A DNA stretch of 64,000 nt from Candidatus Binatia bacterium (GTDB lineage Bacteria; Desulfobacterota; Binatia; UBA9968): positions 13,561-77,560 of the forward strand of contig DASXUF010000017.1 of the NCBI GenBank assembly GCA_036504975.1, in the 5' to 3' direction. A program made the position numbers and the translations under genes. Positions 1 through 64,000 of the stretch are shown in pieces. The notes under the pieces are model-generated. The model was not told where the DNA came from. It saw nothing but the letters and a program-made list of their open reading frames with translations, and did not search any database. Within the stretch, counting starts at the first letter, position 1. Each line of letters starts with the position of its first letter.

Positions 1-253
1 CAGATTGTCTCGCGCAAAGGCGCAAAGGCCGCCAAGAAAAAATTCTTTTCACTTTGCGTTCTTGGCGTCCCTTCGGCTTTGCTCAGGACAGGCTTGGCGC
101 GAGTAAGTCCCAGAGTTCCGGAGAACTGCACACTCGTCCTGGCTCCTTTTGCCTGAGGCTGAATCGAGTTGTCAAGGACCGGCGAATTTGCCATAAGACA
201 AACTGAACGGAAAAGTTTCAGTACGAACACCCGCCGTCGTCGAGCGAACGAGA

Positions 254-1765
254 ATGGAAGAATCGAAGAAGAACTTTGACGTGGTCGTCGTCGGCAGCGG
301 CAATGCCGCCCTGTGCGCGGCGCTCTCCGCCCGAGAGGCCGGAGCTTCCGTGCTGATCGTGGAGAAGGCCCCGGAGGAGTGGCGCGGCGGAAATTCCTTT
401 TTCACCGGCGGCATCTTGCGCTTCGCCTTTAAGGGCATCGACGACATCAAAGCCTTGATCCCCGACCTGTCCGAAGCGGAGCTTCGCTCGATCGAGGTCG
501 AGCCCTATACGGAAGATCTGTTCTACAACGACATGCTTCGAATCACGGAGTATCTCACGGATGCCGACCTCGCTCTGACTCTGATCCGCGAGTCCTTTCC
601 TACCATGCAGTGGCTGCGGGGCAAGGGGGTGCGTTGGACTCTCGCCTTTGGCCGCCAGGCCTTCCGGGTGAAGGAGAAATTTCGCTTCTGGGGCGGCCTC
701 GTGGTCGAAGCGATCGGAGGCGGTCCCGGCCTCGTCGGCGCTCTGTTCGAGCGCGCGGCCAAGGATGGCATCGAAATACGCTATGGCTCGAAGGCGACGC
801 GGCTGCTCATATCCAGGAACGGCAGAATCACCGGGATCGAGATTCGGGGCGCTCAGGGTTTTTATGAGATTAATACTCCGGCCGTCGTGCTGGCGGCGGG
901 AGGATTCGAGGCCAACGCCGAGTGGCGTTGCCGATATTTAGGCAAGGACTGGGAGCTCGCCAAAGTCCGCGGCACGCCCTACAACACCGGCGACGGCATC
1001 AAGATGGCCCTCGACATCGGGGCGCAACCATTCGGCCATTGGAGCTCGTGCCACGCGGTTGCGTGGGATCTCAACGCGCCTCCGTTCGGCGACCGGAGGG
1101 TTGGAGAGCTTTTTCAAAAGCACTCCTATCCCCTCGGGATCATCGTCAATATCGAGGGACAGCGCTTTCTCGACGAAGGGGCGGACTTTCGAAATTATAC
1201 TTACGCTGAGTACGGCCGGCGCATCCTCACCCAACCACAGCGAGCCGCCTTTCAAATCTTCGATTCGAAAACATTGCCTCTATTGCGCGATGAGTACCGG
1301 ATTCGCGAGGTCACCAAGGCAGAGGCTCCCACGATCGAAGAGCTCGCGAAGAAGCTCGAGATCGACGCGGAAGGCTTGGCTCGCACCGTGCGGGAGTTCA
1401 ACGCCGCGGTACAACCGGGTGAATTCAACCCGGCCATTCTGGATGGAAAGAGGACGGCGGGAATTTCTCCGCCGAAAACCAATTGGGCTCTGCCGATCGA
1501 CGCGCCTCCCTTCGTGGGATTTGCCGTGACGACGGGCATCACGTTTACATTCGGCGGGCTCAGGGTCTCTTCGAAGGGAGAAGTTCTCGACACGGAAAAC
1601 CGTCCGATTCCGGGTCTCTATGGCGCAGGCGAGCTGGTCGGAGGGATCTTCTATTTCAACTATCCCGGCGCCTCGGGACTCATGTCCGGGGCGGTCTTTG
1701 GCCGCCTCTCCGGTCGAGGGGCCGCCGGATATGCAACCGCACATCCGGAACATCTCGAGAAGTGA
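254..1765 (+). CDS. FAD-dependent oxidoreductase, tricarballylate dehydrogenase (TcuA)-like / fumarate-reductase flavoprotein family
   Basis: 503-aa ORF with an N-terminal Rossmann dinucleotide motif (VVVGSGNAALCAALSAREAGASVLIVEK) followed by RGGNSFFTGG, typical of TcuA-like flavoproteins. The C-terminus has an FAD/succinate-dehydrogenase-like flavoprotein signature (GLYGAGELVGG). Confidence 0.6.
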   Translation: MEESKKNFDVVVVGSGNAALCAALSAREAGASVLIVEKAPEEWRGGNSFFTGGILRFAFKGIDDIKALIPDLSEAELRSIEVEPYTEDLFYNDMLRITEYLTDADLALTLIRESFPTMQWLRGKGVRWTLAFGRQAFRVKEKFRFWGGLVVEAIGGGPGLVGALFERAAKDGIEIRYGSKATRLLISRNGRITGIEIRGAQGFYEINTPAVVLAAGGFEANAEWRCRYLGKDWELAKVRGTPYNTGDGIKMALDIGAQPFGHWSSCHAVAWDLNAPPFGDRRVGELFQKHSYPLGIIVNIEGQRFLDEGADFRNYTYAEYGRRILTQPQRAAFQIFDSKTLPLLRDEYRIREVTKAEAPTIEELAKKLEIDAEGLARTVREFNAAVQPGEFNPAILDGKRTAGISPPKTNWALPIDAPPFVGFAVTTGITFTFGGLRVSSKGEVLDTENRPIPGLYGAGELVGGIFYFNYPGASGLMSGAVFGRLSGRGAAGYATAHPEHLEK

Positions 1766-2160
1766 GATGGCGTAAGTTCCGGATCAGACCCGGTGACTCT
1801 TTTGAACTTCGCCGCAAATTCCCGATCCTTACTTCAGTTCCCCCTGAGCTTCTTCACGCGCGCGAGAACGTCCGGAGGCTGCTCCAGGACGCGTTGAGCC
1901 AATTTCTGCAACTTCGCCGCTTACGGGATCGACTTCCATTTTTCCCTTTTTCCGCTTCGGCAAGCAGCTCGGGGGCCTTGAGCCGGTATCGATTAATCGA
2001 TATGTCCTTGCCCGAGCTGATGTCACCGAGGCCCGGGCGCGGCCTCTCCCGGCACGCGACTGTTCCACCTGGGAAACGGAATGCAGAGCGAACCTTCCTG
2101 TTCCCTCCGCTCACTCGGCGCCCCGAGGTCTCGATCGGGTGCGAAATTAGCCTATAGGAC

Positions 2161-2946
2161 TTAGGCGGACTTCCCTTTCAACCGCTCCGCCTCTTCTAAC
2201 ACCGTGCGCTGCATGACGGCGTGGAGATCGACCGAGGTCATCGCGCAATATTCCATGCCATAAGTCGGCCGCTCTTCCGCGATGCCGTCCTGGAGAAGCC
2301 GCTGAAGAACCGTACGATTGAATTGCCCGTGGCCCATCACGCCTTCCTCGTGCTCTTCAAGGTCCGCTTCGTGGTGGGTGGAAAAATAGGTCGCCTGATC
2401 TTTCGAGAAGCCGTAGTGAGTCGTCAGCGCCTTGAACCAATCGCCCGCCCAGTGGCCGATGCGCTCCTCCGTTGTGACGGAGGAGTACCATTCGGCCGCG
2501 GTTCCTTCGTACATGACGCCGCGCATGAAATCGATCTTGGCGCGGAACTCCGAGAGCAGCGGCTGCGTGAACACTTCTTCTTCCGTAAGTCCCAGCGCCT
2601 TGGCGGTCTGCATCATGACGAGATAGTGGCCCGGCGGCTTGGGGTGGATGAACTCGTCCGCGATCTTTTCGCCGAGCGGCGCCATCAGATCCCGATGACT
2701 TTTGAAAAACGGCAGAAACCTTTGATAGGAGCAGGCGGTGAGAGTATTGATCTCGATCGTCCAGGCGCCCCAGTTTGTGAAAAAGAGCTGGATGGTCGAA
2801 AGCGGCAGCTTGCCGGTCATGAGCTGCTGCATGAACGGAGAGCGGGTCACCCGCGCTTCCCAGCGCTTCGCTACTTTGCCGTAAAGCTCGTCAACCAGCG
2901 CTTTGGCTTCCGCCGGCTTCACCTTCACGCCCGGTGTGATCTTCAT
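2161..2946 (-). CDS. TenA/PqqC-like (heme-oxygenase-fold) iron-containing redox enzyme family protein, copy 1
   Basis: 261 aa. Contains an acidic/His-rich helix (HHEADLEEHEEGVMGHG) as in the TenA_C/PqqC/CADD superfamily. Near-duplicate of ORF 11647..12426; shared blocks include LAPLGEKIADEFIHPKPPGH and EADLEEHEEGVMGHG. Confidence 0.55.
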   Translation of the reverse strand: MKITPGVKVKPAEAKALVDELYGKVAKRWEARVTRSPFMQQLMTGKLPLSTIQLFFTNWGAWTIEINTLTACSYQRFLPFFKSHRDLMAPLGEKIADEFIHPKPPGHYLVMMQTAKALGLTEEEVFTQPLLSEFRAKIDFMRGVMYEGTAAEWYSSVTTEERIGHWAGDWFKALTTHYGFSKDQATYFSTHHEADLEEHEEGVMGHGQFNRTVLQRLLQDGIAEERPTYGMEYCAMTSVDLHAVMQRTVLEEAERLKGKSA

Positions 2947-3038
2947 GCTTTCGTCTCCCGTCTCCAGCCGTCGGCTTCAACGCTAAGCGCATGGCACAAA
3001 GGCTTGGCGCTCTGCTCTTGGCTCCTTGCGCCGTCGCT

Positions 3039-3983
3039 CTATTGGCGAATTCCCAATTCCTTCTGCGCCTGGCGCAGCAGAGAAAAATCTCTTACGTCGG
3101 CCAAAGGCTTCTTCCCTTCCGTCAGCCGCTCCCATTCGAAGTCCGTGATCTCGCCGTTGCGCGCCAAGGAAACCAACAAAAGCTGATACGAGTGCGCGGC
3201 CATCTGCGGCGACTGGCTGAGCCAGCGCATCCTGATGTTGATGGTTTCCTGTTTGTTCTCGAAGATAAAATTCTGCGACTTGAGCAGGGCGCGGAGGAGC
3301 TGCTTCACCAACTGAGGCTTTTCTTGCAGCCAGCGATGGCCGACGGCGATGCCGGAAGTCGGCAGAGCGTACTTCACGTCTTCCGGACCGCCGAGAACGT
3401 TGAAGCCCTCGTCCTTGAGCAGCAGGTCGTGCGGCGAGGAAATCGAGCTGGCATCGACCATTCCCGTGCGCAGGGCCTGCGCCCGCAGCGGCGCGTCGCC
3501 CACGGCGAGGATTTGAAGCTGAGCCGGGTTGAATCCCTTGGAGCGGAGAATCTCCTCCGCCGCCGTCTGATCCGTGCCGAGCAGCGTGGAGACGGCGAGC
3601 TTTTTGCCTTTGAGCTCCTGGACGTCTTTGATGTCGCCCCGCGCGACCAAAAAGTGTTCCGACTTTTTGACCGATACCGCCACGAACTTGAGCGGCAACC
3701 CCTGGAGGACGCCGCGCAGCGTGCTGCCGAAGGTCGAGGTGAAATCCAGATCGCCGTTCATCACCGCCATCGCGCCGAGCCGCGGATTCACCTGGATCAT
3801 CTCCATGTCGAGGCCTTCCTCTTTGAAATATCCCCTCACCGCCGCGACCTGGAACGGCGTGACCGAGTTGCTGCGGCTGGAATAAGAGAGCCTGACCTTT
3901 TGCGCCTGAGCGCCCGGCGACGCGGCGGGAGTGCTCAGGGCGAAGATAAAGAGCCAAACGAGGCATAAAATTGCGGACCGCAC
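3039..3983 (-). CDS. ABC-transporter periplasmic substrate-binding protein, NMT1/THI5-like (SsuA/TauA/ThiY family), copy 1
   Basis: 314 aa with an N-terminal signal peptide (MRSAILCLVWLFIFALSTPAASPGAQA). Two-lobed SBP pattern with LKGKKLAV and LQIL..GD motifs typical of NMT1-like binders. Paralogous to 9519..10463 and 12436..13494. Confidence 0.6.
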   Translation of the reverse strand: MRSAILCLVWLFIFALSTPAASPGAQAQKVRLSYSSRSNSVTPFQVAAVRGYFKEEGLDMEMIQVNPRLGAMAVMNGDLDFTSTFGSTLRGVLQGLPLKFVAVSVKKSEHFLVARGDIKDVQELKGKKLAVSTLLGTDQTAAEEILRSKGFNPAQLQILAVGDAPLRAQALRTGMVDASSISSPHDLLLKDEGFNVLGGPEDVKYALPTSGIAVGHRWLQEKPQLVKQLLRALLKSQNFIFENKQETINIRMRWLSQSPQMAAHSYQLLLVSLARNGEITDFEWERLTEGKKPLADVRDFSLLRQAQKELGIRQ

Positions 3984-4017
3984 TGCTACTCCTATCCGAG
4001 ATGATTCCTACTTCGGT

Positions 4018-4725
4018 TTACTTGATCCTTTCCATCTCATCCGCCAGCGCGCCGCGAAACGCCCGGTCGATCTGCAGCGATTCCCGCGCGCCGTTAATCA
4101 CCGAGTCGTAACTGCCGTCGTCTACGACGTAGCGCTCGAACACGCTCCACATCATATCCGAGTGCTCGCGGTCCGCCGCCTTGTGCACATCGACCGAGGG
4201 CATGTCCTTCCAGTCGAGACCGAGCTCGGCACGCCACTTTTGGCCGATGCGATAGGAAAGCCCTCCGCCTTTGACGATCTGGTTGTTGTTTCTCCTCTCG
4301 AGGATCGACGAAGAAGCGAGCGCCGCGAGCCAATCCTGTCGCGTGGCGAGATAGACCCACGCATACTGGGCGGCGCGCGCCTGGGGAATAGGCTCGGCCC
4401 GCGCGACCTCCTCCGGGGCGATTCCCAGCAGCTCGCATTCCTTGATCTGGAGCGAATAATGATCCGTGTCGCACCGCGGGTCGCTCACGAGCTCGTCCTG
4501 CTCGTGCTGCCAGATGACCCGCTTGACGTCGAGCGGGCTCGCGCCCGACACGTAGCCCCAGCAGTCTCTCCGGTTGCTCGTGTAGAACGCCATGTGCAGC
4601 GCCAGAAAACGGGCCCGATTCAGATTATAGCGGATGGCGAGAAAGCGCATGAACTCAGGCGTCTCAAACTGCGCGTTGACCATTCGGTCCAGCTCCGCGC
4701 GTAATTGCTCCGAACGGGACATCAT
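4018..4725 (-). CDS. TenA/PqqC-like heme-oxygenase-fold protein, divergent paralog
   Basis: 235 aa, all-helical composition. Position and length match the other two HO-like genes in the cluster. Similarity to copies 1 and 2 is weak but the spacing of aromatic/acidic residues is shared. No signal peptide. Confidence 0.4.
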   Translation of the reverse strand: MMSRSEQLRAELDRMVNAQFETPEFMRFLAIRYNLNRARFLALHMAFYTSNRRDCWGYVSGASPLDVKRVIWQHEQDELVSDPRCDTDHYSLQIKECELLGIAPEEVARAEPIPQARAAQYAWVYLATRQDWLAALASSSILERRNNNQIVKGGGLSYRIGQKWRAELGLDWKDMPSVDVHKAADREHSDMMWSVFERYVVDDGSYDSVINGARESLQIDRAFRGALADEMERIK

Positions 4726-4774
4726 GCCTCCAGGCCTTGGATTTTCAAACCCGCCTCTGCCGTTGCTCCGACAT

Positions 4775-5778
4775 TCATCTCACGGCAAGAAACTCGTTGT
4801 AAAGCTTCATATACCGGCTGTAGTCCCCTTCCGGCTTAATCACGTGCAGATTATCGCTCTCGAGAAGCTGGTCGATATCCTTGGAGGGGCTCTTGACGCC
4901 GCGCCGCAATGGGATCTTCCCGGCTCTGGCCAGCGCCTGCTGCCCCTCCTGAGAGAGATAAAAATCGACCAGCAGGCGCGCGGCGGCCGGATGGAGCGGG
5001 TTTCTCACCGCCGCGACCGTGGAGATCGTTGCGAACGTGGGAGAGCTGGGAAGCCAATCGACGGGCGCCCCTTTTCGTTTCATCGCATCGACCTTGGATA
5101 CCTGCGCAAAAATGGTCAGAGGGTATTCGCCCGCGGCCAGGAGATTGACCATGTGAGTGTAGCCTTCCACCAGCCTCAACTCCTGTTGGCTCAACTTTTT
5201 GAGATAAGCCGCTCCCTGCTCCTCGCCGCGCAGAGAGATCATACCGGTAAAGGGATACGGGACTCCACGATTGACGGCCATCTGCCCTTTGAATTGCGGC
5301 TTGAGATATTCATCGTAATTTTTCGGCGCCGCCGCCTTCGAGATCATCTTAGGATTAAAGCCGGTGATGAGCAAATCGGTGGTCATGCCCGACCAGTAAC
5401 CGTCGGGATCCGAGCTTCCGCTGATGAGATTCTTGGTTTCCGCGGAGCGGTGGGCGGAGAGAACCCCTTGCTGCTTGAAGTAGAGCATCGTCTCCAGGCT
5501 GTTTCCCAAAACGTCCGCCTGCACCCTTCCCGCCCGATGCTCTTGCATGACCCGCGCCGCCTGTCGGGCCGAGCTCAGGTAAACGTGACGGATGTTGAGA
5601 AAGGGATATTTTTCCTTTGCCGCTTTGCTGAACGCTTCGAAGTCCACCACCGTCATGGTCGTGTAGAGAATGACCTCGCCTTCCTTCTTCGCCTGCTCGA
5701 CGTTGTCCGTCGCTTGCGCGAAACAGAAAGCGGGCCAGAGAAGGAGCGCCCAAAAAAGGAGATTATGTTTTGGCTTCA
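4775..5778 (-). CDS. extracellular solute-binding protein, family-1 (Fe3+/thiamine-type) ABC substrate-binding protein
   Basis: Start re-assigned to the internal ATG (MKPKHNLLFWALLLWPAFCFAQA), which gives a signal peptide and a GGAGGAGAAG Shine-Dalgarno sequence on the minus strand. Paralog of 21043..22125; shared blocks include AKKEGEV..YTT and HRAGRVQADV versus ARAGKYNVDV. Confidence 0.55.
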
Positions 5779-5810
5779 TGTCTTCTCCTCCAGGATAAAC
5801 CGGACGAACG

Positions 5811-7253
5811 TCAGACGCCGAACGCCAGGCTCTTGATGACGACCGGCACGTAATCCTCTCCCGGCACGATCGCTCCGACGTCGATGAAGTCCATCTCGCC
5901 GAGCGAGATTTCATCCACGCACGGCATGCTCAGTTCTTTTCCCAGCGCTTCTCCGATGACCCGGCCGATGTTCTGCTCGAAGACGAGCATCTGCGGCCGC
6001 TCGGATGCAGGCACCTCCGCCAAAGCGCGGCGTATTCCCGTCGCCAGCTCCTGTGCCGCGCCGTAGCCCAAGAAAGGCGGGGAGATAAAAACCAGCGCGA
6101 ACGGCGAGCCCTTGACCTCCGGATCCATGGCGGCGATCGTCTTTCGAATCGCCTTTGCGGCTTTATCCGCGATCGGCGCATCCCAACTCACCTGAACCGT
6201 CGAGACTCTTAAGTTGTGCAGCGGCAGTGTTTTCGGATTCGGAATGAAGATCGTCTCGCCGCTCATCTGCATCGAATACTGCGACGCGCCGATGACCGTG
6301 GCGCGGATGCCTTCGCTCGAATCGAGAACCGCGTAGCGCCGCTTCCGTGCCTGTTCCCGCACCTCTTTCCCGAACAATACGCCGAGATCCCCGAAGCTCC
6401 CGGCCTCGCGGCCGTAAATATATTCGGCAACGCCGCCGGAAAAAAGAACCCCGTCGATTTGAGGCGGCAGGGCAAGCGCAGGCATGATCATGATCTCGCT
6501 CCACGGCGGCTCGCCGCCGGCGATCAAATCGAAAAGGATTTGCGCCATCTTCGCGGCGACTCCCCTGAGCGTCGGCGCATCGATCGGGTCGCCCAGGGCC
6601 AGCTGATAACCGGCATGGCGCAAAAATTTCTTACCGGACTGCTCCAGGCGTCTGATCCGGCCGCTCTTGTCGAAGGCGATCAACCGCGCGCCGATGTTGA
6701 GCGCCGTGACGCCGACGACTCTTCCCTTGTCGATCAGGCTCACCTTCGTGGTGCCGCCGCCGACGTCGATGTTGAGAAGCGTCGTTGCCTCTTCGCGGCT
6801 GCGGCCGACGGCGCCGGAGCCGTGCGCCGCGAGCAGCGCCTCCAGTCTGGGACCGGCGGTCGCGCACACGAACTGACCCGCCTGGGCGGAAAAAAGCTCG
6901 GCGATTTTCTGCGCGTTCTCCCGCCGCGCGGCTTCGCCGGTGATGATGACCGCGCCGGTGTCGATTTGCTCGCGGTTAAGACCCGCGGCGCGGAAGCTGC
7001 CGTCGATCAATTCGGCCAGCGGCCCGGCTTCGATGTTCCAGTCCCCCGTGAACGGCGTCAGCAGAACGGGAGAGCGGGCGATCAGCTTTCGCTCTAAAAT
7101 TTCGGGACGGCGCCGGTGCGCCGACGGATAGCCGATCGCGAGCTGCGAGAACATCAGATGAGAAGTCGAAGAGCCGATATCGATCCCGACGCTGACGAGA
7201 TGCGTATGCGGCACCGCGCTGCTCTCGTGGTCGTGTCCATGGTGATTATCCAT
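5811..7253 (-). CDS. EutA/GlmL-like ASKHA-fold ATPase (putative enzyme reactivase/chaperone)
   Basis: 480 aa. Two actin-like ATPase phosphate loops (VGIDIGSSTSH near the N-terminus, VDVGGGTTK mid-protein). Size and organisation resemble ethanolamine-ammonia-lyase reactivase EutA and glutamate-mutase GlmL. Confidence 0.45.
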   Translation of the reverse strand: MDNHHGHDHESSAVPHTHLVSVGIDIGSSTSHLMFSQLAIGYPSAHRRRPEILERKLIARSPVLLTPFTGDWNIEAGPLAELIDGSFRAAGLNREQIDTGAVIITGEAARRENAQKIAELFSAQAGQFVCATAGPRLEALLAAHGSGAVGRSREEATTLLNIDVGGGTTKVSLIDKGRVVGVTALNIGARLIAFDKSGRIRRLEQSGKKFLRHAGYQLALGDPIDAPTLRGVAAKMAQILFDLIAGGEPPWSEIMIMPALALPPQIDGVLFSGGVAEYIYGREAGSFGDLGVLFGKEVREQARKRRYAVLDSSEGIRATVIGASQYSMQMSGETIFIPNPKTLPLHNLRVSTVQVSWDAPIADKAAKAIRKTIAAMDPEVKGSPFALVFISPPFLGYGAAQELATGIRRALAEVPASERPQMLVFEQNIGRVIGEALGKELSMPCVDEISLGEMDFIDVGAIVPGEDYVPVVIKSLAFGV

Positions 7254-7457
7254 AACAAAATTTTGAATCTTGCCCCTCGTCAGTGTTAAAAAAATCCGTT
7301 CTTCAAGGCGGTCAGAAAGGTTTCAGCTGCGCGGCGCGCGAAGGTCCGCGAGCGGAGGCGTACTTTTTTTCAGTACGTTGACGCCATAGCCCGCCACTGG
7401 CGGGCGTTCCGCTAACCGGCCGAGCGCGACCATCTTAACGCTATGGCAGATGAGCCT

Positions 7458-8555
7458 TTATGGCCGCCTTGCTAGTGTAGTGTAGTAATCCGCTGGTTCC
7501 CCCTGCTGCGTATGCACGTACCCCGTCGACTCCATGGCGACGCGGCCGGAGTGGACGAGAAATCGCGCCGTCTCCTTGCCGGTGTTGAAGTGCTGGTGCC
7601 AGGCGAAGACCGGAATCACCAAGGTGTCGCCTTTCTTCCAATCGTATCTCTGGTCCTCGATGATACTGTAGCCTTCGCCGGAGAGCACGTATTCCGTTTC
7701 TTCGTAAATGTGCCGGTGCGCGCCCGAGCGCTTGCCAGCGGGAATTTCCGCGAGCAGAGTGCCCAAGATCTTCACGTGAAAGCCGAGCTTCGGATCGACT
7801 GCGTACGCGACCCGTCCCATCGGCGTCAAGCCGAAGCGCAATGTGCTTCCCTTGACCAGCACTTTCCCCGCTCTCCTGCGTTTTTCTTCGTGCTCAGCGT
7901 AAGTCAGTTGCTCGTAATAAATCTCCGCGGGACTGGGCTCGCCGCCGTTGCTCGTCTCGGCCGGCTTCCACTTGGCCGAGTCGAACTTGACTCGCGCTTC
8001 CGCCGGGATCTCCGCGCCTCCCGGCACTAGCGTCTTCATCGCCTCCTCGCCTTTCTGCGCGAAGATCCAGTACTCGGGATATTTTTCTTCTTCGTAGATC
8101 GCGATGCCCATCGCCATCGACAGCGGGCCCGTCGTCGCCGCCAGATAGACCAGCTCGTCGCCGCTCTCGTTGTGGTGCCGATGCCAGGCAAAGACCGGAA
8201 CACAAATTAAATCGCCGGCTTGCCAAGGATACTTGATCCCATCAATGACGCTGTAGCCATGCCCTTTGAGAATATAGATGACGGCCTCGACGGTATGGCG
8301 GTGGCCCAATTGCCAGCCGCTGAATTCCATCTCCTCGCCGGCGGTGCGGAGATTGATCCAGAAGCGGAAGGTCCGCTGGTTGAAGCCGAGGCGCGGATCG
8401 ACGATGTAGACGTGGTTGTGGTCTTTGAGCTGCGCGTCGATCTCCTCGGCCCTGACGTGGACCGGCGATTTTTTTCTTCGCTCCAGCTCCTCTTTGCCGA
8501 AGCGGATATGCTCCATCCGCATCCGCAAGTGGTCTTCTTTTCGCGCCATCACCAT
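7458..8555 (-). CDS. bicupin (two cupin barrels), gentisate-1,2-dioxygenase-like ring-cleavage dioxygenase family, copy 1
   Basis: 365 aa. Two cupin cores with His-containing motifs (GHRHTVEAVIYILKGHGYSVIDGI in the N-terminal barrel, SGAHRH...YVLSGEGYSIIED in the C-terminal barrel). Strong paralogy to 10555..11637; shared blocks include ICVPVFAWHRH, YPEYWIFAQK and ARFLVH. Confidence 0.6.
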   Translation of the reverse strand: MVMARKEDHLRMRMEHIRFGKEELERRKKSPVHVRAEEIDAQLKDHNHVYIVDPRLGFNQRTFRFWINLRTAGEEMEFSGWQLGHRHTVEAVIYILKGHGYSVIDGIKYPWQAGDLICVPVFAWHRHHNESGDELVYLAATTGPLSMAMGIAIYEEEKYPEYWIFAQKGEEAMKTLVPGGAEIPAEARVKFDSAKWKPAETSNGGEPSPAEIYYEQLTYAEHEEKRRRAGKVLVKGSTLRFGLTPMGRVAYAVDPKLGFHVKILGTLLAEIPAGKRSGAHRHIYEETEYVLSGEGYSIIEDQRYDWKKGDTLVIPVFAWHQHFNTGKETARFLVHSGRVAMESTGYVHTQQGEPADYYTTLARRP

Positions 8556-8571
8556 GACGAAATCCCCCTTC

Positions 8572-9522
8572 TCAAGCGATGCGTAAAAATAGTGTCTCGG
8601 AATCGATTTTTGCGCTCGCGATCCCCTGCTCGACGCCGTAGCGAATCAGCGTCTTGATGACTTTTTCGTTCGCCGCCATGCCGTAGCGCCACGGATCGCC
8701 GCCGAACATCTCGCGCTCTTCTTCCCACAAATCCCTGATCCACACGAAATTGGAAAACGTCGGGTCTTCGTCGTCCGCCAGCGCCAGCCGTTTCGCTTCG
8801 TCCCAGATTTTATAAAGTCTGCGCGCCAGCAAAGGGTGGTCGCGCGCAACCTGCTCCCGGATGACGATCGCGTGGTTGATCGGGAAAATTCCCGTGCGCC
8901 GGAAATAATCCATTTCCAGTTCCTTGGTATAAGAGAAGAGCCGGCGAATTCCCCTGGCCGCGATCACGTCGGGAGTAATCAACGCGTCCACCTCTCCCTT
9001 GAGAAGGCGCGCGCGCAGGTCGCGCTTTCCGGAGAACGATTCGATGACGGCGCCGGGCGGCGGCGTGAAATCGACCGCTTCTTTTCTGATAACTTTCCAG
9101 GCCATGTCCCGGGTTTTGAGTCCGTATTCGTCTCCCAGCAAGCCGCGCGCCCAGAGACCGCAGGTGTTGAGATACGACGGCACGCCGACGGCTTTACCCC
9201 TGAGGTCGGCGGCCTCCCGGATGGGCGAATCCTCGCGCAGGTATATAAAGGAGTAGCGGAATCGGCGGTTGGGGAAAACCGGAATAGCCACGAGCGGAGC
9301 GCCGTTGCTCTTGAGCGCCAGGTAGAGGGCCAGAGAAAGCTCCGAGGCGTCGAAGTCGCCGGCGAGAAAACGCCGATGGCGCTCGCCGTCGCTCTCGAAC
9401 GGAACGACCTTGAGCTTGAGGTCGCCCGTATCCACCCTCCCGTCCCATAAAGGCCGGGCGCGGACGTGGTAGCCGGTGGCCAGGACGAGGGGGCGATTTT
9501 TTTTCTTTACCGGACGGCTCAT
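8572..9522 (-). CDS. cytoplasmic PhnD/SsuA/NMT1-fold protein (4,5-dihydroxyphthalate-decarboxylase-like family)
   Basis: 316 aa with no signal peptide, but SBP-like two-lobed pattern (LRGKAVGVPS, EVDALITPDV). Proteins of this fold lacking signal peptides are annotated as aromatic-acid decarboxylases. Confidence 0.4.
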   Translation of the reverse strand: MSRPVKKKNRPLVLATGYHVRARPLWDGRVDTGDLKLKVVPFESDGERHRRFLAGDFDASELSLALYLALKSNGAPLVAIPVFPNRRFRYSFIYLREDSPIREAADLRGKAVGVPSYLNTCGLWARGLLGDEYGLKTRDMAWKVIRKEAVDFTPPPGAVIESFSGKRDLRARLLKGEVDALITPDVIAARGIRRLFSYTKELEMDYFRRTGIFPINHAIVIREQVARDHPLLARRLYKIWDEAKRLALADDEDPTFSNFVWIRDLWEEEREMFGGDPWRYGMAANEKVIKTLIRYGVEQGIASAKIDSETLFLRIA

Positions 9523-10463
9523 TTCAAACCTCGCGCGAACGAATAATCGAAGATCTCGCTCATCGGCAGCGCCTTTTTTCCCAGCTCGCCGCGGCTCTGC
9601 GCCCGCTCCAAAAATATATTAACGCGCTCTTCCGGCATCACCAGATCGTCAACCATGACGCCGGCGATGTCATCATACGCTTGCGCAGCGACATCCGGGG
9701 CCACCTGCCAGCTCTGTTGAATGTAGGCGACCGTGCCCTGCCGATCCTGGCGCACGGTTTTCAGCGTCTCGCGCAAAGCGAGAAGGAAGCTCCGGATGCG
9801 ATCCGGCTGTTTCTGGATTTTCTGCCGGCTCGTCACGACGCCGAGCCACGGCGCCTCGATCAGATCGCGGCTGTTCATGAGGACCTTATAGCCCTGGCGC
9901 GCCATGAGTCCGGTGAACGGCGGGCTCAGGACCGCGGCCTCGACCGAACCCTGCTGGAGCGCCGTCAGACTCACCGTCGTGCTCCCGGTCTGGATAAAGG
10001 TGATTTTTTTCTCATCGACGCCGCTGTTCTCCAGCATCAACGCGCCGTAGCGGTGGCTCTCCGAGCCGATGCGCGAGACCGCGACTTTCTTTCCTTCCAG
10101 ATCTTTCGGCCGCACGACGTGCGCCGGAGCCAGGAGCGAGAGCAGCGGCGCGCGATAGAGAACCGCCACGGTTTTCAGCGGCATGCCGTTGCTGATCCCG
10201 AGGATCGCCGGTCCGATCGCCGGATTGAAATCCAATTCACCGGAGACCAGACCGATCGTCTGGAGATTGCTCTGCATCGAAATAATTTCCAGGTCGATGC
10301 CGTGCTTCTCGAAGATCTTTTTATCTTTGCCGTAGTAGAACGGCAGAAACACCACGCTCCGGACGGAGACGCCCAGGCGCATCTTCTCCAATGCAGCAGC
10401 GGGAGAGGCTAAGACAATCGCCCCTAAGAGGACAGCGACAGATAATCGGCTTCGCGTAAACAT
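9519..10463 (-). CDS. ABC-transporter substrate-binding protein, NMT1/THI5-like, copy 2
   Basis: Start moved to the ATG giving MFTRSRLSVAVLLGAIVLASPAAA, a signal peptide. The upstream in-frame extension in the ORF track is a translated REP-like repeat. NMT1-like pattern present (LEGKKVAVS, GSVEAAVL). Confidence 0.6.
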   Translation of the reverse strand: MFTRSRLSVAVLLGAIVLASPAAALEKMRLGVSVRSVVFLPFYYGKDKKIFEKHGIDLEIISMQSNLQTIGLVSGELDFNPAIGPAILGISNGMPLKTVAVLYRAPLLSLLAPAHVVRPKDLEGKKVAVSRIGSESHRYGALMLENSGVDEKKITFIQTGSTTVSLTALQQGSVEAAVLSPPFTGLMARQGYKVLMNSRDLIEAPWLGVVTSRQKIQKQPDRIRSFLLALRETLKTVRQDRQGTVAYIQQSWQVAPDVAAQAYDDIAGVMVDDLVMPEERVNIFLERAQSRGELGKKALPMSEIFDYSFARGLK

Positions 10464-10554
10464 AGGCGTTGATCCTATTTCAGATCCTTCACTTCGTTCA
10501 GGATGACGGAGTATGCTCCGAAATGTCATTCTGAGCGAAGCGAAGAATCTCTCC

Positions 10555-11637
10555 TTAAAAGGATGCAAGTTCACCCTGTTGCGTTATCATCAACCCGATA
10601 TTTTCCATTGCGGGTCTACCCGTATGCACTAAAAATCTCGCCGGCTCTTTGCCGGTGTTGAAGTGTTGGTGCCAGGAAAACAGCGGGATCGCCAGGGTGT
10701 CGCCCTGTTTCCATTCGTAGCGTTTGTCCTCGATGATGCTGTAGCCTTCCCCGGCAAGCACGTGATTCACTTCTTCGTAGAGATGGCGATGAGCGCCGGA
10801 GCGTTCCCCCGGCTCGATCTCCGCCACCAAGGTCGACATGACCTTTACATAAAAGCCGAGCTTTGGGTCAACCACTGGCGCGACGCGGCCCATCGGAGTC
10901 TTCTCGAACTTGAGATCGCCGCCCTTCACGAGGACCCGGCTCTTTCTGCGCTCGCGCTCTTCGTTCTCGCCGAAGTTCAACTGATCGAAATAAAGTTTTG
11001 CCGCGGTCGAATTTTCGAACTGCGCCGGATCCAGTCCCTCGGGCGCCCCCCTCCGGGCTTCGGGAATATCCACCACGCCGGGAAGCAAGGTTTTCTCCGC
11101 GCCGTTTTCTTTCTGGGCGAAGATCCAGTATTCGGGATAGCGCTCGTCTTCGTAAATCGCGAGACCGATGCCCATCGACAGCGGCCCGGTCGTCGCCGCG
11201 ACGTAAACCATGTCTTCGTTCGAAAGATTCACGTGCCGGTGCCAGGCGAAGACGGGAACGCAAATAAAGTCGCCCGCCTCCCAGTCGTATTGGATGCCGT
11301 CGATGATGCTGTAGCCGTGGCCTTTGAGCACGTGGATCACCGCCTCGACCGTGTGACGGTGGCCCATGGTCTTCCATTGATTGTTTTCTTCGCCGGGCGG
11401 AAAGCCGTTGATCCAGAAGCGCAGGATGCGGGCGTTGAAGCCGAGCCGAGGATCAACCAGCACCACCCAGTTGTGGCCCATGAACTCGCGGTCGATTTTT
11501 TCTCTCGGGACGTAAACTGGCGACGTTTCCCGGCGCTTCAGCTCCTCCTTCGCGAACTTCACCATCTCCATGTACATGCGGAGATAGTCGTCGTAACCGG
11601 GCGGTTTTCCGGTAGATTTGTCCTTCTCTTCACTCAT
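10555..11637 (-). CDS. bicupin dioxygenase-like protein, copy 2
   Basis: 360 aa, paralog of 7458..8555 with the same two cupin cores (GHRHTVEAVIHVLKGHGYSIIDGI; SGAHRHLYEEVNHVLAGEGYSIIEDKRYEW). Confidence 0.6.
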   Translation of the reverse strand: MSEEKDKSTGKPPGYDDYLRMYMEMVKFAKEELKRRETSPVYVPREKIDREFMGHNWVVLVDPRLGFNARILRFWINGFPPGEENNQWKTMGHRHTVEAVIHVLKGHGYSIIDGIQYDWEAGDFICVPVFAWHRHVNLSNEDMVYVAATTGPLSMGIGLAIYEDERYPEYWIFAQKENGAEKTLLPGVVDIPEARRGAPEGLDPAQFENSTAAKLYFDQLNFGENEERERRKSRVLVKGGDLKFEKTPMGRVAPVVDPKLGFYVKVMSTLVAEIEPGERSGAHRHLYEEVNHVLAGEGYSIIEDKRYEWKQGDTLAIPLFSWHQHFNTGKEPARFLVHTGRPAMENIGLMITQQGELASF

Positions 11638-11646
11638 GACCGCAGC

Positions 11647-12426
11647 TCAAGCCCCTGGTTCAGCCGCCTCCAAGCCGGCGCGCAGCATCAGGCCATGTAG
11701 CTCCACCGACGTCATCGCGCAGTATTCGACGCCGTAAGTCGGCCGCTCGGACGCCATGCCCGATTCCAACAAACGCTGCAGCGCCAGGCGATTGAAGCTG
11801 CCGTGGCCCATAACGCCTTCCTCGTGCTCTTCGAGGTCGGCCTCGTAGTGCGTGGCGAAATAAATCGCCTGATCGCGCGTAAAACCGTAATGCTTAGTCA
11901 GCGCCTTGTAGCATTCGGCCGACCAGTGGCCGATCTGCTCTTCCGTAGTGATCGAGCCGTACCATTCGGCGGCGGTTCCCTCCGAGAGAACGCCGCGCAT
12001 GAAATCGATCTTGCCGCGAAACCCGGAGAGCAGCGGCTGAGAGAAGATCTCTTCCTCAGTGAGGCCGAAAGCCTTCGCCGTCTGTAACATGACAAGGAAA
12101 TGGCCGGGCGGCTTGGGATGAATGAACTCGTCGGCGATCTTCTCGCCGAGCGGCGCCATTAGCTCGCGATGCGTCTTAAAGAACGGCAGGTGGCGCTGAT
12201 AAGAACAGGCGGCGAGCGTGTTGATCTCGATCGTGTAAGCGCCCCAGTTGCGAAAGAAGCTCCGCCACGCTTCGAGCGGCAGTTTCCCTTCCTTGAGAAG
12301 CGTCATGAACGGCGTGCGGTTGACCCGTTCTTCCCACCGGTCGGCAACTTTGCGGTACAGCTCATCGACGACCGCCTTCGCCTTCTCGGATGAAAGTTTC
12401 TCGCCGGGTTGAATTCTCAGGCTCAC
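11647..12426 (-). CDS. TenA/PqqC-like heme-oxygenase-fold protein, copy 2
   Basis: 259 aa, about 65-70% identical to 2161..2946 by eye across the whole length (NWGAYTIEINTLAACSYQR, HYEADLEEHEEGVMGHG). Confidence 0.55.
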   Translation of the reverse strand: MSLRIQPGEKLSSEKAKAVVDELYRKVADRWEERVNRTPFMTLLKEGKLPLEAWRSFFRNWGAYTIEINTLAACSYQRHLPFFKTHRELMAPLGEKIADEFIHPKPPGHFLVMLQTAKAFGLTEEEIFSQPLLSGFRGKIDFMRGVLSEGTAAEWYGSITTEEQIGHWSAECYKALTKHYGFTRDQAIYFATHYEADLEEHEEGVMGHGSFNRLALQRLLESGMASERPTYGVEYCAMTSVELHGLMLRAGLEAAEPGA

Positions 12427-12435
12427 GGAAGTCTC

Positions 12436-13494
12436 CTATCGTTTCTTTTGCAAGATCTCGTCCCGCGCTTTCTGCGCGAACGACCAGTCGCGTAGCTGGC
12501 TCATGGGAACGTCGCGCTCGGTTAGTCCGGAAAACCTTGCCGCGTCGACGGCGCTTTCGAGCACGCCGTCCTCAGCGATGCCGTAGTCCGCCAGCGACTC
12601 GCTGACGATCGGATACACCGCGTCGGCCACGCTCCGGTCCAAGCTCAGCCAACTCATCATGAACTTCACCGTCTCTTCGCGCTCGCTTTTCACCCACTGG
12701 ATGCCGCGGGCGATCGCCTTCATGACGCGGACGACCTCCTGCGGATTTTCTTGCAGCCGCTTCTCGTGCGCGCCCAGGCCGCCTTGCGGCAGATCCATTA
12801 CTTTGCCGAGCCAGAGCAGGGACCGATAGCCCATTTTTTCCGCCTGGAGGTTGAACGGCGCCACGAGCACCGTGGCTTGTATCGTCCCGCCCTGCAGCGC
12901 CGCGAGCCTGCCGGCGCTGCCGCCGACCTGGATGATCGTCACGTCCTTCTTGGGATCGAGGCCGCCCTTCCGCAGCGCGATGCGGATCGCGTAGTCGCTC
13001 GCCGCGCCGAAAGAGCTGGTGCCGATGACCTTGCCCTTTAGATCCTGGATGGTGCGGACCGACGGATGCGACACCATCACGTAAGAAGTTTTTTTGATCA
13101 TCACGCCGACGACCTTGATCGGCAGTCCTCTAACCGCCGCCGTGACCAGAGACGGCAGCGCGGTGGAGTAGTCCAACTGCCCCGTCAGCAGTGCCTTGAT
13201 GATGATGTCGGCGCTCCGGATCGTGATCATCTCCGGGTCGAGCCCTTCGTCTTTGAAATATCCGCGCTTGGCCGCGATCTCACTGGGGAGCGTCGTGATG
13301 CTTGGCGTCGTCGAGCCGATGCGGATGCGTTTGAGCGACTGCGCGTGCAGCGGAGAAGCGACAAGAAGCGCGAGCGCGAGAATTATCGGCAGGACGAAAA
13401 CAGCCCCCTCACCTTTATCCTCTCCCCCGATGGGGGAGAGGAAGGAATAGGGGAAGTTGAGAAATCGCCGCTGCATGCGTCCCATCCTTATCAT
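12436..13494 (-). CDS. ABC-transporter substrate-binding protein, NMT1/THI5-like, copy 3
   Basis: 352 aa. Hydrophobic signal-like segment (VFVLPIILALALLVASPLHAQS) preceded by an N-extension that overlaps a REP-like palindrome, so the true start is uncertain. Contains LKGKVIGTS and ALQGGTIQATVL motifs. Confidence 0.5.
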   Translation of the reverse strand: MIRMGRMQRRFLNFPYSFLSPIGGEDKGEGAVFVLPIILALALLVASPLHAQSLKRIRIGSTTPSITTLPSEIAAKRGYFKDEGLDPEMITIRSADIIIKALLTGQLDYSTALPSLVTAAVRGLPIKVVGVMIKKTSYVMVSHPSVRTIQDLKGKVIGTSSFGAASDYAIRIALRKGGLDPKKDVTIIQVGGSAGRLAALQGGTIQATVLVAPFNLQAEKMGYRSLLWLGKVMDLPQGGLGAHEKRLQENPQEVVRVMKAIARGIQWVKSEREETVKFMMSWLSLDRSVADAVYPIVSESLADYGIAEDGVLESAVDAARFSGLTERDVPMSQLRDWSFAQKARDEILQKKR

Positions 13495-13498
13495 ACTC

Positions 13499-13993
13499 TT
13501 AACCCTCTCCCTTCGAGGGAGAGGGAATGGGTGAGGGTTCCGCCGACTCGCCCTGCTGCGTCACCGCGTAGCCGAGGTTTTCCATGGCGATGCGATTGGT
13601 ATGGACGAGGAACCGCGCCGGCTCGTTCCCGGTATTAAAGTGCTGGTACCAGGCGAAGATCGGTATCGACAGCGCGTCGCCCGCCTTCCAATCGTAGCGC
13701 CGGTCTTCGATGATCGAGGTGCCGCGGCCCGCGACCACATAATTGATCTCTTCGTAAACGTGCCGGTGCGCGCCGGATTTTTCGCCGGGCAAAATCTCGG
13801 CGATCAAGCTGGAAACCGTCTTGACGTAACAGCCGCGCTTGGGCTCGACCGCCAGCGCCACTCTCCCCATCGGCGTTTTCTCGAAAACCAAATCTTTTCC
13901 TCGGTGTGATCGTCTCGGGTGATGTTCACCACGAGTATTTTCCGATCCTTTCGGGTTCAAGCAGTTTGTACCCTGGAAGTGGAAACGGGGCAA
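13499..13993 (-). pseudogene. truncated bicupin paralog retaining only the C-terminal cupin barrel (copy 3 remnant)
   Basis: Aligns with the C-terminal halves of both bicupins (FEKTPMGRVA, SGAHRHVYEE, ARFLVHT). No N-terminal barrel is present. Only about 60 nt separate it from the divergent coxM-like gene, so the 5' half appears to have been deleted. Confidence 0.4.
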
Positions 13994-14056
13994 GGCCTGT
14001 GTTATAGAAAATCAGAACTCCATTGATTCTTCCCAACACGAAATTTTTGCCGACAC

Positions 14057-14968
14057 ATGAGACGACCTGAACCGTTCGAGATCTTCCAGCCCGCTTCGCT
14101 TCGAGAAGCCAGCGCGCTCGTCAAAGACAAAGGCCAGGGCGGGCGTTTTCTCGCCGGCGGCACCGACCTCGTCATCGCCGTCAAAGAAAAAAGCTTCTCG
14201 CCGAATTACGTCGTGGATCTCAAGCGCATCCCCGGCCTTTCCGGCATCCGCGAAGAGAGCGACGGAAGCGTGGCGATCGGCGCGCTGACGACGATGCGCG
14301 AGGTCGAAACCTCGCCGGTGGTTCTCAAAAAATATCCTTTTCTCGCGCAGAGCGCGGCAGAAGTGGGCTCAATCCAAATTCGCAATCGCGCCACCATCGG
14401 CGGCAACATGGCGAACGCGACGCCGTCGGCCGACGTCGCTCCCGCCCTTCTTGTCCTCGACGCCACGGCAAAGATCGCCGGCCTGAACGGCGAGCGGACG
14501 ATCGAGCTGGAACAATTTTTCCGCGGCCCAGGCCAGACCGTAATGGCTGCCGAAGAAATTCTTACTTCCATAATCATTCCTCCGGTGAGCCCCTCGTTGG
14601 TCGGTGAGTACATCAAGTTCTCGCCGCGCGAAATGATGGACCTCGCCTACGTCGGTGTCGCGGTCGCGCTGGTCCTGAACGGCGGCCAAAAACGCTGCGC
14701 GAAAGCCCGCATCTCTCTCTGCGCGGTCTCGCCCACGCCGATGCGGGCGCGTCGCGCGGAGGCGCTGCTGGAAAATCAAATCATGACGGAAGAGCTGGCG
14801 GAGCGAGCGGGCGCGGAGGCGGCCGCGGAATCGAAACCGATCAGCGACGTGCGCTCGTCGGCCGACTACCGCAGAGAAATGGTCCGCGTGAACACCAAGC
14901 GCGCGCTGCTCAACGCCGTCGCCGGCAGAGCCGAGTCGTGGATGGGGCGAAGGGATAGAAGGTACTAA
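14057..14968 (+). CDS. xanthine-dehydrogenase-family Mo-hydroxylase, FAD-binding medium subunit (CoxM-like)
   Basis: 303 aa with the FAD-binding molybdopterin-dehydrogenase motif (FLAGGTDLVIAVKE...ATIGGNMANATPSAD). Confidence 0.8.
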   Translation: MRRPEPFEIFQPASLREASALVKDKGQGGRFLAGGTDLVIAVKEKSFSPNYVVDLKRIPGLSGIREESDGSVAIGALTTMREVETSPVVLKKYPFLAQSAAEVGSIQIRNRATIGGNMANATPSADVAPALLVLDATAKIAGLNGERTIELEQFFRGPGQTVMAAEEILTSIIIPPVSPSLVGEYIKFSPREMMDLAYVGVAVALVLNGGQKRCAKARISLCAVSPTPMRARRAEALLENQIMTEELAERAGAEAAAESKPISDVRSSADYRREMVRVNTKRALLNAVAGRAESWMGRRDRRY

Positions 14969-14973
14969 GGCGT

Positions 14974-15459
14974 ATGAAAAAAAAGATTCGGATCACGTTG
15001 AACGGCAGGAAAACCGACCTTGAAGTCCCGACGCACCGTCTTCTGCTTGATTTGCTCCGCGACGAGATCGGCCTCACGGGAACCAAAGAAGGCTGCGGCA
15101 CCGGCGACTGCGGCGCTTGCACGGTCTTGCTGAACGGGAAGCCGGTGAACTCCTGCCTCATCTTCTCAGGCGAGCTCGACGGCGAAGACATCGTCACGAT
15201 CGAGGGCTTGAAGATCGGCCCGGAGTTGCATCCGGTCCAGCAGGCGTTCATCCAGGACGGCGGCGTTCAGTGCGGCTACTGCACCTCGGGCATGCTCATG
15301 ATGTCCAAGGCGCTGCTCGACGAGAATCCCGATCCCAGCGAGGAAGACATCCGCTTCGCGATCTCCGGCAATCTCTGCCGCTGCACCGGCTACGCGAAGA
15401 TCGTCAAAGCGGTCCAGGATGCGGGACGGGAATTGCGCGCGAAGCGCGGGGGTGCGTAG
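14974..15459 (+). CDS. (2Fe-2S)-binding small subunit of Mo-hydroxylase (CoxS-like)
   Basis: 161 aa. Plant-type ferredoxin cluster (CGTGDCGACTV) plus second cluster (QCGYCTSGM, LCRCTGY). Starts 5 nt after the medium-subunit stop. Confidence 0.85.
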   Translation: MKKKIRITLNGRKTDLEVPTHRLLLDLLRDEIGLTGTKEGCGTGDCGACTVLLNGKPVNSCLIFSGELDGEDIVTIEGLKIGPELHPVQQAFIQDGGVQCGYCTSGMLMMSKALLDENPDPSEEDIRFAISGNLCRCTGYAKIVKAVQDAGRELRAKRGGA

Positions 15460-15477
15460 TCGAGTCGATATACTTTT

Positions 15478-15592
15478 TTACTTTGCGACCTTGGCGTCTT
15501 GGCGCGACCCTCACCCCTTCCCTCTCCCTCAGGGAGAGGGTTGGGTGAGGGAATCTCGCGCAAAGCCGCGAAGGGCGCCAACAAGAAGGATG
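15478..15592. repeat. composite REP-like element: outer inverted arms (ctttgcgaccttggcgtcttggcgcga / tcgcgcaaagccgcgaagggcgccaa) enclosing a nested GC hairpin (ccctcacccc-ttc-cctctccc-tca-gggagaggg-ttg-ggtgaggg)
   Basis: Perfect nested palindromes read directly from the sequence. The same outer-arm family occurs at 1..75 and 50578..50680. The inner CCCTCTCCC/GGGAGAGGG hairpin family also occurs at 13430..13460, 13500..13545 and 31430..31465. Confidence 0.6.
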
Positions 15593-15614
15593 ACTAATTA
15601 CGGAGTCGATTGAT

Positions 15615-17936
15615 ATGGAAGAGCTTACCGTCGTCGGAAAACCGGTCACGCGCGTGGACGCCGATGAAAAAGTCACCGGCGAAGCAGTCTACGGCTACGA
15701 TCTCGTTTTGCCGAACATGCTTTACGGCAAAGTACTTTTCAGCCCCAAGGCGCACGCCAGAATCAAGCGCATCGATACGGAGAAGGCAAAAAAATATCCC
15801 GGCGTCGTCGCCGTGATCACCGGAAAAGACGCGCCGTGGATTCACGGCGAATCGATCCGCGACAAACCGTTCCTCGCGCAGGACAAAGTCCGCTACATCG
15901 GCGAGCCGGTCGCAGCGGTCGCCGCCGTCGATGAAGACACGGCGCAAGCCGCCGCGCGGCTCATTGAAGTCGAGTACGAGGATCTCCCCGTCTACGTAAA
16001 TCCCGAAGACGCTTGTAAGGCCGGCGCCGTCGCGATTCACGAAAACTTCGCGAGCTATCGCAAGATGGAATCCATCACGCCCGGGACTCAGCCGAACGTC
16101 TGCGAGCACTTCAAGCTCAGGACCGGCGACGTCGAGAAAGGATTCCGCGAATCCGATCTCGTCCTCGAAGAGCGCTACACCGTGCCGATCATCCAGCACG
16201 CGGCGATGGAGCCGCACTCCGCTCACGCTGAGGTCGATCCCGCGAGCGGCCGAGTCACGATCTGGGTCGCCAACGACGCGCCGTTCCGTGCGCTGCACGA
16301 GATTTCCGAGGCGCTCGATCTTCCGAAAGAGAAAATTCGCTTCATCAATCCACTGCAGGGCGGCGGCTTCGGCTCCAAGGGCGGGCTCAAGGTCGAGCCG
16401 ATCGCCGTGGCGCTCGCCTTTCATACGAATGGCCGGCCGGTGCGCGTAAAGTTCAACCGCGAGGAAACTTTCATCTCCACGCTCACGCGCCACGGCGCGA
16501 TTGTCCGGGTGAAAAGCGGCGTAAAGAAAGACGGCTCGCTCCGCGCCCGCGAGATGACCCTCTACTGGGGCGGCGGCGCGTACGCCGAGAAGAGCCCGAC
16601 GGTCTGCATCCGCGGGAGCCTCCCCGCGCCGGGGCCTTATCGCATCCCGCACGTGAAGGTGGACGGCTACGCTGTCTATACCAACGCGCCGGTCGCCGGC
16701 TCGTACCGCGGCTACGGCATCCCGCAGGGAGCATGGGCGGTCGAGCAGCACACCGACGAGCTGGCGAAGCGATTGGGAATCGACCCGCTCGCGTTCCGCA
16801 TGAAAAATGTTTTCGTGGACGGCGACCTCTCGTATTGGGGAGAGCAACTCCACAGCGTCGGCCTCAAAGAGACTTTGACCAAAGCCGCCGAAGCGATCGA
16901 GTGGGGACAAAAGGGTTCAAGGGTTGAAGGATCGAAGGGTTTAAGGGTTGGGAAGGGAATCGCCTGCATCTCCAAGCCCACGCGCACGCCGACGACTTCC
17001 AGCGCCGGCGTGATCGTCAACGCCAGAGGCGAAGCGACCGTCCTCGCCGGAACGGTCGAGATCGGCCAGGGCTGCAATACGATCCTCTCTCAAGTCGCAG
17101 CGGAGGAGCTCAAGTTGCCGATCGAGAAAGTCCGCATGGCGCCGCTCGACACCGACGCGATCCCGTTCGATGCCTCGACGACTTCGAGCCGAAGCACGTA
17201 CCACATGGGCAACGCGGTGCGCGGCGCGGCGATCGACGCGCGCGACAAGCTGGCCGAGATGGCCGCGCCGATGCTTGAAGCGAAGAAGGAAGAAATCGCC
17301 TTCGCCGACGGCAAGGTCTTTTTAAAGAACCATCCTGAGATGGCGCTCACGGTCGGCGAAGTCGTGCGCAGAAAACTCGGCGCGGAGGGAACCGTTCGCG
17401 GCGACGCCTCGTACACGTATCAGATCGCGAAGGACCTCGATCTCGAGACCGGCCACAGCGATCACGCGTCGGCATTTTATATGTACGCGACGCAGGCAGC
17501 GGAAGTCGCCGTGGACGAGGAGACCGGGCGCGCGCGCCTCCTGCGCATGTCGGCTGCGCACGACGTCGGCAAGGCGATCAACCCGCTCAACTGCGTGGCG
17601 CAGATCGAAGGCGGCCTCGCGATGGGCATCGGCTCGGCATTGCATGAGCACCTGGTCGTCGATGAGAACGGAAAAGTGCGCAACCCTTCGTTCCTCGACT
17701 ACCATCTCGTCACCTCGCTCGATCTGCCGGAAATGATTTCGATCATCGTCGAATGCGCCGAGCCCGAAGGGCCTTACGGCGCGAAGGGCCTGGGCGAGCC
17801 GGGACTGGCACCGACGCCCGCGGCCATCGGCAACGCGGTCGCCGATGCGATCGACGTCCGAGTCTACGACCTGCCGCTGAGCCCGGAGCGGATTTACTGG
17901 GCGATGCAGCAGAAGAAGAAAAAAACAGCGGCGTGA
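15615..17936 (+). CDS. Mo-hydroxylase molybdopterin-binding large subunit (CoxL/XdhA family)
   Basis: 773 aa. Aldehyde-oxidase/xanthine-dehydrogenase hammerhead and MoCo-binding blocks (GGGFGSKG, AGSYRGYG, GLGEPG). Confidence 0.85.
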   Translation: MEELTVVGKPVTRVDADEKVTGEAVYGYDLVLPNMLYGKVLFSPKAHARIKRIDTEKAKKYPGVVAVITGKDAPWIHGESIRDKPFLAQDKVRYIGEPVAAVAAVDEDTAQAAARLIEVEYEDLPVYVNPEDACKAGAVAIHENFASYRKMESITPGTQPNVCEHFKLRTGDVEKGFRESDLVLEERYTVPIIQHAAMEPHSAHAEVDPASGRVTIWVANDAPFRALHEISEALDLPKEKIRFINPLQGGGFGSKGGLKVEPIAVALAFHTNGRPVRVKFNREETFISTLTRHGAIVRVKSGVKKDGSLRAREMTLYWGGGAYAEKSPTVCIRGSLPAPGPYRIPHVKVDGYAVYTNAPVAGSYRGYGIPQGAWAVEQHTDELAKRLGIDPLAFRMKNVFVDGDLSYWGEQLHSVGLKETLTKAAEAIEWGQKGSRVEGSKGLRVGKGIACISKPTRTPTTSSAGVIVNARGEATVLAGTVEIGQGCNTILSQVAAEELKLPIEKVRMAPLDTDAIPFDASTTSSRSTYHMGNAVRGAAIDARDKLAEMAAPMLEAKKEEIAFADGKVFLKNHPEMALTVGEVVRRKLGAEGTVRGDASYTYQIAKDLDLETGHSDHASAFYMYATQAAEVAVDEETGRARLLRMSAAHDVGKAINPLNCVAQIEGGLAMGIGSALHEHLVVDENGKVRNPSFLDYHLVTSLDLPEMISIIVECAEPEGPYGAKGLGEPGLAPTPAAIGNAVADAIDVRVYDLPLSPERIYWAMQQKKKKTAA

Positions 17937-17963
17937 AGGTCATTCCGCTCGGCGCGGCGGATG

Positions 17964-18286
17964 CTACGATTTCAAATACTTGTTGAAGTGGTCGATGGTG
18001 CGCTGCCAGGCGAGTTTGGCGGCGGCCTCGTCATAGCGGGGCGTCGTGTCATTGTGGAAGCCGTGATTCGTTTTGGGATACACATACGCCTCGTACTTGA
18101 CGCCGTTTGCTGCGCCAGCGCATAATTGGGGCGAAGCATGTCCCACAACGCGGTTGCCGTCAGGCCGCCGACGGCGAATTTGGCCGCCCCGTCCAAAAAC
18201 TCGCGGCGGCTGATGCCCTCATGCACATATCTGTGAAAAAGACTGAGCAGTTGCGGGTCGAAATCGCTCGCTTTTTTTCTCTCCAT
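17964..18286 (-). pseudogene. dienelactone-hydrolase-family remnant (Tat signal at N-terminus plus frameshifted C-terminus)
   Basis: ORF 17972..18286 begins with a twin-arginine signal ([22 protein letters not shown]). ORF 17964..18146 in another frame ends with a DLH-like C-terminus ([13 protein letters not shown]). The total span (~107 codons) is far too short for a roughly 290-aa DLH. Confidence 0.35.
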
Positions 18287-18438
18287 ACGATCGACTCCTC
18301 GACGTGAAGTGCGATGCGGCGAGGCTATCGCACCGGTCGTTTCAAATCAATTCTTGGCGGAAAAAAAACGCGCGAGAAAGGGTTAGGCGGTGTAACGCTC
18401 CTGTGGGTCAGACGTTGACACGTACACGCCGGTAACGG

Positions 18439-19059
18439 TCAGCAGATTCGCTCGATGTCTTCTCCTATACGACGCACCGCTGCGACCAGCGCGTCGTTCA
18501 AGAGGTTCGCGACTTCGACGTTTCCATTGACCCAGTTTTGCCGTATGGCGCTGGCTCGATAATCGCGCTCCGTGGTCGGGTCCTGGCGGCCGGAAAACTT
18601 CACTTTCAGTGCAACGACCCCTTCGAACTGAGTCAAGAAGGTCCGGGCGTAAACGCGCCGGATGCTGACTTCGGTTATCAGGTCGCTGCCCGAGGGAACG
18701 TCCTCTTGACCCGAGCTACGAATCGGGTAGCCGGCTTTGCCGAGTTCGCGGAAGCCGCGCGCAACCCACTCGACGACGCTATGGCCGATGATGGGTTGGC
18801 CGGAGGCGACTCCCAAAGTCTCGCGATTCGTACGGTCGTCGGTTACGGACACAATCACAATGCGGCATGACTGCTTGTTTGCATGCTCATCGGCCGAGCC
18901 GGACGCGGAAGGGTCGCGTATCAAATTGACAAAGATCGGCTCGGTGTTAGCGCAGGCGGAGAATAGCGCGAGGGATGCCGCAAAAATCCCGATCCGTGCG
19001 ACATTACCCAGGCGCTGAAGTGGGTACGGGCAGCGCTCCTGCTTGTGCACTGAAACCAT
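18439..19059 (-). CDS. hypothetical lipoprotein
   Basis: Lipobox LALFSAC precedes a predicted mature domain with no recognisable catalytic motifs. Start chosen at the internal Met (MVSVHK); the start is uncertain. Confidence 0.3.
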   Translation of the reverse strand: MVSVHKQERCPYPLQRLGNVARIGIFAASLALFSACANTEPIFVNLIRDPSASGSADEHANKQSCRIVIVSVTDDRTNRETLGVASGQPIIGHSVVEWVARGFRELGKAGYPIRSSGQEDVPSGSDLITEVSIRRVYARTFLTQFEGVVALKVKFSGRQDPTTERDYRASAIRQNWVNGNVEVANLLNDALVAAVRRIGEDIERIC

Positions 19060-19060
19060 C

Positions 19061-19951
19061 TCACGGACTCGAACTTTGAGCCGGCACGAAGACCTCTTCT
19101 GCCGACACGGAGTACAGGACGTCACCGTATCGGACGATGGAGCGCTGTTTTTCCTTCGCCAGGTAAGTCAGCGATGACGGCGCAGCCCCGGCGGGAATAG
19201 GACCCGGAGAGACCTTCGGCTCCTCGGTCAAAGCTCCGACAGGCTGCGGCGCGGCGCGCAGGTCGAGCCGGAACATCTTCATGGTCTCGGCGATCCCTTC
19301 GGTTAACGCCGCCCGCAAAGCTGCGCCGCGATTGGCCGCCCACGCCGCTGCCGCCGCTTCGCTGTCTTTCGCCGGTGCGATGGGCGGCGTGTAGTAATGA
19401 TATTTGGCGAGATAGACTGCGTCCTCTTCATCGCGCAACCACAACGATGCTTCGGTGATAACCCACAGAGCCTGAAAATCCGAGGTCAGCTCGTATCTCG
19501 TCGCCACGGATAGAAACGCCTGTTCGGGAATCTGCTTCCGCAGCGCGGCGCGGTCTTTGTCGCTCAGCGGCTTAACCGTGGGCTCGAACTTTGCGAGCTT
19601 GATGGTCGCGATGCCGCGAAGCGTTTTCTCCAATGCCGCGTAGAACTGCGCGCGAAAATCGAAGTCGCTCACGTCCCGGCGAATGGGCTCGATGAGCTTA
19701 TTGGCGGCTGAGGCGCGGTTCGACTCCACGGCCGCGTCGACCAGCGCTAACAACATACCGCCCCCTGCCATCATACCGACGTAGGACTTCTCCACGACGG
19801 CCGTGACCTCCTCTTGCGGAATCGAGGCGTGAACGCGGGTCGGACCGACCATGGCTGCGTGCTCGGCTGTGAGTGGAATATGCACCAGCGCACATCCGAC
19901 GCCGAGAGAAGCGAACAGGAGAAAAAGGCCATAGAGCACAACACGAACCAT
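19061..19951 (-). CDS. hypothetical lipoprotein
   Basis: 296 aa with signal peptide and lipobox (LLFASLGVGC). Ala-rich, no recognisable enzyme motifs. Confidence 0.4.
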   Translation of the reverse strand: MVRVVLYGLFLLFASLGVGCALVHIPLTAEHAAMVGPTRVHASIPQEEVTAVVEKSYVGMMAGGGMLLALVDAAVESNRASAANKLIEPIRRDVSDFDFRAQFYAALEKTLRGIATIKLAKFEPTVKPLSDKDRAALRKQIPEQAFLSVATRYELTSDFQALWVITEASLWLRDEEDAVYLAKYHYYTPPIAPAKDSEAAAAAWAANRGAALRAALTEGIAETMKMFRLDLRAAPQPVGALTEEPKVSPGPIPAGAAPSSLTYLAKEKQRSIVRYGDVLYSVSAEEVFVPAQSSSP

Positions 19952-20143
19952 CGAAGCCTCCCGAACAGCGTATTCTTGCGCTGCGTTCTCCGCCGGGCTG
20001 CCGCCTTGACGTGGGGCATTGATCGGCTAGCGAATGGTAGAAAAATCGTTAAAGGCGAAATTAGAAAACGAGAGACTCAATACTATACCCGTGAGGCTTC
20101 CAGTCAAGCGGGCGGGTCTCCCACGTGAAGTGTCCGAGTCGAG

Positions 20144-20812
20144 CTATACGAACCCCATCTTCCGTCCCCAGTTCTCCGGGTCCTTTAGAAAATCGAGGAT
20201 CTGCTTGCCGGCCTCTTCGCTGAAATATTTTTTGCCGAGGCCGGCGCTGAGAACGTGGTCCCAGTTGGCGAGCGTGTGAAGCTCGATGCCGTGCTCGGCG
20301 AGAGCTTTCTTTCCTTCGTGGAGATTGAGATTGTCGGAGCCGTACTCGAAGACACAGAGGCAGTGGGTGATCTTCGAGCCCGCGGCCCGGATGCCGATGT
20401 TGAAGCGGAGCTTGCTCATGCCGTCGGTGATGAGGTCTTCGACCAAAAGCACGCGCTGGTTCTCTTCGAGGATGCCTTCGATCTGCTTGGTGCCGCCGTA
20501 TCCTTTGGGCTGCTTGCGGATGTAGATCATCGGCTTCTTGAGCTTCTGCGAGACGAACGCGGCGTACGGGATGCCCGCCGTCTCGCCGCCCGCGACGACG
20601 TCGATCTTACTCAGGCCGATTTCCGTCTCGGCCTTTTTCGCCATCTCCGTGATGATCTCCTCACGCACATCGGGGAAAGAAAGGAGCCGCCTGCAGTCAA
20701 TGTAGACGGGCGAGATGCGGCCCGATACAAAGACGAATGGCCGCTCCTTGTAGAACGCGATCGCCTCGGTCTGAAGAAGCATTTCGCCGATTCGGTTGGC
20801 AACTTCGCTCAT
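20144..20812 (-). CDS. pyrE: orotate phosphoribosyltransferase
   Basis: 222 aa. PRPP-binding motif (VLLVEDLITDGMS) and typical PyrE N-terminus (FYKERPFVFVSGRISPVYID). Confidence 0.85.
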   Translation of the reverse strand: MSEVANRIGEMLLQTEAIAFYKERPFVFVSGRISPVYIDCRRLLSFPDVREEIITEMAKKAETEIGLSKIDVVAGGETAGIPYAAFVSQKLKKPMIYIRKQPKGYGGTKQIEGILEENQRVLLVEDLITDGMSKLRFNIGIRAAGSKITHCLCVFEYGSDNLNLHEGKKALAEHGIELHTLANWDHVLSAGLGKKYFSEEAGKQILDFLKDPENWGRKMGFV

Positions 20813-21042
20813 CGCATCTCACCTCCTGAGAACAGACCGGCTATAACACAGCCGCCCGCGGTTGCCAATATGATTTACTCGCATGCCGGGGCCTTGGAAG
20901 CGATCGAGCATCGAGATCGGGAGCCGTAACTCAGTCTCTTCCGCGACAACCGTTGACACCGTCGCCAAATATAACGTATAGAGTAGCCGCTGGGTCCTAT
21001 CGTCATCAAGGTTGCGGAAAAGAGGAGCAAGGAGGATTGGTC

Positions 21043-22125
21043 ATGAGGAACCGCCTTTCATTGCTGGTCTCGTTCCTTGCCTTGCCCATCTATTTTCTTT
21101 CTACCGGCATGGCCGCCGAGCCTGAGGAGGTCTGGAGGGATCTCGCCAAGTCATCCAGCCAGGAGCGGCAGAAGCTCATGCTGTCGAAGGCCAAAGCGGA
21201 GGGCGAGGTGGCTTGGTACACAACCCTCAACGCAGATCTCACCGAACCGTTAAAGGAGAATTTTGAACGGCACTATCCAGGCATCCAAGTTAAAATCTGG
21301 CGTGGGAGGGGCGAGGGGGTAGCGCAGCGCCTTTCAACCGAGGCGAGAGCCGGAAAATACAACGTGGACGTTGTCTCCGCGGCAAACGAATATCTAGCTG
21401 CTCTCATGAAAGCCGACCTGATCGGACGGTATAACTCACCGGAGAGAAATTTCTACTCAGGCGATCATAAAGATCGAGAAGGTTATTGGACCTCGGTCAC
21501 TGATGTTTTCGCAGTCATCGCCTACAACACGCGCCTCGTCTCGAAAGTCGGGTCTCCCAAGACATATGAGGATTTCCTCGACCCAAGATGGAAAGGGCAC
21601 TTCGCCATTGACTCGACGCCTGATCGTGCCGTCATGGGATGGATTAAGGCTTGGGGAACTGAAAAGACGGAGAAGTTTTTGCAGGCGTTAATCAAAAACG
21701 GCGCGGTAGTTCGCAGCGGCCATTTGCTTACAACTCAGCTCCTCTGTGCCGGTGAGTTTCACGCCGCAATTGAACTTTACGTCTTCCAGATCATCGGTTT
21801 GAAGCAAAAGGGATGTCCTATCGAAATGGTCTTTCCCAACCCAACACCCGGTGCTGTGGCGCCTCTGGGCGTCGCAAGGCGTGCTCCACATCCTTACGCG
21901 GCGGCCCTACTGGTTGACTATCTGCTTTCCGAAGGCAGCCAGAGAATATTGGTCGAGAAAAAGCTTCATTCCGGGCGAGTTGGGATGAAGATAGAGCATC
22001 CCGACTTCGACCTCGAAAATCTGCAGCAGAGAGGTGTTCGCGTTGTTCTCTTAAACCCACTTGACGTTGAACAGCTAGGAAAACCGTACCTCGATTTGCG
22101 AACCCGCCACTTGTTAAACCGCTGA
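21043..22125 (+). CDS. extracellular solute-binding protein, family-1 (Fe3+-type) ABC substrate-binding protein
   Basis: Start at ATG 21043 (MRNRLSLLVSFLALPIYFLSTGMAA signal peptide) with GGAGGA 6-8 nt upstream. Paralog of 4775..5778. Confidence 0.55.
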   Translation: MRNRLSLLVSFLALPIYFLSTGMAAEPEEVWRDLAKSSSQERQKLMLSKAKAEGEVAWYTTLNADLTEPLKENFERHYPGIQVKIWRGRGEGVAQRLSTEARAGKYNVDVVSAANEYLAALMKADLIGRYNSPERNFYSGDHKDREGYWTSVTDVFAVIAYNTRLVSKVGSPKTYEDFLDPRWKGHFAIDSTPDRAVMGWIKAWGTEKTEKFLQALIKNGAVVRSGHLLTTQLLCAGEFHAAIELYVFQIIGLKQKGCPIEMVFPNPTPGAVAPLGVARRAPHPYAAALLVDYLLSEGSQRILVEKKLHSGRVGMKIEHPDFDLENLQQRGVRVVLLNPLDVEQLGKPYLDLRTRHLLNR

Positions 22126-22202
22126 AGAGGCTTTCTCTCTACCGTCAAGCTCGTACTCTTCGGCGCTAAAAAAGTTCTCGGCGATTTGTTCCTTTCAACC
22201 TA

Positions 22203-23099
22203 TCAATCGCTTTTGTAACCTTTCAGGAAGTCAACAAATAGCCGAACCCAAGAGGAATCCCTTCGACGTTTGTGAAAGGTAATATACAGGGTACGTTTGA
22301 CCTTCCATTCTGGAACATTCAAGATCTTGAGGCGACCTGCTTTTACATCGCTGAGAATGTGGCACTTGGTGAGTATGCTGATGCCAAGTCCCCTTGATAC
22401 CGCATTCTTTATGGCATCTCTAGTCCCCATTGCCAGACTTATCTCTACGCGGGGTTTAAAAGCAATTCCTTTCGTTGCAAATTTTTCCTCGATCAGTTTT
22501 ATTACCGGGGCACTTTTCTCGTAGCTAATAAACGACTCCTTTGCTAAGACTGTTAGCGGTACTGAGCGCTTCATGGCTAGAGGATGTTTGGGCGGGCTAA
22601 TAAATACCATCTCCTCGTCACGATAAGGCTCGGCGACGGTCAATGGAGACTCGATGTGTCTGCCAAGCAGAGCGACGTCGAGTTCGCCGTTGAGAAGTTT
22701 TTGGTGCAACGTTTCACTTGCTTGAAACGTCAGATTGACATCGATCCCCGGATATTCTTCCTTAAACTTCTCCACAGCCTGCAAGATCAAGCTCGTGCCA
22801 AACCCTGAACTGCCGACGGAGATTTTCCCCTTTTTTAAGCCCCTGAGTTCTTCCATCTCGTCTTTGATTTCCTGGACAAGCGCCAGTATGGTTTGTGCTC
22901 TCTGGAGAAGCCTCTTTCCTGCCTCGGTAAGGTGACTCTTAATACCGAGTTTCTCGAAAAGCTTGATCCCAAGCTCTTTCTGTAGCTGGATGACCATGGC
23001 TGAAATGGACGGCTGACCTACACCCAGTTCTTTGGCAGCCTCTGTGAAGCTCTGTAGCTTTGCGACCAGGGCGAAGGCTTCGAGCTGATACAGGGTCAT
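22203..23099 (-). CDS. LysR-family transcriptional regulator
   Basis: 298 aa. N-terminal HTH (MTLYQLEAFALVAKLQSFTEAAKELGVGQPSIS) and C-terminal LysR substrate-binding domain. Divergent from the hydrolase/pyrR operon. Confidence 0.85.
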   Translation of the reverse strand: MTLYQLEAFALVAKLQSFTEAAKELGVGQPSISAMVIQLQKELGIKLFEKLGIKSHLTEAGKRLLQRAQTILALVQEIKDEMEELRGLKKGKISVGSSGFGTSLILQAVEKFKEEYPGIDVNLTFQASETLHQKLLNGELDVALLGRHIESPLTVAEPYRDEEMVFISPPKHPLAMKRSVPLTVLAKESFISYEKSAPVIKLIEEKFATKGIAFKPRVEISLAMGTRDAIKNAVSRGLGISILTKCHILSDVKAGRLKILNVPEWKVKRTLYITFHKRRRDSSWVRLFVDFLKGYKSD

Positions 23100-23301
23100 G
23101 CGCGGTATTCCCGGGACCTTCCTACCATAAGAAGTCAGAGATGAAAATAGCGAATCCCATGCATTTAAATTTATAGGTGCTAGAAGAAATTTTACTCGTC
23201 ATTGCAATTGCGGCAAAGCGCTCCGGCCGGCATGCTGGCTTCGGTTTCTGTGGCGCAGTTGCAGATAGATCGGTTTTCACGCCGCGCCCGAAACTGGTAC
23301 A

Positions 23302-24603
23302 ATGCGCCCGATGAAGTCGACTGCCGCCAAGCGCGAGATTCCGACGCGCGGCCTCGCTATCAACAAAGATCGTCTGCTCGGCGATCTCAACGCCATCTCC
23401 CGGATCGGTCTCGGCGATCATGGTTCGGTGACGCGCCTGGTTTTTTCGGTGCAAGAGTTGAGGAGCCGGCAGCTCCTGATCCATTTGATGACCCAGGCCG
23501 GGCTCAAAGTCCACGTCGATCGGATCGGAAATATTTTCGGCCGGCTCGCCGGCGGCAGCGGCAAGGCCGCGGTGCTGGCGGGCTCGCACCTCGACAGCGT
23601 CATGCACGGCGGCAAGTTCGACGGTCCGGTCGGCGTCGTCGGCGCCCTGGAGGCGGTCAGAACGCTGAAGGAAAATAGAGTCGCTCTACCCTGCCCGATG
23701 GAAGTCGTCTGCTTCGTCGGCGAAGAATCGTCCCGCTTCGGCTTCTCGACTCTAGGCAGCAGTCTCGTTGCCGGTCAGGTGCGCATGAAGGACCTCACTA
23801 ATGCGATAGACGCCCGCGGCACCAAACTGGAAGATGTTCTCGCGAGCATGGGCATTTATCGCGACAACCTCCCGGCGCTCAAGCGCGATCCCGGATCGGT
23901 GAAGGCCTATCTGGAGCTGCACATCGAACAAGGGCCGGTGCTCGAAGCGAAAAAGAAAAAGATCGGCCTGGTCACTGCGATCGCCGCGCCGACCCGCCTG
24001 CGCGCGGTTTTCACCGGACAGGCGGACCACTCCGGCACGACGCCGATGGAGATGAGAAAAGACGCGCTCGTCGCCGCGGCGCAGCTCATCACTTATATCG
24101 AACAGGTTGCGAGAAAGCATTCCGCGGTGGAAAAAGGACGCGTCGTCGGCACCGTCGGCGCGCTGAAGATCGAGCCCGGCGTCATCAACGCGATTCCCGG
24201 CAAGACGGAGCTGTCGATCGACATCCGCAGCATCTCCGCCAAGGCGAAGGAGCGCGTCGCCCGCCTGGTCGAAAAGCGCGCGCGGGAGATCGCGGCGAAA
24301 AGAAATATCGCCGTGGAGATCCTGCCGATCCGCTCCGAGGAGCCGGTGCCGCTGGATGAAAAGTTGCTTTCGCTGATACAAGAGATCTGCGAGGGGAAAA
24401 AGATTCCTTACGAGATCATGCCGTCGGGCGCGGGCCACGATGCGATGCAGATGGCCAAGATCGCCCCCGCGGGCATGATCTTCATACCGAGCAAGAAAGG
24501 CATCAGCCACAGCCCGCTGGAGTGGACCGACCCGGAGGATATCTGCCTGGGAGCGCAAATTCTCCTGGAGACGATGGTGGGCGTCGCCCATGAAGAAAGC
24601 TGA
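23302..24603 (+). CDS. M20-family Zn-dependent amidohydrolase (allantoate amidohydrolase / N-carbamoyl-amino-acid / beta-ureidopropionase type)
   Basis: 433 aa. Metal-binding blocks typical of the AllC/HyuC family (GSHLDSV, GQADHSGTTPM, GAGHDAM). An alternative start lies 9 nt downstream (MKST). Confidence 0.75.
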   Translation: MRPMKSTAAKREIPTRGLAINKDRLLGDLNAISRIGLGDHGSVTRLVFSVQELRSRQLLIHLMTQAGLKVHVDRIGNIFGRLAGGSGKAAVLAGSHLDSVMHGGKFDGPVGVVGALEAVRTLKENRVALPCPMEVVCFVGEESSRFGFSTLGSSLVAGQVRMKDLTNAIDARGTKLEDVLASMGIYRDNLPALKRDPGSVKAYLELHIEQGPVLEAKKKKIGLVTAIAAPTRLRAVFTGQADHSGTTPMEMRKDALVAAAQLITYIEQVARKHSAVEKGRVVGTVGALKIEPGVINAIPGKTELSIDIRSISAKAKERVARLVEKRAREIAAKRNIAVEILPIRSEEPVPLDEKLLSLIQEICEGKKIPYEIMPSGAGHDAMQMAKIAPAGMIFIPSKKGISHSPLEWTDPEDICLGAQILLETMVGVAHEES

Positions 24604-25132
24604 AAGAAAAAGCGCCCGCATTTTGAACGGGCGGGAAATCAAAAAGCATCTCGAGCGCTTCTGCCGCGAGCTTTCGAGGCGCGAGGATTCCGGTCAGCTC
24701 GCCTTCATCGGCATACGCACCCGCGGCATCCATCTCGCCAGGCGGCTCGGCGAGATGATGAAAAAAACCGGAGGAAAGGAAATTCCTCTCGGCGAAATGG
24801 ACATCACGCTCTATCGCGACGATCTCAACACGCTGCTTCCCGACGGGAAAGTGGACCACACGCGGATTCCGTTCGACATCAACAACAAAACGATCATTCT
24901 GGTGGACGACGTGCTGCACACCGGCAGGACTACCCGCGCCGCGATGGATCATTTGATCGATCTCGGCCGGCCGAAAGCCATTCACCTCGCGGTGCTGATC
25001 GACCGCGGCGGGCGCGAGCTGCCGATCACGGCCGACTACGTGGGCGAGAAGATCGCCGTTCCCGCTGGCGGGGATGTCAAGGTCCGGCTCAAGGAAGTGG
25101 ATAGGATAGACGAAGTGGTGATCAGCAGGTAA
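24590..25132 (+). CDS. pyrR: bifunctional pyrimidine operon regulator / uracil phosphoribosyltransferase PyrR
   Basis: 180 aa with the PRTase motif (IILVDDVLHTGRTTRAA). Overlaps the upstream hydrolase by 14 nt, suggesting translational coupling. Confidence 0.85.
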   Translation: MKKAERKSARILNGREIKKHLERFCRELSRREDSGQLAFIGIRTRGIHLARRLGEMMKKTGGKEIPLGEMDITLYRDDLNTLLPDGKVDHTRIPFDINNKTIILVDDVLHTGRTTRAAMDHLIDLGRPKAIHLAVLIDRGGRELPITADYVGEKIAVPAGGDVKVRLKEVDRIDEVVISR

Positions 25133-25142
25133 GACTACCCTG

Positions 25143-26186
25143 CTATTCCCCGAATTTGATGTATTTCGTCAAGTCCTGCGTTATGCCGGCGGGCTGATTG
25201 AGAACCTCGCGAACGATCTTCAAACATTCCTCCGCCGACACATAGTCGATCACCATCTTCGCCTTCTGGGCTTCATCCAAAAGTTCCTTGTCCCGCGCAA
25301 CTTTCGCGAATGCCTCGCGCAGGATCTTCATCGTCTCGGCCGGCGTCCCCGGAGGCGCTACGAACGGCCTTCCTATTCTTTCCGGCGCCGATCGGATCGC
25401 CATGATAGCCTTTCCCTTTGCGCTGGTGGCGAGATCTTCGTCCAGCGGCAATTTCACCACGTCGGGTTCCGGGCCCCGCGAGCGGACCACCGCCCGAATC
25501 AGGCCGCGGTCGATGTAGGGTTTAACCGTCGAATAGGATCCGGCCCAGGCGTCGATTTCTTTGCGCTCGATGGCGTGGGTCACGTCCGCGCTCGAGGAAT
25601 AGCCGGGGACGATCTTGAAATTAACGCCGGCAAACTCTTCCAGCAGCAACGGAAAATCGTGGTTATTGGCGCCGGGTCCGGTCGAGCCCACGGTGACCTG
25701 CTGCTTCGACTTGCGCACGTCCTCGAAGGTCTTGAACGGCAAGTCGCTGCGGACGGTCAGCACGGTGGTCTCGGACGCGGCGCTGCCGATCCAACTGTAT
25801 TTCGTCATGTCAAATCTTATTCCTTCGACGCGGATAAGCTGGGCGATCGGGAGGTTGCGGTTGAAGGCTCCGATGGTCAAACCGTCCGGCTTAGCCGCGC
25901 TGTAGATGTGGTTCGCTGCGATCATGCTGTTCGACCCGTCCATGTTCTGAACGACCACCGTGGGGCTTCCCGGGATATATTTGGGCAGATGCTTGGCGAG
26001 CAACCGTGCGGTTCGATCGTATCCTCCCCCGGATTTATAGCCCACCACGATCGTAACGGTCTTGCTTTCGTAATAAGAGGCGGCATGGGAAACCACGGGA
26101 CTCAGGAGCAAAGCGAGAACCAAGAGGAAATACCACCAGGCCGAAAATAAAAATCCCGTTCTTACTCTCAACTCGATCATGGTCAT
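25143..26186 (-). CDS. tctC: tripartite tricarboxylate transporter substrate-binding protein (TctC/Bug family)
   Basis: 347 aa with signal peptide and Bug-family pattern (IVVGYKSGGGYD, VGSTGPGANNHDFPLLL, FKIVPGYSSSAD). Confidence 0.8.
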   Translation of the reverse strand: MTMIELRVRTGFLFSAWWYFLLVLALLLSPVVSHAASYYESKTVTIVVGYKSGGGYDRTARLLAKHLPKYIPGSPTVVVQNMDGSNSMIAANHIYSAAKPDGLTIGAFNRNLPIAQLIRVEGIRFDMTKYSWIGSAASETTVLTVRSDLPFKTFEDVRKSKQQVTVGSTGPGANNHDFPLLLEEFAGVNFKIVPGYSSSADVTHAIERKEIDAWAGSYSTVKPYIDRGLIRAVVRSRGPEPDVVKLPLDEDLATSAKGKAIMAIRSAPERIGRPFVAPPGTPAETMKILREAFAKVARDKELLDEAQKAKMVIDYVSAEECLKIVREVLNQPAGITQDLTKYIKFGE

Positions 26187-26364
26187 AATCTCCTTTCTGG
26201 CGGCTTCATGGTAACGCCATAGATATCAAGTGTCAATTCCATGGATTGAGTCCTATCAGATTGGTTCAGAAAAACTTACTGACCGCCGGGTTTCATTTGA
26301 CGGGCCGACATCACAAGTATTAACGTATGAACAATGGCCGTTTGACGAATCTTTAGGGGGTCCT

Positions 26365-28404
26365 ATGAAAGCATTCCATTTCCTTTCCCGTGTGACAAGG
26401 GTCCTGCCCGGAACGCTTCGCGGCAAGCTGACCTTCTGGTTTCTCACCCTCTCGCTCATGCCGATCCTCGCAATCGGCATCTTCGCTTACATAAACAGCC
26501 GGGCGAGTCTTGAAAGCGAAATCATGCAAAAGCTCAGCGCGATCGCGGATAACAAGCTCTTCACGTTAAAAGGTTGGATATATATCCACCGCGTGGACAT
26601 CGTGAGCCTGGCCCAGAACAACGCGATTAAAGATTTCCTCGCGCCGCTTTCCACCGCCGGTAGCGGGGCGGCGACGGCAGCCAGAATGGAGCGGGCAAAA
26701 ATCCTCGTTGAATCGCTCCAGCAAACCAACCCCCTCTACCTCGACATTCTGGTGACCGACCCTGAAGGCAAGATCATTCTTGCGAGTTCGCCGACCCTGA
26801 ACCAGACGGGCAAGACCCTCTCGGAGATCGGACTGCCAAAGATGCAAACCGGCCGTACCTTTGTGAGCCCCGTGTTTGTCTCTACCGCCGGGCAGCAGCC
26901 TGTGTACTTGATTGTGTCCCCCGTCACCGCTGAAGAAAAACTGGCGGGCTTTGTCGCCCTTGAGACCGACTTGAGCCGCATGCAGGCCCTCACGGAGGAG
27001 CGATCCGGCCTCGGGGAAACCGGCGAGGTCATGATCGTGGACCGGGATTACAGGATGCTTACCCGGTCGCGCTTCGACGTAGAATCGCCGCAGCTCGCGA
27101 AAATACCCGAAGTCGAGCCGATCCAGCTCGCGCATCAGGGAAAAAGGGGAGAAGCGTTCTTCAAGGACCACCGGGGACTGCCCGTTCTGGGCGCCTTTCG
27201 GCCGTTTTCCGAGTTGGACTCGGTCCTTGTCGCCAAAATGGATACGTCGGAAAGTCTCGCTCCGATCGCCCGTCTCCGCAACACGGTGATCGCCATCGTC
27301 GGTTTCACGGTGCTGCTCCTCGGCGGCGCTTCGCTCTTTCTCGCGCGTTCGATTTCCCGCCCCATCATTGCCGGAGCGGGATTCGCCCAGCAAGTGGCTA
27401 ACGGCAACTTGACCGCCACGCTCCCGGGCCAAACGACATCGGAAATCAATCTCCTTGCCAAATCCCTGAATAAAATGGTCGAAGACCTGAATCAGATCGT
27501 CACGCGCATCACGGATGTGGTGCAGAACACCAGCGCCGCGGCGATGCAGATCTCCGCCGCCCTGACCGAACAGGACCAAACCATCGCTTCCCAGGCCGTT
27601 TCGATCAATGAGATCACGACGACCATCAACGAGCTCGCACAGTCATCGATGCAAGTCGGAAAAACCGCTGAGGAGATGGCCGCTCAGTGGAGAGAGGCGC
27701 TGCAGACGACCGAGCGCGGAAATCTCGCGATCCAGAAGGGGATCGAGGAAATGAACCTCCTCAAATCCAAGACCGAGGGAATCGCGCTCAATATTTTGCA
27801 ACTGAGCGAGCAGATCCAAAAGATTAGCACGATCGTGCACACGGTTTCCGACATCGCCGAGCAGACCAACATGCTCGCGCTCAACGCCGCGATCGAGGCT
27901 GCGCGCGCCGGAGAGCATGGAAAAGGATTTTCGGTCGTCGCCACCGAGGTACGCAAGCTAGCTGACCAGAGTCAGAAGGCCGCCGGGCAGATCGCGGCTA
28001 TCATCCAGGAGGTCCAAGCGGCCGCTCGCAGCTCGATCTTCGCGGTCGAGGAGGGAAAGAAAGGAGTGGAGAGCGGCGTCGAAGAGGTGCTGCACGCGGG
28101 CGAGACCCTGCAAACTGTGACCTCGACGATCAAGAAAACGGTTGAATCGACTCAGGAGATCACGCTGGCGACACGGCAACAGGCGCTCGGCGTCGAACAG
28201 GTCTCCGAAGGGATGCGGAGCATCGATCAGGCAATGAAGGAAACGGTTGCGGGATCGAAGCATGCGAACACGGCCGCCTCGCAGCTTGTTCATTATGGCC
28301 AATCGCTCCAGGACCTCATCCGGAAGTTCCAGGTTGCGGACGGAGACTTCGGGACCCCGATCCGGGAGCGCGCCGATGCGAGCGAGATGGCAAGTATCGC
28401 TTAA
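26365..28404 (+). CDS. methyl-accepting chemotaxis protein with periplasmic Cache-type sensor and HAMP domain
   Basis: Start at ATG 26365 (MKAFHF..., with an AGGGGG RBS upstream). TM1, a periplasmic region of about 270 aa, TM2, HAMP, and the MCP signalling domain with highly conserved hairpin ([31 protein letters not shown]). Confidence 0.85.
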
Positions 28405-28452
28405 GCCGGCCATTGAGGACCAAAAAGAAACAGGCTACAATCACACGCAGTC

Positions 28453-29580
28453 ATGAAAATTCCCTGCGCGATTTATCGCGGCGGCACGAGCAAGCCGATT
28501 TTTTTCCTGGAAAAAGACCTGCCGCGCGACCCTAAAGAAAGAGATCAAGTGGTGCTCGCCTCCTTCGGCAGCCCGGACATGCGACAGATCGACGGACTGG
28601 GCGGCGCCGATCCGCTGACGAGCAAGGTCGCCTATATCGGTCCACCCGCCGTGCCAGGGACCGATATCAACTATACCTTCGGTTACGTCGGCATCGCGTC
28701 TCCGGTGATCGACTACACCGGGAACTGCGGCAATACCTCCGCCGCCGTCGGGCCGTTCGCGCTGCTGCGCGGGTTGATCGACGCTAAAGAGCCGATCACC
28801 AAGGTCCGCATCTACAACACCAACACCAAAAAGATCATCGTGGCCGAATTTCCGGTGCGAGGCGGAGAATTCCAGAGCGAGGGCGATTTCCGCATCGACG
28901 GCGTTCCCGGCAGCGGGTCGAAGATCCTGCTCGGCTTTCTCGACTCCGGCGGTTCGGTGACCGGCAAGCTCCTGCCGACGGGAAAAGTCAAAGAGGAAAT
29001 TCAGTTTCCCACGGTCGGCAAGCTGACGGTATCTATGGTGGACGCGGCCAACCCGTTCGTGTTTGTTCGCGCGGCGGATTTAGGTCTCCCAGACGACGCC
29101 ACGCTTGACGAAGTCGCCGGCAACGATCCGCTGCTCAAAAAATGCGAGGAGATCCGCTCGGTCGTGGCCGAGATCATGGGCATCTCTAAAAAAGACGACG
29201 CGACGCAAAAAAGTCCCGGCGTGCCAAAGATCGCTGTCGTCTCCCCGCCCACGAGCTACCAAACGCCGAAGGGCAAAGTGGAAGCGCGCGAGGTCGACGT
29301 GATCGCGCGCATGACCGCGCTACAAAAGCTGCACAAGGCCTACGCCGTCACCGGCGCGGTCTGTCTCGGCGCGGCGGCCAAGATCGAAGGAACGATAGTT
29401 CACGAAATTTACCGCCGAGTCCAGCCCAATAATCCGCCCGCAGTGAGGATCGGACATCCCTCCGGCACGATTCAAGTCGAGATCGAGACCGCGAAGAATA
29501 ACGGCGGGCTCACGCTTTCCAAAGCCGCGCTGGCGCGCACCGCCCGCCTGCTCATGGACGGCCACGTCTACCTGCCGTAG
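28453..29580 (+). CDS. PrpF/AcnD-accessory family isomerase (2-methylaconitate isomerase / 4-oxalomesaconate tautomerase family)
   Basis: 375 aa. The N-terminus (IPCAIYRGGTSKPIFF) and overall diaminopimelate-epimerase-like pattern are hallmarks of the PrpF family. Confidence 0.7.
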   Translation: MKIPCAIYRGGTSKPIFFLEKDLPRDPKERDQVVLASFGSPDMRQIDGLGGADPLTSKVAYIGPPAVPGTDINYTFGYVGIASPVIDYTGNCGNTSAAVGPFALLRGLIDAKEPITKVRIYNTNTKKIIVAEFPVRGGEFQSEGDFRIDGVPGSGSKILLGFLDSGGSVTGKLLPTGKVKEEIQFPTVGKLTVSMVDAANPFVFVRAADLGLPDDATLDEVAGNDPLLKKCEEIRSVVAEIMGISKKDDATQKSPGVPKIAVVSPPTSYQTPKGKVEAREVDVIARMTALQKLHKAYAVTGAVCLGAAAKIEGTIVHEIYRRVQPNNPPAVRIGHPSGTIQVEIETAKNNGGLTLSKAALARTARLLMDGHVYLP

Positions 29581-29615
29581 TGCTGCGATAATATTTTCGG
29601 CGCGAGCGCTCAGCC

Positions 29616-30836
29616 CTACGCTGATTTTTTCTGATCAGAATTCTCGGGTGATTCCGTTCCTGTATCCGGTTTACTATGGTCTCCGGTACGCCGCAGGAGC
29701 GTCAACAGCCGGGAAGATTTTTTGCTAGGCTGTTTTTGCTGTTCCACGAATATCCTCGGTAAGACCACTTTAAACGAGGTGCCCTGTTGAAGCCGGCTTT
29801 CAACGGTGATCGCCCCATGGAGCTGCTCCACGTGTTTCTTTACGATCGCCAAACCCATCCCTATTCCACCCAAGCCATTCGGAGCTTGATATCCCGATTC
29901 CTTGTGCGCCCGAACGAACGGATCGAAAATCGTGTCCAACGCCGCCGGCGCAATCCCGATGCCGGTATCGGTAACTTCAAACGCAACTGAATCCGTGGCC
30001 AGAACATATTGGGCGCGAAAATAAATCGATCCCCGCTCGGTATATTTCAAAGCGTTCCCCAGCAGGTTGCTGAGCACCTCCTTCAAGGTTTCAGGATCGG
30101 TCTGTAATTCTGGAATCTCCGCGCCGAGCGGCCAAGTCATTTCGAGGCCCTTTTGGCGAGCAAGAAAACCGAACGTTTCCTTGAGTTCGCCGACCATCTT
30201 ACCGAGCGCGACAGTTTCAATCCTCGGTTGATGCCTCCCCGCCTCCAAGCGGGAGAAAAGCAAAATCTGATCGATCATATTCTTAAGGTCGCTCGATTGC
30301 TTGGAAATTCTTCCAAGAATGTCTTTGGGCTTGCCTTCGACATCGCCGTAAATGCCGTCTATCAAGCAGTCGACGTATCCTATAATGACGGCCAGCGGCG
30401 TGCGCAGCTCGTGCGATACTTGGGTCAGAAATTCAGCCTTTGTTTTCGCCGTTTGTTCGGCTTTTTCTTTTTCCTGAATCAGCGCCTTCAAGAGCGACGC
30501 CTCGATTTTGTCTTTCGGAGATTTCAAAAGAGAACGGGCTACCAAGCCGATCATGAGGACACCGAAGAACCCCAGCCCGCCGTAAACAATCAGCGTTTGG
30601 TTGTCCTCCAGAACGTTCCACAAAAGGGTCAAGCTGTCGGTTCGAAGCGCAAAAAAGTTTGTCAGCGGTACCCAGAGAATCGACTTCAAGAAATTTTTAA
30701 GCGCGAGCCCGGCGGAGTTGGAACCGTGATCCGTCAAGGAGATCACCAGGCCGCAAATTGTGGTGACCAGAAACAACGGGATCAGAATTGAATTGCGCTT
30801 ACGCACGGCAAATCCTCGATTTTCAGCAAAAAGCAT
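29616..30836 (-). CDS. sensor histidine kinase (membrane-bound, HisKA + HATPase_c)
   Basis: 406 aa. N-terminal TM segments, H-box (VSHELRTPLAVIIGY), N-box (NLLGNALKYT), and G1/G2 boxes (DTGIGI, GLGGIGMGLAIV). Confidence 0.8.
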   Translation of the reverse strand: MLFAENRGFAVRKRNSILIPLFLVTTICGLVISLTDHGSNSAGLALKNFLKSILWVPLTNFFALRTDSLTLLWNVLEDNQTLIVYGGLGFFGVLMIGLVARSLLKSPKDKIEASLLKALIQEKEKAEQTAKTKAEFLTQVSHELRTPLAVIIGYVDCLIDGIYGDVEGKPKDILGRISKQSSDLKNMIDQILLFSRLEAGRHQPRIETVALGKMVGELKETFGFLARQKGLEMTWPLGAEIPELQTDPETLKEVLSNLLGNALKYTERGSIYFRAQYVLATDSVAFEVTDTGIGIAPAALDTIFDPFVRAHKESGYQAPNGLGGIGMGLAIVKKHVEQLHGAITVESRLQQGTSFKVVLPRIFVEQQKQPSKKSSRLLTLLRRTGDHSKPDTGTESPENSDQKKSA

Positions 30837-31145
30837 CAGCGGGGCGCAGTTCTACCCCGGCAGTTTTGGGTAGGACGAGCAAAACACAGGCCAGCCGGAC
30901 AACCATTGATATCCAGAAAGATCGACAGAACACGCTGATTAATTAACTTATGATGCTAGCGGACAAATTCCCCTACCCGTGGCTCGTTCGACGTTCGCCT
31001 AGGGTCCGGAGCCACGGCCGGGCTTCACGAGTCGGCTCAGGGGTTTGTCATTTCTGACATACCTTCTGCCAGGAGTGGCAGAGATCTATGGCAAGGCGCC
31101 GGATCTATCGGATTTAAGCCCCTGCGAAAACAAGCATTTTGACGG

Positions 31146-31161
31146 TGGCATAAAAACTGCT
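31146..31161 (+). promoter_or_regulatory. candidate sigma-54 (-24/-12) promoter upstream of flp
   Basis: TGGCAT-N5-CTGCT matches the sigma-54 consensus TGGCAC-N5-TTGCW, with GG and GC at canonical spacing. It lies 72 nt upstream of the flp ATG. A sigma-54-dependent activator gene closes the locus. Confidence 0.4.
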
Positions 31162-31232
31162 CCCTCGATCGGCCAACGAGTGAAATCCGTATCGAACTAC
31201 ACATTATTCTTTTCGGAAGGAGGTGAAAATAA

Positions 31233-31409
31233 ATGGAGCTTCTAAAGAGGTTTTTTGTTGAAGAGAAAGCGCAGGGCATGACCGAGTACGCTTTGATCCT
31301 CGGCCTCATCGTTCTTGGCGTCTGGGTGGCCGTGTCCGGCTTGGGTCTCGGCGATGCGATCACCGGGATTTTCACCAACGTGACTACAACGGTAACCGGG
31401 TGTTGCTAA
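31233..31409 (+). CDS. flp: Flp-family type IVb pilin (prepilin)
   Basis: 58-codon ORF absent from the ORF track (below 60 aa). MELLKRFFVEEKAQG|MTEYALILGLIVLGVWVAV carries the Flp processing motif G/xxEY followed by a hydrophobic helix. GGAGG RBS 8 nt upstream. Lies immediately 5' of cpaA. Confidence 0.7.
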   Translation: MELLKRFFVEEKAQGMTEYALILGLIVLGVWVAVSGLGLGDAITGIFTNVTTTVTGCC

Positions 31410-31552
31410 TAAATTAGCGAAGCCTTCACACCGCGCCCCACCTCTCTCTCGCAGAGGGGTGGGGTGTGTCCCCCGGGACCATACTCGCCCTGGCGCATAC
31501 TCGGGGATGCAGTGAAAATCGGCATGACCTGCTCGCGGTCACGGATAACAAA

Positions 31553-32035
31553 ATGAATTTATTGCTGAACGAAAGCTTGATCTTTAATTTTTTCGTTCTG
31601 CTGTTTACCGGGTCTTCAATGAGCTTTGATGTGACACAGAGACGAATTCCCAACTGGCTGAACCTCGCCGGAATCGGGGGTGGAATGGTGCTCAATCTTT
31701 GGAAGGGAGCGCCGCAGTTTTTTGACAGCCTTTTGGGCTGCGGCGCGGGAGTGGGGATTCTCTTGATCCCCTTCGCGTTCGGCTGGCTCGGCGCCGGCGA
31801 CGTAAAATTCTTTGGAGCCGTAGGAGCCATCTTCGGGCTGAGCTGGATCCCACGGCTCTTCTTCTACTCTTCTGTCCTTGGCTTGGCATCGGCATTGATC
31901 TCATGCGCCGCGACCCGAGGAATCGTGAAGCAACTTTTTAAGGGGACGCTTACGATACCTTATGGCGTCTCCATCGGATTGGGAGCGTTGATCGCATTTT
32001 ATCTGGACTCGCAGGGAAAGTGGGCCGGCTTCTAA
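31553..32035 (+). CDS. cpaA: A24-family prepilin peptidase CpaA/TadV
   Basis: Start at internal ATG (MNLLLNE...). Polytopic membrane protein with conserved Asp motifs (DVTQRRIPN; GAGDVKFFGAVG). Confidence 0.75.
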   Translation: MNLLLNESLIFNFFVLLFTGSSMSFDVTQRRIPNWLNLAGIGGGMVLNLWKGAPQFFDSLLGCGAGVGILLIPFAFGWLGAGDVKFFGAVGAIFGLSWIPRLFFYSSVLGLASALISCAATRGIVKQLFKGTLTIPYGVSIGLGALIAFYLDSQGKWAGF

Positions 32036-32048
32036 AGGAGGGCGTCGT

Positions 32049-32870
32049 ATGAATCAGAGACTCAAAATCGCCGTCATTGCCGCCGTGGTCTTCGGCTTTA
32101 TCGCCGCTTACGGCACGTACAACTTTTTACGCCAACAGAAGGCGGCTACGGAAGCCATGAAAAAAGCGTCCCAGAACGTGGTGGTTGCCGCCAAGGACGT
32201 GCCCGCCGGGACGACCATCGACGAAAAGGCGATTAAAGGGGGGATGCTGAAGGAGGTCGCGTGGCCGAAGGCTTCCGTGCCCGCCGGTTCTTTCGTATCG
32301 ACGCAACAACTCGTCGGCAAGATCGTCAAGGTCAAGACCGTGGCCGGCGAGCCGATTCTCCAATCAAGAATCTCCGGCGAGGGCATGGGGCTCACGGTTC
32401 GCCTGAGCGCCGGCTATCGGGCGATGTCGGTCAAAGTCGATGAGATCATCGGCGTGAGCGGTTTCATCTCTCCGGACGATCGGGTGGACGTGATCGCCAC
32501 CGTCGCCGCGCCGGGGAAAAATTCTCATGAAGAGAAAATGTCCAAGATCGTTTTGCAAGATAAGCGGGTGCTTTCCGTGGCCCAAAACGTGGAACAAAAA
32601 GAAGGCAAGGCCCAGGTCGCCCGTTCCATTACATTGGAAGTGACTCCCGACGAGGCGGAGAGGCTTTCGTTGGTCCAGCTCGAAGGTCAAACCATTCTCG
32701 CGCTTCGCGCCGTCGGAGACGAAAAATTGGTCCAGACGCGGGGAAGCACGACGCGGGACCTTCTTGCCGTAAGCGCTGCTCCTAAGAATGGAAATGTATC
32801 GGCTGTCGCACCGGCAAAACATCGAGTCGAGCTGTATTTAGGAACTAAAAAATCGGTGGCGGAATTCTAG
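32049..32870 (+). CDS. cpaB: Flp pilus assembly protein CpaB/RcpC (SAF domain)
   Basis: 273 aa. N-terminal TM anchor followed by SAF-like and beta-rich domains. Canonical position between the prepilin peptidase and the secretin. Confidence 0.8.
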   Translation: MNQRLKIAVIAAVVFGFIAAYGTYNFLRQQKAATEAMKKASQNVVVAAKDVPAGTTIDEKAIKGGMLKEVAWPKASVPAGSFVSTQQLVGKIVKVKTVAGEPILQSRISGEGMGLTVRLSAGYRAMSVKVDEIIGVSGFISPDDRVDVIATVAAPGKNSHEEKMSKIVLQDKRVLSVAQNVEQKEGKAQVARSITLEVTPDEAERLSLVQLEGQTILALRAVGDEKLVQTRGSTTRDLLAVSAAPKNGNVSAVAPAKHRVELYLGTKKSVAEF

Positions 32871-32882
32871 GAGGGAAAAAAC

Positions 32883-34418
32883 GTGAGGTCTCATTTTTGT
32901 TTATCGACAGTCGCAGCCAAACGGTGGAGCGTCCGCCTGCTGATTTTTGCCGGCCTGTTGCTCGTTCAAGCAAGCGCCGCGGCCCAGGATGGCCCTCCCT
33001 CCATTACCGTGACCGTCAACAAGTCTTTGATCCACCGCCTGGACCAAAAGGCCACGAGGGTTTCCGTAACCCAGCCGGAGATCGCCGACGTATCCGTCGT
33101 GGCTCCGGATCAAATTCTCATCAACGGAAAATCGGTCGGCGCGACTTCACTGGTGGTTTGGAACCAGCAGGGAACCGCCACCAACTTCGACCTTCTGGTG
33201 GTGGCCGACGTCGGCGCGTTGCAGAGGCAGCTCAAGATTATTTTCCCCGATGAGAACATCCGGGCTTCGACCTCCGGACCTGCGATCGTGCTCCGGGGCG
33301 AAGTATCGAATGAAGTGATTTACGACAAGGTCTTGGAAATCGCCCAGACCTATCTCCCACCGGCGCCGGCCAAGGAAGTCGCTCCGATGCCAAGCCAGAC
33401 TGTCTCGGTCAGCACGCCGGCGATTCGCCTGCCGCAGACGGGTACGGCTTTTGCCGGCGGCGGACAACTCGCCTTTACCGAGGAATCGTCCCTGACCGAC
33501 GTCGGCCGATGGGGCAACAGAAGAGCCATACAAGGGATCGTCGATCTCCTAGTGATACGCGAGGTGCAGGAAATTCAGTTGGACGTCATCGTCGCCGAAG
33601 TTTCGCTGACCAAGCTTAGAGAGCTGGGTTTAGACTTCCAGGGCGTCTTCAACAACCAGACAGCGGTCCTCAGCAGGAGCGGAACCCAGACCGGTTTTCC
33701 GTCAGGCAGTCTCATCGGCGACACCGGCACTTTCCCGCCGACGACCACGATTGGCGGGGGCGCTTCCGCCGCAATGGCTTATTTTGGAAAGAGATACCAA
33801 GTCGCGAATGTTTTTCGCTTGTTTCAGAATCGCGATGTAACGCAAATTCTCGCGCAGCCCAGGCTGGTGATGAAAAATGGGCGCTCGGGAGGTTTTCTGG
33901 CCGGAGGAGAGTTTCCGATTCCCATCGCGACTCGCGATCAAGTCACCGTGGAATTCAAACCATTCGGAGTGCGACTGGACTTTGTCCCCACCATCACATG
34001 GTCCAAGACCATCGACCTCAGAGTTTTTCCGGAGGTCAGCGAAATCGATCAATCGGTGTCGGTCTCGGTATCAGGCATTGCCGTACCCGGATTGAAGGTC
34101 CGCAGGACCGTGAACCGCGTGGAGATGCATGAGGGTGAGTCCCTGGTGATCGGCGGCTTGTTCGACCGCAAGACCCTTAGAGACCTTACCAAGATCCCGT
34201 TCCTGGGCGACATCCCGATCCTGGGGACGCTCTTTCGCAGCACGCGCTTTAGAGATCAGGAAACCGAGCTGATTTTCGTGATTACACCGAAGATCGTGAA
34301 GCCGTTGAAAGCCGGGGAGAAGCCGGAAATTCCGTCGGTTGAAAAGTATGACGACCCGGATATGCGCCAGGTCCCGCTGTTCGGTGATCCGGCGCCTACG
34401 CCTCAGGAACAGCCATGA
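32883..34418 (+). CDS. cpaC: Tad secretin CpaC/RcpA (BON + secretin domains)
   Basis: 511 aa, GTG start with a GGAGGGA RBS. Signal peptide, N-terminal BON-like region, C-terminal secretin core (VNRVEMHEGESLVIGGL...IPFLGDIPILGTLFRS). Confidence 0.8.
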   Translation: MRSHFCLSTVAAKRWSVRLLIFAGLLLVQASAAAQDGPPSITVTVNKSLIHRLDQKATRVSVTQPEIADVSVVAPDQILINGKSVGATSLVVWNQQGTATNFDLLVVADVGALQRQLKIIFPDENIRASTSGPAIVLRGEVSNEVIYDKVLEIAQTYLPPAPAKEVAPMPSQTVSVSTPAIRLPQTGTAFAGGGQLAFTEESSLTDVGRWGNRRAIQGIVDLLVIREVQEIQLDVIVAEVSLTKLRELGLDFQGVFNNQTAVLSRSGTQTGFPSGSLIGDTGTFPPTTTIGGGASAAMAYFGKRYQVANVFRLFQNRDVTQILAQPRLVMKNGRSGGFLAGGEFPIPIATRDQVTVEFKPFGVRLDFVPTITWSKTIDLRVFPEVSEIDQSVSVSVSGIAVPGLKVRRTVNRVEMHEGESLVIGGLFDRKTLRDLTKIPFLGDIPILGTLFRSTRFRDQETELIFVITPKIVKPLKAGEKPEIPSVEKYDDPDMRQVPLFGDPAPTPQEQP

Positions 34419-34498
34419 TCAACTCATAAGGAGGAGGTCACACCCATAGCGGGGAGGGTCTGAAAGAGACCAAAAAGTTACGGGGCAAAAATCATATT

Positions 34499-35734
34499 AT
34501 GAAGATACCCGTCGTATTGATAGGACAAGATAATCTCTCACTGGCCTCCTTGCGCCAGCAGATTGAAAAGGAACGCGACTTTATCGTCAGCGATAAAATC
34601 CGCGGCTTTGACGATGCCTTCGAGAGCCTCAGAACGAAGACCGGTCCGGGCATAGCCATTTTTGATCTGAGCCGCGAACCGGCCAAGGCATTGACGCTGG
34701 CGCAGGAAGTCAAGCTCAAGCTCCCTCAAGTTCGTCTGGTGGTGACTGCCGGAAATAAAGATCCGGAAATCATCCTGGAAGCGATGCGCTCCGGAGCTGA
34801 AGAGTTTTTGTCTCAGCCGTTCCACTGGCCGACCGTGTTGCAGTCTATGGGGCGGATCCGAGCGAAGATCGATCTTCAAGCGCCGAAAGGCTCCCAGCAC
34901 GGCGAGATCATCACCGTGTTTTCCAATAAGGGGGGCGTCGGAACCACCACGATAGCGACCAATCTTGCCGTGGCTTTGGCGGCGAATCATCAAAAGTCGG
35001 TTTGCATCGTCGATCTTGTTTTGCAATTCGGCTCGGTGACGAGTTTTCTGAATCTCGAGGCCTACTACACCATTCTCGATCTGGTAAAAAACTTAAAGCA
35101 AATGGATCATATGTTGCTGGAAGGCTCTCTGGTCCAGCACGGCTCGGGCGTGAGGGTCCTCTCCGAGCCTTTCCGCGCCGAGGACGCCAATTCGATCAAG
35201 GCCGGCGACGTCGAGCATATACTCGCCGCTCTGGAGCAGTCCTTCGATTACGTGATCGTGGACACCCCGAAGGATTTCGACGACACGGTTTCGGTCGCCC
35301 TCGACCAATCGCACCAAATTCTCTTTGTCAGTGAAATGGATATCCCGTCCTTAAAAAGCAGCCGTAGAGCGTTGGAGCTCTTCGACCGGCTCGGCGGTTA
35401 TGATTCGAAGATCCGGTTGATCTTAAACCGATATATAAAAAGTAAAATCATGACCGTGGAGGCCGTTGAACAGGCTTTGGGGATAAAGGTCTGCTGGACG
35501 CTGCCCAACGATTACCCCACGGTCATCGGAGCGGTTAACCAGGGGATCTCGATTCTGGAGAACGATCCGAAGTCTGAGATCGCCAAAGCTTATCGGGCCT
35601 TGGCCGACCGCATCACCGACGGCCTCTGGCTTTCCCAGGGCGCGACGCAGGAAGAAGAAAAAAAAGGCGGAATACTGGGCCAATGGATTCCCGCTCTGGG
35701 ACGGAATCTCGCGAAGGTGAGGAAAGAGGCATAA
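34499..35734 (+). CDS. cpaE: CpaE/TadZ (receiver-like N-domain + MinD/ParA-type ATPase)
   Basis: 411 aa. Deviant Walker A (FSNKGGVGTTTIATNLAVALA). The N-terminal 120 aa are receiver-like. Confidence 0.8.
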   Translation: MKIPVVLIGQDNLSLASLRQQIEKERDFIVSDKIRGFDDAFESLRTKTGPGIAIFDLSREPAKALTLAQEVKLKLPQVRLVVTAGNKDPEIILEAMRSGAEEFLSQPFHWPTVLQSMGRIRAKIDLQAPKGSQHGEIITVFSNKGGVGTTTIATNLAVALAANHQKSVCIVDLVLQFGSVTSFLNLEAYYTILDLVKNLKQMDHMLLEGSLVQHGSGVRVLSEPFRAEDANSIKAGDVEHILAALEQSFDYVIVDTPKDFDDTVSVALDQSHQILFVSEMDIPSLKSSRRALELFDRLGGYDSKIRLILNRYIKSKIMTVEAVEQALGIKVCWTLPNDYPTVIGAVNQGISILENDPKSEIAKAYRALADRITDGLWLSQGATQEEEKKGGILGQWIPALGRNLAKVRKEA

Positions 35735-35740
35735 GAACCG

Positions 35741-37117
35741 ATGCGCCCTTCTGAAATCAATTTGAGCCGTAACGAAATTTCCCAGCTTGAGGGCAAACGT
35801 TTCTCTACGTCCGGGCACGGGGCGGTGAATGAGCAATTCTTTCAGGATTTAAAACTCCGCATCCACCGCAAGCTGATCGACACCCTCGACCTGTCGAAAC
35901 TCTCCAGCTTAGAGGTGGAGATGGTGAAGGTGGAGATCCGCCGCATCCTCGAGGAAATGGTGATGGCGGAGTCGCTGCCGCTCAGCCGCGCCGACCGCGA
36001 CCGGCTCGTGACCGAAGTTCAGCACGAGGCCTTCGGCCTGGGGCCGCTCGAATCTTTGATGAAAGATCCCGAGATCACCGACATCCTCGTCAACAATCAC
36101 CGGCTGGTTTACGTCGAACGACACGGCAAACTGGAAAAGGCCAACGTCAGCTTCCGCGACGACGCGCATTTGATGCAAATCATCGACCGGATCGTCTCGC
36201 GGGTGGGCCGCCGGATCGACGAGTCGTCTCCCATGGTCGATGCGCGCCTTCCCGACGGATCGCGAGTGAACGCGATCATTCCTCCGCTCGCGCTGGACGG
36301 CCCCATACTCTCCATCCGGCGCTTCGGCGCCGATCCGCTGACCATGAAAAATCTTATCGAGTCCGACTCGGTGCCCGAGCAGGTGGCCGAAGTCCTGGCG
36401 GCCTGCGTCAAATCGCGCCTCAACATTCTCGTCTCCGGCGGAACCGGCGCGGGCAAAACGACGCTCCTCAACTGCCTTTCCAACTTTATTCCCGAGACGG
36501 AGCGGATCGTCACCATCGAGGATTCCGCCGAGCTGAAACTCCAGCAGGAGCACGTGGTCCGTCTCGAAACCCGTCCGCCGAACATCGAAGACAAAGGAAT
36601 GGTGACGCAGAGAGATCTGGTCAGGAACGCGCTTCGTATGCGGCCGGACCGGATCGTTTTGGGCGAGGTGAGAGGCGGCGAGGCGCTCGACATGATTCAG
36701 GCGATGAATACGGGACACGACGGCTCCATCAGCACGGTCCATGCGAACACCGCCCGGGACGCGATCGCGCGGCTGGAAACGATGATGCTGATGTCGGGCG
36801 TCCGTCTTCCCGAAAGGGCCTTGCGGGAACAAATCGCCTCGGCCCTGGACGTGATCGTGCAATTGTCGCGCCTGAGCGACGGCAGCCGCAAGCTGATCGA
36901 GGTCTGCGAAGTCACGGGCATGGAAGGAGACATCATCACCACGCAGCAGATCTTTCAATATCGGCAGAAGGGCATTGAGGCCGGCAAAGTGATCGGGGAG
37001 TTTGCCGCAACCGGAGTCCTGCCAAGTTTCCTGGATCGCCTGGAGAGCCACGGACACAAGATTCCCAACAGCTATTTCCTTCCCGTCGTGCAATCCGCGA
37101 AGAAGAGGGCGATATGA
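35741..37117 (+). CDS. cpaF: CpaF/TadA secretion ATPase
   Basis: 458 aa. Walker A ([12 protein letters not shown]), Asp box, Walker B and His box ([12 protein letters not shown]) of the type II/IV secretion ATPase family. Confidence 0.9.
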
Positions 37118-38088
37118 GTTTGCTCATTATCGTCGTGTTCGCTTTCTTGGCCGCGGCGAGCCTGATCATCATGGCCCTTTTTCTGGCCACCGCCATCCAG
37201 ACTTCGCCGCAAGCCCGCATCCGGAAAAGACTCGATGCCATCCTGAGCCGTCCGAATGCCTCGCAGGCGGAAGTGCGCGCCCTGCTCAAGGAATCGTCCT
37301 TCAGCGAAATCCCATGGCTGAACAACGCCTTGGATCGACTGGACTTCGTCCGCAGCATCACTCTCCTCTTGGAGCGGGCGAATCTGGATGTCAGCCCGGC
37401 GCTGTTTTTACTGTTCTCGTCCTTCACAGGAGCGATCACCTTGGCTTTCCTGACGCTGTTCGACTGGAGCTTTAGTATCGCTCTGATCGCCGGTATCGGC
37501 GCTTCCGCTCTTCCTTACCTGTACGCCCGGCAGCTTGGCCGAAGAAGGCTCAGGCGCTTTTTGGAGCAGATGCCCGACGCTCTGGACCTGATCGGCCAAG
37601 GCTTGCAGGCCGGCTTGGGATTGACCCAGTCGATGGTGTTCGTCGCCAAGGAAATGCCCGACCCCATCGGGACGGAATTTTCGGTCTTCATGGAAGAAAT
37701 AAACCTGGGGCTTCCGCTCGCAGACGCCTTGAAGGGACTGCAGGAAAAGATACCGCTCCAGGAAGTGCGCCTTCTGACCATTGCCATGGGCGTGCAGAGA
37801 GAAATCGGCGGCAGCCTGGCGGAGATGCTCAAAAACCTGGCGGACGTCGTGCGCGATCGGTTCAGGATCGAAAGGCAGATCAAAAGCCTAACGGCCCAAA
37901 ACCGCATGAGCGCTTGGGTTGTTTCCTCGCTGCCGCCGGTCTTGGCCGCTTTTATGTTCTCCATGGACGCGAAATTGATGAACGAAACTTTTAACAATCC
38001 CATGGGGCGGACGATGTTGCTGCTCGCGTTGAGTTTCGAAGTCGTCGGAATTTTCGTCTTCCGCAAGATTATTCAGGTGCGCATCTAG
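37114..38088 (+). CDS. tadB: TadB (T2SS-F-like inner-membrane platform protein)
   Basis: 324 aa polytopic protein overlapping cpaF by 4 nt (ATGA). GspF-like region ([21 protein letters not shown]). Confidence 0.8.
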
Positions 38089-38102
38089 CGGGCGGCGGAT
38101 TT

Positions 38103-39038
38103 ATGGAATTGCTTTTGGCCATCGGCATATTCGGTCTCGTCGGAAGTTTTTTATATATATTCCTGGCGCCAAAGCCGGCGGCCCAACATGAAATCATCCA
38201 GCAGCGCATCGGCGCAATCGCAGCCGTTCAGACAAAAGCGCCCTCTTCGGTCCGGGTATCAGACACCCAGGAACAAACGATCTGGGAACGGATTGGGAAT
38301 TTCTTTCTTGGCGAGAAAGAGCTGCCGGCGAAGTATGACAAGTCGCGCCGGCTTCTCTATCGGGCCGGCTATCCGTGGGAGCGGGCCGTGCGCATCTTCT
38401 GGGGCGTGCGCATCTTCCTGGCCGCGTTTTTCGGGCTGATCTCGATCGGCTTGGCTTTCGTATCTCTCACCCCCTTGCCCAAGATGGTTTTGCTGGTCGC
38501 CGCATTCGCCGCGGCGGGATACTTCCTGCCTCAACTCGCTCTCCAACGCAAAGCCAAGGCGCGCACGTTGGCCATACGCGATTCCCTGCCCGACACTTTG
38601 GATCTCCTTGTCATCTGCGTCGAGGCCGGCCTGGCCATGGACGCCGCCTTGGTTCGTGTAGCGAAAGAACAGGCGGAGCAAGGATTGATCATCGGCGAGG
38701 AGTTCCAGTTGATGACCCGGGAGATCCATGCCGGCATGGCGCGACGGGAGGCCCTTTCCCGGCTGGCCGAGCGGACCGACCTCGATGAGCTGAGAGGCCT
38801 GCTGACTTTCCTGAACCAAACGGAAGAGCTGGGCGGAAGCGTCGGCCGCTCGCTCAGAGTCTACGCGAGCACGATGCGCGACAAGCGCAGCCACAAGGCG
38901 GAAGAGGCGGCCAGGAAGGCGGTCATCAAGCTCGTCTTTCCAATCGCTCTTTTTGTCCTGCCCGCGCTGTTCTTGGTTATCTTCTCGCCGATTGTCATCA
39001 GCATCGCCAAGCTGCTTGTCAGCACCGGGAGTCACTAA
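38103..39038 (+). CDS. tadC: TadC (T2SS-F-like inner-membrane platform protein)
   Basis: 311 aa, second GspF-like paralog (LPDTLDLLVICVEAGLAMDAAL). Confidence 0.8.
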   Translation: MELLLAIGIFGLVGSFLYIFLAPKPAAQHEIIQQRIGAIAAVQTKAPSSVRVSDTQEQTIWERIGNFFLGEKELPAKYDKSRRLLYRAGYPWERAVRIFWGVRIFLAAFFGLISIGLAFVSLTPLPKMVLLVAAFAAAGYFLPQLALQRKAKARTLAIRDSLPDTLDLLVICVEAGLAMDAALVRVAKEQAEQGLIIGEEFQLMTREIHAGMARREALSRLAERTDLDELRGLLTFLNQTEELGGSVGRSLRVYASTMRDKRSHKAEEAARKAVIKLVFPIALFVLPALFLVIFSPIVISIAKLLVSTGSH

Positions 39039-39039
39039 C

Positions 39040-39438
39040 ATGCCGATCATTAACCTCGACAAGAACACGTGGCTCGCGACCAAAGTCAGAAAAGCCGACA
39101 GCTTTTTAACCCGGCTGGTGGGACTGATCAAAAGAAATAAGCTTGGCCCCGAAGAGGCGCTCTGGCTGATCCCCAGCAAAGGGGTTCACACCGTCGGGAT
39201 GAAGTTCCCTATCGACGTCATCTTCCTGGATAAGAACTATAAAGTCGTGGACGTAGTTCCGGCCATGGTTCCCTATCGCGCCACCAAGATTCATCTGACG
39301 GCTTACAGTGCCTTGGAGTTGCCCAAAGGCGCGATCGGAAAATCTCGCACCGAACCGGGAGACCGGCTGGACATATCGCAGGCGGAATCCTCGGCGGTCG
39401 ATGATTTGAGAGAGACCCAACTGAACGAAGTCGGGTAA
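39040..39438 (+). CDS. DUF192-family protein embedded in the Tad locus
   Basis: Start at ATG 39040, 1 nt after the tadC stop (MPIINLDKN...). The central block (LWLIPSKGVHTVGMKFPIDVIFLDKNYKVVD...LELPKG) matches the DUF192/COG1430 signature. Confidence 0.5.
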   Translation: MPIINLDKNTWLATKVRKADSFLTRLVGLIKRNKLGPEEALWLIPSKGVHTVGMKFPIDVIFLDKNYKVVDVVPAMVPYRATKIHLTAYSALELPKGAIGKSRTEPGDRLDISQAESSAVDDLRETQLNEVG

Positions 39439-39446
39439 ACGAAATC

Positions 39447-40658
39447 ATGCAGAAGCCATTTCTTTACAGGTACGCAGAGTCCCAAGGCGGACAGGTCATC
39501 GTTCTGGCCGCTTTATTGCTGATTCCGGTTGTAGGCATCATCGGGGTAGCCATAGATGCAGGCTTCCTTTTCCAGCTCAAAAGGAACATGCAGACGGCCG
39601 CTGATAGCGCTGCCGTTGCGGGAGCCCTAGAGACACGGAAGGGCAGTAACATAACTGCGATCACCACGGCGGCCGAGGACGACGCGGCCTTAAACGGGTT
39701 TACAAAAGGGGTGGACAACGTAAACGTCACAGTCAACAGTCCGCCAGCGAGCGGGCAGTATAGCGCCAGCGACGACTATATCGAGGTGATCGTTAATCAG
39801 AGGAAATCGACCTTCTTTATCCGCGTCCTGTCTCTCATCTCATCCGACGACTTCAGCACCGCCACAGTTGCGGCCCGGGCTGTCGCCGGCCCTAAGCCTT
39901 TGCCCGAGTGCATCTGGGCACTGAATCCCTTGGCGGTCACGGGATTGACGGTCGCTGGCACCGCCAGTATTAACGCCGCAGAGTGCGGCGTCTATGTCAG
40001 ATCAAGCTCGAGCACTGCGATGATCCTCAATGGAGGCGCGTGTGTGCACGTCAAAGAAATCGACATCGTGGGAAACTACACAGGCGGTTGTGCCACCCCC
40101 ACCCCAAGAACCAACGCTCCGGCAAAGTCCGATCCGCTGAGAAGTCTACCGGCGCCCACCCCCAGTCTCCCCTGCATTCTACCGCTGCCGACACAGCGGA
40201 ATTTTAACCCGGGTACTTATTGTACGATTGCCGTCAGTGGCAACGAGGCGTGGACCTTCAATCCAGGCACCTATTATATCGTCGGCGGCTTCACGATAGG
40301 CGGTAACGCAACCGTCACGGGCAACGGGGTAACTTTTTATATCGCAGCAGGAGGAAGCGTCAGCTTCGCCGGAACCGGTGCAGTGAGGCTCTCGGCTCCG
40401 ACCAGTGGAACCTATAAAGGTGTTCTCCTGTTCCAGGGCCGCACTAACCCGATTCCGGCCGCGATGTCGGGAGGCTCTAACAAAATCTTCAATGGGACAA
40501 TCTACGTTCCCGGCGCCGTCCTTTCTTTTTCAGGAGGGAGTTGCTCCGAATCTCGCACTGTGCTCATTGCCGATATTATCACAATTTCGGGTTCAACCTG
40601 TTTTGCGCAGCCCACGAACGCTCCATCGGGCCCCGGAAATGTAGTGCTCGCGGAATGA
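39447..40658 (+). CDS. tadG: TadG-like Flp pilus assembly protein (TadE/G N-terminal pseudopilin-like segment + large C-terminal domain)
   Basis: 403 aa. The N-terminal hydrophobic helix followed by AIDAGFLFQLKRNMQTAADSAA matches the TadE/TadG N-terminal (Tad_N) motif. Gly/Thr-rich beta-like C-terminus. Confidence 0.6.
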   Translation: MQKPFLYRYAESQGGQVIVLAALLLIPVVGIIGVAIDAGFLFQLKRNMQTAADSAAVAGALETRKGSNITAITTAAEDDAALNGFTKGVDNVNVTVNSPPASGQYSASDDYIEVIVNQRKSTFFIRVLSLISSDDFSTATVAARAVAGPKPLPECIWALNPLAVTGLTVAGTASINAAECGVYVRSSSSTAMILNGGACVHVKEIDIVGNYTGGCATPTPRTNAPAKSDPLRSLPAPTPSLPCILPLPTQRNFNPGTYCTIAVSGNEAWTFNPGTYYIVGGFTIGGNATVTGNGVTFYIAAGGSVSFAGTGAVRLSAPTSGTYKGVLLFQGRTNPIPAAMSGGSNKIFNGTIYVPGAVLSFSGGSCSESRTVLIADIITISGSTCFAQPTNAPSGPGNVVLAE

Positions 40659-41113
40659 ATATGAAATCTATATCGAATAAGGGCCAAGCCCTGGTTGAAT
40701 TTGCTTTGCTCTTGCCGTTTCTCGTCCTGCTGCTCCTGCCGACGATCGATCTGGGACGAATCTTTTATTTTGCAATGGCGGTGACCCAGGCGGCGCGCGC
40801 GGGCGCGGAGTATGGATTTCACAATCAGACGGATTCTGCGGGCATGACGGCGGCGGCAGTGGCTACCGGCGCCGACGTAGGCTTGACCACAAGCGACGTG
40901 ACCACAGCCGACATGTACTGGCGCTGTCCGAGCGATGCAACGACGACGAAGCATACCAATTTTCCAATCCCACCGGCAAGCTGCGGGACCGGCATCGCGG
41001 CTGTCGTCTACGTCAGGATCGTAGTCACCAAGGACTTTAGCCTGCTTTACAGCTATCCCTGGGTCGCCGACACGCTTACAATAACAAGATCCGCAGAAAT
41101 GCGGGTGCAATAA
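40655..41113 (+). CDS. tadE: TadE-like minor pseudopilin
   Basis: Start at ATG 40655 (MNMKSISNKGQALVEFALLLPFLVLLLLPTIDLGRIFYF), overlapping the tadG stop (ATGA). TadE motif present (GQALVEFAL...DLGR). Confidence 0.65.
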   Translation: MNMKSISNKGQALVEFALLLPFLVLLLLPTIDLGRIFYFAMAVTQAARAGAEYGFHNQTDSAGMTAAAVATGADVGLTTSDVTTADMYWRCPSDATTTKHTNFPIPPASCGTGIAAVVYVRIVVTKDFSLLYSYPWVADTLTITRSAEMRVQ

Positions 41114-41115
41114 GG

Positions 41116-41523
41116 ATGAGAAAAGTGATTCGAGGCGAGGCGGGCCAGAGCACCGTAGAGTTTGCCCTGATCCTCCTCCTTTTCCTGATGGTAATCTTGG
41201 GCATCTTTGAAGGCAGTCGATTGATCTTTGACTACAACATTGTCTCGGAAGCCGCGAGAGAGGGAGTTCGCTATGCCACGGTTCGCGGGAGCGCCTGTGC
41301 TCTTCCCGACGGCTCCTCCTGTACCGCCTCCGCGACCCAGATCAGTGGCTACGTTCAGAGCAAAGCCGTAGGGCGGCCTGTGACCGTGAACGTGACCTGG
41401 CCCGCCCCCCCCGACCCAGGGAGCACCGTCGTGGTCCAAGTGACCTCTTCTTTCACGCCCGTGGTGTGGTTTATCCCGGCCGTCGACCTCTCAAGCGAAG
41501 CCCGAATGGTGATCGCCCGCTAG
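41116..41523 (+). CDS. TadE/TadF-like minor pseudopilin (second copy)
   Basis: 135 aa with the same TadE N-terminal signature (GQSTVEFALILLLFLMVILGIFEGSRLIF). Confidence 0.65.
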   Translation: MRKVIRGEAGQSTVEFALILLLFLMVILGIFEGSRLIFDYNIVSEAAREGVRYATVRGSACALPDGSSCTASATQISGYVQSKAVGRPVTVNVTWPAPPDPGSTVVVQVTSSFTPVVWFIPAVDLSSEARMVIAR

Positions 41524-41578
41524 GTCGCTTGCGCTCAAAATCTTCGAGTATTTTGGAAACCAATTCGTCGTTGGCTGT

Positions 41579-42892
41579 CTAGACAGCCATCTTGCTGAGT
41601 TCCGAATGGGAATAACTTTGCTCGGCTGCCGCGGCAAATTTTGCTAGCTTGCGATAGAGTGTTCGGGGAGATATGCCAAGCAACTCGGCGGCCTTCATCT
41701 TGTTGTTATCAGACTTTCGGATTGCCTCCTCCACCACTTCCCTTTCAGCCTGCTCGATGGTCCGAATCGCCTTGGCGCCGATCTCTACCCGGTGACCGGT
41801 CGCGTACTGCTGCAAATGCATCGGCAGGTCGGCGACGGTCACGTACTCCTCATCCGAAACCATCAGCGCGCTCTCGATCACATTCTTGAGTTCCCGGACA
41901 TTGCCCGGCCATGGATAATCCAAAAACAACGCCTTGACCGAGCTGCTTAACTTTTTTGCTGGTTTGGGATTCGGCCCACAAGCCCGGCGGATAAAGTGCT
42001 CGACCAAAGGCAGAACATCTTCCCTGCGCTCATACAGCGGCGGCAAGATGATGCGGGCGCTGTTCAATCGATAATAAAGGTCCTTGCGAAAGCTGTCGTT
42101 CGAGATGGCCTGCTCGAGATTTCGGTTGGTCGCGGCGACAATGCGCACGTCGGCGGTTTTAGCCGAAGAGTCTCCGATCCTGTAGTATTCGCGGCTTTCC
42201 AAAAAGCGCAAAAGCTTCAGTTGAATATTCGGAGAGAGATCTCCGATCTCATCGAAAAACAGCGTTCCCCCTTCGGCAGACTCGATCAGCCCCATTTTGT
42301 TCTTATCGGCTCCGGTGAACGCGCCTTTGACGTGTCCGAATAGCTCGCTCTCGACCAGGGTATCCGGAATCGCGCTGACGTTGCACGGAACGAACGGCCC
42401 GGTCTTTCTCGGACTCTCATCGCAAATGTAGCGAGCCACCACCTCTTTACCGGTGCCCGTCTCGCCGGTGATTAGGATGGTTACGTCGTGCTTGGCATAA
42501 CGAGTTGCCAAGTCCAGGACCTCGCGGAACTTTGTCCCTTCCGCGATTATTTGCTGCGAGAATGATTCTTCCGGCCGAGGACTGTCGGCCTCGATCTGGC
42601 AGCCAAGAAGGTATTGAAGGTTTTGGGGAAACTCGGCATGAAAGGTAACCAGCGTAGCGCTTGAGCCGCCGATCCTGGACCGATAAACGAACTTCTCCCA
42701 GCCCGGGCCCTGGCACATGGCGACATCAACGAAGATATATTTGACCTGATCTAAAAGGAAGGAGTAGGCACGTTCGGCTTCTTCCCAGCTACTGCTCAGA
42801 TGGATCGATAAGCCCCGCTCTTCGAGGGACTTTTGAACCGGAGCGACCGGAGCGCCCAGTCCGTAAATCACCAGTGTGTGGATATTGGACAT
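41579..42892 (-). CDS. sigma-54-dependent transcriptional activator (AAA+ sigma54-interaction domain + Fis-type HTH) with degenerate receiver-like N-domain
   Basis: 437 aa. Walker A (GETGTGKE), GAFTGA loop (HVKGAFTGA), Walker B, arginine finger and C-terminal HTH_8 ([16 protein letters not shown]). The N-terminal ~120 aa are receiver-like but I cannot find a canonical phospho-acceptor Asp context. Confidence 0.85.
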
Positions 42893-43189
42893 TATTTAGT
42901 CTGGTCGTCGCGATAATGTTTCAAATGGATGCTCGCAGCATGGATGGAACGTCCCAGTACACAAAAGTTCTCTCTAAGTCCATCTTGATCCTTGGAACTC
43001 CAATCCCTTCAATTCTGCTAATGGCCCTGCCATAGCGAGGGGGCTAACCGGGCAAAGAATGGCAGCACTCTTACCTCCTAGAGCTATCGGCAGATTCTGC
43101 CGTAACATTAAGTGGGCTAAAGGCCCCTCACCCGTTGGATTCAACAGCGCAACGATTCGAAGGACTTAGCTTCTTACGAGGATTTATGG

Positions 43190-43270
43190 GTCAGTACGAG
43201 TCGGTATTACAATCGGCTGCCGATCAGGCACGATTCAGGTCGAGATCGAGACCGCGAAGCGCCTGCCAAT
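43190..43270 (+). pseudogene. orphan 3' fragment of a PrpF-family gene
   Basis: A 33-nt segment (ggcacgattcaggtcgagatcgagaccgcgaag) matches the 3' end of the PrpF-family gene at 29466..29498 with one mismatch. In frame it encodes ...IGCRSGTIQVEIETAKR, versus ...IGHPSGTIQVEIETAKN in the intact gene. Confidence 0.35.
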
Positions 43271-43395
43271 GGCCGGCTGTGCCTACTACGCGATCGGGAA
43301 GCCCGTATATCGACACCTTAATTTTCTCTTGAACAGCCTTCCAACCGAGAGTAGACTTTTCACTCAACTAGTTTCGAAGTTATCGAAGAGAGATT

Positions 43396-43870
43396 TCACC
43401 GGTTCGCCTTTTCGGACAAGAACTCCAGGACTTCTTGCGGATGCTCCTCGGCGTTCTTCACCGTCTGCCAATGTTTTCTGACCTTGCCGTCCGCGCCGAT
43501 CACGACCGTCGAGCGGATCGTGCCTTCGACCGTTTTGCCGTACATTATCTTTTTGCCCCAAGCGCCGTAGGCGCGCATGACCTTGGCCTCGGGATCTGAA
43601 AGCAATACGAATGGCAGGCGATAGGCGGTTTTAAATTTATCGTGCGACGCGGGACTGTCTTTGCTGACGCCGAGAACCGCGGCGCCCGCTTTTTGCACGT
43701 CTTGGTTTAAGTCTCTGAAGCCGCAGGCTTCCTTCGTGCCATCCGGGCGTGTTGTCTCTGGGATAAAAGTAGAGAACGACCGTTTTCCCGTTGTAGTCTT
43801 TGAGCCGATGGCGCTTGGCGTCGCTTCCTTCGAGTTCGAAATCCGGCGCCTTCTTTCCCTCCAGGTTCAT
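43396..43870 (-). pseudogene. bcp: thiol peroxidase Bcp (peroxiredoxin Q family) interrupted by a +1 frameshift at the peroxidatic-Cys codon
   Basis: Two overlapping minus-strand ORFs in different frames encode the N-terminal (MNLEGKKAPDFELEGSD...VVLYFYPRDNTPG) and C-terminal (QKAGAAVLGVSKDSPASHDKFK...) halves of Bcp. Deleting one G in the run around 43735-43737 restores the conserved ...PGCTKEACGFRD... motif. GGAGGA RBS precedes the ATG. Confidence 0.55.
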
Positions 43871-43989
43871 CGCGTCCTCCGTTCCGTGCGCCCGGTTCCT
43901 AGAGATAACGGCTATATGACAAATACCAAGGCCGGTCAACGACCCGCGCCGGATTGTTAACCATCAGTGGCGGCGCTATAGTTTCGGTG

Positions 43990-45084
43990 ATGGCCAAGAC
44001 GACTCCTCTCGTAGATATTCACCGCGTGCACGGCGCAACGCTCGTCGAACAAGACGGCTGGGTCTTGCCGGCCCGTTTCGGCGCGCCGCTGGAGGAATAC
44101 CAGGCCGTCCGCTCGGCCGTAGGACTCTTTGACATGTGCGACTACGCCGCGGTCGAGCTCACCGGGCCGGACCGCGCCTCCTATCTTCAGGGCATGGTCA
44201 GCAACGACGTTAAAAAACTCACGCTGGGAAGCGGAGTCTATGCAGCCGTGCTCGACGTGAACGGCAAGATCCTCGCGGATTTGAGAGTTCTTTGTGCTGA
44301 AGAGTCTTTAATCATTTTACTGAAGGACTTCTTGAAAGAAAAAGTCATCGCCCAACTGAACCGCTATCTCGTGGCGGACGACGTCGAGATCAGCGACGCC
44401 GCCGGGCGTTATGGAATGATTTCCCTTCAGGGCCCGCACGCCTTCCTTTTATTGAATGCCGCCGCTCCCCATCAGGACCCGCCCGTGCATATGAACGAGC
44501 ATCGTGTGCTCCGCATCGTAGAGCGGGAGGTCCGAGCGATTCGCGCGACCCACACCGGCGAAGAAGGGTTCGATCTCTTGATGGAGGTCGAAAATCTCGC
44601 GCAGGTCGTCGGCGAAATCGAAAGGGCCGGAACGGCGCTCGCTCTCCGCTGGGCGGGGCTCCAGGCGCAGGAAATCCTTCGGGTCGAGGCCGGCCTGCCG
44701 CGCTACGGCATCGACATGGACGAAGATAATTTATTGCTGGAGACCGGCCTGGAGCACGCCGTGAGTTTCAACAAAGGCTGTTACATCGGCCAGGAAGTGA
44801 TCGAGCGCGTGCGCTCGCGCGGCCACGTCAACCGGAAACTCGCCGGCATCGCGCTCGACGGGGAAAGCCCGGCGCAGCGCTGCGACAAGATCCATGCCGA
44901 CGGAAAAGAAATCGGCCGAGTCACCAGCTCGGTTTTTTCGCCGAAGATCGGTCGGCCCATCGCTCTCGGCTACGTGCACCGCGATTACTGGGCGCCGGGC
45001 ACGACGGTCTCCGTCGAACGAAACGGCGAGCGGATCGGCGGCATGGTTACAGCCCTGCCTTTCGTGTATTCGACTTCCCCTTGA
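43990..45084 (+). CDS. aminomethyltransferase (GcvT/YgfZ) family folate-binding protein
   Basis: Start at ATG 43990 (MAKTTPLVDIHRVHGATLV...). GCV_T-fold blocks (AVGLFDMCDYAAVELTGPD, GEEGFDLL, GCYIGQE). Confidence 0.7.
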   Translation: MAKTTPLVDIHRVHGATLVEQDGWVLPARFGAPLEEYQAVRSAVGLFDMCDYAAVELTGPDRASYLQGMVSNDVKKLTLGSGVYAAVLDVNGKILADLRVLCAEESLIILLKDFLKEKVIAQLNRYLVADDVEISDAAGRYGMISLQGPHAFLLLNAAAPHQDPPVHMNEHRVLRIVEREVRAIRATHTGEEGFDLLMEVENLAQVVGEIERAGTALALRWAGLQAQEILRVEAGLPRYGIDMDEDNLLLETGLEHAVSFNKGCYIGQEVIERVRSRGHVNRKLAGIALDGESPAQRCDKIHADGKEIGRVTSSVFSPKIGRPIALGYVHRDYWAPGTTVSVERNGERIGGMVTALPFVYSTSP

Positions 45085-45141
45085 AAGCCGCTGGGAGCTG
45101 GGATAGATAATCGCACTCCAGGAAAGAAAGGAGATCCAAGG

Positions 45142-45447
45142 ATGGCAGCATTCGTTAAGGTGTGCAAAAAAACAGATATCCCGGCAGGATCTGGCAAGAC
45201 CGTTGACGTTAACGGCAAAGCGGTTGCTCTCTTCAACGTAGATGGAAACTTTCACGCCGTCGATAATACTTGCCTGCACCGCGGCGGACCTCTCGGCGAA
45301 GGCGAGCTGGACGGCAAAATCGTTACCTGTCCCTGGCACGGTTGGAGGTACGATGTAACGACCGGCACAAACGAACTCACCCCGTCGGTGACGGTGGCCA
45401 AATATGAAGTAAAGGTCGAGGGGGAGGACGTACTGGTCGCCGCGTAG
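45142..45447 (+). CDS. Rieske [2Fe-2S] ferredoxin (NirD/small-subunit type)
   Basis: 101 aa with Rieske ligand boxes (CLHRGGPL ... CPWHGWRY). Confidence 0.8.
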   Translation: MAAFVKVCKKTDIPAGSGKTVDVNGKAVALFNVDGNFHAVDNTCLHRGGPLGEGELDGKIVTCPWHGWRYDVTTGTNELTPSVTVAKYEVKVEGEDVLVAA

Positions 45448-45469
45448 ACTTTCAATCTCAGCGTTCGGC

Positions 45470-45550
45470 AAGTTGACCGTTCGTACTTCGACTAAGCTCA
45501 GCACGAACGGTAAAACTGGGACCGGTCATCCTGAGCCCGTCGAAGGATGA
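45470..45550. repeat. tandem REP-like hairpins (ccgttcgt-ACTTCGACTAAGCTCAGC-acgaacgg and gtcatcct-gagcccgtcgaa-ggatgac)
   Basis: The loop 15-mer ttcgactaagctcag recurs at 46712..46726 inside another hairpin. The second hairpin matches the gtcattctgagcgaagcgaagaatc-type element at 10524..10556. Confidence 0.5.
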
Positions 45551-45574
45551 CTCAGCGTTCCTTACAAAATCTTT

Positions 45575-46042
45575 CTAACTTCGATTGATTTTATCCAGCT
45601 CCTCCAGCAGCTCTTTGTTCTCGGGAATTCCCTTGTCGTATTCTTTGCGGTAGCGGATCATGCCCCGCTTGTCGATGATGACGACGGTCCGCTTGGGGTA
45701 TCCTTCCGGGCGCAGACAATTGTAGAGGGCGGTCACCGCTCCGTGCGGATAAAAATCCGACAGCATCGGGAAATTGATTCCGCCCATCTTCTCGGCGAAC
45801 GCCTTGTGTGAAAAAACCGAATCGACGCTTACGCTCAGAACCTGAGCGTCTCTGGCCTCGAACTCCTTGCGGTCGGCTTCGAGGTTGGTCAGCTCCTGCT
45901 GTCAGCCGCCGGTGAAATCCAGCGGATAAAACGCCAGCACGACGCTCTTCTTGCTGGCAAAGTCTTGCAAGCCGACTTTTTGTTCCCGCGATACGGGAAG
46001 AGTGAAATCGGGTGCCTTCTGGCCCACATCGACGGTCGCCAT
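45575..46042 (-). CDS. peroxiredoxin (AhpC/TSA family) with in-frame TGA at the peroxidatic-Cys position (candidate selenocysteine-containing Prx)
   Basis: ATG at 46042..46040 with a strong AAAGGAGGA RBS. The frame reads MATVDVGQKAPDFTLPVS...SVVLAFYPLDFTGG[TGA]QQELTNLEADRKEFEARDAQVLSVSVDSVFSHKAFAEK and joins, still in frame, the C-terminal ORF 45575..45787 (MGGINFPMLSD...). The TGA (45902..45904 on plus) is codon 47 and sits where Prx proteins carry T-x-x-C within FYPLDFTFVCPTE. A hairpin (CCUCGAA...UUCGAGG) lies 18 nt 3' of the UGA. Confidence 0.5.
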
Positions 46043-46080
46043 ACAAATCCTCCTTTAAAATCGAATCGTCCAGTAATCCA

Positions 46081-46626
46081 TTACTTCATTTTGGCGCCGA
46101 GGTAAACCCTGATGTAATCTCTCAACGCCTCGCGCGTACTGTCAAAGCCGAGGTCGTCCCAGGGAATTTCCCGAGAATCGAACGTGGCGGCCTCGACGGA
46201 CTCGTCGCCGGCTTCGAGCTGGCCGCCGATCACCTCCGCCGCGTAGACTACGATCACGTTGGGAGAACCCTTGTACGAATACACGCCGACGACCGGCCCG
46301 AGACGAACGTCGAGACAGGATTCTTCCCGCGTCTCGCGAATCGCCGCGTCCATAACGCTTTCGCCGCGATCGACGTAGCCGCCGGGAAAGACCCACTTGC
46401 CGAGCGCCGGCTCGACGCCGCGGCGCAGCAGGACCACGCGTTGGTCGATCGTGAACAACGTCCCGGCGACGACCTTTGGATCGAGATAAAAAATAAACGA
46501 GCATCCCGCGCACACGAGCCGCTTGGGCTCGCCGGCCTTCATCAGACGACGTTCCAAACCGCCGCCACACTGCGGGCAAAAACGATACTCGACGTGGCCG
46601 TGGCCGTGCTCTTTTAGGTGCGCCAT
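46081..46626 (-). CDS. NUDIX hydrolase with N-terminal zinc ribbon
   Basis: 181 aa. Cys4 ribbon (CPQCGG...CAGC) followed by a Nudix box (GGYVDRGESVMDAAIRETREESCLDV). Confidence 0.75.
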   Translation of the reverse strand: MAHLKEHGHGHVEYRFCPQCGGGLERRLMKAGEPKRLVCAGCSFIFYLDPKVVAGTLFTIDQRVVLLRRGVEPALGKWVFPGGYVDRGESVMDAAIRETREESCLDVRLGPVVGVYSYKGSPNVIVVYAAEVIGGQLEAGDESVEAATFDSREIPWDDLGFDSTREALRDYIRVYLGAKMK

Positions 46627-46878
46627 TTTTCTTATTTATCTTGGGACCTCAGGCTTCCGTGTGATGCAAGGCTCGGAAATCGCACCGCCGAGGCGCGGAG
46701 GGCACGTCCTTCGACTAAGCTCAGGATGCGCAGCTATGAAGGAATTCCGCTCGTGGTGAGCTTGTCGAACCATGCGAACTCCGTGTCTCGGTGGTGAATG
46801 ATTCTTCACAGGAAACCCTGAATAGCCTTTATCTTAGACTCGGTTGAAACAAAAGAGGGTATTCGGTAAGCCTTAGCC

Positions 46879-47574
46879 ATGCTGCGCGCCGTGATCTTCG
46901 ACTTCAATGGAATTTTGGTGAACGACGAGCCGATTCATTGGGAATTGTTCCGCAGAGTTCTGCTCGAAGAGGGCTTGGCGCTTAGCGACAAGGAATACTA
47001 CGAGCGCTATCTCGGCATGGATGACCGCGGCTGCTTCAGGGCGGTTTTCCAAGACCGGGGACGGTCGTTGAACGACGCCGCGCTCGCGAAGTTGATCAAG
47101 CGCAAGGCGGAATACTATCGCGCGTCGATCGCCGATCGCATGGTCGTTTTTCCCGGCGTGAAGGAGCTGGTGCCGGAGCTTGCCGCGCGCTTTCCGCTCG
47201 CCGTCGCCTCGGGCGCGCTGCGCGACGAAATCGAGCTAGTCTTGCAAAGCTTCGGCTTGAGAAATTTATTTCGTGCGATCGCGAGCGCGGAAGACGTCGC
47301 CGAAGGCAAGCCCGATCCCGGGATCTTTTTGAAAGCCCTTCAGACGCTCAACGATGAGTCCGGCGAGTCGGGGCCAGGCAAGGAATTGATTCGCCCTTCC
47401 GAGTGCCTCGTGATCGAGGACTCCAAGGAGGGAATCCTGGCCGCGCACCGCGCCGGCATGAAGTGCCTGGCGGTCGCCAACTCCTATCCCGCCCACGATC
47501 TCGCCTCGGCGAACGCCGTGGCCGACAGCCTGAAAGACGTGACCGTCGCGCTGCTCGAATCCCTGTTCAAGTAA
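46879..47574 (+). CDS. HAD-superfamily hydrolase, subfamily IA (phosphatase / beta-phosphoglucomutase-like)
   Basis: 231 aa. Motif I (VIFDFNGILVND), motif II (AVASGA), motif III/IV (LVIEDSKEGILAAHRAGM). Confidence 0.75.
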   Translation: MLRAVIFDFNGILVNDEPIHWELFRRVLLEEGLALSDKEYYERYLGMDDRGCFRAVFQDRGRSLNDAALAKLIKRKAEYYRASIADRMVVFPGVKELVPELAARFPLAVASGALRDEIELVLQSFGLRNLFRAIASAEDVAEGKPDPGIFLKALQTLNDESGESGPGKELIRPSECLVIEDSKEGILAAHRAGMKCLAVANSYPAHDLASANAVADSLKDVTVALLESLFK

Positions 47575-47635
47575 TTCTTGCAGACTTCTTCTGCGCCGGT
47601 TTTCTTGCTCATGCCTCACGCCTCTCGCCTCATGC

Positions 47636-48355
47636 CTATCGGTACGGTGTTTGCTGCGGCCGGATGGTGATTTCGACCGGGCACGAAGTTGTCGGCAAAG
47701 ACAGCACGAACAACACGGTCTCCGCGATATCGTCCGGCTGGATCATCTTGCTGCGGTCCAATCGTTTGTTGGGCGGAATCAACGGCGTATCCACGAATCC
47801 CGGAAGGATCACGGAAACTTTGATGCCGTATTCGCGCACCTCTTCGAAAAGCGACTGCGTGAATCCGATCACGCCGAATTTCGACGCCGAGTACGCGGCG
47901 GTGTTCGCCGAGCCCGCTTTGCCGGAGATCGAACCGATGTTGATGACCGCCCCGCTCTTTTTTTGCAGCAGCGTCGGAAGAACCAGGCGGGTCATGATCA
48001 TCGTCGCTCGCAGGTTGACCTGAAGCGTCCTGTCCACCTCTTCGATCTTGCTGTTCGCCACCGGCGCGGTTTTTCCCCATCCCGCGTTATTGACCAGAAT
48101 ATCGATCGACTCCCACTCTTTCAGCGTGCGCTCGACGAGACGCTCCATATCTTCGTCGCGCGTGACGTCCGTTGGCAAGACGAGCGCGTCGCCGTCACTG
48201 CTCCTGATCTCCTCGGCCACGGCGCGCAGCTCCGGCTCGCTCCGCGCCGCGAGCGCCACGCGCGCGCCGGCCCGGCTCAGCGCCAGGGCGATCGCCCGGC
48301 CGATGCCGCGGCCCGCGCCGGTGACGATCGCGACTTTATTCGTCAAAGACTTCAT
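47636..48355 (-). CDS. SDR-family oxidoreductase (3-oxoacyl-ACP-reductase-like)
   Basis: 239 aa. TGAGRGIG cofactor motif, NNAG, catalytic YxxxK (YSASKFG). Confidence 0.85.
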   Translation of the reverse strand: MKSLTNKVAIVTGAGRGIGRAIALALSRAGARVALAARSEPELRAVAEEIRSSDGDALVLPTDVTRDEDMERLVERTLKEWESIDILVNNAGWGKTAPVANSKIEEVDRTLQVNLRATMIMTRLVLPTLLQKKSGAVINIGSISGKAGSANTAAYSASKFGVIGFTQSLFEEVREYGIKVSVILPGFVDTPLIPPNKRLDRSKMIQPDDIAETVLFVLSLPTTSCPVEITIRPQQTPYR

Positions 48356-48375
48356 AAATTCGCCGGCGCATGAAC

Positions 48376-48798
48376 TCAGTGCACGGTCGAAGGCTCGATC
48401 GGCGCGGGCGGGTGCGCGACCGGCGAGCCATGATGATGGATCAACAGCCAGCCCTCCGGACGCTTTTCAAAGATGTTCGTCGTCAATACGACCGCGGCGA
48501 CCGACTCTTGGCCGACACGGTTGGTGAGGTTTTCGTACAGCGTTACCCATGCCAGAGAATCGCGCACCTCGACCCGCGCTTCGGTCAGCACAAAGCGGAT
48601 CTCGTCCGTATTCTCGAAAATTCTGCGCCAGCTCGTCATGACCGGCTCCCATCCCCGCAACATTTCCCAGCCGGGGTGAAAACATTGGATGGTGTCCGCC
48701 TTGAGCCAGACGCGCTCCATCCGCGCGATATCGAAGCTCTCGAAAGCCCGGTAAAAGTTTTCGTTCGCCGTATAAACGGCTCTTTGTTCGCTGGTCAT
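48376..48798 (-). CDS. SnoaL-like / NTF2-fold (DUF4440-type) protein
   Basis: 140 aa with composition and length typical of the ketosteroid-isomerase-like NTF2 fold. No catalytic assignment possible. Confidence 0.45.
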   Translation of the reverse strand: MTSEQRAVYTANENFYRAFESFDIARMERVWLKADTIQCFHPGWEMLRGWEPVMTSWRRIFENTDEIRFVLTEARVEVRDSLAWVTLYENLTNRVGQESVAAVVLTTNIFEKRPEGWLLIHHHGSPVAHPPAPIEPSTVH

Positions 48799-48810
48799 GA
48801 TTGCTGAGCC

Positions 48811-49137
48811 TCAGTGCAACGGCCTGGGCGCCATGAAGACGAGAAGGACGAGGCGATCCGGTCCGGGGTTCGTGACACCGTGCTTCTGTCCGGACGGGGC
48901 CATCACAATCTCTCCGTCGCCCAGCTCTCTTTCCTCGGTTCCAACCTGAAAGGCCCCTTTGCCCTTCACGACATAATAAATTTTGTCCGAGCCTTCGTGC
49001 GCGTGCGCCGCCTGGCTTTGGCCCGGCTCGAAGCAATAGAGATCGCAGAACAGCCGCTCGGTCTCGAAAAGACCGTTCTTCTTCATCTTGTCCGCCGCGA
49101 ACTGCATCGCCGCGGAAATTTTTTTAAAGTTGGCCAT
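48811..49137 (-). CDS. single-domain cupin protein
   Basis: Start placed at MANFKK with a GAAGGAGA RBS 5 nt upstream. Cupin motifs (GQSQAAHAHEGSDKIYYVVKG ... GEIVMAPSGQKHGVTN). Confidence 0.55.
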   Translation of the reverse strand: MANFKKISAAMQFAADKMKKNGLFETERLFCDLYCFEPGQSQAAHAHEGSDKIYYVVKGKGAFQVGTEERELGDGEIVMAPSGQKHGVTNPGPDRLVLLVFMAPRPLH

Positions 49138-49416
49138 CGCCGTCTCCTTCGAACTCATTGCTTTCATACAGCGCGCCAACCCTGCAAATCAAGAGGAAAT
49201 TGTTAGATTGCTTCATTGAGGAACCCGCCGGCCTGGGTGTGTCTCGTAGGGCCGATGCGTCGCCCGAGAAATATCCAAGCGTACTTTAGAATTCCACCCT
49301 AGAAAACTCGTGCCGCGTAACACCGCCGTATCGCATCGGCCCGGAGAGATACTCCCAGGCCAGCGGTTAGCGGTAAGTCGATGGGTCTTTTTCAACGGCT
49401 GTGTTATCTTGACCGC

Positions 49417-50580
49417 ATGAATTCCGTTCTGGTCCGCTATCACGAAATCGCCTTGAAGAAAGGCAACCGTCCTTACTTTATCGACCTGCTGAAGAGAAAC
49501 CTGGTTTCGGCGGTCGGCGGTCTGCCGCTCACCGAGGCGAAGACGCTGCAAGGGCGAATTCTTCTTTCCTTCGGCGCAGAAGCGCCTCGGGAAGAAATCG
49601 GCCGGCGACTCGAGCGCGTCTTCGGCGTCGCCAATTTCTCCTTTGTCGAGCGCATGCCTGCGGACATCGACGAGATCGAAAAACGGATCGTTCAAGCGCT
49701 GGACGGCAAACAGTTCGCTTCTTTCCGCATCGACGCGCGCAGAGCGGACAAAGATTTTCCGCTCACGTCTCCCGACATCAATCGCAAGCTCGGAGCCGCC
49801 GTCAAGGCGAAGAGCGGCGCCCGCGTAGACCTGGAAAACGCCGAGCTCACCGTATCGGTCGAAATCCTGCCGCGCACGGCGTTCTTCGGCTTCGATAAAA
49901 TTGCTGGCGCCGGCGGCCTGCCCGTCGGCGCCAGCGGCCGGGTCGTTTCGCTTATCTCCGGCGGCTTCGATTCTCCCGTGGCGGCTTACCGAATGATGCA
50001 GCGGGGCTGCCGGCTCATCTTCGTTCATTTTCACAGTGCGCCTTATTTGGACAAGACTTCACAGGAAAAATGCCGCGCGCTGGTGAAGCTCCTTACGCGA
50101 CACCAGTTCACCTCTCGCCTTTACCTGGTCGCGTTCGGCGAGATTCAGCGCCAGATCGTCGCCGGAGTTTTACGGCCTTTGCGCGTCGTGCTCTATCGCA
50201 GGATGATGCTGAGGATCGCTGAAGCGATCGCGAAGAAGGAAAAAGCGCAAGCCCTGGTGACCGGTGAGAGCCTGGCGCAGGTTGCGTCGCAAACGTTGGA
50301 AAACCTCGCCGTCATCGGCAAGGCCGCGACTCTTCCCTTGCTTCGTCCGCTGGTCGGCATGGACAAGCAGGAGATCATCGATCAAGCGCGCAGGATCGGC
50401 ACGTTCGAGACATCGGCGACGCCGGACCAGGACTGCTGCCAGCTTTTCGTGCCCAAGCATCCGGCGACCAAGGCAAAACTCGCCGACGTCGAAGTAGCGG
50501 AAGCGAAGATCGATTTTCTGGCGCTGGTTCAACTCGGAGTGGAAGGCGCACAGGTTGAAGAATTCAAATTTCCAGAGTGA
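49417..50580 (+). CDS. thiI: tRNA 4-thiouridine(8) synthase ThiI (THUMP + PP-loop ATPase)
   Basis: PP-loop (SGGFDSPVAAY) and ThiI-like N-terminus (VLVRYHEIALKKGNRPYF). An alternative upstream ATG lies at 49381. Confidence 0.75.
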   Translation: MNSVLVRYHEIALKKGNRPYFIDLLKRNLVSAVGGLPLTEAKTLQGRILLSFGAEAPREEIGRRLERVFGVANFSFVERMPADIDEIEKRIVQALDGKQFASFRIDARRADKDFPLTSPDINRKLGAAVKAKSGARVDLENAELTVSVEILPRTAFFGFDKIAGAGGLPVGASGRVVSLISGGFDSPVAAYRMMQRGCRLIFVHFHSAPYLDKTSQEKCRALVKLLTRHQFTSRLYLVAFGEIQRQIVAGVLRPLRVVLYRRMMLRIAEAIAKKEKAQALVTGESLAQVASQTLENLAVIGKAATLPLLRPLVGMDKQEIIDQARRIGTFETSATPDQDCCQLFVPKHPATKAKLADVEVAEAKIDFLALVQLGVEGAQVEEFKFPE

Positions 50581-50688
50581 CTTTGCGGCCTTGGCGTCTT
50601 GGCGCGATGAAGAATTCGGATCGGATAAAAACGATCTCGCGCAAAGACGCAAAGAGCGCCAAGGAAAACGGTGAACAACCGGTAGAAA

Positions 50689-51822
50689 ATGAAAGTCGGA
50701 ATTATCGGCGGCGGACCCGCAGGTCTCTACTTCGCACTGCTGATGAAGAAACACGACCCGCAGCACGAGATCGAGATCGTAGAGCAGAACCCGCCCGACA
50801 GCACTTACGGCTGGGGCGTCGTTTTTTCGGGCCGCGCCTTGTCATTCCTGGAAGAGAGCGACCGCGATTCCTACGCCGATATCGCCCGCAGGCTTGAACT
50901 TTGGGACCAACAAGGGATTGTCCACAAAAGTCAAAGGGTCGCGATTCGCGGCGGCACATTTTCCGGGCTCGCTCGAATCGACCTCTTGCGCATTTTACAA
51001 GAACACTGTCGGAAAGCCGGCGTAATATTCCACTTTCAAACCCGGGTCTCCGATCCGGAGCTTTTTTCCGACTGTGACCTCGTCGTCGGCGCGGACGGCG
51101 TCAACAGCATCGTGCGGCAGAAATATCGGGAACACTTTCAACCGACGCTGGACGTGCGGTCGAACAAATATGTCTGGTACGGAACGAATCAGCGGTTCGA
51201 CTCCCTGACCTTGATCTTTCGCCAAAACCAAGACGGTGTCTTCGTCGCCCATTCTTACAGCCACAGCAAAAGCGCCAGCACTTTCATCGTCGAGTGCGAT
51301 GCGCCCACCTGGGTTAAAGCAGGCTTTGAATCGATGACCGACGAAGAAAGCCGCAGTTACTGCGAGGAGGTCTTCAAAGACGATCTGGGCGGCCACACGC
51401 TGCTGTCGAACAAGTCCGTGTGGATTAATTTCGTCGTGGTGGGTAACCGGCGCTGGAGCTATAAAAACATCGTGCTGATCGGCGACGCGCTCCGCACGGT
51501 GCACTTTTCCATCGGCTCAGGCACGAGAACGGCGTTCGAAGACGCGATCGCGCTGTACCGGACCTGTGCGGCGAACGAAAACGTTGAAGCGGCGCTGGGT
51601 GAATTTGAGCGAAGCAGAAAGCCGACCGCCGATCGGCTGCTCGAGGTCGCGCATCATAGCCTGGTTTGGTACGAGCGCTTTGGGGACAAGATGGATCTCG
51701 ATCCCATCCCCTTTGCCTACGATTACATGACGAGAGGCGGAAGAATCGATCACGAAAAGCTGCGCGAGCGAGATCCCGAATTCATCGCCGCGTACGAAGC
51801 CTACAAGGCATCGCAGTCGTGA
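50689..51822 (+). CDS. FAD-dependent aromatic-ring monooxygenase (salicylate-hydroxylase / UbiH-like)
   Basis: 377 aa. GxGxxG (KVGIIGGGPAGL), DG motif (VVGADGVNS) and GD motif (VLIGDALRTVHFSIGSGT). Confidence 0.8.
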   Translation: MKVGIIGGGPAGLYFALLMKKHDPQHEIEIVEQNPPDSTYGWGVVFSGRALSFLEESDRDSYADIARRLELWDQQGIVHKSQRVAIRGGTFSGLARIDLLRILQEHCRKAGVIFHFQTRVSDPELFSDCDLVVGADGVNSIVRQKYREHFQPTLDVRSNKYVWYGTNQRFDSLTLIFRQNQDGVFVAHSYSHSKSASTFIVECDAPTWVKAGFESMTDEESRSYCEEVFKDDLGGHTLLSNKSVWINFVVVGNRRWSYKNIVLIGDALRTVHFSIGSGTRTAFEDAIALYRTCAANENVEAALGEFERSRKPTADRLLEVAHHSLVWYERFGDKMDLDPIPFAYDYMTRGGRIDHEKLRERDPEFIAAYEAYKASQS

Positions 51823-51867
51823 ATGCCGGCAAATGTTTCGCCACTCAAAGCGAAATGCGTGGGAGCC

Positions 51868-53886
51868 CTACTTTTTTTGGGACGCAGTACTCTCTTTTGG
51901 AACCGTCCGAAGTACCACACCTCGATCTCGTGCCCAACACTCCCTATCTGTCTCAGGGCACGCTGGACCTTCCTCACTGGTGATTGTAATGCGGTTGCTC
52001 TCAATACCTCCACGTGTTTGCAAGTAGTTGACAATACTTTCTGCCCTTTTAGACGGTAAATCCAAACTTTCCCCGGAAAGCGGATTTTGTCTCTTATACC
52101 AAACAACAAGTAAGCTATAATTTGGGTTTTGTTTAAAGAACATTGCGAGACGATCCAGAAGTTTTGCGGCATCCGGTTTCAAAGCAGTCTTGTCAAAATC
52201 AAACAACACAATGTTGTCAAGAATTACGGTACGTTCAATCTTAGGAGAGGGAGCGGCTTTTTTCGCCTGCTGCTCCACCTCTTCCAACCTCTTTGCCGCT
52301 TCTTCCGTTCTCCGCTGCACCTCGGCGACCTGTTTCTCAAATTGAGCAGCCCGCTGAACTTCGGGCTGTTGACCACCACCGGCAGCGGCTTTCCTTTGCA
52401 AGGCATTCAATTTTGCCAAGGTCATTGCAAGCTCTTCTTGAGCCACAACGAGATCTTTCGCCCGCATTGCGATACCCTGCTCTAACTTCGCTTGTTCAAC
52501 TGCCCTTAGTGCGGTTTGCCGCTGCAGATCAGCCTCCCTCTTTTGGAACAAGGATACACTAGTACCCAGAATAAGCATTATCGCAAAAATCGTCTTAAAA
52601 ACGGTTGGCACACGAAACCGCCGGCTCCTCCTTACTGCGCCCGCTACGCTGTCGTGACTAAGCTCATAATAAAATCCCTTCAGACCAGGGCGGGCCTCTT
52701 TTCGTATCAGCTTGGCATCGACAAGTGTTTTCAGCGCATTCTCCGAGATCCCGTATTGTTTACGAATCTGACCGTACTCCATGCTTATTCTGTGGCCGTC
52801 TGGACTCAGAAGTCCTAGTTCGCATAGACGTCGCGAGCGGCAACGCTGCCGAAAAGATGAGATCTCTCGCACAGCTTGACGGTAGAAATTTTCGAGGAGT
52901 TTTTCCATGTTCTTGGCGCCACCGAGCAATTGGTCATCAACCAGGATGTCTTTTGACCCTTCTTGCTGGCGGCGAAGAACCTGTTGCTCCGCGTGCTGGC
53001 AGATAATTTGAAGCTGAAACGGTTCCACTTCACCTTGTCGACTGGCCAGAAAAGCCATTATGCTGTCGAGCGTAGCTTTCTTATAACGAAAAGGCCGCGT
53101 CGCGAACACTTCAGGTAAGTCCAGAAGCGCCGGCTCAACCACGGCTCGTCGAGCCGCTTGCGTATCCAACGGTGTGAGACGAAATCGCTGCTCGAAGATT
53201 CCGGGAATATTCTGGACAAGTTGCTCCAGCGCTCCCACGTACTCTTCGCGGAAACTCAAGATAATCTTAATTTCTGGTGGCGAGTCCGCATAACGCCCGC
53301 GATCTGGCGAGGGCGGCTCCTTACGAATCCTTTCCGGTAAGCCTCGGCCGACAAGCTCCCCCAGTTGACGTGCGAGGGCGACGCGAACAGATTCCGACTG
53401 CAGATTGAATACCTCCTCGAATTGATCGAAGACCAGGACCGGTACCTGAAGCGTATCACCGCGCCATAAGTCCGTGGCCTTGAAAAATTCCCACAAACCT
53501 TCAGTTTTACGGTCGGTATAGTCAACCGCCTGTTCCTGACAGGTAGTTCGCAGCAACGCAAAAACAGCTTCAATGGGACCGATATCGGGTCGATCAAGCC
53601 GTATGCTTACGGGCAGTAGTCCGTACTCGCGGAGTCGTGGGAAAAGGCCTGCTCTTAGAAGAGATGTTTTTCCCAGACCCGATTTGCCGAAAATGACGAG
53701 CATGCGAGTCGCTCGAACCCGATGCACTAAATCGTAGATTTCCTGCTCGCGGCCAAAAAACAATCGTTGATCGAGTTCGTTGTCTTCGAAGTACCGTGGA
53801 CCGGGATATCGCTCGTGTGAGCCGGGCGTCAGAGACAAGACTGTTTCTTCTTCACGCTTCGCTATGGCGACCGCAGCTTTACTCAC
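51868..53886 (-). CDS. STAND-type P-loop NTPase with central TM helix, periplasmic coiled coil and C-terminal OmpA-like peptidoglycan-binding domain (island gene 4)
   Basis: 672 aa, GTG start 2 nt after the upstream stop. The N-terminal NTPase has Walker A (GKSGLGKTS) and Walker B (VLVFDQFEE) in an nSTAND/AAA_16-like context, preceded by the FGREQEI motif. A hydrophobic segment (VFKTIFAIMLILGTSVSLF) follows, then a Gln/Ala/Glu-rich coiled coil. The C-terminal ~100 aa (LFDFDKTALKPDAAKLLDRLAMFFKQNPNYSLLVV...SKRAESIVNYLQTRG) are OmpA_C-like. Low-GC segment. Confidence 0.55.
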   Translation of the reverse strand: MSKAAVAIAKREEETVLSLTPGSHERYPGPRYFEDNELDQRLFFGREQEIYDLVHRVRATRMLVIFGKSGLGKTSLLRAGLFPRLREYGLLPVSIRLDRPDIGPIEAVFALLRTTCQEQAVDYTDRKTEGLWEFFKATDLWRGDTLQVPVLVFDQFEEVFNLQSESVRVALARQLGELVGRGLPERIRKEPPSPDRGRYADSPPEIKIILSFREEYVGALEQLVQNIPGIFEQRFRLTPLDTQAARRAVVEPALLDLPEVFATRPFRYKKATLDSIMAFLASRQGEVEPFQLQIICQHAEQQVLRRQQEGSKDILVDDQLLGGAKNMEKLLENFYRQAVREISSFRQRCRSRRLCELGLLSPDGHRISMEYGQIRKQYGISENALKTLVDAKLIRKEARPGLKGFYYELSHDSVAGAVRRSRRFRVPTVFKTIFAIMLILGTSVSLFQKREADLQRQTALRAVEQAKLEQGIAMRAKDLVVAQEELAMTLAKLNALQRKAAAGGGQQPEVQRAAQFEKQVAEVQRRTEEAAKRLEEVEQQAKKAAPSPKIERTVILDNIVLFDFDKTALKPDAAKLLDRLAMFFKQNPNYSLLVVWYKRQNPLSGESLDLPSKRAESIVNYLQTRGGIESNRITITSEEGPACPETDRECWARDRGVVLRTVPKESTASQKK

Positions 53887-53888
53887 GA

Positions 53889-55211
53889 TCAGTCCCCTCT
53901 AATACGGTTCTGCCGCTTAACCCAGTTCGCCTGGATGTGACTCGCCAGGCGTTCCAGGCCATGTGGATCAGTCAGTTCAACACGCTGTAACTTATCCAGG
54001 CGTTCGAGTCCTAGGGACCCTTCCAAAATTGCAGGAATCAGAAAAGACTCGCCCTCATCGAATTCCTTTTGCCGCTCCAGTGCTTCCGCGATCTCTTTAT
54101 GGATATAACTCCGCGGTTTCGAAAGCATGTTCGGTGTTTGAAGTACAAGTACGTAGTCCACTTGCTTCCCCAGGACATGTACGATGCGTCTATTCCAATC
54201 ATCGCCACCGCGGAGATCCTGCTGGTCGCGCCATGTATCGACCCCGAGGCTATGTAATTTTTGCTCCACTTCCATCACCCGCTCTTGATCACGCCTATCG
54301 TAGCAAAGGAATACTTTGGGAGAGTTGGGCGGTATTTCCCGTACTACTGCCTGTGGAGCTTGTGCTTCGTAGAGCCGACGCAGCTCAGACGCAAAGTCGG
54401 ACCACGAATAATGCCGGAACTCGATCTTGTGCTCCTGGGTGAAAAACACTGCGCTTTGAGCGCTATCCGGGTGGTCGAAGAATGCAGCACCTTCTACCGC
54501 CAACGATCGATTACGATGGCGATACGTTTGCAAGACGTGAAGCAGCACACGCGCGTACCAGCGCTGAAAACCAAAACCAAGAAACAGAAACGACGTGCCA
54601 GGGTCGGCGAGCTGACCCGCGATATACGGCGGCAGAGGATGGGTACCTTTGATTATATTTACCAGGAATTCCAGCAAGTCGGTCTCTGTTAATACCAACG
54701 AATCTAGTTCCTTAAGATCGCCGTGGAGTTGATAGACGATTGGATGCTGAATAGTACCTTTGGAGAGACTCGTCGGCCGATGTTTCTGGTAATGGTAAAA
54801 GTCGTAAGTCGAAGATTTGTGGGCATCTTTCAAAGCGTTTACCATGAAGGGGACATAACTCATGCTCAAACAAAGTGTAAAAGGCAACGCAGCGAGATCT
54901 TCATGAAACCGCGAGGTACGCTTCGCAAACGGCGCATAGAAGTCCTTTACTTCCAGTTCCAGATCGTAGTGATCACCTCCGGGACTGTTGCAACGGAGCT
55001 GAGCCACCTGGGCTAAGTCCTTCCGAATGATATCTGGCGTATCTGCCGGCAGTTTTCGAGCCAGGTGTTGGGCGAGTTTGGTTGTGAGCGGGGTGTGATC
55101 AGGGTCGTCGGGATCAAAAACCATATCAGGTCCGCATACGAGGACACAGTTGCCCCGATTGATCGATTCAATTAAGCGGCGCCAGTCTTGTTCTGAAAGG
55201 CTATCTTTCAT
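53889..55211 (-). CDS. SIR2-like (SIR2_2/DHS-like) N-domain fused to a C-terminal TIR domain (island gene 3)
   Basis: 440 aa. The N-terminal ~250 aa match SIR2_2-type blocks (NCVLVCGPDMV ... HPIVYQLHGDLKELDSLVLTETDLLEFL ... SFLFLGFGFQ). The C-terminal ~140 aa form a TIR domain (KVFLCYDRRDQERVMEVEQKLHSLGVDTWRDQQDLRGGDDWNRRIVHVLGKQVDYVLVLQTPNMLSKPRSYIHKEIAEALER) with the conserved Glu context. Confidence 0.55.
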   Translation of the reverse strand: MKDSLSEQDWRRLIESINRGNCVLVCGPDMVFDPDDPDHTPLTTKLAQHLARKLPADTPDIIRKDLAQVAQLRCNSPGGDHYDLELEVKDFYAPFAKRTSRFHEDLAALPFTLCLSMSYVPFMVNALKDAHKSSTYDFYHYQKHRPTSLSKGTIQHPIVYQLHGDLKELDSLVLTETDLLEFLVNIIKGTHPLPPYIAGQLADPGTSFLFLGFGFQRWYARVLLHVLQTYRHRNRSLAVEGAAFFDHPDSAQSAVFFTQEHKIEFRHYSWSDFASELRRLYEAQAPQAVVREIPPNSPKVFLCYDRRDQERVMEVEQKLHSLGVDTWRDQQDLRGGDDWNRRIVHVLGKQVDYVLVLQTPNMLSKPRSYIHKEIAEALERQKEFDEGESFLIPAILEGSLGLERLDKLQRVELTDPHGLERLASHIQANWVKRQNRIRGD

Positions 55212-55271
55212 GTCAGAGTCTTTTTCTAGTCGGGTCGCAATTCCGTTTCAGGACAACTGCACCTAGAACAA

Positions 55272-56144
55272 CTAACTCAACGTTAGCTCGGCCTTTCCAA
55301 TTCCGCCGGCCGGAATTGTGACGGATATTTCAGATGCTTTGGGAGTACCGTTAATGATTCCTTCCGCCTTTACGACATGCACTCCAGGCGACAACTCTCG
55401 AAGAGCTGCGCTCTTACCGGTATAGTTGGCCGGACTTCCTCCGTCGATCGAGAGTTTCCAAACCGCCGCGCTCTGATCGCCATTCGTTACAGTTACGTTT
55501 AAACCTCCCAACTCGCTCACAGCCGCCTTTGCCCTCGCGGCCTCTTCTACTTGCTTCAAACTTTCCTGAAATTCGCGAATCCAAGTATTCGTCTCCTCTT
55601 GGACGACCGTTGTGACCTGATTAATAAAAGTCTTCGCCCGGCCCAGCATCGTTTGGACCTGGTCATCCGTCGGGTCTGATCCCTTCCAACCCGCTTTCAA
55701 GGTTTGCCATTCCAATTCGAACTCCCGTAGAAGCTGACGAATCCGCAGCTCCGCCGAAATGTAACGCATCCACCCGCTGGAAAAACCAAAGAAGCGGTCG
55801 ACTACGATCATCGCGGCGGCAATACCCAAAGACACGGAAGCCCATGCCGGCTGTATCAACGGCTTGCCGTCCTCAACAAAAATCTGAACTACCATCGGAA
55901 TAATTCCGGCCAGTGCTGTTAGAACGATTGCTCCCATTCGCGCCCGCATTGCCCATTGCTGTTTAGGTCGTTTTGCTTTCAAGTACCAATCTATAGCGCT
56001 TTTAGCCTCGGCCGTTAGGTGATCAAATAAAAGCTCAAGAGAATTCTGGCGCTTGCTAGGCTCCCATTCTAATTTAGGAAGTGGAGAATGTTGAATGTCC
56101 GTCCGCTTAGGCATTCCTGACTGTTTCCGCCTTATGGCAATCAA
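55272..56144 (-). CDS. SLATT-like 2-TM protein with C-terminal beta-rich (Ig/PEGA-like) domain (island gene 2)
   Basis: 290 aa. An amphipathic N-helix (AIDWYLKAKRPKQQW) is followed by two closely spaced TM helices (MGAIVLTALAGIIPMVV / VSLGIAAAMIVVDRFF). A helical segment follows (WMRYISAELRIRQLLREFELEW), as in SLATT pore-forming effector domains. The C-terminal ~90 aa are beta-rich. Confidence 0.4.
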   Translation of the reverse strand: MIAIRRKQSGMPKRTDIQHSPLPKLEWEPSKRQNSLELLFDHLTAEAKSAIDWYLKAKRPKQQWAMRARMGAIVLTALAGIIPMVVQIFVEDGKPLIQPAWASVSLGIAAAMIVVDRFFGFSSGWMRYISAELRIRQLLREFELEWQTLKAGWKGSDPTDDQVQTMLGRAKTFINQVTTVVQEETNTWIREFQESLKQVEEAARAKAAVSELGGLNVTVTNGDQSAAVWKLSIDGGSPANYTGKSAALRELSPGVHVVKAEGIINGTPKASEISVTIPAGGIGKAELTLS

Positions 56145-56324
56145 TCCTCAGCCTAGCTGGTTGGTTAGTAAAATAGGGCGAATTGTGGATTGGTGTCAAG
56201 ACGAAACAGGGATGATCCCGAATCAAATAATTTTTGCGTCGCTTTTGCTCCGTCTTTGAAGGACGACTCACTTTTCAAAACGGTAGCTTTGGAGGGCAGG
56301 TCAGTCAAAATAAGACGCTGCAAT

Positions 56325-57131
56325 CTACGCTTTTTGGAATCTGAGTTGCCCATCTCTAACCTCTGCCGAAAATTCTACAATTTGAAACGTAATATTCTCG
56401 CCGGTTACTTGGATTCCTAAATTATATAAACCATCCGGAAATTTATTAGGTCGCGATCTGTCGGCGTAAAAAATGACAAATTCTTTCTCATCTCCAGCCG
56501 CCTCAACCTTTCCAACGACGGTAATAAAGTTGCTCCCACCTGGATTTAAATCGAACGCTGTCCTGTAGGGAATGTCGTCATCTGATGGCCTGTCATGCAT
56601 CTGCCTGAGCGGAATAGGTAAGAATGGAACTCTATATTCTCTGACGTAAGCTAGCTCCACTTTGATGTTTTTTAGCACCACATCACTTAGATTTTTTATT
56701 TCAATTCGATGCATCCGTAGAAAAGCACCAGCCCAAACCTCATCTACTTGTTCATACGATCCTCCGACATCATGTAGAATTGCGACTTTAGCTGTTAACC
56801 GGTCCTCGAAATATTCGATGGTTTGGCGTTGCGAGATATCAATTAATACGGGAGTCGCAATGGTACGCACTAGAAAAAATCCCGCAGCAACTATCATGAA
56901 TGCCCCAAAAATCGATAGGGCAGGAATCACGACATCATCTGTTAGCTTAGGGATTTCCCATTCAAAGATATTTACCAAAAAATACCAGCCTATTACCGTG
57001 ACTAATGCCGTCTTGAGAACTGAGGCAAAGGATCCAAATATCCCTGTAACCGTATCCTTAAAAGCTTTCGCAAGAATCGTTCTCCAATATTGACCAAAGT
57101 GCTTGGCGAACTTCCAAGACAAAACCAGCAT
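56325..57131 (-). CDS. hypothetical integral membrane protein (island gene 1)
   Basis: Start placed at internal ATG (MLVLSWKF) with a GAAGGGGGG RBS. Three or four N-terminal TM helices then a ~170-aa soluble domain with no recognisable motifs. Lowest-GC gene of the island. Confidence 0.4.
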   Translation of the reverse strand: MLVLSWKFAKHFGQYWRTILAKAFKDTVTGIFGSFASVLKTALVTVIGWYFLVNIFEWEIPKLTDDVVIPALSIFGAFMIVAAGFFLVRTIATPVLIDISQRQTIEYFEDRLTAKVAILHDVGGSYEQVDEVWAGAFLRMHRIEIKNLSDVVLKNIKVELAYVREYRVPFLPIPLRQMHDRPSDDDIPYRTAFDLNPGGSNFITVVGKVEAAGDEKEFVIFYADRSRPNKFPDGLYNLGIQVTGENITFQIVEFSAEVRDGQLRFQKA

Positions 57132-57297
57132 ACCTGCCCCCCTTCCAATCGCGGGCAGTCTAGGACGTACCTCCGATTTAGGCAAACGATGGCGGAAACT
57201 ACTTTGGTCTCAAGTCCGACTTGATTACCAAAGCGTTGAGTCGGAGAGTGGCCTGAACTCTAGGTTTAAATTAGTTTTCTCCGGACTCGGATTGTCA

Positions 57298-58944
57298 TTA
57301 TCTGACGAGTTTTTTCCGCACCGCTTCCCGCAGATCCTTTTTGGAAATCTTTCCCACAGCAGTGGTCGGAAGCCGGTCTAGAATTTCCAGCCGCTCGGGT
57401 AGTTTAAATCTAGCGATGCGCTTCTCTTCCCGAAGGAAACTGCTGAGATCTTCTAGGGAAAGCGCCGCTCTCGGTCGAAGGACTACGCACGCGCAGGCCC
57501 GCTCGCCCAAGACCGCGTCAGGCATGGCGACAACGGCGGCGTTCAGCACGGCGGGATGGGAAAGAATCAAGCTTTCGACTTCTTCCGCGCTGATCTTTTC
57601 GCCGCCGCGGTTGATCGTGTCTTTCTTCCGGCCTTCCACGATCAAGTTGCCGCTCGGATGGCGCCGCACGAGATCGCCGGTGCGGTAGAAGCCGTCGGCG
57701 GTGAAGGCGGTCCGATTGTAGTCGTCGGCCTTATAGTATCCCCGGATGGTGTAAGGTCCGCGGCAAAGAAGCTCGCCGATTTCCCCGGGCGCGACTTCTT
57801 TTCCGTCATCATCGACGATTCTCGTCTCATCGTCCGCGCTGGCGGGCCTTCCCTGCGTTTCCAGAATGACCTCGATGGGATCGCTGCTGCGAGTCGCGCA
57901 GAGAAGCCCTTCCGCCATCCCATAGACTTGCGCCACGACTGGGCCGAAGGCTTTGCGCGCCAGCCGCGCCGGCTCGGCATGGAGGCGCGAGCCGCCGACG
58001 ATAAGAGTTTTGATCGAGGTCAAATCATAATGCGCTCGTCGAGAGTCGGCGAGCCAGGTGATCACCGAGGCCGGGACCGCCGGAATCCAGGTCACACGCT
58101 CGCTTTGCACCAGAGAGAAAACCGTCTCCGGCTCGGGCGACGGCGCAAGAACCACGCGCGCGCCCAGCAGCAGTGCTCCTTGTATTCCCGGGCAAGCGAG
58201 CGGGAAGTTGTGCGCGATCGGAACCGAAACGAGGATTACGGTTTCCCCGTCGAAGTCAGTGACGGCGGCGAACTGTTTCGAGTTGTACAGATAATCGTTG
58301 TGCGTCCGCGGAATGACCTTTGGAAGGCCCGTCGTCCCGCCGGAGAGTTGGAAGACGGCCGGGGCGTCGGGATCGGGCCGAAGCCGTTCCAGAGATTTTG
58401 CCGGGAGTCGATTTTCGATTGCATCGTCGAGGAGATCGGCGACCCGCGTCATGCCGCGTCCGGTGCGCTCTCCGACGACGAAAATCTCTCGGAGCGAGGG
58501 GAGCTTGTCGCGCAGCTCCTCGGCCATCGCCACGTAGTCGAAGTTTCTGAACTCCGACGGAATAAACCAGGCGGCCGCGCCCGTGAATCGCGCTAGATAC
58601 TCGATCTCCGCGTGCCTATGGGCGGGAAGACAAGCGAGCGGGATCGCGCCGACCTTTAGGCAGGCGAAGTAAGCGACAATAAACTCAAGGACGTTCGGAA
58701 GCTGGAAAACGACGCGTTTTCCGCCCGAGATCTCGCGCTCGGCGAGGTGAAGCGCGAACCTGTCAACCAGCACTCTTAACTCGCCGTACTTGACCCGGCG
58801 CTTTCCATCGACGACGGCGACTCGATCGGAATTCTTTTGGACCGACTGGTCAAAAGCCTCTCCGAGAGTCACGCCAGCCCAGTAACCGCGCTCACGGTAC
58901 AAGCGGGCAAAATCATCCGGCCATGGAACCGCTCCATTCAACAC
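57298..58944 (-). CDS. (2,3-dihydroxybenzoate)-AMP ligase-like aryl-acid adenylating enzyme (EntE/DhbE family, ANL superfamily)
   Basis: 548 aa. AMP-binding motif (LSGGTTGLPK), A8/A10 blocks (YRTGDLVRR ... GKISKK). The N-terminus resembles EntE (RLYRERGYW). Confidence 0.8.
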   Translation of the reverse strand: MLNGAVPWPDDFARLYRERGYWAGVTLGEAFDQSVQKNSDRVAVVDGKRRVKYGELRVLVDRFALHLAEREISGGKRVVFQLPNVLEFIVAYFACLKVGAIPLACLPAHRHAEIEYLARFTGAAAWFIPSEFRNFDYVAMAEELRDKLPSLREIFVVGERTGRGMTRVADLLDDAIENRLPAKSLERLRPDPDAPAVFQLSGGTTGLPKVIPRTHNDYLYNSKQFAAVTDFDGETVILVSVPIAHNFPLACPGIQGALLLGARVVLAPSPEPETVFSLVQSERVTWIPAVPASVITWLADSRRAHYDLTSIKTLIVGGSRLHAEPARLARKAFGPVVAQVYGMAEGLLCATRSSDPIEVILETQGRPASADDETRIVDDDGKEVAPGEIGELLCRGPYTIRGYYKADDYNRTAFTADGFYRTGDLVRRHPSGNLIVEGRKKDTINRGGEKISAEEVESLILSHPAVLNAAVVAMPDAVLGERACACVVLRPRAALSLEDLSSFLREEKRIARFKLPERLEILDRLPTTAVGKISKKDLREAVRKKLVR

Positions 58945-59051
58945 AACGACCTCCTGGTGATGAAGAATCTGCTTTCAAGCTATCCAACGGCGAGCTTGCC
59001 TGTCAACCTGATTGACAAAACTCACTGGACTAGACTAAGCTTAGTCCGATT

Positions 59052-59291
59052 GTGAACAAGATCAACATTCACCAGGCAAAGACCCAGTTTTCCCGGCTCG
59101 TCGAGCGCGCCGCCGGAGGCGAAGAGATCGTCATCGCCAAGTCGGGCAAACCAATCGCCCGCTTGGTTCCTTATACCGCGCGGAACGAGCCCCGCCGGCC
59201 CGGGTACCTGCGCGGGAAGATCCGCGTCAAGAAGACATTTGATCGAGCTCTCCCAAAAAAGCTGCTGGCATCCTTTGAAGGTAAATCCTGA
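59052..59291 (+). CDS. type II antitoxin, Phd/YefM family
   Basis: 79 aa with the N-terminal Phd-like motif (INIHQAKTQFSRLVERAAGGEEIVIAKSGKPIARLVP). Stop overlaps the toxin start. Confidence 0.7.
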   Translation: MNKINIHQAKTQFSRLVERAAGGEEIVIAKSGKPIARLVPYTARNEPRRPGYLRGKIRVKKTFDRALPKKLLASFEGKS

Positions 59292-59294
59292 GCC

Positions 59295-59690
59295 GTGGTG
59301 CTGCTCCTCGATACCCACGTCCTGATCTGGTGGTTGGCAGACGACCGCAGGCTAAGCAAGGACGCACGCAACTTAATCGCCGACGCCCATCACCGGGTGC
59401 TCGTTAGCGCCGCGTCCGTCTGGGAGATTGCCATCAAATCCGCTCTAAAAAGGATTGAAATCGAACTCGACGACCTGGAGGACGCGATTCTCAAAAGCGG
59501 ATTCGAGCCTTTGCCGATCGCCCTGCTACATGCCGTCCGAGTCGGTCGACTGCCAGATGTTCACCGTGATCCGTTCGACCGCATGCTGGTAGCTCAAGCC
59601 GGCGTCGAAGAACTGCGGCTAGTCACTCATGATCGAGTATTCGAGCGCTACGGTCTGACCGCCGAAGGCCTGCCACCCATTTTCGTTTGA
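59295..59690 (+). CDS. vapC: type II toxin VapC (PIN domain RNase)
   Basis: 131 aa, GTG start. PIN acidic residues (LLLDTHVLIWW ... SVWEIAIK ... LVTHD). Confidence 0.8.
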   Translation: MVLLLDTHVLIWWLADDRRLSKDARNLIADAHHRVLVSAASVWEIAIKSALKRIEIELDDLEDAILKSGFEPLPIALLHAVRVGRLPDVHRDPFDRMLVAQAGVEELRLVTHDRVFERYGLTAEGLPPIFV

Positions 59691-59726
59691 AACAAGGGCC
59701 GTGAAAGAGAGATAGCCCTGAGCAGA

Positions 59727-60953
59727 TTGATGAGATCGCTGATGCTGGTGTTGGCCCTGATCGTGCTCGGGGTCGTGTTGGCGCCACAAATGGTGCAGGC
59801 CCAGGCTCCGGCAAGGATCGGATTCATCTATCCCGACAGCGGGCCGTTCGCTCAGCTCGGCCTCGATATGCGCGACGGCTTCCTGCTTTACTGGAGCGAA
59901 GTCGGAAGCCGGGCCGGCGGCCGACCGGTGGAGTTGGTGCTCGAGACCAAGGGGACCAGCAAGCCCGACGAAGGGTTGACCAAGGCGCGGAAGCTGGTGG
60001 AGCGGGACCGGGTTCAGATCCTTGGCGGGATCATCTCGACTCCCGTTGCCTATGCGCTGCGGGGAGACGTGATCGAAAACAAAATTCCCATCGTAATTAT
60101 GCATGCAGGCGCCGATGGGCTCACACAGAGGCAGAAGAGCGACTACGTCTTTCGCTCGTCCTTCGTCAACAGCGACTCGTCGCACCCGCTGGGCGAATGG
60201 GCCTATAAGCAGGGCTATCGGAAAATGGCGCTCGCGGCTTCCGACTTCAGCGCCGGCTACGAGCACATCGGGGGCATCGCTCGCACCTTCACGGACGCGG
60301 GCGGGCAGGTCATCCAGGAGATCTACCCGCCGCTCGGGGCGCCGGACTTTGCGCCCTATCTGACTCAGATCAAACGCGAGGCCGACGTGGTGGCTGCGTT
60401 CTTCGGCGGCGCCGACGCGCTTCGCTTCGTCAGCCAGTACGCCGAATTTGGGCTGAAAGGCAAGATACCGCTGATCGGCAAAGGCCTGACCGACGAGAGC
60501 CTCCTTCTTAAGCAAGGGGACGCAGCCATCGATCTCATCACCGCATGGCACTGGAGCGCGGCGCTCGACACCCCGGCCAATAAGCGGTTCATCGACGCGT
60601 ATGCATCCAAATATAAGCGCCCGGCCACGACGTACGCCGAGCATGGGTACGTGGGAGCGCTGATGATGGCGAAAGCCCTGGAGACGGTGAAAGGTAACGT
60701 CGAAAATCAGACCGTGTTTCTCGACGCGCTCCGCCGCGTCGAGGCCGATGCCCCGCGCGGCAAGATGAAGCTCGACGCCTATCACGCGCCGATCCACACG
60801 GTCTACGTCCTGAAGGTCGAGAAGAAAGGCGGCGCGCTCCAGAACGTTCCCATCGCCAGCTATCCCAATACCAATCAGTTCTGGAAATGGAATCCGGATG
60901 CATTCACGAAACTGACGCCGTATGGTGAGCTAAAAGGAAAGTGGGCGAAGTAA
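59727..60953 (+). CDS. branched-chain-amino-acid-type ABC substrate-binding protein (LivK/Peripla_BP_6 family)
   Basis: 408 aa. Signal peptide (MMRSLMLVLALIVLGVVLAPQMVQAQA) and the type I periplasmic binding fold pattern (RIGFIYPDSGPFAQLG). Confidence 0.8.
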   Translation: MMRSLMLVLALIVLGVVLAPQMVQAQAPARIGFIYPDSGPFAQLGLDMRDGFLLYWSEVGSRAGGRPVELVLETKGTSKPDEGLTKARKLVERDRVQILGGIISTPVAYALRGDVIENKIPIVIMHAGADGLTQRQKSDYVFRSSFVNSDSSHPLGEWAYKQGYRKMALAASDFSAGYEHIGGIARTFTDAGGQVIQEIYPPLGAPDFAPYLTQIKREADVVAAFFGGADALRFVSQYAEFGLKGKIPLIGKGLTDESLLLKQGDAAIDLITAWHWSAALDTPANKRFIDAYASKYKRPATTYAEHGYVGALMMAKALETVKGNVENQTVFLDALRRVEADAPRGKMKLDAYHAPIHTVYVLKVEKKGGALQNVPIASYPNTNQFWKWNPDAFTKLTPYGELKGKWAK

Positions 60954-60957
60954 ACTA

Positions 60958-61405
60958 CAAGGATGAAGTATGAAGGATGAAGGCGGAAGGTTCAGGGCTT
61001 TGCGTTTTTCCCTCTCAATTTCGTTTTGTTTACAATACTCACGAAGATAGCCAGCAGTTCATTTGTTTCGTTCTTTATTGGGATCAATTCCTTCGCATCT
61101 ACAAGCTCGGATTCGCCTAGAAGCTCCAACAGTAGAAGCTTTCCTCTAACTCCTGTAATCCGCCCTCGATCTTACTTATAAAATCCGCATCGGATTTGGC
61201 TCTTTGAGCTTCGCGATAATGTGCCCCAACGGAAGTTCCAGATCGAAGCATTTGATGCCCCAAAATTTGCGCTTCGACTCTCTTGGGTAATGTTGCATAG
61301 AGCCGGATGATCGCTAATGCAAAATCTTTCGTCCTTGTTTTTAGACCCTATCCATTTTCATCCTTTTAGCTGCCGTTGTCCTTCATCCTTCCGCCTTCAT
61401 CCTTG
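60958..61405. repeat. imperfect terminal inverted repeats built from GGATGAAG-type heptamers, flanking a decayed four-helix-bundle gene
   Basis: Left end caaggatgaagtatgaaggatgaaggcggaagg (60958..60990) and right end ccttcatccttccgccttcatccttg (61380..61405) are reverse complements at their tips. The GC-poor interior of about 390 bp carries the pseudogene below. Confidence 0.5.
60992..61340 (-). pseudogene. decayed four-helix-bundle protein gene (TIGR02436-like, the family found in 23S rRNA intervening sequences)
   Basis: Minus-strand translation gives ...KDFALAIIRLYATLPKRVEAQILGHQMLRSGTSVGAHYREAQRAKSDADFISKIEGGLQELEESFY and then, after a -1 shift, WLELLGESELVDAKELIPIKNETNELLAIFVSIVN. This matches the ...IYxLTxxFPKxExYGLxSQxRRAAxSIxxNIAEG...FL.IA.GS..E... 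signature. No in-frame start codon after an upstream TAG. Confidence 0.4.
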
Positions 61406-61409
61406 TTCT

Positions 61410-62105
61410 TCACACCCCCAGGTACCGCGCCTTGATCTCTTCGTTTTCCCACAACTCCTTCGGCAGCGATTCGTGCACGATCTTGCCTTTGCTCATGAGG
61501 TAGACGCGGTCCGCTATCCGCAGAGCGAAGCCGAGGTTTTGTTCCACGATGAGGATGGAAACGCCGGTCTCTTTGAGCCGCTGGAGAATCCGGCCCAGCT
61601 CCCGGACCAGCAGAGGCGCGAGTCCTTCGGACGGCTCGTCCATCAAGAGGATCGCCGGCTGAGAAATCAGCGCGCGGCCGCAAGCGAGCATCTGCTGCTC
61701 GCCGCCCGAGAGGTGATTTCCCGGGTTGCGGAGCCGGTGCTTGAGAACGGGAAAAAGATCGAGAATCTGGCTGAGCCCCCAGCCGGAGTTCGGTCCCTTG
61801 CATTGGTTGATGACAAGGTTCTCGCGCACACTCAATGACGGAAAAATACGGCGGCCTTGGGGAACCAGGCCGAAACCCAGACGAGCAATTTGATGCGCGG
61901 CAAGGTCGGTGATGTCGCGTCCCTGAAACAGAATCCGGCCGCGACGCGGCGGCGTCAATCCTGTGATGGAGCGGATCAGCGTGGTTTTTCCCACTCCGTT
62001 GCGCCCGAGCACGGCCACCACTTCGCCTTCTCCGAGAGCCAGCGAGACTCCCTGAAGGACGTAGCTCTCGCCGTAGTAAGTGTGGATTTCCTTGACTTCA
62101 AGCAT
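61410..62105 (-). CDS. livF: branched-chain amino acid ABC transporter ATP-binding protein LivF-like
   Basis: 231 aa. Walker A (GRNGVGKTT), ABC signature (LSGGEQQML), Walker B (LLMDEPSEG). Confidence 0.85.
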   Translation of the reverse strand: MLEVKEIHTYYGESYVLQGVSLALGEGEVVAVLGRNGVGKTTLIRSITGLTPPRRGRILFQGRDITDLAAHQIARLGFGLVPQGRRIFPSLSVRENLVINQCKGPNSGWGLSQILDLFPVLKHRLRNPGNHLSGGEQQMLACGRALISQPAILLMDEPSEGLAPLLVRELGRILQRLKETGVSILIVEQNLGFALRIADRVYLMSKGKIVHESLPKELWENEEIKARYLGV

Positions 62106-62865
62106 CAGCGGTTCCCAGGTATATCTCGGTGACTTCCGCGTTTTGTCGGACCTCCGCCGTTGTTCCCTGAGCCAAAATGCGCCCCTGGAAAAGCACCGCC
62201 GTCCGCTCGCACAGATCGAAAGCTACGTCCATGTCGTGTTCGATGAGGAGAATGGTCATCTCGGCGGGGAAGCGCCGGATCATGGCCGCCACCGACGCAG
62301 TCTCGGCCGGCGACAGGCCGGCGGTCGGCTCATCGAGCAGGAGAACCTTAGGCTTCCCCGCGATCGCCAACACCAGCTCCAACTGCCGCTGCTCTCCGTA
62401 AGAGAGCTGCTTGGCCGTCGCCGCGCTCCGATCGAGAAGACTCCATTCTTCGAGAAGGCCGCGCGCACGCTCGAAGAGATGCCGGTACGCGGTAAGAGGC
62501 CGGTGCAGTGTGAAGCGAATCGCCTCCGACGCCTGCACCGCCAGCAGAACGTTGTCGAAAACGGTGAGTTGGGAAAAGAGCCGCGTAGTTTGAAACGTCC
62601 GGCCCAGACCGAGCCGCGCCCTGCTATGGACGGGCAAACCGGTCGCGTCATGGCCGAACAACATGACCCGCCCCGCCGAGGGAGACGCGAGGCCGGTGAC
62701 GATGTCGAAGAACGTGGTCTTCCCGGCGCCGTTCGGCCCGATGATGGCAAGACGTTCCCCTGCCGCGACCGCGATGGAAACGTGGTCGAGGGCGCGGAGA
62801 CCGCCGAAATCTTTCGTGAGACCTTCAACCGAAAGCGCGATCATGAGCGCCGGCTCCTTGACCAT
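62098..62865 (-). CDS. livG: branched-chain amino acid ABC transporter ATP-binding protein LivG-like
   Basis: Start assigned to ATG 62865 (MVKEPALMIALSVEGLTKDFGG). The 480-aa ORF in the track is an in-frame read-through into the upstream gene. Walker A (GPNGAGKTT), signature (LSYGEQRQL), Walker B (LLLDEPTAG). Confidence 0.85.
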   Translation of the reverse strand: MVKEPALMIALSVEGLTKDFGGLRALDHVSIAVAAGERLAIIGPNGAGKTTFFDIVTGLASPSAGRVMLFGHDATGLPVHSRARLGLGRTFQTTRLFSQLTVFDNVLLAVQASEAIRFTLHRPLTAYRHLFERARGLLEEWSLLDRSAATAKQLSYGEQRQLELVLAIAGKPKVLLLDEPTAGLSPAETASVAAMIRRFPAEMTILLIEHDMDVAFDLCERTAVLFQGRILAQGTTAEVRQNAEVTEIYLGTADA

Positions 62866-63776
62866 CGTTGCAGAAGCCCGACGACTCCGTCCGGAGCGCA
62901 GAGAGTCACGATCACGTAGATGACGCCCAAAACGAGGAGCCACCGCTGCGTATAGGCGCTGATCTCGTTCTCCAGATAGACGATGATCGCGGCTCCCAGG
63001 GCGGGCCCGAAGAGCGTGCCGGCGCCGCCGAGTATCACCATGAGGAGCGCAGTCGCGGAAAAGATAACGCTCAAGTAGGTCGGACTCACGAAGCCATTGT
63101 AGTAGGCGAAGAGGTTGCCGGCCAGCCCCGCGAAGAAGCCGGAAAGGATGAAAGCGCAATACTTGTACAGCCAGACGTTGTAGCCCAGAACTTCCATGCG
63201 CGCTTCGCTCTGTCGAATACCGACGAGGGCGTTGCCGAACGGCGAGCGCACGATGATCCAGAGAACGGCGGCGGCAAGGACGAAAAAGATGAATACGAAG
63301 TAGTAGAATGCCACGCCGCCGGACAGCGACCACGGCAGGCCGAGATCGGGCCGCGGAACTCCCGGGAGTCCGTCGTCGCCGCCGGTGAGCGAGCGCCAGC
63401 CGAAAGCGACGCCCCAAAGGACTTGACCCAGTGCGAGGGTAATCATCAGAAAATAGGCCTCGTGCGTGCGCAAGGCGAGAAGACCGAAGAGCGCGCTGAC
63501 CGCCGCGGCCATAACGAGGCCCGCAGGGAAGTCGAGCCAAAAATTATTCGCGACGCGAAGGGCGAGAAGGGAGACCGTGTACGCCCCTGCGCCGAAGAAA
63601 GCCGCATGGCCGAGGGAAGGGAGCCCCGTGTAGCCGACGAGCAGATCGAGACTCATGGCGAAAAGACCGAAGATCAACATCTTGGTGAGCAAGCCGAGTT
63701 GATACGACGAGAGGAGCAGTGGAAGCGCCAGCAGGACCGACGCCGAAACGCCGATGAAGAAAACGCGCGTTTTCAT
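62841..63776 (-). CDS. livM: branched-chain amino acid ABC transporter permease LivM-like
   Basis: 311 aa polytopic permease (Gly/Ala/Leu-rich, 8-10 predicted TM helices). Confidence 0.8.
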   Translation of the reverse strand: MKTRVFFIGVSASVLLALPLLLSSYQLGLLTKMLIFGLFAMSLDLLVGYTGLPSLGHAAFFGAGAYTVSLLALRVANNFWLDFPAGLVMAAAVSALFGLLALRTHEAYFLMITLALGQVLWGVAFGWRSLTGGDDGLPGVPRPDLGLPWSLSGGVAFYYFVFIFFVLAAAVLWIIVRSPFGNALVGIRQSEARMEVLGYNVWLYKYCAFILSGFFAGLAGNLFAYYNGFVSPTYLSVIFSATALLMVILGGAGTLFGPALGAAIIVYLENEISAYTQRWLLVLGVIYVIVTLCAPDGVVGLLQRWSRSRRS

Positions 63777-64000
63777 CGGCGGCCGAAAAGTCCCGTGGGC
63801 CTGATCGCCAGGATGATCGCCATCGGCGCAAAGATGGTGAAGAGCGCAAACTCCGGGAACAGCGACTTGCCGAAATTGTCGAGCAATCCGATCAGGAGTC
63901 CGCCGACGAACGCTCCCTTGAGGCTTCCGAGGCCGCCCACGATGGTCACGACGAACGCCAGGAGAAGAACTTCGAAGTCGGCGCCCGGATAAACCCCGAC
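63773..64000 (-). CDS. livH: branched-chain amino acid ABC transporter permease LivH-like, C-terminal 75 codons (gene runs off the window end)
   Basis: Minus-strand frame ending in TGA at 63773..63775 (overlapping the livM ATG, ATGA) reads ...VGVYPGADFEVLLLAFVVTIVGGLGSLKGAFVGGLLIGLLDNFGKSLFPEFALFTIFAPMAIILAIRPTGLFGRR, a typical LivH C-terminus. Confidence 0.7.
   Translation of the reverse strand, partial: VGVYPGADFEVLLLAFVVTIVGGLGSLKGAFVGGLLIGLLDNFGKSLFPEFALFTIFAPMAIILAIRPTGLFGRR

Follow-up and report, generated by a model that had tools for sequence, protein, structure and literature searches.

The window analysed here is a stretch of 64,000 nucleotides from an uncultured soil Binatia bacterium. 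Between positions 2161 and 13993, twelve co-directional ORFs lie on its minus strand and form one operon-like cluster, in which secreted binding proteins adjoin cytoplasmic oxygenases. They are listed in Table 1 in the order in which they are read down the minus strand. A preliminary description of this DNA, made from the sequence alone, had proposed the same cluster; its gene list, coordinates and gene order were borne out for all twelve ORFs, and its domain assignments by family searches.

Table 1. Genes of the cluster and the divergent Mo hydroxylase genes (positions in the window)
Feature	Position	Strand	Basis or remark
Cupin remnant (bicupin, third copy, truncated)	13499..13993	-	Cupin_2 match
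SBP3, NMT1/SsuA-type, secreted	12436..13485	-	ORF to 13494, start uncertain
HO2, haem-oxygenase fold, predicted di-metal oxidase (HDO), nearest CADD	11647..12426	-	sequence/family matches and AF2 model
Bicupin2, gentisate-1,2-dioxygenase family	10555..11637	-	two Cupin_2 domains; 9 bp downstream of HO2
SBP2, NMT1/SsuA-type, secreted	9519..10463	-	Pfam NMT1 80 bits
4,5-Dihydroxyphthalate decarboxylase homolog, cytoplasmic, periplasmic-binding-protein fold	8572..9522	-	PDB 9jp7 match
Bicupin1, gentisate-dioxygenase family	7458..8555	-	directly upstream of EutA-like gene
EutA-family ASKHA ATPase, His-rich N-terminal tail	5811..7253	-	Pfam EutA 391 bits
Fe3+/PotD/PhnS-type SBP, secreted	4775..5779	-	SBP_bac_6 match; ORF to 5914
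HOdiv, divergent haem-oxygenase fold, predicted di-metal oxidase	4018..4725	-	Pfam Haem_oxygenas_2 40.7 bits
SBP1, NMT1/SsuA-type, secreted	3039..3983	-	SsuA_fam 72 bits
HO1, HO2 paralog	2161..2946	-	73% identity to HO2
Mo hydroxylase, divergent, outside core	14057..17936	+	Pfam domains
Mo hydroxylase FAD subunit	14057-14968	+	
Mo hydroxylase 2Fe-2S subunit	14974-15459	+	
Mo hydroxylase Mo subunit	15615-17936	+	

Among the solute-binding proteins (SBPs), SBP3 matched Pfam NMT1 (91 bits) and NMT1_2 (83 bits), with SsuA_fam below its cut-off; the gene call of its ortholog in the related contig L063 is 349 aa long. The likely start of SBP2 is the ATG at 10463 (MFTRSRLSVAVLLGAIVLASPAAA), and the 5' part of its ORF, up to 10574, is a translated inverted repeat. 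SBP1 occupies the frame 3039-3983, and its L063 ortholog (314 aa) matched both NMT1 and NMT1_2; no family match was found for the overlapping ORF at 2983-3966. The Fe-type SBP matched SBP_bac_6 and, weakly, phnS2. In relatives, a PotA-type ABC ATPase and a permease matching this protein are encoded downstream of it. The N-termini of SBP3 (VFVLPIILALALLVASPLHA), SBP1 (MRSAILCLVWLFIFALSTPAASPGAQA) and the Fe-type SBP (MKPKHNLLFWALLLWPAFCFAQA) are signal-peptide-like, and because of these signal peptides the SBPs are not THI5-like enzymes. Their best solved relatives are uncharacterised proteins, and, judged from these matches, the NMT1-like SBPs are of the generic NMT1/SsuA type. The three share 26-30% identity, consistent with their earlier description as older paralogs.

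The protein encoded at 8572..9522 had been described as having a PhnD fold. The fold type was called correctly, and what had been missed is its homology to 4,5-dihydroxyphthalate decarboxylase (PDB 9jp7; E 3e-44, residues 12-312). No signal peptide was found in it. Plasmid-borne homologs adjoin Mo hydroxylases or phthalate-type reductases.

The idea that the bicupins are ring-cleaving dioxygenases holds at the family level. Their sequences place them in the gentisate-dioxygenase family, and each of the two domains carries an HxH...H triad. The best solved relative of bicupin2 is the gentisate dioxygenase 3bu7, with HRH...WH.H kept in both domains. In NCBIfam, bicupin2 matches 5-aminosalicylate and gentisate dioxygenase with scores far short of the cut-offs. 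Bicupin1 is followed by the EutA-like gene in several relatives also (six loci). The cupin remnant has lost ∼650 bp compared with its full-length ortholog in locus L005, so that the C-terminal cupin domain alone remains, fused to the original 5' region. The remnant and the C-terminal half of bicupin2 share 65% identity. The deletion is also present in contig L063 (98.8% identical), and the remnant sits on a long branch of the tree, but its omega relative to the L005 ortholog is 0.10.

The AF2 model of HO2 (pLDDT 87) gave CADD as its top fold match (TM 0.72/0.86). Conserved candidate metal ligands of HO2 are E67, D99/E100, H109, E162, H193, D197 and H201; in the alignment, H109, E162, H193 and D197 correspond to the CADD ligands H88, E142, H174 and D178. 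HOdiv is above the Haem_oxygenas_2 cut-off, and H74/E75/D77/E78, D88/H89, E143 and H181-x3-D185-x2-H188 are conserved among 39 homologs; no match of HOdiv to HO1 or HO2 was found by BLASTP at E 1e-3. HO1 and HO2 scored 18 and 20 bits, respectively, against Pfam TENA_THI-4, the cut-off of which is 22. The earlier view of these helical proteins as TenA/PqqC-like thus keeps its superfamily placement (TenA/PqqC/CADD fold) and loses the TenA identity: HO1 and HO2 have the haem-oxygenase fold, are nearest to CADD and are not TenA-like. From their conserved residues, HO2 and HOdiv are predicted to be di-metal oxidases.

Orthologs of the HO1 clade occur in >10 other genomes. In several relatives (four loci) a bicupin directly precedes HO1, and this usual partner is absent within the window. 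The family of these HO proteins has few members, with 254 representatives at E <= 0.001 in a set of 1.84 billion proteins. It was found solely in Binatia-type metagenome bins and was not found on plasmids (0/72,556).

The Pfam EutA match of the EutA-like ATPase covers its full length and is below all NCBIfam EutA equivalog cut-offs. Its N-terminal tail is His-rich (MDNHHGHDHESSAVPHTH). Such a tail, with 5-9 His, is present in 27/27 Binatia EutA-like orthologs and absent from the genuine EutA checked, and no ethanolamine lyase genes (eutB/eutC) occur near the gene. This distribution of the tail supports the idea that the ATPase is possibly a metallochaperone, and so does the known instability of the di-iron sites of characterised HDOs (PMC7848743).

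The preliminary description saw in the cluster three tandem iterations of one module. The supposed units differ in internal gene order, and self-BLASTN similarity is confined to the coding regions of HO1/HO2 and the bicupins (76%, 68% and 71%), and no repeat block of several genes was found in the region; therefore, there is no tandem module. Nor are the copies recent. HO1 and HO2 are 73% identical with a dS of 1.33, bicupin1 and bicupin2 are 62% identical with a dS of 2.40, which is saturated, and neighbour-joining trees separate the HO and bicupin copies into distinct clades, each of which also holds orthologs from numerous further genomes, including those of other Binatia. The long peptides noted earlier as shared by the copies do exist (LMAPLGEKIADEFIHPKPPGH in HO1/HO2; ICVPVFAWHRH and YPEYWIFAQK in both bicupins). 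They are, however, invariant family-wide and include predicted metal-ligand residues; as motifs reflecting constraint, they are uninformative on recency. Purifying selection is strong on all the enzymes (omega 0.04-0.19). The operon was assembled from ancient, since-diverged paralogs and is not the product of a recent triple amplification, so the term 'amplified' does not apply.

The genes are linked in related genomes with varying copy number. Over 30 related loci, each of at least 15 kb, a bicupin was present in 26, an NMT1 SBP in 25, EutA in 23, HOdiv in 22 and the decarboxylase in 20, a linkage far beyond chance. HO clades pair consistently with bicupin clades, and two loci encode a fused double HO protein followed directly by a bicupin. 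A CoxL-like large subunit of any type (E <= 1e-6) was present in only 9/30 loci. The Mo hydroxylase, which had been counted as part of the system, is therefore a variable accessory outside the conserved core; among solved structures its large subunit is closest to 4-hydroxybenzoyl-CoA reductase alpha (433 bits), and it stays below every equivalog cut-off.

Further genes in related Binatia loci encode an FAH-family hydrolase, an FAD monooxygenase, UbiD and an isochorismatase-family protein. In Sinorhizobium, cupin, EutA-like and decarboxylase-like genes stand together beside LigXa-type Rieske oxygenase, class II aldolase-family and Amidohydro_2 genes. In Phyllobacterium, a cupin-EutA pair occurs with a Rieske ring-hydroxylating oxygenase, class II aldolase-family genes, a Ni/Co permease (HoxN) and NikR. 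The commonest relative of the cluster has an amine oxidase and a DHDPS-type aldolase as neighbours.

From the family assignments and the gene linkage we infer, with middling confidence, that the region is a lineage-specific catabolic operon of Candidatus Binatia for at least one hydroxylated, carboxylated aromatic or N-heteroaromatic acid. The four secreted SBPs (three NMT1/SsuA-type, one Fe/PotD-type) would capture substrates in the periplasm, and the cytoplasmic 4,5-dihydroxyphthalate-decarboxylase-like enzyme would take off a ring carboxyl. The gentisate-dioxygenase-type bicupins, with putative 3-His metal sites in both domains, would open the ring, and each bicupin lineage would work with a partner CADD-like HO-fold di-metal oxidase performing an O2-dependent step just before or after cleavage. 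The His-tailed EutA-family ATPase, which has no B12 enzyme nearby, may load or restore the metal centres of the oxygenases. The Mo hydroxylase could provide an optional first hydroxylation in some variants.

Several observations count against this catabolic reading. No operon protein reaches the equivalog cut-off of any characterised enzyme, and HO1 and HO2 fall below the Pfam Haem_oxygenas_2 cut-off. Neither the window nor the gene families common to related loci showed a permease or an ATPase for the NMT1-type SBPs, and the window lacks genes for maleylpyruvate isomerase and hydrolase. Characterised HDOs act mainly in biosynthesis, not catabolism (PMC13108848). The amine oxidase/DHDPS-type aldolase context would also fit an amino-acid-derived substrate.

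A narrower form of the preliminary idea, which we regard as possible though rather doubtful, takes as substrate an N-heteroaromatic acid, for instance a pyridine mono- or dicarboxylate. The Mo enzyme would hydroxylate it beside the ring N, the decarboxylase-like enzyme would remove a carboxyl and a bicupin would cleave the dihydroxypyridine carboxylate so formed. The XDH-family Mo hydroxylase is transcribed divergently from the cluster, several Mo hydroxylase types recur beside HO-bicupin pairs, and in Roseomonas the decarboxylase homolog directly follows a Mo hydroxylase. Relatives also carry isochorismatase-family and allantoinase/dihydroorotase-like cyclic amidohydrolase genes, and the window itself has pyrE, pyrR and an allantoate-amidohydrolase-like gene close by. 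However, the Mo enzyme is missing from most of the 30 loci and its nearest solved relative acts on a carbocyclic acid thioester; pyrE, which reaches its equivalog cut-off, may be a plain housekeeping gene, and a deformylase and a maleamate-type amidase are absent from the window.

The adjacency and co-diversification of HO-like and bicupin genes could also reflect a biosynthetic pairing as in SznF, where HDO plus cupin is a known catalytic combination. The HDO would N-oxygenate an amine or guanidine and the cupin would rearrange the product, for example to an N-N bond, giving a small reactive metabolite; an amine oxidase gene adjoins the HO gene in the commonest cluster variant. This is improbable: SznF appears neither in the PDB sequence matches of the HO-like protein and the bicupin nor among the top 50 fold matches, and the matches of the bicupins are to ring-cleaving gentisate dioxygenases. 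The window and the annotated related loci showed no genes for NRPS, PKS, tailoring or export. The cluster has instead four uptake-type binding proteins and a decarboxylase. Still less probable is a role in metal handling, with the His-rich ATPase, Fe-type SBP and metal-binding cupin and HO proteins buffering or trafficking iron, nickel or cobalt. The His-rich tail, the Fe3+/PotD-type SBP with its matching ABC transporter in relatives, and HoxN and NikR in Phyllobacterium would agree with it, but the decarboxylase homolog and the neighbouring FAH hydrolase, monooxygenase and aldolase are enzymes of catabolism, the cupins retain dioxygenase-type architecture, and the purifying selection on all enzymes is strong. 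The original proposal, that a three-fold amplified system of TenA and ThiY/THI5 type takes up and breaks down aminopyrimidines derived from thiamine (HMP/FAMP), is scarcely credible: the weak TENA_THI-4 matches, TenA structures among the fold matches and weak matches of SBP1 to THI5 (E 5e-6) and the FAMP-binding protein 3ix1 (4e-5) are outweighed by sub-cut-off scores, a clearly better CADD match in sequence and fold with an invariant full set of di-metal ligands, uncharacterised nearest SBP relatives, a cluster without thiamine genes, consistent partnership with bicupins, the dihydroxyphthalate-decarboxylase homolog and the EutA-like ATPase, and the age of the copies.

Returning to the proposed catabolic operon, its parts can be compared with known systems. 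The operon bicupins have in common with gentisate, salicylate and 5-aminosalicylate 1,2-dioxygenases (3-His Fe(II); PDB 3bu7, 2d40, 2phd) a two-cupin architecture of ∼360 aa and, in the 3bu7 alignment, the HxH...H triad, and in relatives FAH-family hydrolases and flavin monooxygenases accompany them. Identity to these enzymes is just ∼25-30%, the NCBIfam scores are 60-107 bits against family cut-offs of 442-650, and the sources searched gave no case of a known gentisate-type enzyme constantly paired with both a haem-oxygenase-fold protein and an EutA-like ATPase. The decarboxylase homolog resembles 9jp7 in full-length homology, binding-protein fold and lack of a signal peptide; unlike in phthalate catabolism, genes for a phthalate dioxygenase and a dehydrogenase are absent. 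The EutA-like protein has both ASKHA phosphate motifs (DIGSSTSH and DVGGGTTK) of EutA, the reactivating factor of B12-dependent ethanolamine ammonia-lyase, whereas its conserved neighbours, in two phyla, are cupins and the decarboxylase homolog. HO2 shares the seven-helix fold of CADD (Chlamydia CT610, a self-sacrificing p-aminobenzoate synthase) and of the HDOs UndA, BesC, SznF and FlcD. Identity to CADD, the amine-donor Lys152 of which aligns with Cys or other residues, is, however, only ∼16%, and the HO gene context looks catabolic, not biosynthetic. In SznF, which makes an N-nitrosourea, an HDO domain is fused to a cupin domain, whereas here the HDO-like protein and the cupin are separate genes and the cupin is a gentisate-dioxygenase-type bicupin; SznF nevertheless shows that an HDO and a cupin can act successively on one substrate.

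The region at 2161-13993 is filled by twelve minus-strand ORFs with short gaps or small overlaps between them (table). The gene order given in the preliminary description matched the order of these ORFs exactly, and its domain assignments were confirmed by Pfam and NCBIfam. SBP1-3 are solute-binding proteins of the NMT1/SsuA type. For SBP1, we assigned the frame whose product matches SsuA_fam, as its ortholog in L063 carries both NMT1 and NMT1_2, while a rival overlapping ORF (2983-3966) has no family match. L063 is a JGI metagenome contig with 98.8% identity to the window over 18.4 kb and the same gene order. A promoter and terminator scan of the cluster gave counts not above those of shuffled sequence.

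Genes of the cluster and selected features elsewhere in the window
Feature	Position	Strand	Remark
TcuA (tricarballylate dehydrogenase)	254-1765		above its equivalog cut-off
HO1	2161-2946	-	haem-oxygenase fold
SBP1	3039-3983 (frame)	-	product matches SsuA_fam
HOdiv	4018-4725	-	divergent haem-oxygenase fold
Fe-type SBP	4775-5914 (as ORF)	-	
EutA-like ATPase	5811-7253	-	
Bicupin1	7458-8555	-	
PhnD-fold protein	8572-9522	-	decarboxylase homolog
SBP2	9519-10574 (as ORF)	-	
Bicupin2	10555-11637	-	
HO2	11647-12426	-	haem-oxygenase fold
SBP3	12436-13494	-	
Cupin remnant	13499-13993	-	truncated third bicupin
Mo hydroxylase, three subunits	14057-17936	divergent from cluster	
Two overlapping ORFs (228 and 296 aa)	18439-19125, 19061-19951	-	between Mo hydroxylase and pyrE
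pyrE	20144-20812		equivalog cut-off reached
TctC-type binding protein	25143-26186		
PrpF	28453-29580		

Three copies of a palindromic hairpin, CCTCTCCC-N3-7-GGGAGAGG, were observed (13419-13441, 13504-13524 and 15521-15539; none expected by chance), two of them on either side of the remnant/SBP3 junction and the third between the 2Fe-2S and Mo subunit genes. These hairpins look like REP-type intergenic elements. Between bicupin2 and SBP2, a 25-bp inverted repeat, GATTCTTCGCTTCGCTCAGAATGAC ... GTCATCCTGAACGAAGTGAAGGATC, lies at 10483-10545, and its translation ('SLRMT...PERSEGS') forms a false 5' extension of the SBP2 ORF. The two overlapping ORFs between the Mo hydroxylase and pyrE had no match in Pfam and NCBIfam searches; both are also gene calls in L063. 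Around pyrE (20144-25132) we found a second Fe/PhnS-type binding protein, a LysR regulator, an allantoate-amidohydrolase-like M20 hydrolase and pyrR. A PyrE-like gene also lies near a Mo hydroxylase in two other loci (L029 and L046). Beyond pyrR, the window holds the TctC-type binding protein, a chemoreceptor, PrpF and a Tad pilus locus. TcuA, the TctC-type protein and PrpF, scattered around the cluster, may belong to a system for the use of tricarboxylates.

We compared the three haem-oxygenase-fold (HO-like) proteins with Pfam families at the gathering cut-offs (22 bits for TENA_THI-4 and 28.9 bits for Haem_oxygenas_2). HO1 and HO2 remained below both, with 18.2 and 20.3 bits for TENA_THI-4 and 26.1 and 26.2 bits for Haem_oxygenas_2. 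HOdiv scored 23.3 bits with TENA_THI-4 and matched Haem_oxygenas_2 better, passing its cut-off with 40.7 bits. The best PDB sequence match of HO2 was CADD (CT610, p-aminobenzoate synthase; E 5e-5). Its AF2 model (pLDDT 87) has the seven-helix haem-oxygenase fold, and CADD was also the best Foldseek match (TM 0.72/0.86), followed by PqqC and then by TenA, FlcD, UndA and BesC. The CADD ligands H88, E142, H174 and D178 align with H109, E162, H193 and D197 of HO1/HO2, and the sixth ligand position is occupied by E200/H201; all of these residues are invariant or nearly so. HOdiv and 38 homologs keep E78...H89, E143 and H181-x3-D185-x2-H188. The HO-like proteins thus keep the His/carboxylate ligand set of the haem-oxygenase-like di-metal oxidases (HDOs), from which a metal site is predicted. 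Judged from these alignments, the invariant His/Glu/Asp set argues for such a putative metal site over a metal-free, TenA-type aminopyrimidine pocket with a catalytic cysteine.

HO2 differs from CADD, a self-sacrificing enzyme, at the amine donor: Lys152 of CADD aligns with C172 of HO2, in a column not conserved as Lys. Its TIGR04305 score is also far from the CADD-type level (25 bits against a cut-off of 200). As for PqqC, neither the window nor the annotated related loci showed any pqq genes of a pqqABCDE operon; 'PQQ biosynthesis protein C', as JGI has it, is a name assigned automatically. The HO family comprises 254 representatives (E ≤ 0.001) among 1.84 billion clustered proteins. In a scan of one genome per species, relatives of HO2 occurred in 58 loci, nearly all in Candidatus Binatia or in bins labelled "Deltaproteobacteria", and tblastn of 72,556 plasmids detected no HO-like homologs on those of cultured organisms. 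Certain metagenome proteins of ~510 aa consist of two fused HO-like domains, with a bicupin gene directly after (L071, 68-1597; L075, 1711-3270). The His/Asp metal motifs are lost from the second domain of the L071 protein, which suggests a catalytic and a structural half.

The bicupins match gentisate 1,2-dioxygenases (3bu7, 2d40 and 2phd) and have two Cupin_2 domains, each with an HxH...H triad aligned to 3bu7 (HRH...WHRH in the N-terminal and HRH...WHQH in the C-terminal domain). Their scores (60 bits against a TIGR02272 cut-off of 442, and 107 bits against a 5-aminosalicylate dioxygenase cut-off of 650) are far below the equivalog cut-offs, and therefore we regard them as relatives, not orthologs, of gentisate or 5-aminosalicylate dioxygenase. 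On plasmids, only relatives of 25-41% identity were found, and a Gluconobacter cupin-DHDPS pair was uninformative. The PhnD-fold protein is homologous over its full length to 4,5-dihydroxyphthalate decarboxylase (PDB 9jp7, E 3e-44, residues 12-312). It has no signal peptide, consistent with a cytoplasmic location, and the HO-like proteins, the bicupins and the EutA-like protein likewise have no signal-peptide-like N-terminus.

All four binding proteins carry signal-peptide-like N-termini, which in SBP1-3 are hydrophobic and end in A-x-A-like sites. SBP3 and SBP2 match Pfam NMT1 with 91 and 80 bits, respectively. With regard to ligand class (HMP/FAMP, sulfonate or nitrate), all NCBIfam scores of SBP1-3 are under the cut-offs; their best solved relatives, 3qsl and 4nmy, are uncharacterised, and THI5, ThiY and SsuA are weaker matches than these. 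The window encodes neither an ABC permease nor an ABC ATPase, and no ABC or TRAP partners for the NMT1-type proteins were found there or among the gene families common to related loci. A PotA-type system matching the Fe-type binding protein, present in some relatives, was the only membrane partner found.

Linkage to the HO gene was counted in 30 related loci of at least 15 kb. A bicupin was found alongside it in 26 of the 30 loci, an NMT1-type binding protein in 25, the EutA-like gene in 23, HOdiv in 22 and the decarboxylase homolog in 20. The Mo hydroxylase, which had been included in the system in the preliminary description, falls outside this conserved core (large subunit in 9 of 30). The commonest order is amine oxidase, HO, DHDPS-type aldolase, one or two binding proteins, decarboxylase homolog, EutA-like, HOdiv and a second HOdiv, with a bicupin farther off. 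The variant of the window, with a Mo hydroxylase and two or three closer bicupins, is shared by L005/L033, L014, L019, L031, L040 and L042. Copy number and order vary between related genomes. The closest other contig, JBGPTS010000030.1 (L005/L033), has five bicupins and four HO-like genes. Between its SBP1 and HO1 lie a DHDPS-like aldolase gene and a further bicupin, and its HO1 is followed by a FAH-family hydrolase; all three are missing from the window (2946-3039 in the comparison). HOdiv and the Fe-type binding protein are in swapped order between the two. In neighbour-joining trees, HO clades pair consistently with particular bicupin clades.

Other HO contexts include a FAD monooxygenase, a class V aminotransferase, a FAH-family hydrolase, an isochorismatase-family gene, a TPP enzyme and an IclR regulator. 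The amine oxidase, DHDPS-like aldolase, aminotransferase and TPP enzyme are below the NCBIfam equivalog cut-offs, and no pathway could be named from them. Loci of the L001 type have the order bicupin-HO-aminotransferase-FAH. By analogy, and as a speculation, this recalls the homogentisate pathway, where the HO-like protein would take the place of 4-hydroxyphenylpyruvate dioxygenase.

The cluster had been described as three tandem iterations of one module made of recent paralogs. HO1 and HO2 share 73% amino-acid identity with a dS of 1.33, and bicupin1 and bicupin2 share 62% with a saturated dS of 2.40. The remnant is 65% identical to the C-terminal half of bicupin2, SBP1-3 are 26-30% identical to one another, and HOdiv has no BLASTP match to HO1/HO2 at E 1e-3. 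Window genes and their orthologs in the closest other genome show 75-92% identity (dS 0.7-1.1). In neighbour-joining trees, HO1 and HO2 belong to different clades, both of which include orthologs from many genomes, and the same is true of bicupin1, bicupin2 and the remnant. Self-BLASTN of the DNA gave matches within genes only (HO1/HO2, 76%; bicupin1/2, 68%; bicupin1/remnant, 71%) and none across gene boundaries. A multi-gene repeat block is thus absent, and the supposed units differ in gene order. The long shared peptides quoted earlier are real; they do not indicate recency, being invariant across 19 aligned family members and including predicted metal-ligand residues. Therefore, we concluded that the copies are ancient and strongly constrained, and a recent amplification is ruled out.

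Compared with the full-length third bicupin of L005, which lies beside the Mo hydroxylase, the remnant has lost ~650 bp corresponding to the N-terminal cupin domain. Through this deletion, which is also present in L063, the C-terminal domain has become fused to the original 5' region. The remnant is on a long branch, yet its omega relative to the L005 ortholog is 0.10, which points either to a recent truncation or to continued use of the single-cupin product.

The EutA-like ATPase matches Pfam EutA with 391 bits over profile positions 2-474 of 475. It misses every NCBIfam EutA equivalog cut-off (best 328 bits against 598), and no ethanolamine lyase genes (eutBC) were seen in the window or annotated related loci. 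Its N-terminus (about 7200-7253), MDNHHGHDHESSAVPHTH, precedes the first ASKHA motif. Such a His-rich tail is present in 27 of 27 Binatia EutA-like orthologs of the retrieved loci; it spans about 19-30 residues (43 in a single over-extended ORF) and contains 5-9 His. A genuine EutA from a Klebsiella eutH-eutA-eutB operon, in contrast, starts VNTRQLLSVGIDIG and has no tail, which is also missing from alphaproteobacterial cupin-linked EutA-like homologs. His-rich tails are typical of metallochaperones, e.g. HypB, UreE and SlyD. In characterised HDOs, the di-iron cofactors are unstable (PMC7848743). The conserved tail, its metallochaperone parallel and this instability together suggest that the ATPase may load or restore metal in the adjoining oxygenases.

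Among plasmid sequences, the EutA-like protein finds its best matches (40% identity) in Sinorhizobium and Phyllobacterium, and in both genera the gene immediately follows a cupin gene. In Sinorhizobium, a decarboxylase homolog lies ~2 kb from the EutA-like gene, in a cluster that also includes IclR regulators, one gene each of the Amidohydro_2 and class II aldolase families, a Rieske ferredoxin and a Rieske oxygenase of the LigXa type. In Phyllobacterium, the cluster contains a ring-hydroxylating oxygenase of the Rieske type together with a ferredoxin, an IclR regulator and class II aldolase-family genes. The EutA-adjoining cupin and a 639-aa Sinorhizobium protein are below the NCBIfam equivalog cut-offs. 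No HO-like gene occurs on these plasmids, so that it is the cupin and the decarboxylase that stand as conserved partners of this EutA subfamily. On the Phyllobacterium zundukense plasmid (L069, 8672-13054), the cupin-EutA pair adjoins a HoxN-type Ni/Co permease and NikR, a hint that nickel or cobalt may be the metal of the cupin that this subfamily would service.

On the available evidence, the cluster is best read as a catabolic operon, specific to Binatia, for aromatic or N-heteroaromatic acids that are hydroxylated and carboxylated. In such an operon, the secreted binding proteins would take in the substrate, the decarboxylase homolog would strip a carboxyl group, the bicupins would open the ring, the paired HDOs would perform an O2-dependent step adjacent to ring cleavage, and the EutA-like ATPase would be an accessory factor. 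The uptake and ring-cleaving catabolism of the preliminary interpretation are thereby retained; its recency, tandem structure and thiamine-pyrimidine logic are not. An N-heterocycle as the substrate, also proposed there, is possible: Mo hydroxylases recur beside the cluster, relatives carry isochorismatase-family and cyclic-amidohydrolase genes, and a Roseomonas decarboxylase homolog directly follows a Mo hydroxylase. However, the Mo enzyme is not core, and the substrate of its closest solved relative is a benzoyl-CoA derivative. Its large subunit, below all equivalog cut-offs, is closest to 4-hydroxybenzoyl-CoA reductase alpha (433 bits) and next to a nicotine-pathway dehydrogenase (312 bits). 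A SznF-like biosynthetic role is unlikely, with SznF not among the sequence matches or the top 50 fold matches and no biosynthetic genes seen in the window or the annotated related loci. The argument from TenA and THI5 to thiamine or aminopyrimidines is not supported: HO1 and HO2 miss the TENA_THI-4 cut-off, CADD is the closer match, the metal ligands are conserved, and the gene context also speaks against it.

Little is known of the carbon sources of Binatia, which are abundant in soil and sediment and uncultured. The conserved cluster points to a catabolic route whose enzyme families have not been described in combination: a rare CADD-like di-metal family, gentisate-dioxygenase-like bicupins, a dihydroxyphthalate-decarboxylase homolog and an EutA-family ATPase with a metallochaperone-like His tail. 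Its secreted binding proteins offer a direct experimental handle on the substrate via ligand screening. Literature searches on the HDO-cupin-EutA combination, EutA-like proteins, Binatia aromatic catabolism and 6-hydroxyquinolinate decarboxylase returned nothing directly relevant. A bolder proposal, which we consider rather improbable, is that the HO-like di-metal protein, the gentisate-type bicupin and the His-tailed ATPase would form an undescribed multi-component oxygenase system, in which the ATPase would be devoted to the ATP-driven insertion of metal into labile non-haem centres or to their reactivation, and an HDO, from a family known from natural-product biosynthesis, would serve the bulk catabolism of soil (hetero)aromatic acids in Binatia. 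If true, this would be the first role of the EutA family outside B12 enzymes; an ATPase that services metal sites would answer the known instability of HDO cofactors and broaden the known roles of reactivases. Overall, we regard the cluster as a so far uncharacterised form of aromatic-acid catabolic operon in which the combination of enzymes is unusual.

Follow-up and report, generated by a model that had tools for sequence, protein, structure and literature searches.

A peroxiredoxin gene of a Candidatus Binatia bacterium, AhpE-like by its sequence, carries an in-frame UGA at the codon of the peroxidatic residue, and this UGA very probably encodes selenocysteine (U47, within PLDFTGGU), a reading to which we assign a probability of about 0.88. 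We infer the identity of the residue from its catalytic position, from SECIS-like structures in the message and from the recurrence of the exchange of Cys for Sec in peroxiredoxins, which is documented (PMC1794560). What appears to be new is the combination of an AhpE-like subfamily with Sec, its occurrence in the Binatia lineage, a consistent mis-annotation of the gene and a recoding signal built of two hairpins.

Reading frame and family of the peroxiredoxin

The gene lies on the minus strand of a stretch of 64,000 nucleotides, which was analysed as a whole and is referred to here as the window. Its parts are as follows.

45575..46042, minus strand: AhpE-like peroxiredoxin gene, complete, 155 residues, with Sec predicted at residue 47
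46050..46058, minus strand: Shine-Dalgarno-like AAAGGAGGA, 7 nt 5′ of the peroxiredoxin ATG, read from the sequence
45902..45904, minus strand: in-frame UGA (codon 47), the putative Sec codon, where PLDFTGG-U (PxxxTxxU) has its peroxidatic residue
45716..45718, minus strand: codon of Cys109 (+62 from Sec), placed by the codon table and by alignments to AhpE and homologues

From the ATG at 46042 the peroxiredoxin frame runs through 46 sense codons to the TGA (45904..45902), which is codon 47, and continues beyond it for 108 further in-frame codons (...INRS) until a TAG closes it at 45575. Directly before the TGA stands the peptide VVLAFYPLDFTGG, directly after it QQELTNLEADRKEF. A preliminary description, made from the letters of the DNA, had reported this interrupted frame, and it is present at the same coordinates with the peptide exactly as quoted there; it had also remarked that the track of open reading frames split and mis-framed the gene, which fits the mechanical ORF list, where the gene is cut into a 46-aa and a 70-aa piece and a 151-aa out-of-frame ORF is placed over the same DNA.

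With Cys put at the TGA, the protein matches the Pfam family AhpC/TSA (PF00578) over residues 6-131 with an E-value of 5.1e-36 (123.8 bits against a cutoff of 26). The best seven matches in the PDB, six of which are chains of Mycobacterium tuberculosis AhpE (Rv2238c/MT2298), have E-values of 4e-27 to 4e-26, and the next peroxiredoxin subfamily follows at 6e-20. None of the NCBIfam profiles reaches its cutoff on the protein and no selenoprotein model captures the clade; the equivalog model NF040737 (peroxi_PrxU) scores 74.9 bits, against a cutoff of 270 bits. Since the closest solved structures are AhpE chains and the PrxU score remains below its cutoff, the Binatia peroxiredoxin is, as far as its sequence tells, AhpE-like, and neither of the AhpC/Prx1 type nor a PrxU orthologue. 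The AhpC/Prx1 assignment of the preliminary description has to be replaced on this account, AhpE structures standing ahead of any other peroxiredoxin subfamily.

M. tuberculosis AhpE (Rv2238c; PDB 1XVW, 1XXU, 4X0X), the closest solved structure, is about as long as the Binatia protein, shares 40% identity with it over 136 residues and has the active-site loop FxPLxFTGx[C/U]QxEL in common with it, but carries Cys, not Sec, at the peroxidatic position. In the alignment the UGA column coincides with the peroxidatic Cys in FPLAFTGICQGEL of the mycobacterial enzyme and with the Cys of F/WSPVC in homologues from Acidobacteriota, as well as with the Cys of database proteins, so that the earlier claim that the TGA replaces the peroxidatic Cys is borne out, the UGA column being the CP column when the protein is aligned with Cys-containing homologues. 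It is unlikely that the reductant of mycobacterial AhpE (mycoredoxin/mycothiol) is the same in Binatia. A Cys is found at +62 in 37 of the 41 clade members, including the window, where it is Cys109, and another at +57 in 34 of 41, the window not among them, while AhpE and the distant Cys homologues shown have Cys at neither +57 nor +62. Judged from this distribution, Cys109 may possibly be the resolving thiol for a selenenic acid.

Peroxiredoxins with Sec in a TxxU motif (PF00578) are an established, experimentally verified family of bacterial selenoproteins, common in lineages that used to be placed in the Deltaproteobacteria (PMC13188914, PMC1794560). The Binatia gene resembles this family in its AhpC/TSA fold, in a putative Sec taking the place of the peroxidatic Cys in PxxxTxxU, in the existence of Cys homologues and in a SECIS-type hairpin inside the open reading frame shortly 3′ of the UGA; domain, UGA column, conservation of the UGA and downstream hairpin all agree with the family at the level of sequence. 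Unlike the catalogued TxxU proteins, the Binatia clade is AhpE-like and is unmatched by the NCBIfam selenoprotein models. PrxU of Eubacterium (Peptoclostridium) acidaminophilum, an experimentally verified Sec-peroxiredoxin, likewise has Sec at the peroxidatic position, but it is the longer protein (the NF040737 profile has 233 positions, against 155 residues in Binatia).

Conservation and database annotation of the TGA codon

A scan of species-representative genomes yielded 80 loci, among which 41 close relatives cover the TGA site, with 71-92% amino acid identity. At this codon every one of the 41 reads TGA, in the invariant context FYPLDFTGG-TGA, and no variant with a Cys codon occurs at the site within this clade. 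Such agreement over 41 of 41 related genomes is far beyond chance. The next tier of homologues (about 38, Acidobacteriota, ~47-50% identity) has TGC in F/WSPVC at the UGA column. The TGA also stands in two contigs from JGI, one of them independently assembled (L081), which is 100% identical to window positions 43738-57458, TGA included, and the other (L082) reading ggc ggc tga gag at the site. On either side of the TGA the median pairwise dN/dS is low, 0.10 for the 42 codons 5′ and 0.08 for the 105 codons 3′, at a dS of ~1.4-1.5, which shows that selection preserves the two parts as a single reading frame.

That the TGA could be an error of sequencing or assembly, or a nonsense mutation confined to one strain in a pseudogene whose true or ancestral codon was TGC or TGT, draws some support from the neighbouring Bcp gene, which has a genuine-looking assembly defect of this kind, an additional G in its own Cys codon at the end of an independent contig. 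An accident of this sort, however, would have to recur in all 41 genomes, each assembled independently, and in two JGI contigs, in a clade with no Cys-codon variant and with dN/dS near 0.1 on both flanks, and alongside hairpins under selection that are specific to the TGA clade (see below); we regard its probability as negligible. Likewise, UGA is not reassigned throughout the genome, because 19 of 39 Pfam-supported genes in the window end normally in TGA, which is their commonest stop. Sequencing error, pseudogene, split gene and reassignment are hence either excluded or very unlikely as origins of the TGA.

The candidate put forward in the preliminary description, a selenocysteine peroxiredoxin, thus gains support from the TGA in 41 of 41 relatives, from purifying selection on both flanks and from a covarying hairpin that in the window lies within the published bSECIS limits. 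Nearly all of the 41 relatives are Candidatus Binatia or metagenome-assembled genomes (MAGs) labelled 'Deltaproteobacteria'. A few genomes of the TGA clade (loci L012, L024, L030, L031 and L039) are labelled Acidiferrales, Eisenbacteria, Verrucomicrobiia, Udaeobacter or Proteobacteria, labels that could stem from horizontal transfer or from mis-binning of soil MAGs. A further peculiarity concerns the natural stop of the orthologues (L001-L040), which is TAG in 25 of 40, TAA in 10 and TGA in only 5, against TGA in 19 of 39 genes of the window. The difference may be fortuitous, or a gene to which SelB is recruited may avoid having another UGA.

In databases the gene is found mostly in pieces. 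The nearest database proteins are overwhelmingly C-terminal fragments of 85-105 aa that start past the TGA at differing called starts, and the NCBI/ENA entries of the gene are such fragments under the name 'redoxin domain-containing protein'. Four 'full-length' JGI/IMG proteins (P0001-P0004), from short contigs and named 'mycoredoxin-dependent peroxiredoxin', have Trp at the TGA position (FTGGWQQEL); as the DNA of one of them, contig L082 at 567-1034, has TGA there, the W reflects a gene call under genetic code 4 and not a Trp residue. A systematic annotation error is thereby exposed, in which scores of entries hold only the C-terminal part of the protein or contain a spurious Trp. The many entries of 85-105 aa that begin past the UGA might be taken as a sign of two products, a 46-residue N-terminal peptide and a C-terminal protein made from an internal start. 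Yet the starts that were called vary between contigs (MTNLE.., VLSVS.., MSISV.., MGGIN..), so that there is no conserved internal start, and the frame runs on through the UGA under equal constraint on both sides; moreover, the N-terminal piece would end just short of the catalytic residue and the C-terminal piece would be without the PxxxTxxC/U loop, neither of them being a functional peroxiredoxin. Two separate products are, in our estimate, very improbable, and we retain a single protein read through the UGA.

Hairpins H1 and H2 downstream of the UGA

Two hairpins follow the UGA within the coding sequence.

45856..45884, minus strand: hairpin H1, core stem CCUCGAA/UUCGAGG of 7 bp, topped by an additional upper stem of 2 bp and a loop of 8 nt, GACCGCAA
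45833..45847, minus strand: hairpin H2, GCUCAG-GUU-CUGAGC, second SECIS component or candidate SelB site

Their pairing was counted in an alignment of 72 nt from the UGA (alignment A1), comprising 39 distinct sequences. The core of H1, formed by columns 21-27 with 43-49, starts at the 18th nt past the UGA codon; the preliminary description had pointed to this 7-bp CCUCGAA/UUCGAGG stem, which is found at 45884..45856 after a spacer of 17 nt. Of 273 cells 272 are paired, the pair 22-48 is CG in 26 sequences, UG in 7 and UA in 5, and in some clade members the stem is lengthened at either end. The codons that form the stem are almost without synonymous variation (Leu CTC 27/28, Asn AAC 36/36, Phe TTC 39/41). 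[quoted passage not shown] In the window the distance from UGA to H1 loop is 27 nt, the MFE is -12.8 kcal/mol and the loop begins with G, values that pass the bSECIS consensus; across the 39 sequences the spacing is 24-31 nt and the MFE is -8.0 or below throughout, and the loop ranges over the clade from 4 to 15 nt, with variable sequence and no conserved G[G/U]. H1 is a SECIS candidate by its position, and the stem proposed earlier as a SECIS proves to be a conserved, covarying hairpin that agrees with the published description in spacing, in MFE and, within the window, in its loop.

H2, which the preliminary description does not mention, is more conserved than H1. It is made of columns 58-63 with 67-72 (GCUCAG-GUN-CUGAGC) and starts at the 55th nt past the UGA codon. 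All of its positions pair in each of the 39 sequences, the closing pair being GC in 31, GU in 5 and AU in 3, and the consensus of the loop is N1-G-U-N-N2, in which N1 and N2 covary as a pair. Its stem codons for Ala (GCT 41/41) and Ser (AGC 41/41) are fixed, while the Val codon in the loop varies freely. The MFE of H2 is -6.7, and between its loop and the UGA there are 60 nt, more than the rule of 16-37 nt allows; if the 29 nt of H1 are looped out, the distance becomes 31 nt. The motif occurs only in the peroxiredoxin gene in ~1.35 Mb of sequence searched on both strands, and CAGGT(N)CTG has a frequency of ~0.003 per 72 nt in the sequence examined.

Several lines of evidence bear on the two hairpins jointly. 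Both are present 3′ of the UGA in every member of the TGA clade and absent from the Cys homologues, which pair at only 61-66% of the hairpin columns and which, with the same peptide DAQVLG, show an ordinary variety of codons (Ala GCG/GCC, never GCT). Synonymous diversity is close to 0 at the codons of the hairpin stems, against 0.4-0.7 in the rest of the gene and at the loop codon of H2. Compensatory changes give Fisher p-values of ~0.007 for H1 and ~0.006 for H2, uncorrected for phylogeny, and as a control, shifting the partner columns destroys the pairing. Folding of 76 nt against shuffled sequences (z = -0.6) is uninformative taken alone, and it is the comparative analysis that is decisive. 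No Rfam family fits the hairpins, either in the whole window at gathering thresholds or in a permissive scan of 45780-45960.

Some candidates were set aside. Rfam matches such as mir-1290 and toga_FSE are at chance level. An alternative long-range helix around H1 (columns 13-18 with 58-63) is not conserved, and its Leu codon varies freely. In the window only, GAGCGUC (45941-45947, minus strand) is the exact reverse complement of GACGCUC (45844-45850), which overlaps the 5′ arm of H2; this long-range pairing, which surfaced as the spurious mir-1290 match, is not conserved either, relatives having GAACGUC.

Like the SECIS of the E. coli fdhF type, the Binatia elements are stem-loops in the open reading frame 3′ of the UGA. 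The apex of H2, CA-GGUNC-UG, equals the fdhF apex CA-GGUC-UG plus one nucleotide (the fdhF SECIS sequence was verified in 5,419 E. coli genomes), and G23 and U24 of the fdhF loop are determinants of SelB binding (PMC8659212). A counterpart of the bulged U17 of the fdhF type is missing from H2. Unlike the bSECIS consensus, there are two conserved hairpins instead of one, and 60 nt separate the UGA from the hairpin that has the GGU loop. Neither H1 nor H2 alone is a textbook SECIS, and we conclude that the two together would form the recoding element. A more specific proposal, that of a bipartite SECIS in which the invariant H2 would be the real SelB-binding site and H1 a structural spacer, is offered tentatively and is rather less probable than its being wrong. 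Under such an arrangement H1 would stay folded at the mRNA entrance of the ribosome and thereby bring H2 to an effective distance of ~31 nt from the UGA. If true, it would represent a distinct class of bacterial SECIS and would account for the whole clade being missed by standard predictors and annotation pipelines. In either case, a two-hairpin signal with synonymous constraint offers a natural test case for the distance between SelB hairpin and UGA.

Probable selenocysteine insertion and other features of the window

In the mechanism that we propose, the UGA would be recoded during translation by SelB with Sec-tRNA(Sec), directed by H1 and H2 in the coding sequence. The selenolate at residue 47 would then reduce peroxides and be converted to the selenenic acid, for whose resolution the clade-specific Cys109 and an external thiol or redoxin are the alternative candidates.

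Genes for the insertion machinery were sought in the sequence at hand. ARAGORN found no tRNA-Sec in the window and 42 related loci, and tblastn with E. coli SelA, SelB and SelD as queries gave no match at E 1e-5 in the window or in the ~0.6 Mb of related loci, a result that is only indicative. Pfam detected no sel genes in 30 large ORFs of the window or in the precomputed Pfam annotation of contig L081. A scan for other TGA-interrupted ORFs based on GC3 did not separate real from spurious frames at 57.5% GC, and clusters of conserved in-frame TGAs over the loci were obscured by the off-frame and antisense conservation that close relatives share; among the larger TGA clusters listed, only that of the peroxiredoxin looked real.

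This outcome of the search in the window and related loci leaves some room for a decoding of the UGA other than as Sec, either by near-cognate or suppressor read-through (as Trp, Cys or Gly) helped by the hairpins, or by reassignment of UGA, and downstream structures are able to stimulate read-through in general. Reassignment is contradicted by the use of TGA as the commonest normal stop in the window (19/39). As for read-through, Trp or Gly at the position of the catalytic Cys would inactivate the enzyme, and Cys would be obtained more simply from a Cys codon. Furthermore, the site is one of recurrent, documented exchange of Cys for Sec in peroxiredoxins (PMC1794560), and the apex of H2 matches, but for one additional nucleotide, the apex of E. 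coli fdhF to which SelB is known to bind. We consider a residue other than Sec improbable, and selenocysteine remains the preferred reading of the UGA.

Among the papers searched, none links Binatia or Binatota to selenocysteine, and none describes a Sec form of an AhpE-type peroxiredoxin. If selenocysteine is correct, Candidatus Binatia, an uncultured group widespread in soil and groundwater, would be added to the users of this amino acid, and the gene indicates that the AhpE-like branch of the peroxiredoxins also has a Sec form. The exchange of Cys for Sec in a peroxiredoxin of the 1-Cys type would have a bearing on resistance to over-oxidation. The known picture of selenoproteins would not be changed fundamentally.

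The Bcp-type peroxiredoxin next to this gene (43396-43872, minus strand) is frameshifted by an extra G in its peroxidatic Cys codon, with the break at 43738-43742. The sequence there reads gga tgg c acg aag gaa gcc tgc (TGGC for TGC), where NTPG-C-TKEAC is expected; contig L081 ends at window position 43738, inside this Cys codon, and the copies of the gene in relatives have TGC or TGT in 10 of 10 cases (nine loci). Most likely the additional G is an artefact at an assembly junction, and not a mark of a pseudogene or of a recoding site. Bcp was considered as a second selenoprotein or a case of programmed frameshifting and rejected, the relatives having plain TGC/TGT and the +1 G falling on the contig end.

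Elsewhere in the window, three groups of genes may be mentioned. A run of defence-type genes on the minus strand (51868-56144), known from the precomputed Pfam of L081 and having two ORFs upstream without a Pfam match, looks like an anti-phage defence islet.

55272-56114, minus strand: SLATT_2 (precomputed Pfam of L081)
53889-55211, minus strand: fusion of SIR2_2 and TIR_2 (precomputed Pfam of L081)
51868-53886, minus strand: nSTAND1 with OmpA (precomputed Pfam of L081)

The region 7458-13494 (minus strand) has a tandemly repeated arrangement in which bicupins alternate with substrate-binding proteins.

7458-8555 and 10555-11637, minus strand: two bicupin proteins with two Cupin_2 domains each
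8572-9522, 9519-10574 and 12436-13494, minus strand: NMT1/THI5-like and phosphonate-type substrate-binding proteins

Finally, a Tad/Flp-type pilus cluster on the plus strand comprises a secretin with a pilus N-terminal domain, a ParA/MinD-like ATPase with a receiver domain, a T2SSE ATPase, two T2SSF proteins and one TadE/G-like protein, and past it lies a sigma-54 activator on the minus strand.

32883-40658, plus strand: Tad/Flp-type pilus cluster
41579-42892, minus strand: sigma-54 activator

Follow-up and report, generated by a model that had tools for sequence, protein, structure and literature searches.

Four minus-strand genes occupy positions 51868 to 57131 of the window, the whole 64,000-nucleotide stretch of DNA analyzed here. 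Gene 1 (51868..53886, 672 amino acids) encodes an nSTAND1 NTPase followed by a transmembrane helix, a coiled-coil-like linker, and an OmpA/Pal-like domain, and gene 2 (53889..55211, 440 amino acids) encodes a degenerate SIR2-like domain fused to a TIR domain. Gene 3 encodes a SLATT_2 protein (55272..56114 from an ATG, 280 amino acids, or to 56144 from a TTG, 290 amino acids), and gene 4 encodes a protein with two transmembrane helices and an Ig-like domain (56325..57131 from an ATG, 268 amino acids, or to 57185 from a TTG, 286 amino acids). An earlier note on this DNA had listed the same four reading frames, and they are real: a metagenome gene caller applied to the source contig returns identical calls. 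The note had put the intergenic gaps at 2 to 180 nt; the 2-nt gap between gene 1 and gene 2 stands, and the others measure 60 nt and 180 to 210 nt. The block is bordered, as reported, by the stop codons of an FAD monooxygenase (51822) and an EntE-like ligase (57298).

With a GC content of 0.496, about 3 SD under the window mean, the island is the lowest-GC 5.3-kb stretch in the window, and GC3 is 0.40 to 0.54 in its genes versus 0.65 to 0.80 in the neighboring genes. The sharp contrast in composition described earlier holds for the island itself, and the two 60-nt GC values quoted (0.30 and 0.383) are exact, but the flanks measure 0.585 to 0.59 rather than ≈65%. No tRNA, flanking direct repeat, or integrase was found at the island. 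The block had been taken for one horizontally acquired insertion, a reading that comparison with a sister contig (L053) overturns. The low-GC patch is instead a composite of three parts: a two-gene core of SIR2-like/TIR and nSTAND1 genes, an older SLATT_2 gene, and an unrelated inserted gene, gene 4.

The sister contig carries the same chromosomal site and the same SLATT gene, has a different TIR-STAND cassette, and lacks gene 4. By blastn synteny, an unrelated pair (TIR-AAA_35 and AAA_35-WD40) stands there in place of the two-gene core, and the breakpoints of the swap are the SLATT and FAD-monooxygenase stop codons. The exchangeable cassette is exactly the two-gene core (51823..55278), and both cassettes are preceded by one and the same SLATT gene. 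Foreign composition and this exact exchange for another TIR-STAND pair fit the behavior of a conflict system. At the other end of the island, the 1.1-kb segment that includes gene 4 (56214-57311) is represented by 58 nt in the sister contig. Gene 4 (GC 0.42) belongs to no family in Pfam, NCBIfam, PADLOC, or PHROGs; its model (pLDDT 92), which shows two transmembrane helices, a stalk helix, and an Ig-like β-sandwich, has no PDB match at E < 1e-3. Its homologs are remote (80 sequences), and the three contexts inspected are solitary, with SLATT and TIR genes absent nearby. A search of 135 core or SLATT loci with a family HMM found no match. Gene 4 is an independent insertion unrelated to the system.

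Fifty other loci from at least 8 phyla were compared (47 genome loci and three close metagenomic relatives), and in 48 of them an nSTAND1 gene comes immediately after the SIR2-like/TIR gene. The nSTAND1 gene follows within 0 to 60 nt in 45 of the 47 genome loci and in all three metagenomic relatives. The phyletic distribution of the core is patchy, and no conserved neighbors were found farther up- or downstream of the core loci. Co-localization of homologs, which the earlier note had proposed as a check, is thus strict across phyla for this pair but fails for the SLATT gene (0 of 50 core loci) and gene 4 (0 of 135 core or SLATT loci). The two genes appear to form a widespread, conserved, putative anti-phage module, in which gene 1 is the predicted sensor and switch and gene 2 the predicted effector. 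All five domain calls made earlier (nSTAND1, OmpA, SIR2_2, TIR_2, and SLATT_2) exceed the Pfam curated cut-offs, and these matches support the view that conflict-system domains make up the locus.

In gene 1, Pfam nSTAND1 matches residues 27-414 (E = 3.5e-29, 103 bits against a cut-off of 27) and OmpA matches residues 561-638 (E = 4.6e-10, 40.2 bits against 27.2). The Walker A (GxSGxGKTS) and Walker B (hhhDQFEE) motifs are invariant across 41 relatives, and the NTPase looks active and competent to act as a switch. Immediately C-terminal to the NTPase module is a transmembrane helix (residues 426-444; 52555..52611, minus strand) with a hydropathy peak of 1.8-2.0, and 38 of the 40 partner NTPases long enough to show such a helix have one too. 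Lys and Arg residues average 5.5 ahead of the helix and 2.6 behind it, and in 38 of 39 partners the N-terminal side has the larger number. This positive-inside bias implies an N-in/C-out topology, so the C-terminal domain of gene 1 is predicted to lie outside the cytoplasm, in the periplasm. Among the partners, the C terminus is an FGE-sulfatase domain in 9 of 40 and TPR repeats in 19 of 40; an OmpA domain occurs in the window copy only and was detected in no other partner chain. The region beyond the helix would then be a variable extracytoplasmic slot, filled by FGE-sulfatase/lectin, TPR, or OmpA-like domains. Since the OmpA-like domain fills this slot, it probably occupies the sensor position and is not merely the anchor that it had been taken for. 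A bAvd and reverse-transcriptase pair adjoins a relative of 66% identity.

The OmpA/Pal-like module (residues 546-672; 51871..52251, minus strand) aligns to Escherichia coli Pal (2hqs) with E = 1.3e-10. The Pal segment GHADERG corresponds to WYKRQNP in gene 1, and RRA to KRA. Because the canonical peptidoglycan-binding pair lacks its Asp here, wall binding by this domain is uncertain. The module has a GC content of 0.444 and a GC3 of 0.39, versus a GC content of 0.53 in the NTPase part. Bitopic envelope proteins of the MotB/Pal and PknB types combine a cytoplasmic enzymatic or anchoring part with a periplasmic, wall-facing domain. Gene 1 resembles them in its predicted single-pass N-in/C-out topology and in that the nearest solved relatives of its C-terminal domain are Pal proteins. 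Unlike them, its cytoplasmic part is a 425-residue STAND NTPase and the canonical peptidoglycan-binding Asp is replaced.

Gene 2 comprises a SIR2-like domain (residues 1-290; SIR2_2, 41.4 bits against a cut-off of 24.5) and a TIR domain (residues ≈296-425; TIR_2, 59.8 bits against 28), an architecture common to at least 296 homologs. The top fold matches of its AlphaFold model (pLDDT 87.9) are the SIR2 domains of ThsA, KomC, DSR2, and Avs5. Despite this fold, the residues for NAD hydrolysis are lost. The Asn at the position of ThsA N112 is missing from all 151 family members, and the His at the position of ThsA H152 is missing from 150, the window protein alone keeping it at the 'HG' position, and G-P/A-D stands in place of the GAGxS loop. 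The earlier description of this domain as NADase-type is therefore not plausible from its sequence, and a scaffolding or adaptor role is the most likely one for the SIR2 fold. The Pfam matches include neither a SLOG nor a Macro domain for signal binding. The catalytic glutamate of the TIR domain, Glu373, is kept in 151 of 151.

Gene 3 is a SLATT_2 protein (Pfam E = 1.8e-20, 74 bits against a cut-off of 25; NCBIfam E = 7e-41) with two transmembrane helices at residues 72-115 and a conserved C-terminal β domain, and its length is conserved among 91 homologs. It is 83.5% identical to the sister copy in nucleotides and 89% in amino acids and is under purifying selection (dN/dS 0.10), with a dS of 0.59 that matches the flanking genes. 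A promoter-like site (TTGACA, 18 nt, TATTTT; 56170..56199, minus strand) lies 56 nt upstream of the SLATT ATG; it scores 10/12 against the consensus and has both hexamers conserved in the sister contig, but it is suggestive only, because a region-wide scan was not enriched over shuffled sequence. Synteny with the sister contig resumes just upstream of it. At this site, the SLATT gene predates the present cassette. It has kept a promoter-like site of its own and probably shares a transcript with the core. A TIR, catalytically intact SIR2, or nSTAND1 gene adjoins SLATT in 7 of 41 non-redundant loci of its clade (about 1 in 5), and about 80% of the clade loci have no TIR/STAND neighbor. Where TIR, SIR2, nSTAND1, or AAA_35 genes do adjoin, spacings run from -3 to 60 nt and gene orders vary. 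These seven loci and the window give comparative support to the earlier proposal of SLATT as a membrane effector with a TIR/STAND module. We consider it likely to be an optional second membrane effector, although it may be merely a neighboring gene.

The PADLOC 2023 models, applied as HMMs only, and NCBIfam map the locus to no named system, as the earlier note had anticipated, and no Avs model in either matches the window proteins. The general kind has nevertheless been cataloged: nSTAND1 or 'STAND NTPase-FGS' conflict systems, in which the NTPase may or may not carry a transmembrane helix, the sensor varies, and the TIR effector is either fused or encoded next door, were predicted computationally by Kaur, Iyer, Burroughs & Aravind 2021 (PMC8195603), and some members are targets of diversity-generating retroelements (DGRs; Dore et al. 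2024, PMC10907252). The window core shares with these predicted systems the Pfam nSTAND1 clade, a TIR effector, a variable C-terminal sensor, often beyond a transmembrane helix (FGS, TPR, or β-propeller), and an occasional DGR. It differs in that its effector is a separate protein with the TIR domain on a catalytically dead SIR2 fold, in that the pair has no shared adaptor (EAD/Death-like) domain, and in the OmpA-like outside domain and SLATT neighbor of the window copy; the strings 'SIR2+TIR' and 'OmpA' are absent from the neighborhood file of PMC8195603. The core thus appears to be a variant of these systems, and because the general kind is already on record, the earlier word 'undescribed' applies only to the particular combination.

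Validated single-chain antiviral TIR-NLR proteins (Rousset et al. 2022, PMC9122126) and the Avs proteins (surveyed in PMC12803255) likewise use a STAND NTPase and C-terminal sensor to control a TIR or SIR2 NAD-directed effector, with trigger binding leading to oligomerization and abortive infection. In those proteins, effector, STAND module, and repeats form one cytoplasmic chain, and phage proteins are bound within the cell, whereas the window system has a separate effector gene and a predicted sensor position past a transmembrane helix, outside the cytoplasm. Compared with known SLATT effectors, which are two-helix effectors of nucleotide-signaling conflict systems (Burroughs et al. 2015) and accompany TIR/PNPase effectors in GAP1-N1 systems (PMC7159879) and a reverse transcriptase in DRT10 (bioRxiv 10.64898/2026.04.29.721553), gene 3 is similar in its SLATT_2 family, its two helices, and its place beside a nucleotide/NAD-processing enzyme. 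Unlike them, its clade has a conserved C-terminal β domain and is facultatively paired with TIR or intact SIR2 and STAND NTPases, and the window locus has neither a cyclase nor a reverse transcriptase.

We favor, with modest confidence, the reading that the core is an NLR-like conflict module, putatively acting by abortive infection, with an optional SLATT effector. Gene 1 would be the receptor and switch, with its NTPase in the cytoplasm, one helix in the membrane, and its C-terminal domain displayed outside. In relatives, the outside domain would be an FGE-sulfatase/C-type-lectin fold, sometimes DGR-adjacent, or TPR repeats; in the window genome, it would have been swapped for a coiled-coil stalk and a divergent Pal/OmpA-like domain. 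An envelope or periplasmic cue, in the window variant maybe a disturbance of the peptidoglycan layer at phage entry, would alter the outside domain and cause the NTPase to oligomerize. The partner, whose TIR domain with its invariant catalytic Glu is mounted on the SIR2-fold scaffold or adaptor, would be clustered so that the TIR domains build active NADase sites. Depletion of NAD+ and/or an ADP-ribose-derived product would then arrest the infected cell, and SLATT could serve as an optional pore in the membrane that responds to TIR/SIR2 output.

That the locus is a pile-up of three independent elements in a variable hotspot, with an autonomous SLATT gene and a system of strictly two genes, seems to us rather unlikely. 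It would suit the absence of SLATT from all 50 other core loci, the lack of a TIR/STAND neighbor at most clade loci, some clade members that are solitary amid small mobile-element genes, and the SLATT gene's own conserved promoter-like site, together with a swap that ends exactly at its stop codon. TIR, SIR2, and STAND genes are rare in genomes. Seven independent non-redundant loci and the window nevertheless place the SLATT clade beside TIR, intact SIR2, nSTAND1, or AAA_35 genes, and SLATT co-occurrence was reported in other systems by Kaur et al. 2020 (PMC7159879). At the other extreme, the earlier note had combined all four genes into one system in which SIR2/TIR makes or depletes an NAD signal, SLATT kills, STAND senses, OmpA anchors, and gene 4 is a component. 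Co-orientation, close spacing, a shared low-GC block, and uniformly conflict-type domains made this attractive, but we now regard it as highly improbable: gene 4, with its distinct GC content, is found in neither the sister genome nor any of the relatives, its own relatives are solitary, SLATT is absent from the other core loci, and the SIR2 catalytic residues are missing.

Two further readings concern what the favored NLR-like module might be instead. In Thoeris, ThsA is a SIR2-SLOG NADase and ThsB a TIR protein, and gene 2 could be imagined as a one-chain version in which a cyclic ADP-ribose signal made by TIR turns on the fused SIR2 domain, the NADase effector of this scheme. The ThsA SIR2 domains are indeed the best sequence and fold matches of its N-terminal domain, a TIR domain belongs to the same system, and the window protein keeps the His. 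Yet the window protein, like the rest of its family, lacks the catalytic Asn, the His is missing from the other 150 members, the loop is altered, and neither SLOG nor Macro is present, all of which leave this version very unlikely. The locus also differs from Thoeris in having TIR in place of SLOG, no separate ThsB, and a STAND NTPase as an obligatory partner. Improbable as well is a non-immune role, with a peptidoglycan-tethered STAND switch in envelope-stress or cell-wall signaling of ordinary physiology. The OmpA/Pal-like domain and membrane topology do recall envelope proteins, and one distant relative has a separate OmpA gene after it, but the foreign composition, patchy phyletic spread, hypervariable C termini (one of them DGR-linked), and replacement of the cassette between sister genomes all argue against it, and a TIR domain whose catalytic Glu is intact speaks for a conflict system.

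The window derives from a Candidatus Binatia metagenome-assembled genome; its interval 51868-57185 carries four open reading frames, all on the minus strand, and the annotation of JGI contig Ga0376053_0005096 calls the same four genes. Gene 1 (51868-53886, 672 aa) encodes an nSTAND1 NTPase (aa 27-414, E = 3.5e-29) with an OmpA-like domain (aa 561-638, E = 4.6e-10), gene 2 (53889-55211, 440 aa) combines SIR2_2 (E = 2e-10) and TIR_2 (E = 4.8e-16) domains, and gene 3 (55272-56114, 280 aa from the ATG) encodes a SLATT_2 protein (Pfam, E = 1.8e-20; NCBIfam, E = 7e-41). Gene 4 (56325-57131, 268 aa from the ATG) belongs to no family in Pfam, NCBIfam, PADLOC, or PHROGs. These matches for genes 1-3 all exceed curated cut-offs, and the TIR, SIR2-like, STAND, SLATT, and OmpA domains called from sequence in the earlier note are each confirmed at that level. 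The island has a GC content of 0.496 compared with 0.585 and 0.592 for its flanks and is the lowest-GC 5.3-kb stretch in the window; GC3 is 0.40-0.54 in its genes and 0.65-0.80 in neighboring genes. GC is below the island average both in gene 4 (0.42) and in the part of gene 1 that encodes the OmpA module (0.44). Two local GC values in the earlier note are exact, but its figure of 65% for the flanks is too high. Its suggestion of a horizontal insertion finds support in composition and synteny but not in our other searches, which detected no tRNA anywhere in the window, no flanking direct repeats above chance, no integrase among the window ORFs, and no Rfam family in 48-64 kb. The locus is a real, horizontally acquired conflict locus. 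PADLOC and NCBIfam scans returned only generic TIR and ThsA-SIR2 domain matches and no system-specific model, leaving the locus unmapped to any named system, and a PHROGs scan gave weak unannotated matches only.

The unit that recurs across bacteria is the pair formed by genes 2 and 1. The SIR2-like/TIR protein has at least 296 homologs that share its architecture and its length of ≈440 aa. Scanning a single genome for each species yielded 47 core loci, which span Desulfobacterota, Nitrospirota, Verrucomicrobiota, Pseudomonadota, Acidobacteriota, Bacteroidota/Chlorobi, Gemmatimonadota, Omnitrophota, and Clostridia. At 45 of these 47 loci, an nSTAND1 gene comes immediately after the SIR2-like/TIR gene, and the two reading frames are mostly 0-60 nt apart; one of the two unpaired loci is cut by a contig end, and the other has a fragmented SIR2-like/TIR gene. 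With the same pair present in three closer metagenomic relatives (61-66% identity), the TIR-bearing gene adjoins an nSTAND1 gene in 48 of 50 loci (47 genomic and three metagenomic). It lies 2 nt upstream in the window, where the 2-nt gap previously read from the sequence is real. No conserved third gene emerged when 117 ORFs upstream and 106 ORFs downstream in core loci were scanned against Pfam, and HMMs for the SLATT clade and the gene 4 family matched in none of these 50 loci. In the core loci, co-localization of homologs holds for the SIR2-like/TIR and nSTAND1 genes but not for SLATT or gene 4. Within Competibacteraceae, a long ORF (≈1,040-1,310 aa) is found directly upstream of the SIR2-like/TIR gene at three loci (L009, 2800-6726; L017, 4589-7714; L019, 3801-7742). 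That of L017 was confirmed as a second nSTAND1 gene, and the Pfam scan of upstream ORFs contains three nSTAND1 members in total; such loci may hold either a variant with three genes or systems in tandem.

The AlphaFold model of the gene 2 protein (pLDDT 87.9) has its best solved Foldseek matches in the SIR2 domains of ThsA, KomC, DSR2, and Avs5 (E = 8e-12 to 1e-6). From mutant data, we take N112 and H152 to be the catalytic residues of B. cereus ThsA. Alignment of the family profile to ThsA (6lhx, 8bto) sets “TTPD” opposite “TTNYD” and “L-Y-G” opposite “M-H-G”, placing P/Y where ThsA has the Asn and Y/F where ThsA has the His, and the GAGxS loop reads G-P/A-D in the family. Asn is found at the N112 position in 0 of 151 family members (Pro in 119), and the H152 position is Tyr or Phe in 143 of 151, with His in the window protein only. 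PDB entries for DSR2 H171A and KomC H146N likewise mark this His as catalytic. The single exception, His163 of gene 2 (window 54723-54725), occupies the SIR2 “HG” position, at which other members have Tyr, Phe, Leu, Cys, or Ser; the window protein still lacks the catalytic Asn. The N-terminal fold of gene 2 is therefore SIR2 without the residues that NADases of the ThsA, KomC, DSR2, and Avs5 type need. On this motif loss we rejected the SIR2 domain, which the earlier note called NADase-type, as an NADase effector. The TIR domain matches Pfam TIR_2 with 59.8 bits, and its profile matches in the PDB include Cat1, AbTIR, and the SARM1 TIR. Because the TIR glutamate (E373) is retained in 151 of 151 members while the SIR2 catalytic residues are gone, the TIR domain is likely the enzyme of gene 2. 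The SIR2 fold probably serves as scaffold or adaptor, an enzyme domain recycled in fusion with TIR.

Gene 1 matches nSTAND1 (Pfam PF20703) with 103 bits against a cut-off of 27, and its Walker A (GxSGxGKTS) and Walker B (hhhDQFEE) motifs are invariant in 41 relatives. Of the 40 partners whose length suffices to reveal it, 38 have one hydrophobic helix directly past the ≈430-aa NTPase module. Lys and Arg together average 5.5 in the 15 residues before this helix and 2.6 after it, and the former number is the larger in 38 of 39 proteins. This charge bias and the lack of a signal peptide indicate that the NTPase is cytoplasmic and that the C-terminal domain lies outside. The outside domain varies: it is an FGE-sulfatase domain (C-type-lectin fold) in nine of 40 partners, including all of the closest relatives, and TPR in 19 of 40, and the window copy is the only partner with an OmpA-like domain in this slot (PF00691, 40.2 bits against a cut-off of 27.2). 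The lower GC of the OmpA module suggests that it was swapped into gene 1 separately. Structural studies of Pal and OmpA identify an Asp/Arg pair in OmpA-like domains that binds diaminopimelate. The C-terminal domain of gene 1 aligns best with E. coli Pal (2hqs, E = 1.3e-10), and in this alignment “GHADERG” becomes “WYKRQNP” (Asp to Arg) and “RRA” becomes “KRA” (Arg kept). Since the Asp is replaced and the Arg kept, peptidoglycan binding is plausible but uncertain. A distant Bacteroidota relative (L036) encodes a separate OmpA-family protein (12424-13329, Pfam E = 4e-24) just after its nSTAND1-TPR gene, a second case, here in trans, of an OmpA-like domain associated with this system. Among ORFs downstream in core loci, the Pfam scan contains two OmpA members in total. 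In a 66%-identical relative (L052, 4182-5618), bAvd and a reverse transcriptase, forming a diversity-generating retroelement (DGR), lie directly downstream of the nSTAND1-FGE-sulfatase gene.

A sister contig from a soil metagenome, L053, carries the same chromosomal site, with a SLATT gene ≈88% identical to the window copy. Window and L053 are syntenic at 79-90% nucleotide identity in four regions, which are the genes for the ABC-transporter binding protein and for the EntE-like ligase, the SLATT gene plus 100 nt upstream of it, and the FAD monooxygenase gene at its 3' end. From the SLATT stop codon to the monooxygenase stop codon, the DNA is unrelated; the window has genes 2 and 1 here (51823-55278), and L053 has TIR-AAA_35 and AAA_35-WD40 genes. 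A promoter-like TTGACA-18-TATTTT upstream of SLATT is kept in both. Between the two contigs, SLATT has a dN/dS of 0.10 and a dS of 0.59, matching the flanking genes (0.07-0.13 and 0.55-0.71, respectively), and on these grounds the SLATT gene has been inherited with its flanks under purifying selection while the partner cassette downstream of it was replaced. The same neighborhood shows a second indel, again involving a small mobile module: a Phd/YefM-like antitoxin and PIN (VapC) toxin pair at 59052-59690, 1.8 kb to the right of the island, is missing from L053, where 190 nt (2084-2274) stand in place of 856 nt in the window. The EntE-like ligase of L053 (2273-3807) is called as separate short ORFs of 45, 119, and 287 aa, although at the DNA level it can be aligned with the window gene over its full length; a frameshift that made it a pseudogene, or else a misassembly, may account for this.

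The same comparison bears on gene 4. Its segment (56214-57311) corresponds to 58 nt in L053, and the 287-aa ORF upstream of SLATT in that contig, the 3' part of the EntE-like ligase, has no similarity to gene 4. A word-indexed search with gene 4 found only itself, and an exhaustive one recovered 80 remote relatives that resemble it in size, a family with two transmembrane helices, a stalk helix, and a ≈150-aa beta domain; three of these relatives sit alone between housekeeping or toxin-antitoxin genes. The model of gene 4 (pLDDT 92) is an Ig-like sandwich. A profile search against the PDB returned nothing, a fold search against the PDB returned generic Ig-like sandwiches only (E > 1e-3), and matches to viral structures were weak, with TM-scores no higher than 0.37, so that we did not count them as evidence. 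We rejected a four-component system on this synteny and on co-occurrence, and the synteny with L053, together with the SIR2 motif loss, contradicts the four-gene system of the earlier note.

Gene 3 is a well-supported SLATT_2 protein (PF18183, 74 bits against a cut-off of 25; NF033633, 139.7 bits against 40) with predicted transmembrane helices at aa 72-90 and 97-115, and its clade comprises 91 homologs with a conserved C-terminal beta domain, some of which stand alone. We propose that SLATT functions as an optional pore effector with ties to NAD-processing enzymes. The main rival explanation, that SLATT is merely a neighbor of the core, accords with the lack of any SLATT-clade match in the 50 core loci and with the 34 of 41 clade loci at which no TIR, SIR2, or STAND gene adjoins. 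Such a gene does adjoin SLATT, however, in seven of these 41 loci, which are non-redundant and have 1.5 kb of flank or more (six of 31 when the minimum is 2.5 kb), and the TIR gene of the window lies 60 nt downstream of SLATT. The gene orders are SLATT followed by TIR-AAA_35 and AAA_35-WD40 (L053), by TIR-WD40 (L057), by TIR-nSTAND1 (L115), or by SIR2 and then nSTAND1-WD40 (L081), and SLATT preceded by SIR2 and nSTAND1-WD40 (L059) or by nSTAND1-WD40 (L080 and L121). At L081 (5780-8508) and L059 (2-4967), SLATT thus accompanies a stand-alone, catalytically intact-looking SIR2 (GAGAS, TNYD, and HG motifs, all retained in L081) and nSTAND1-WD40, a sibling three-gene arrangement with SIR2 in place of TIR.

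The nSTAND1 clade was named by Kaur et al. 2021 (PMC8195603), who described STAND-FGS systems with TIR and other effectors. The neighborhood file of that study holds 412 “nSTAND1+TM” strings, along with rows of the type “TIR+DrHyd-> nSTAND1+TPR”, and “SIR2+TIR” and “OmpA” strings occur in it zero times. As in those systems, the window NTPase belongs to the nSTAND1 clade and keeps Walker A and B intact, and the core family has a variable C-terminal sensor (FGS, TPR, or beta-propeller in the published systems), often past a transmembrane helix. The effector, fused N-terminally or encoded in an adjacent gene in the published systems, is in an adjacent gene here. The sensor slot of the window copy holds an OmpA-like domain, and OmpA is not among the domains that the file lists. 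Dore et al. 2024 (PMC10907252) identified nSTAND1-lectin proteins as DGR targets, with some sensor domains predicted to be periplasmic, and Kaur et al. 2020 (PMC7159879) noted SLATT genes beside TIR/PNPase effectors. The validated analogs are single-chain cytoplasmic TIR-NLR/Avs proteins (PMC9122126, PMC12803255), in which an N-terminal effector, the STAND module, and cytoplasmic C-terminal repeats share one chain. In the window, by contrast, the effector is a separate gene, and in gene 1 nSTAND1 starts at aa 27 and precedes a transmembrane helix and an OmpA-like C terminus; Avs models in PADLOC and NCBIfam do not match the window proteins. Thoeris pairs a ThsA bearing catalytic Asn and His and a SLOG or Macro domain with a separate ThsB TIR, whereas gene 2 has SIR2_2 and TIR_2 only (Pfam) in one chain and lacks the Asn, as its family, with one exception in 151, lacks the His. 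The PADLOC ThsA and ThsB matches are partial and domain-level (E = 4e-9 and 1e-3), and the SIR2 motif loss contradicts a “Thoeris in one chain”. DSR, SIR2-HerA, Avs5, and KomC have the SIR2 fold in common with gene 2, but the catalytic His of DSR2 (H171) and KomC (H146) is absent in 150 of 151 members of the gene 2 family, and neither HerA nor another such SIR2-system partner occurs in the neighborhood of the core. The arrangement thus departs from the defining features of Thoeris, Avs, DSR, and SIR2-HerA, as the earlier note had argued, and our literature search found no mention of a “SIR2-TIR” or “TIR-SIR2” fusion. What had been put forward as an undescribed system is a novel variant of a kind already known from computational work, but not a categorically new four-gene system.

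Alongside the observed domain states, gene pairing, transmembrane and charge pattern, cassette swap, and selection, we infer every functional step of the following model, which is the best supported. An extracytoplasmic cue would act on the bitopic STAND protein through its outside domain, the NTPase would oligomerize and cluster its SIR2-like/TIR partner, the TIR domain would cleave NAD+, and growth would arrest. It is possible, although we consider it rather unlikely, that the family forms a transmembrane NLR-like receptor class with a plug-in SLATT effector. The cues would then be phage particles or antigens, read by DGR-diversified lectin or TPR domains, or the state of the peptidoglycan in the OmpA variant; the signal would cross the membrane to the cytoplasmic TIR enzyme, and the SLATT pore would be a second effector kept while sensor/effector cassettes change. 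Known bacterial STAND/NLR-like defenses detect phage proteins inside the cell. If the proposal is true, a widespread family with its sensor beyond the membrane helix would place detection at the envelope, either ahead of genome entry or while it proceeds; bacteria would then have a counterpart of Toll-like-receptor logic that uses a STAND switch, and the pair would offer a concrete, clonable two-gene model for transmembrane TIR-enzyme activation. The comparison of the window with L053 is a natural experiment, with SLATT under purifying selection and its TIR-STAND partner exchanged, and this cassette exchange therefore makes the idea of a constant effector and a swappable sensor directly testable. 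We regard the sensor position predicted to face outward, the dead SIR2 fold as a likely scaffold, and the arrangement of a constant SLATT with a swappable cassette as the most interesting features of the locus.

Two minor features of the region were also observed. A 62-aa ORF at 56165-56353 on the minus strand, between gene 4 and SLATT, is called by the metagenome annotation; it is probably not a gene because it overlaps the conserved promoter-like region and the gene 4 insertion breakpoint. A second GC dip (0.44-0.47) lies at 60800-61400, around an intergenic stretch to the right of the ABC-transporter binding-protein gene, and this region is conserved in L053, where a 23S_rRNA_IVP-family gene is called nearby.
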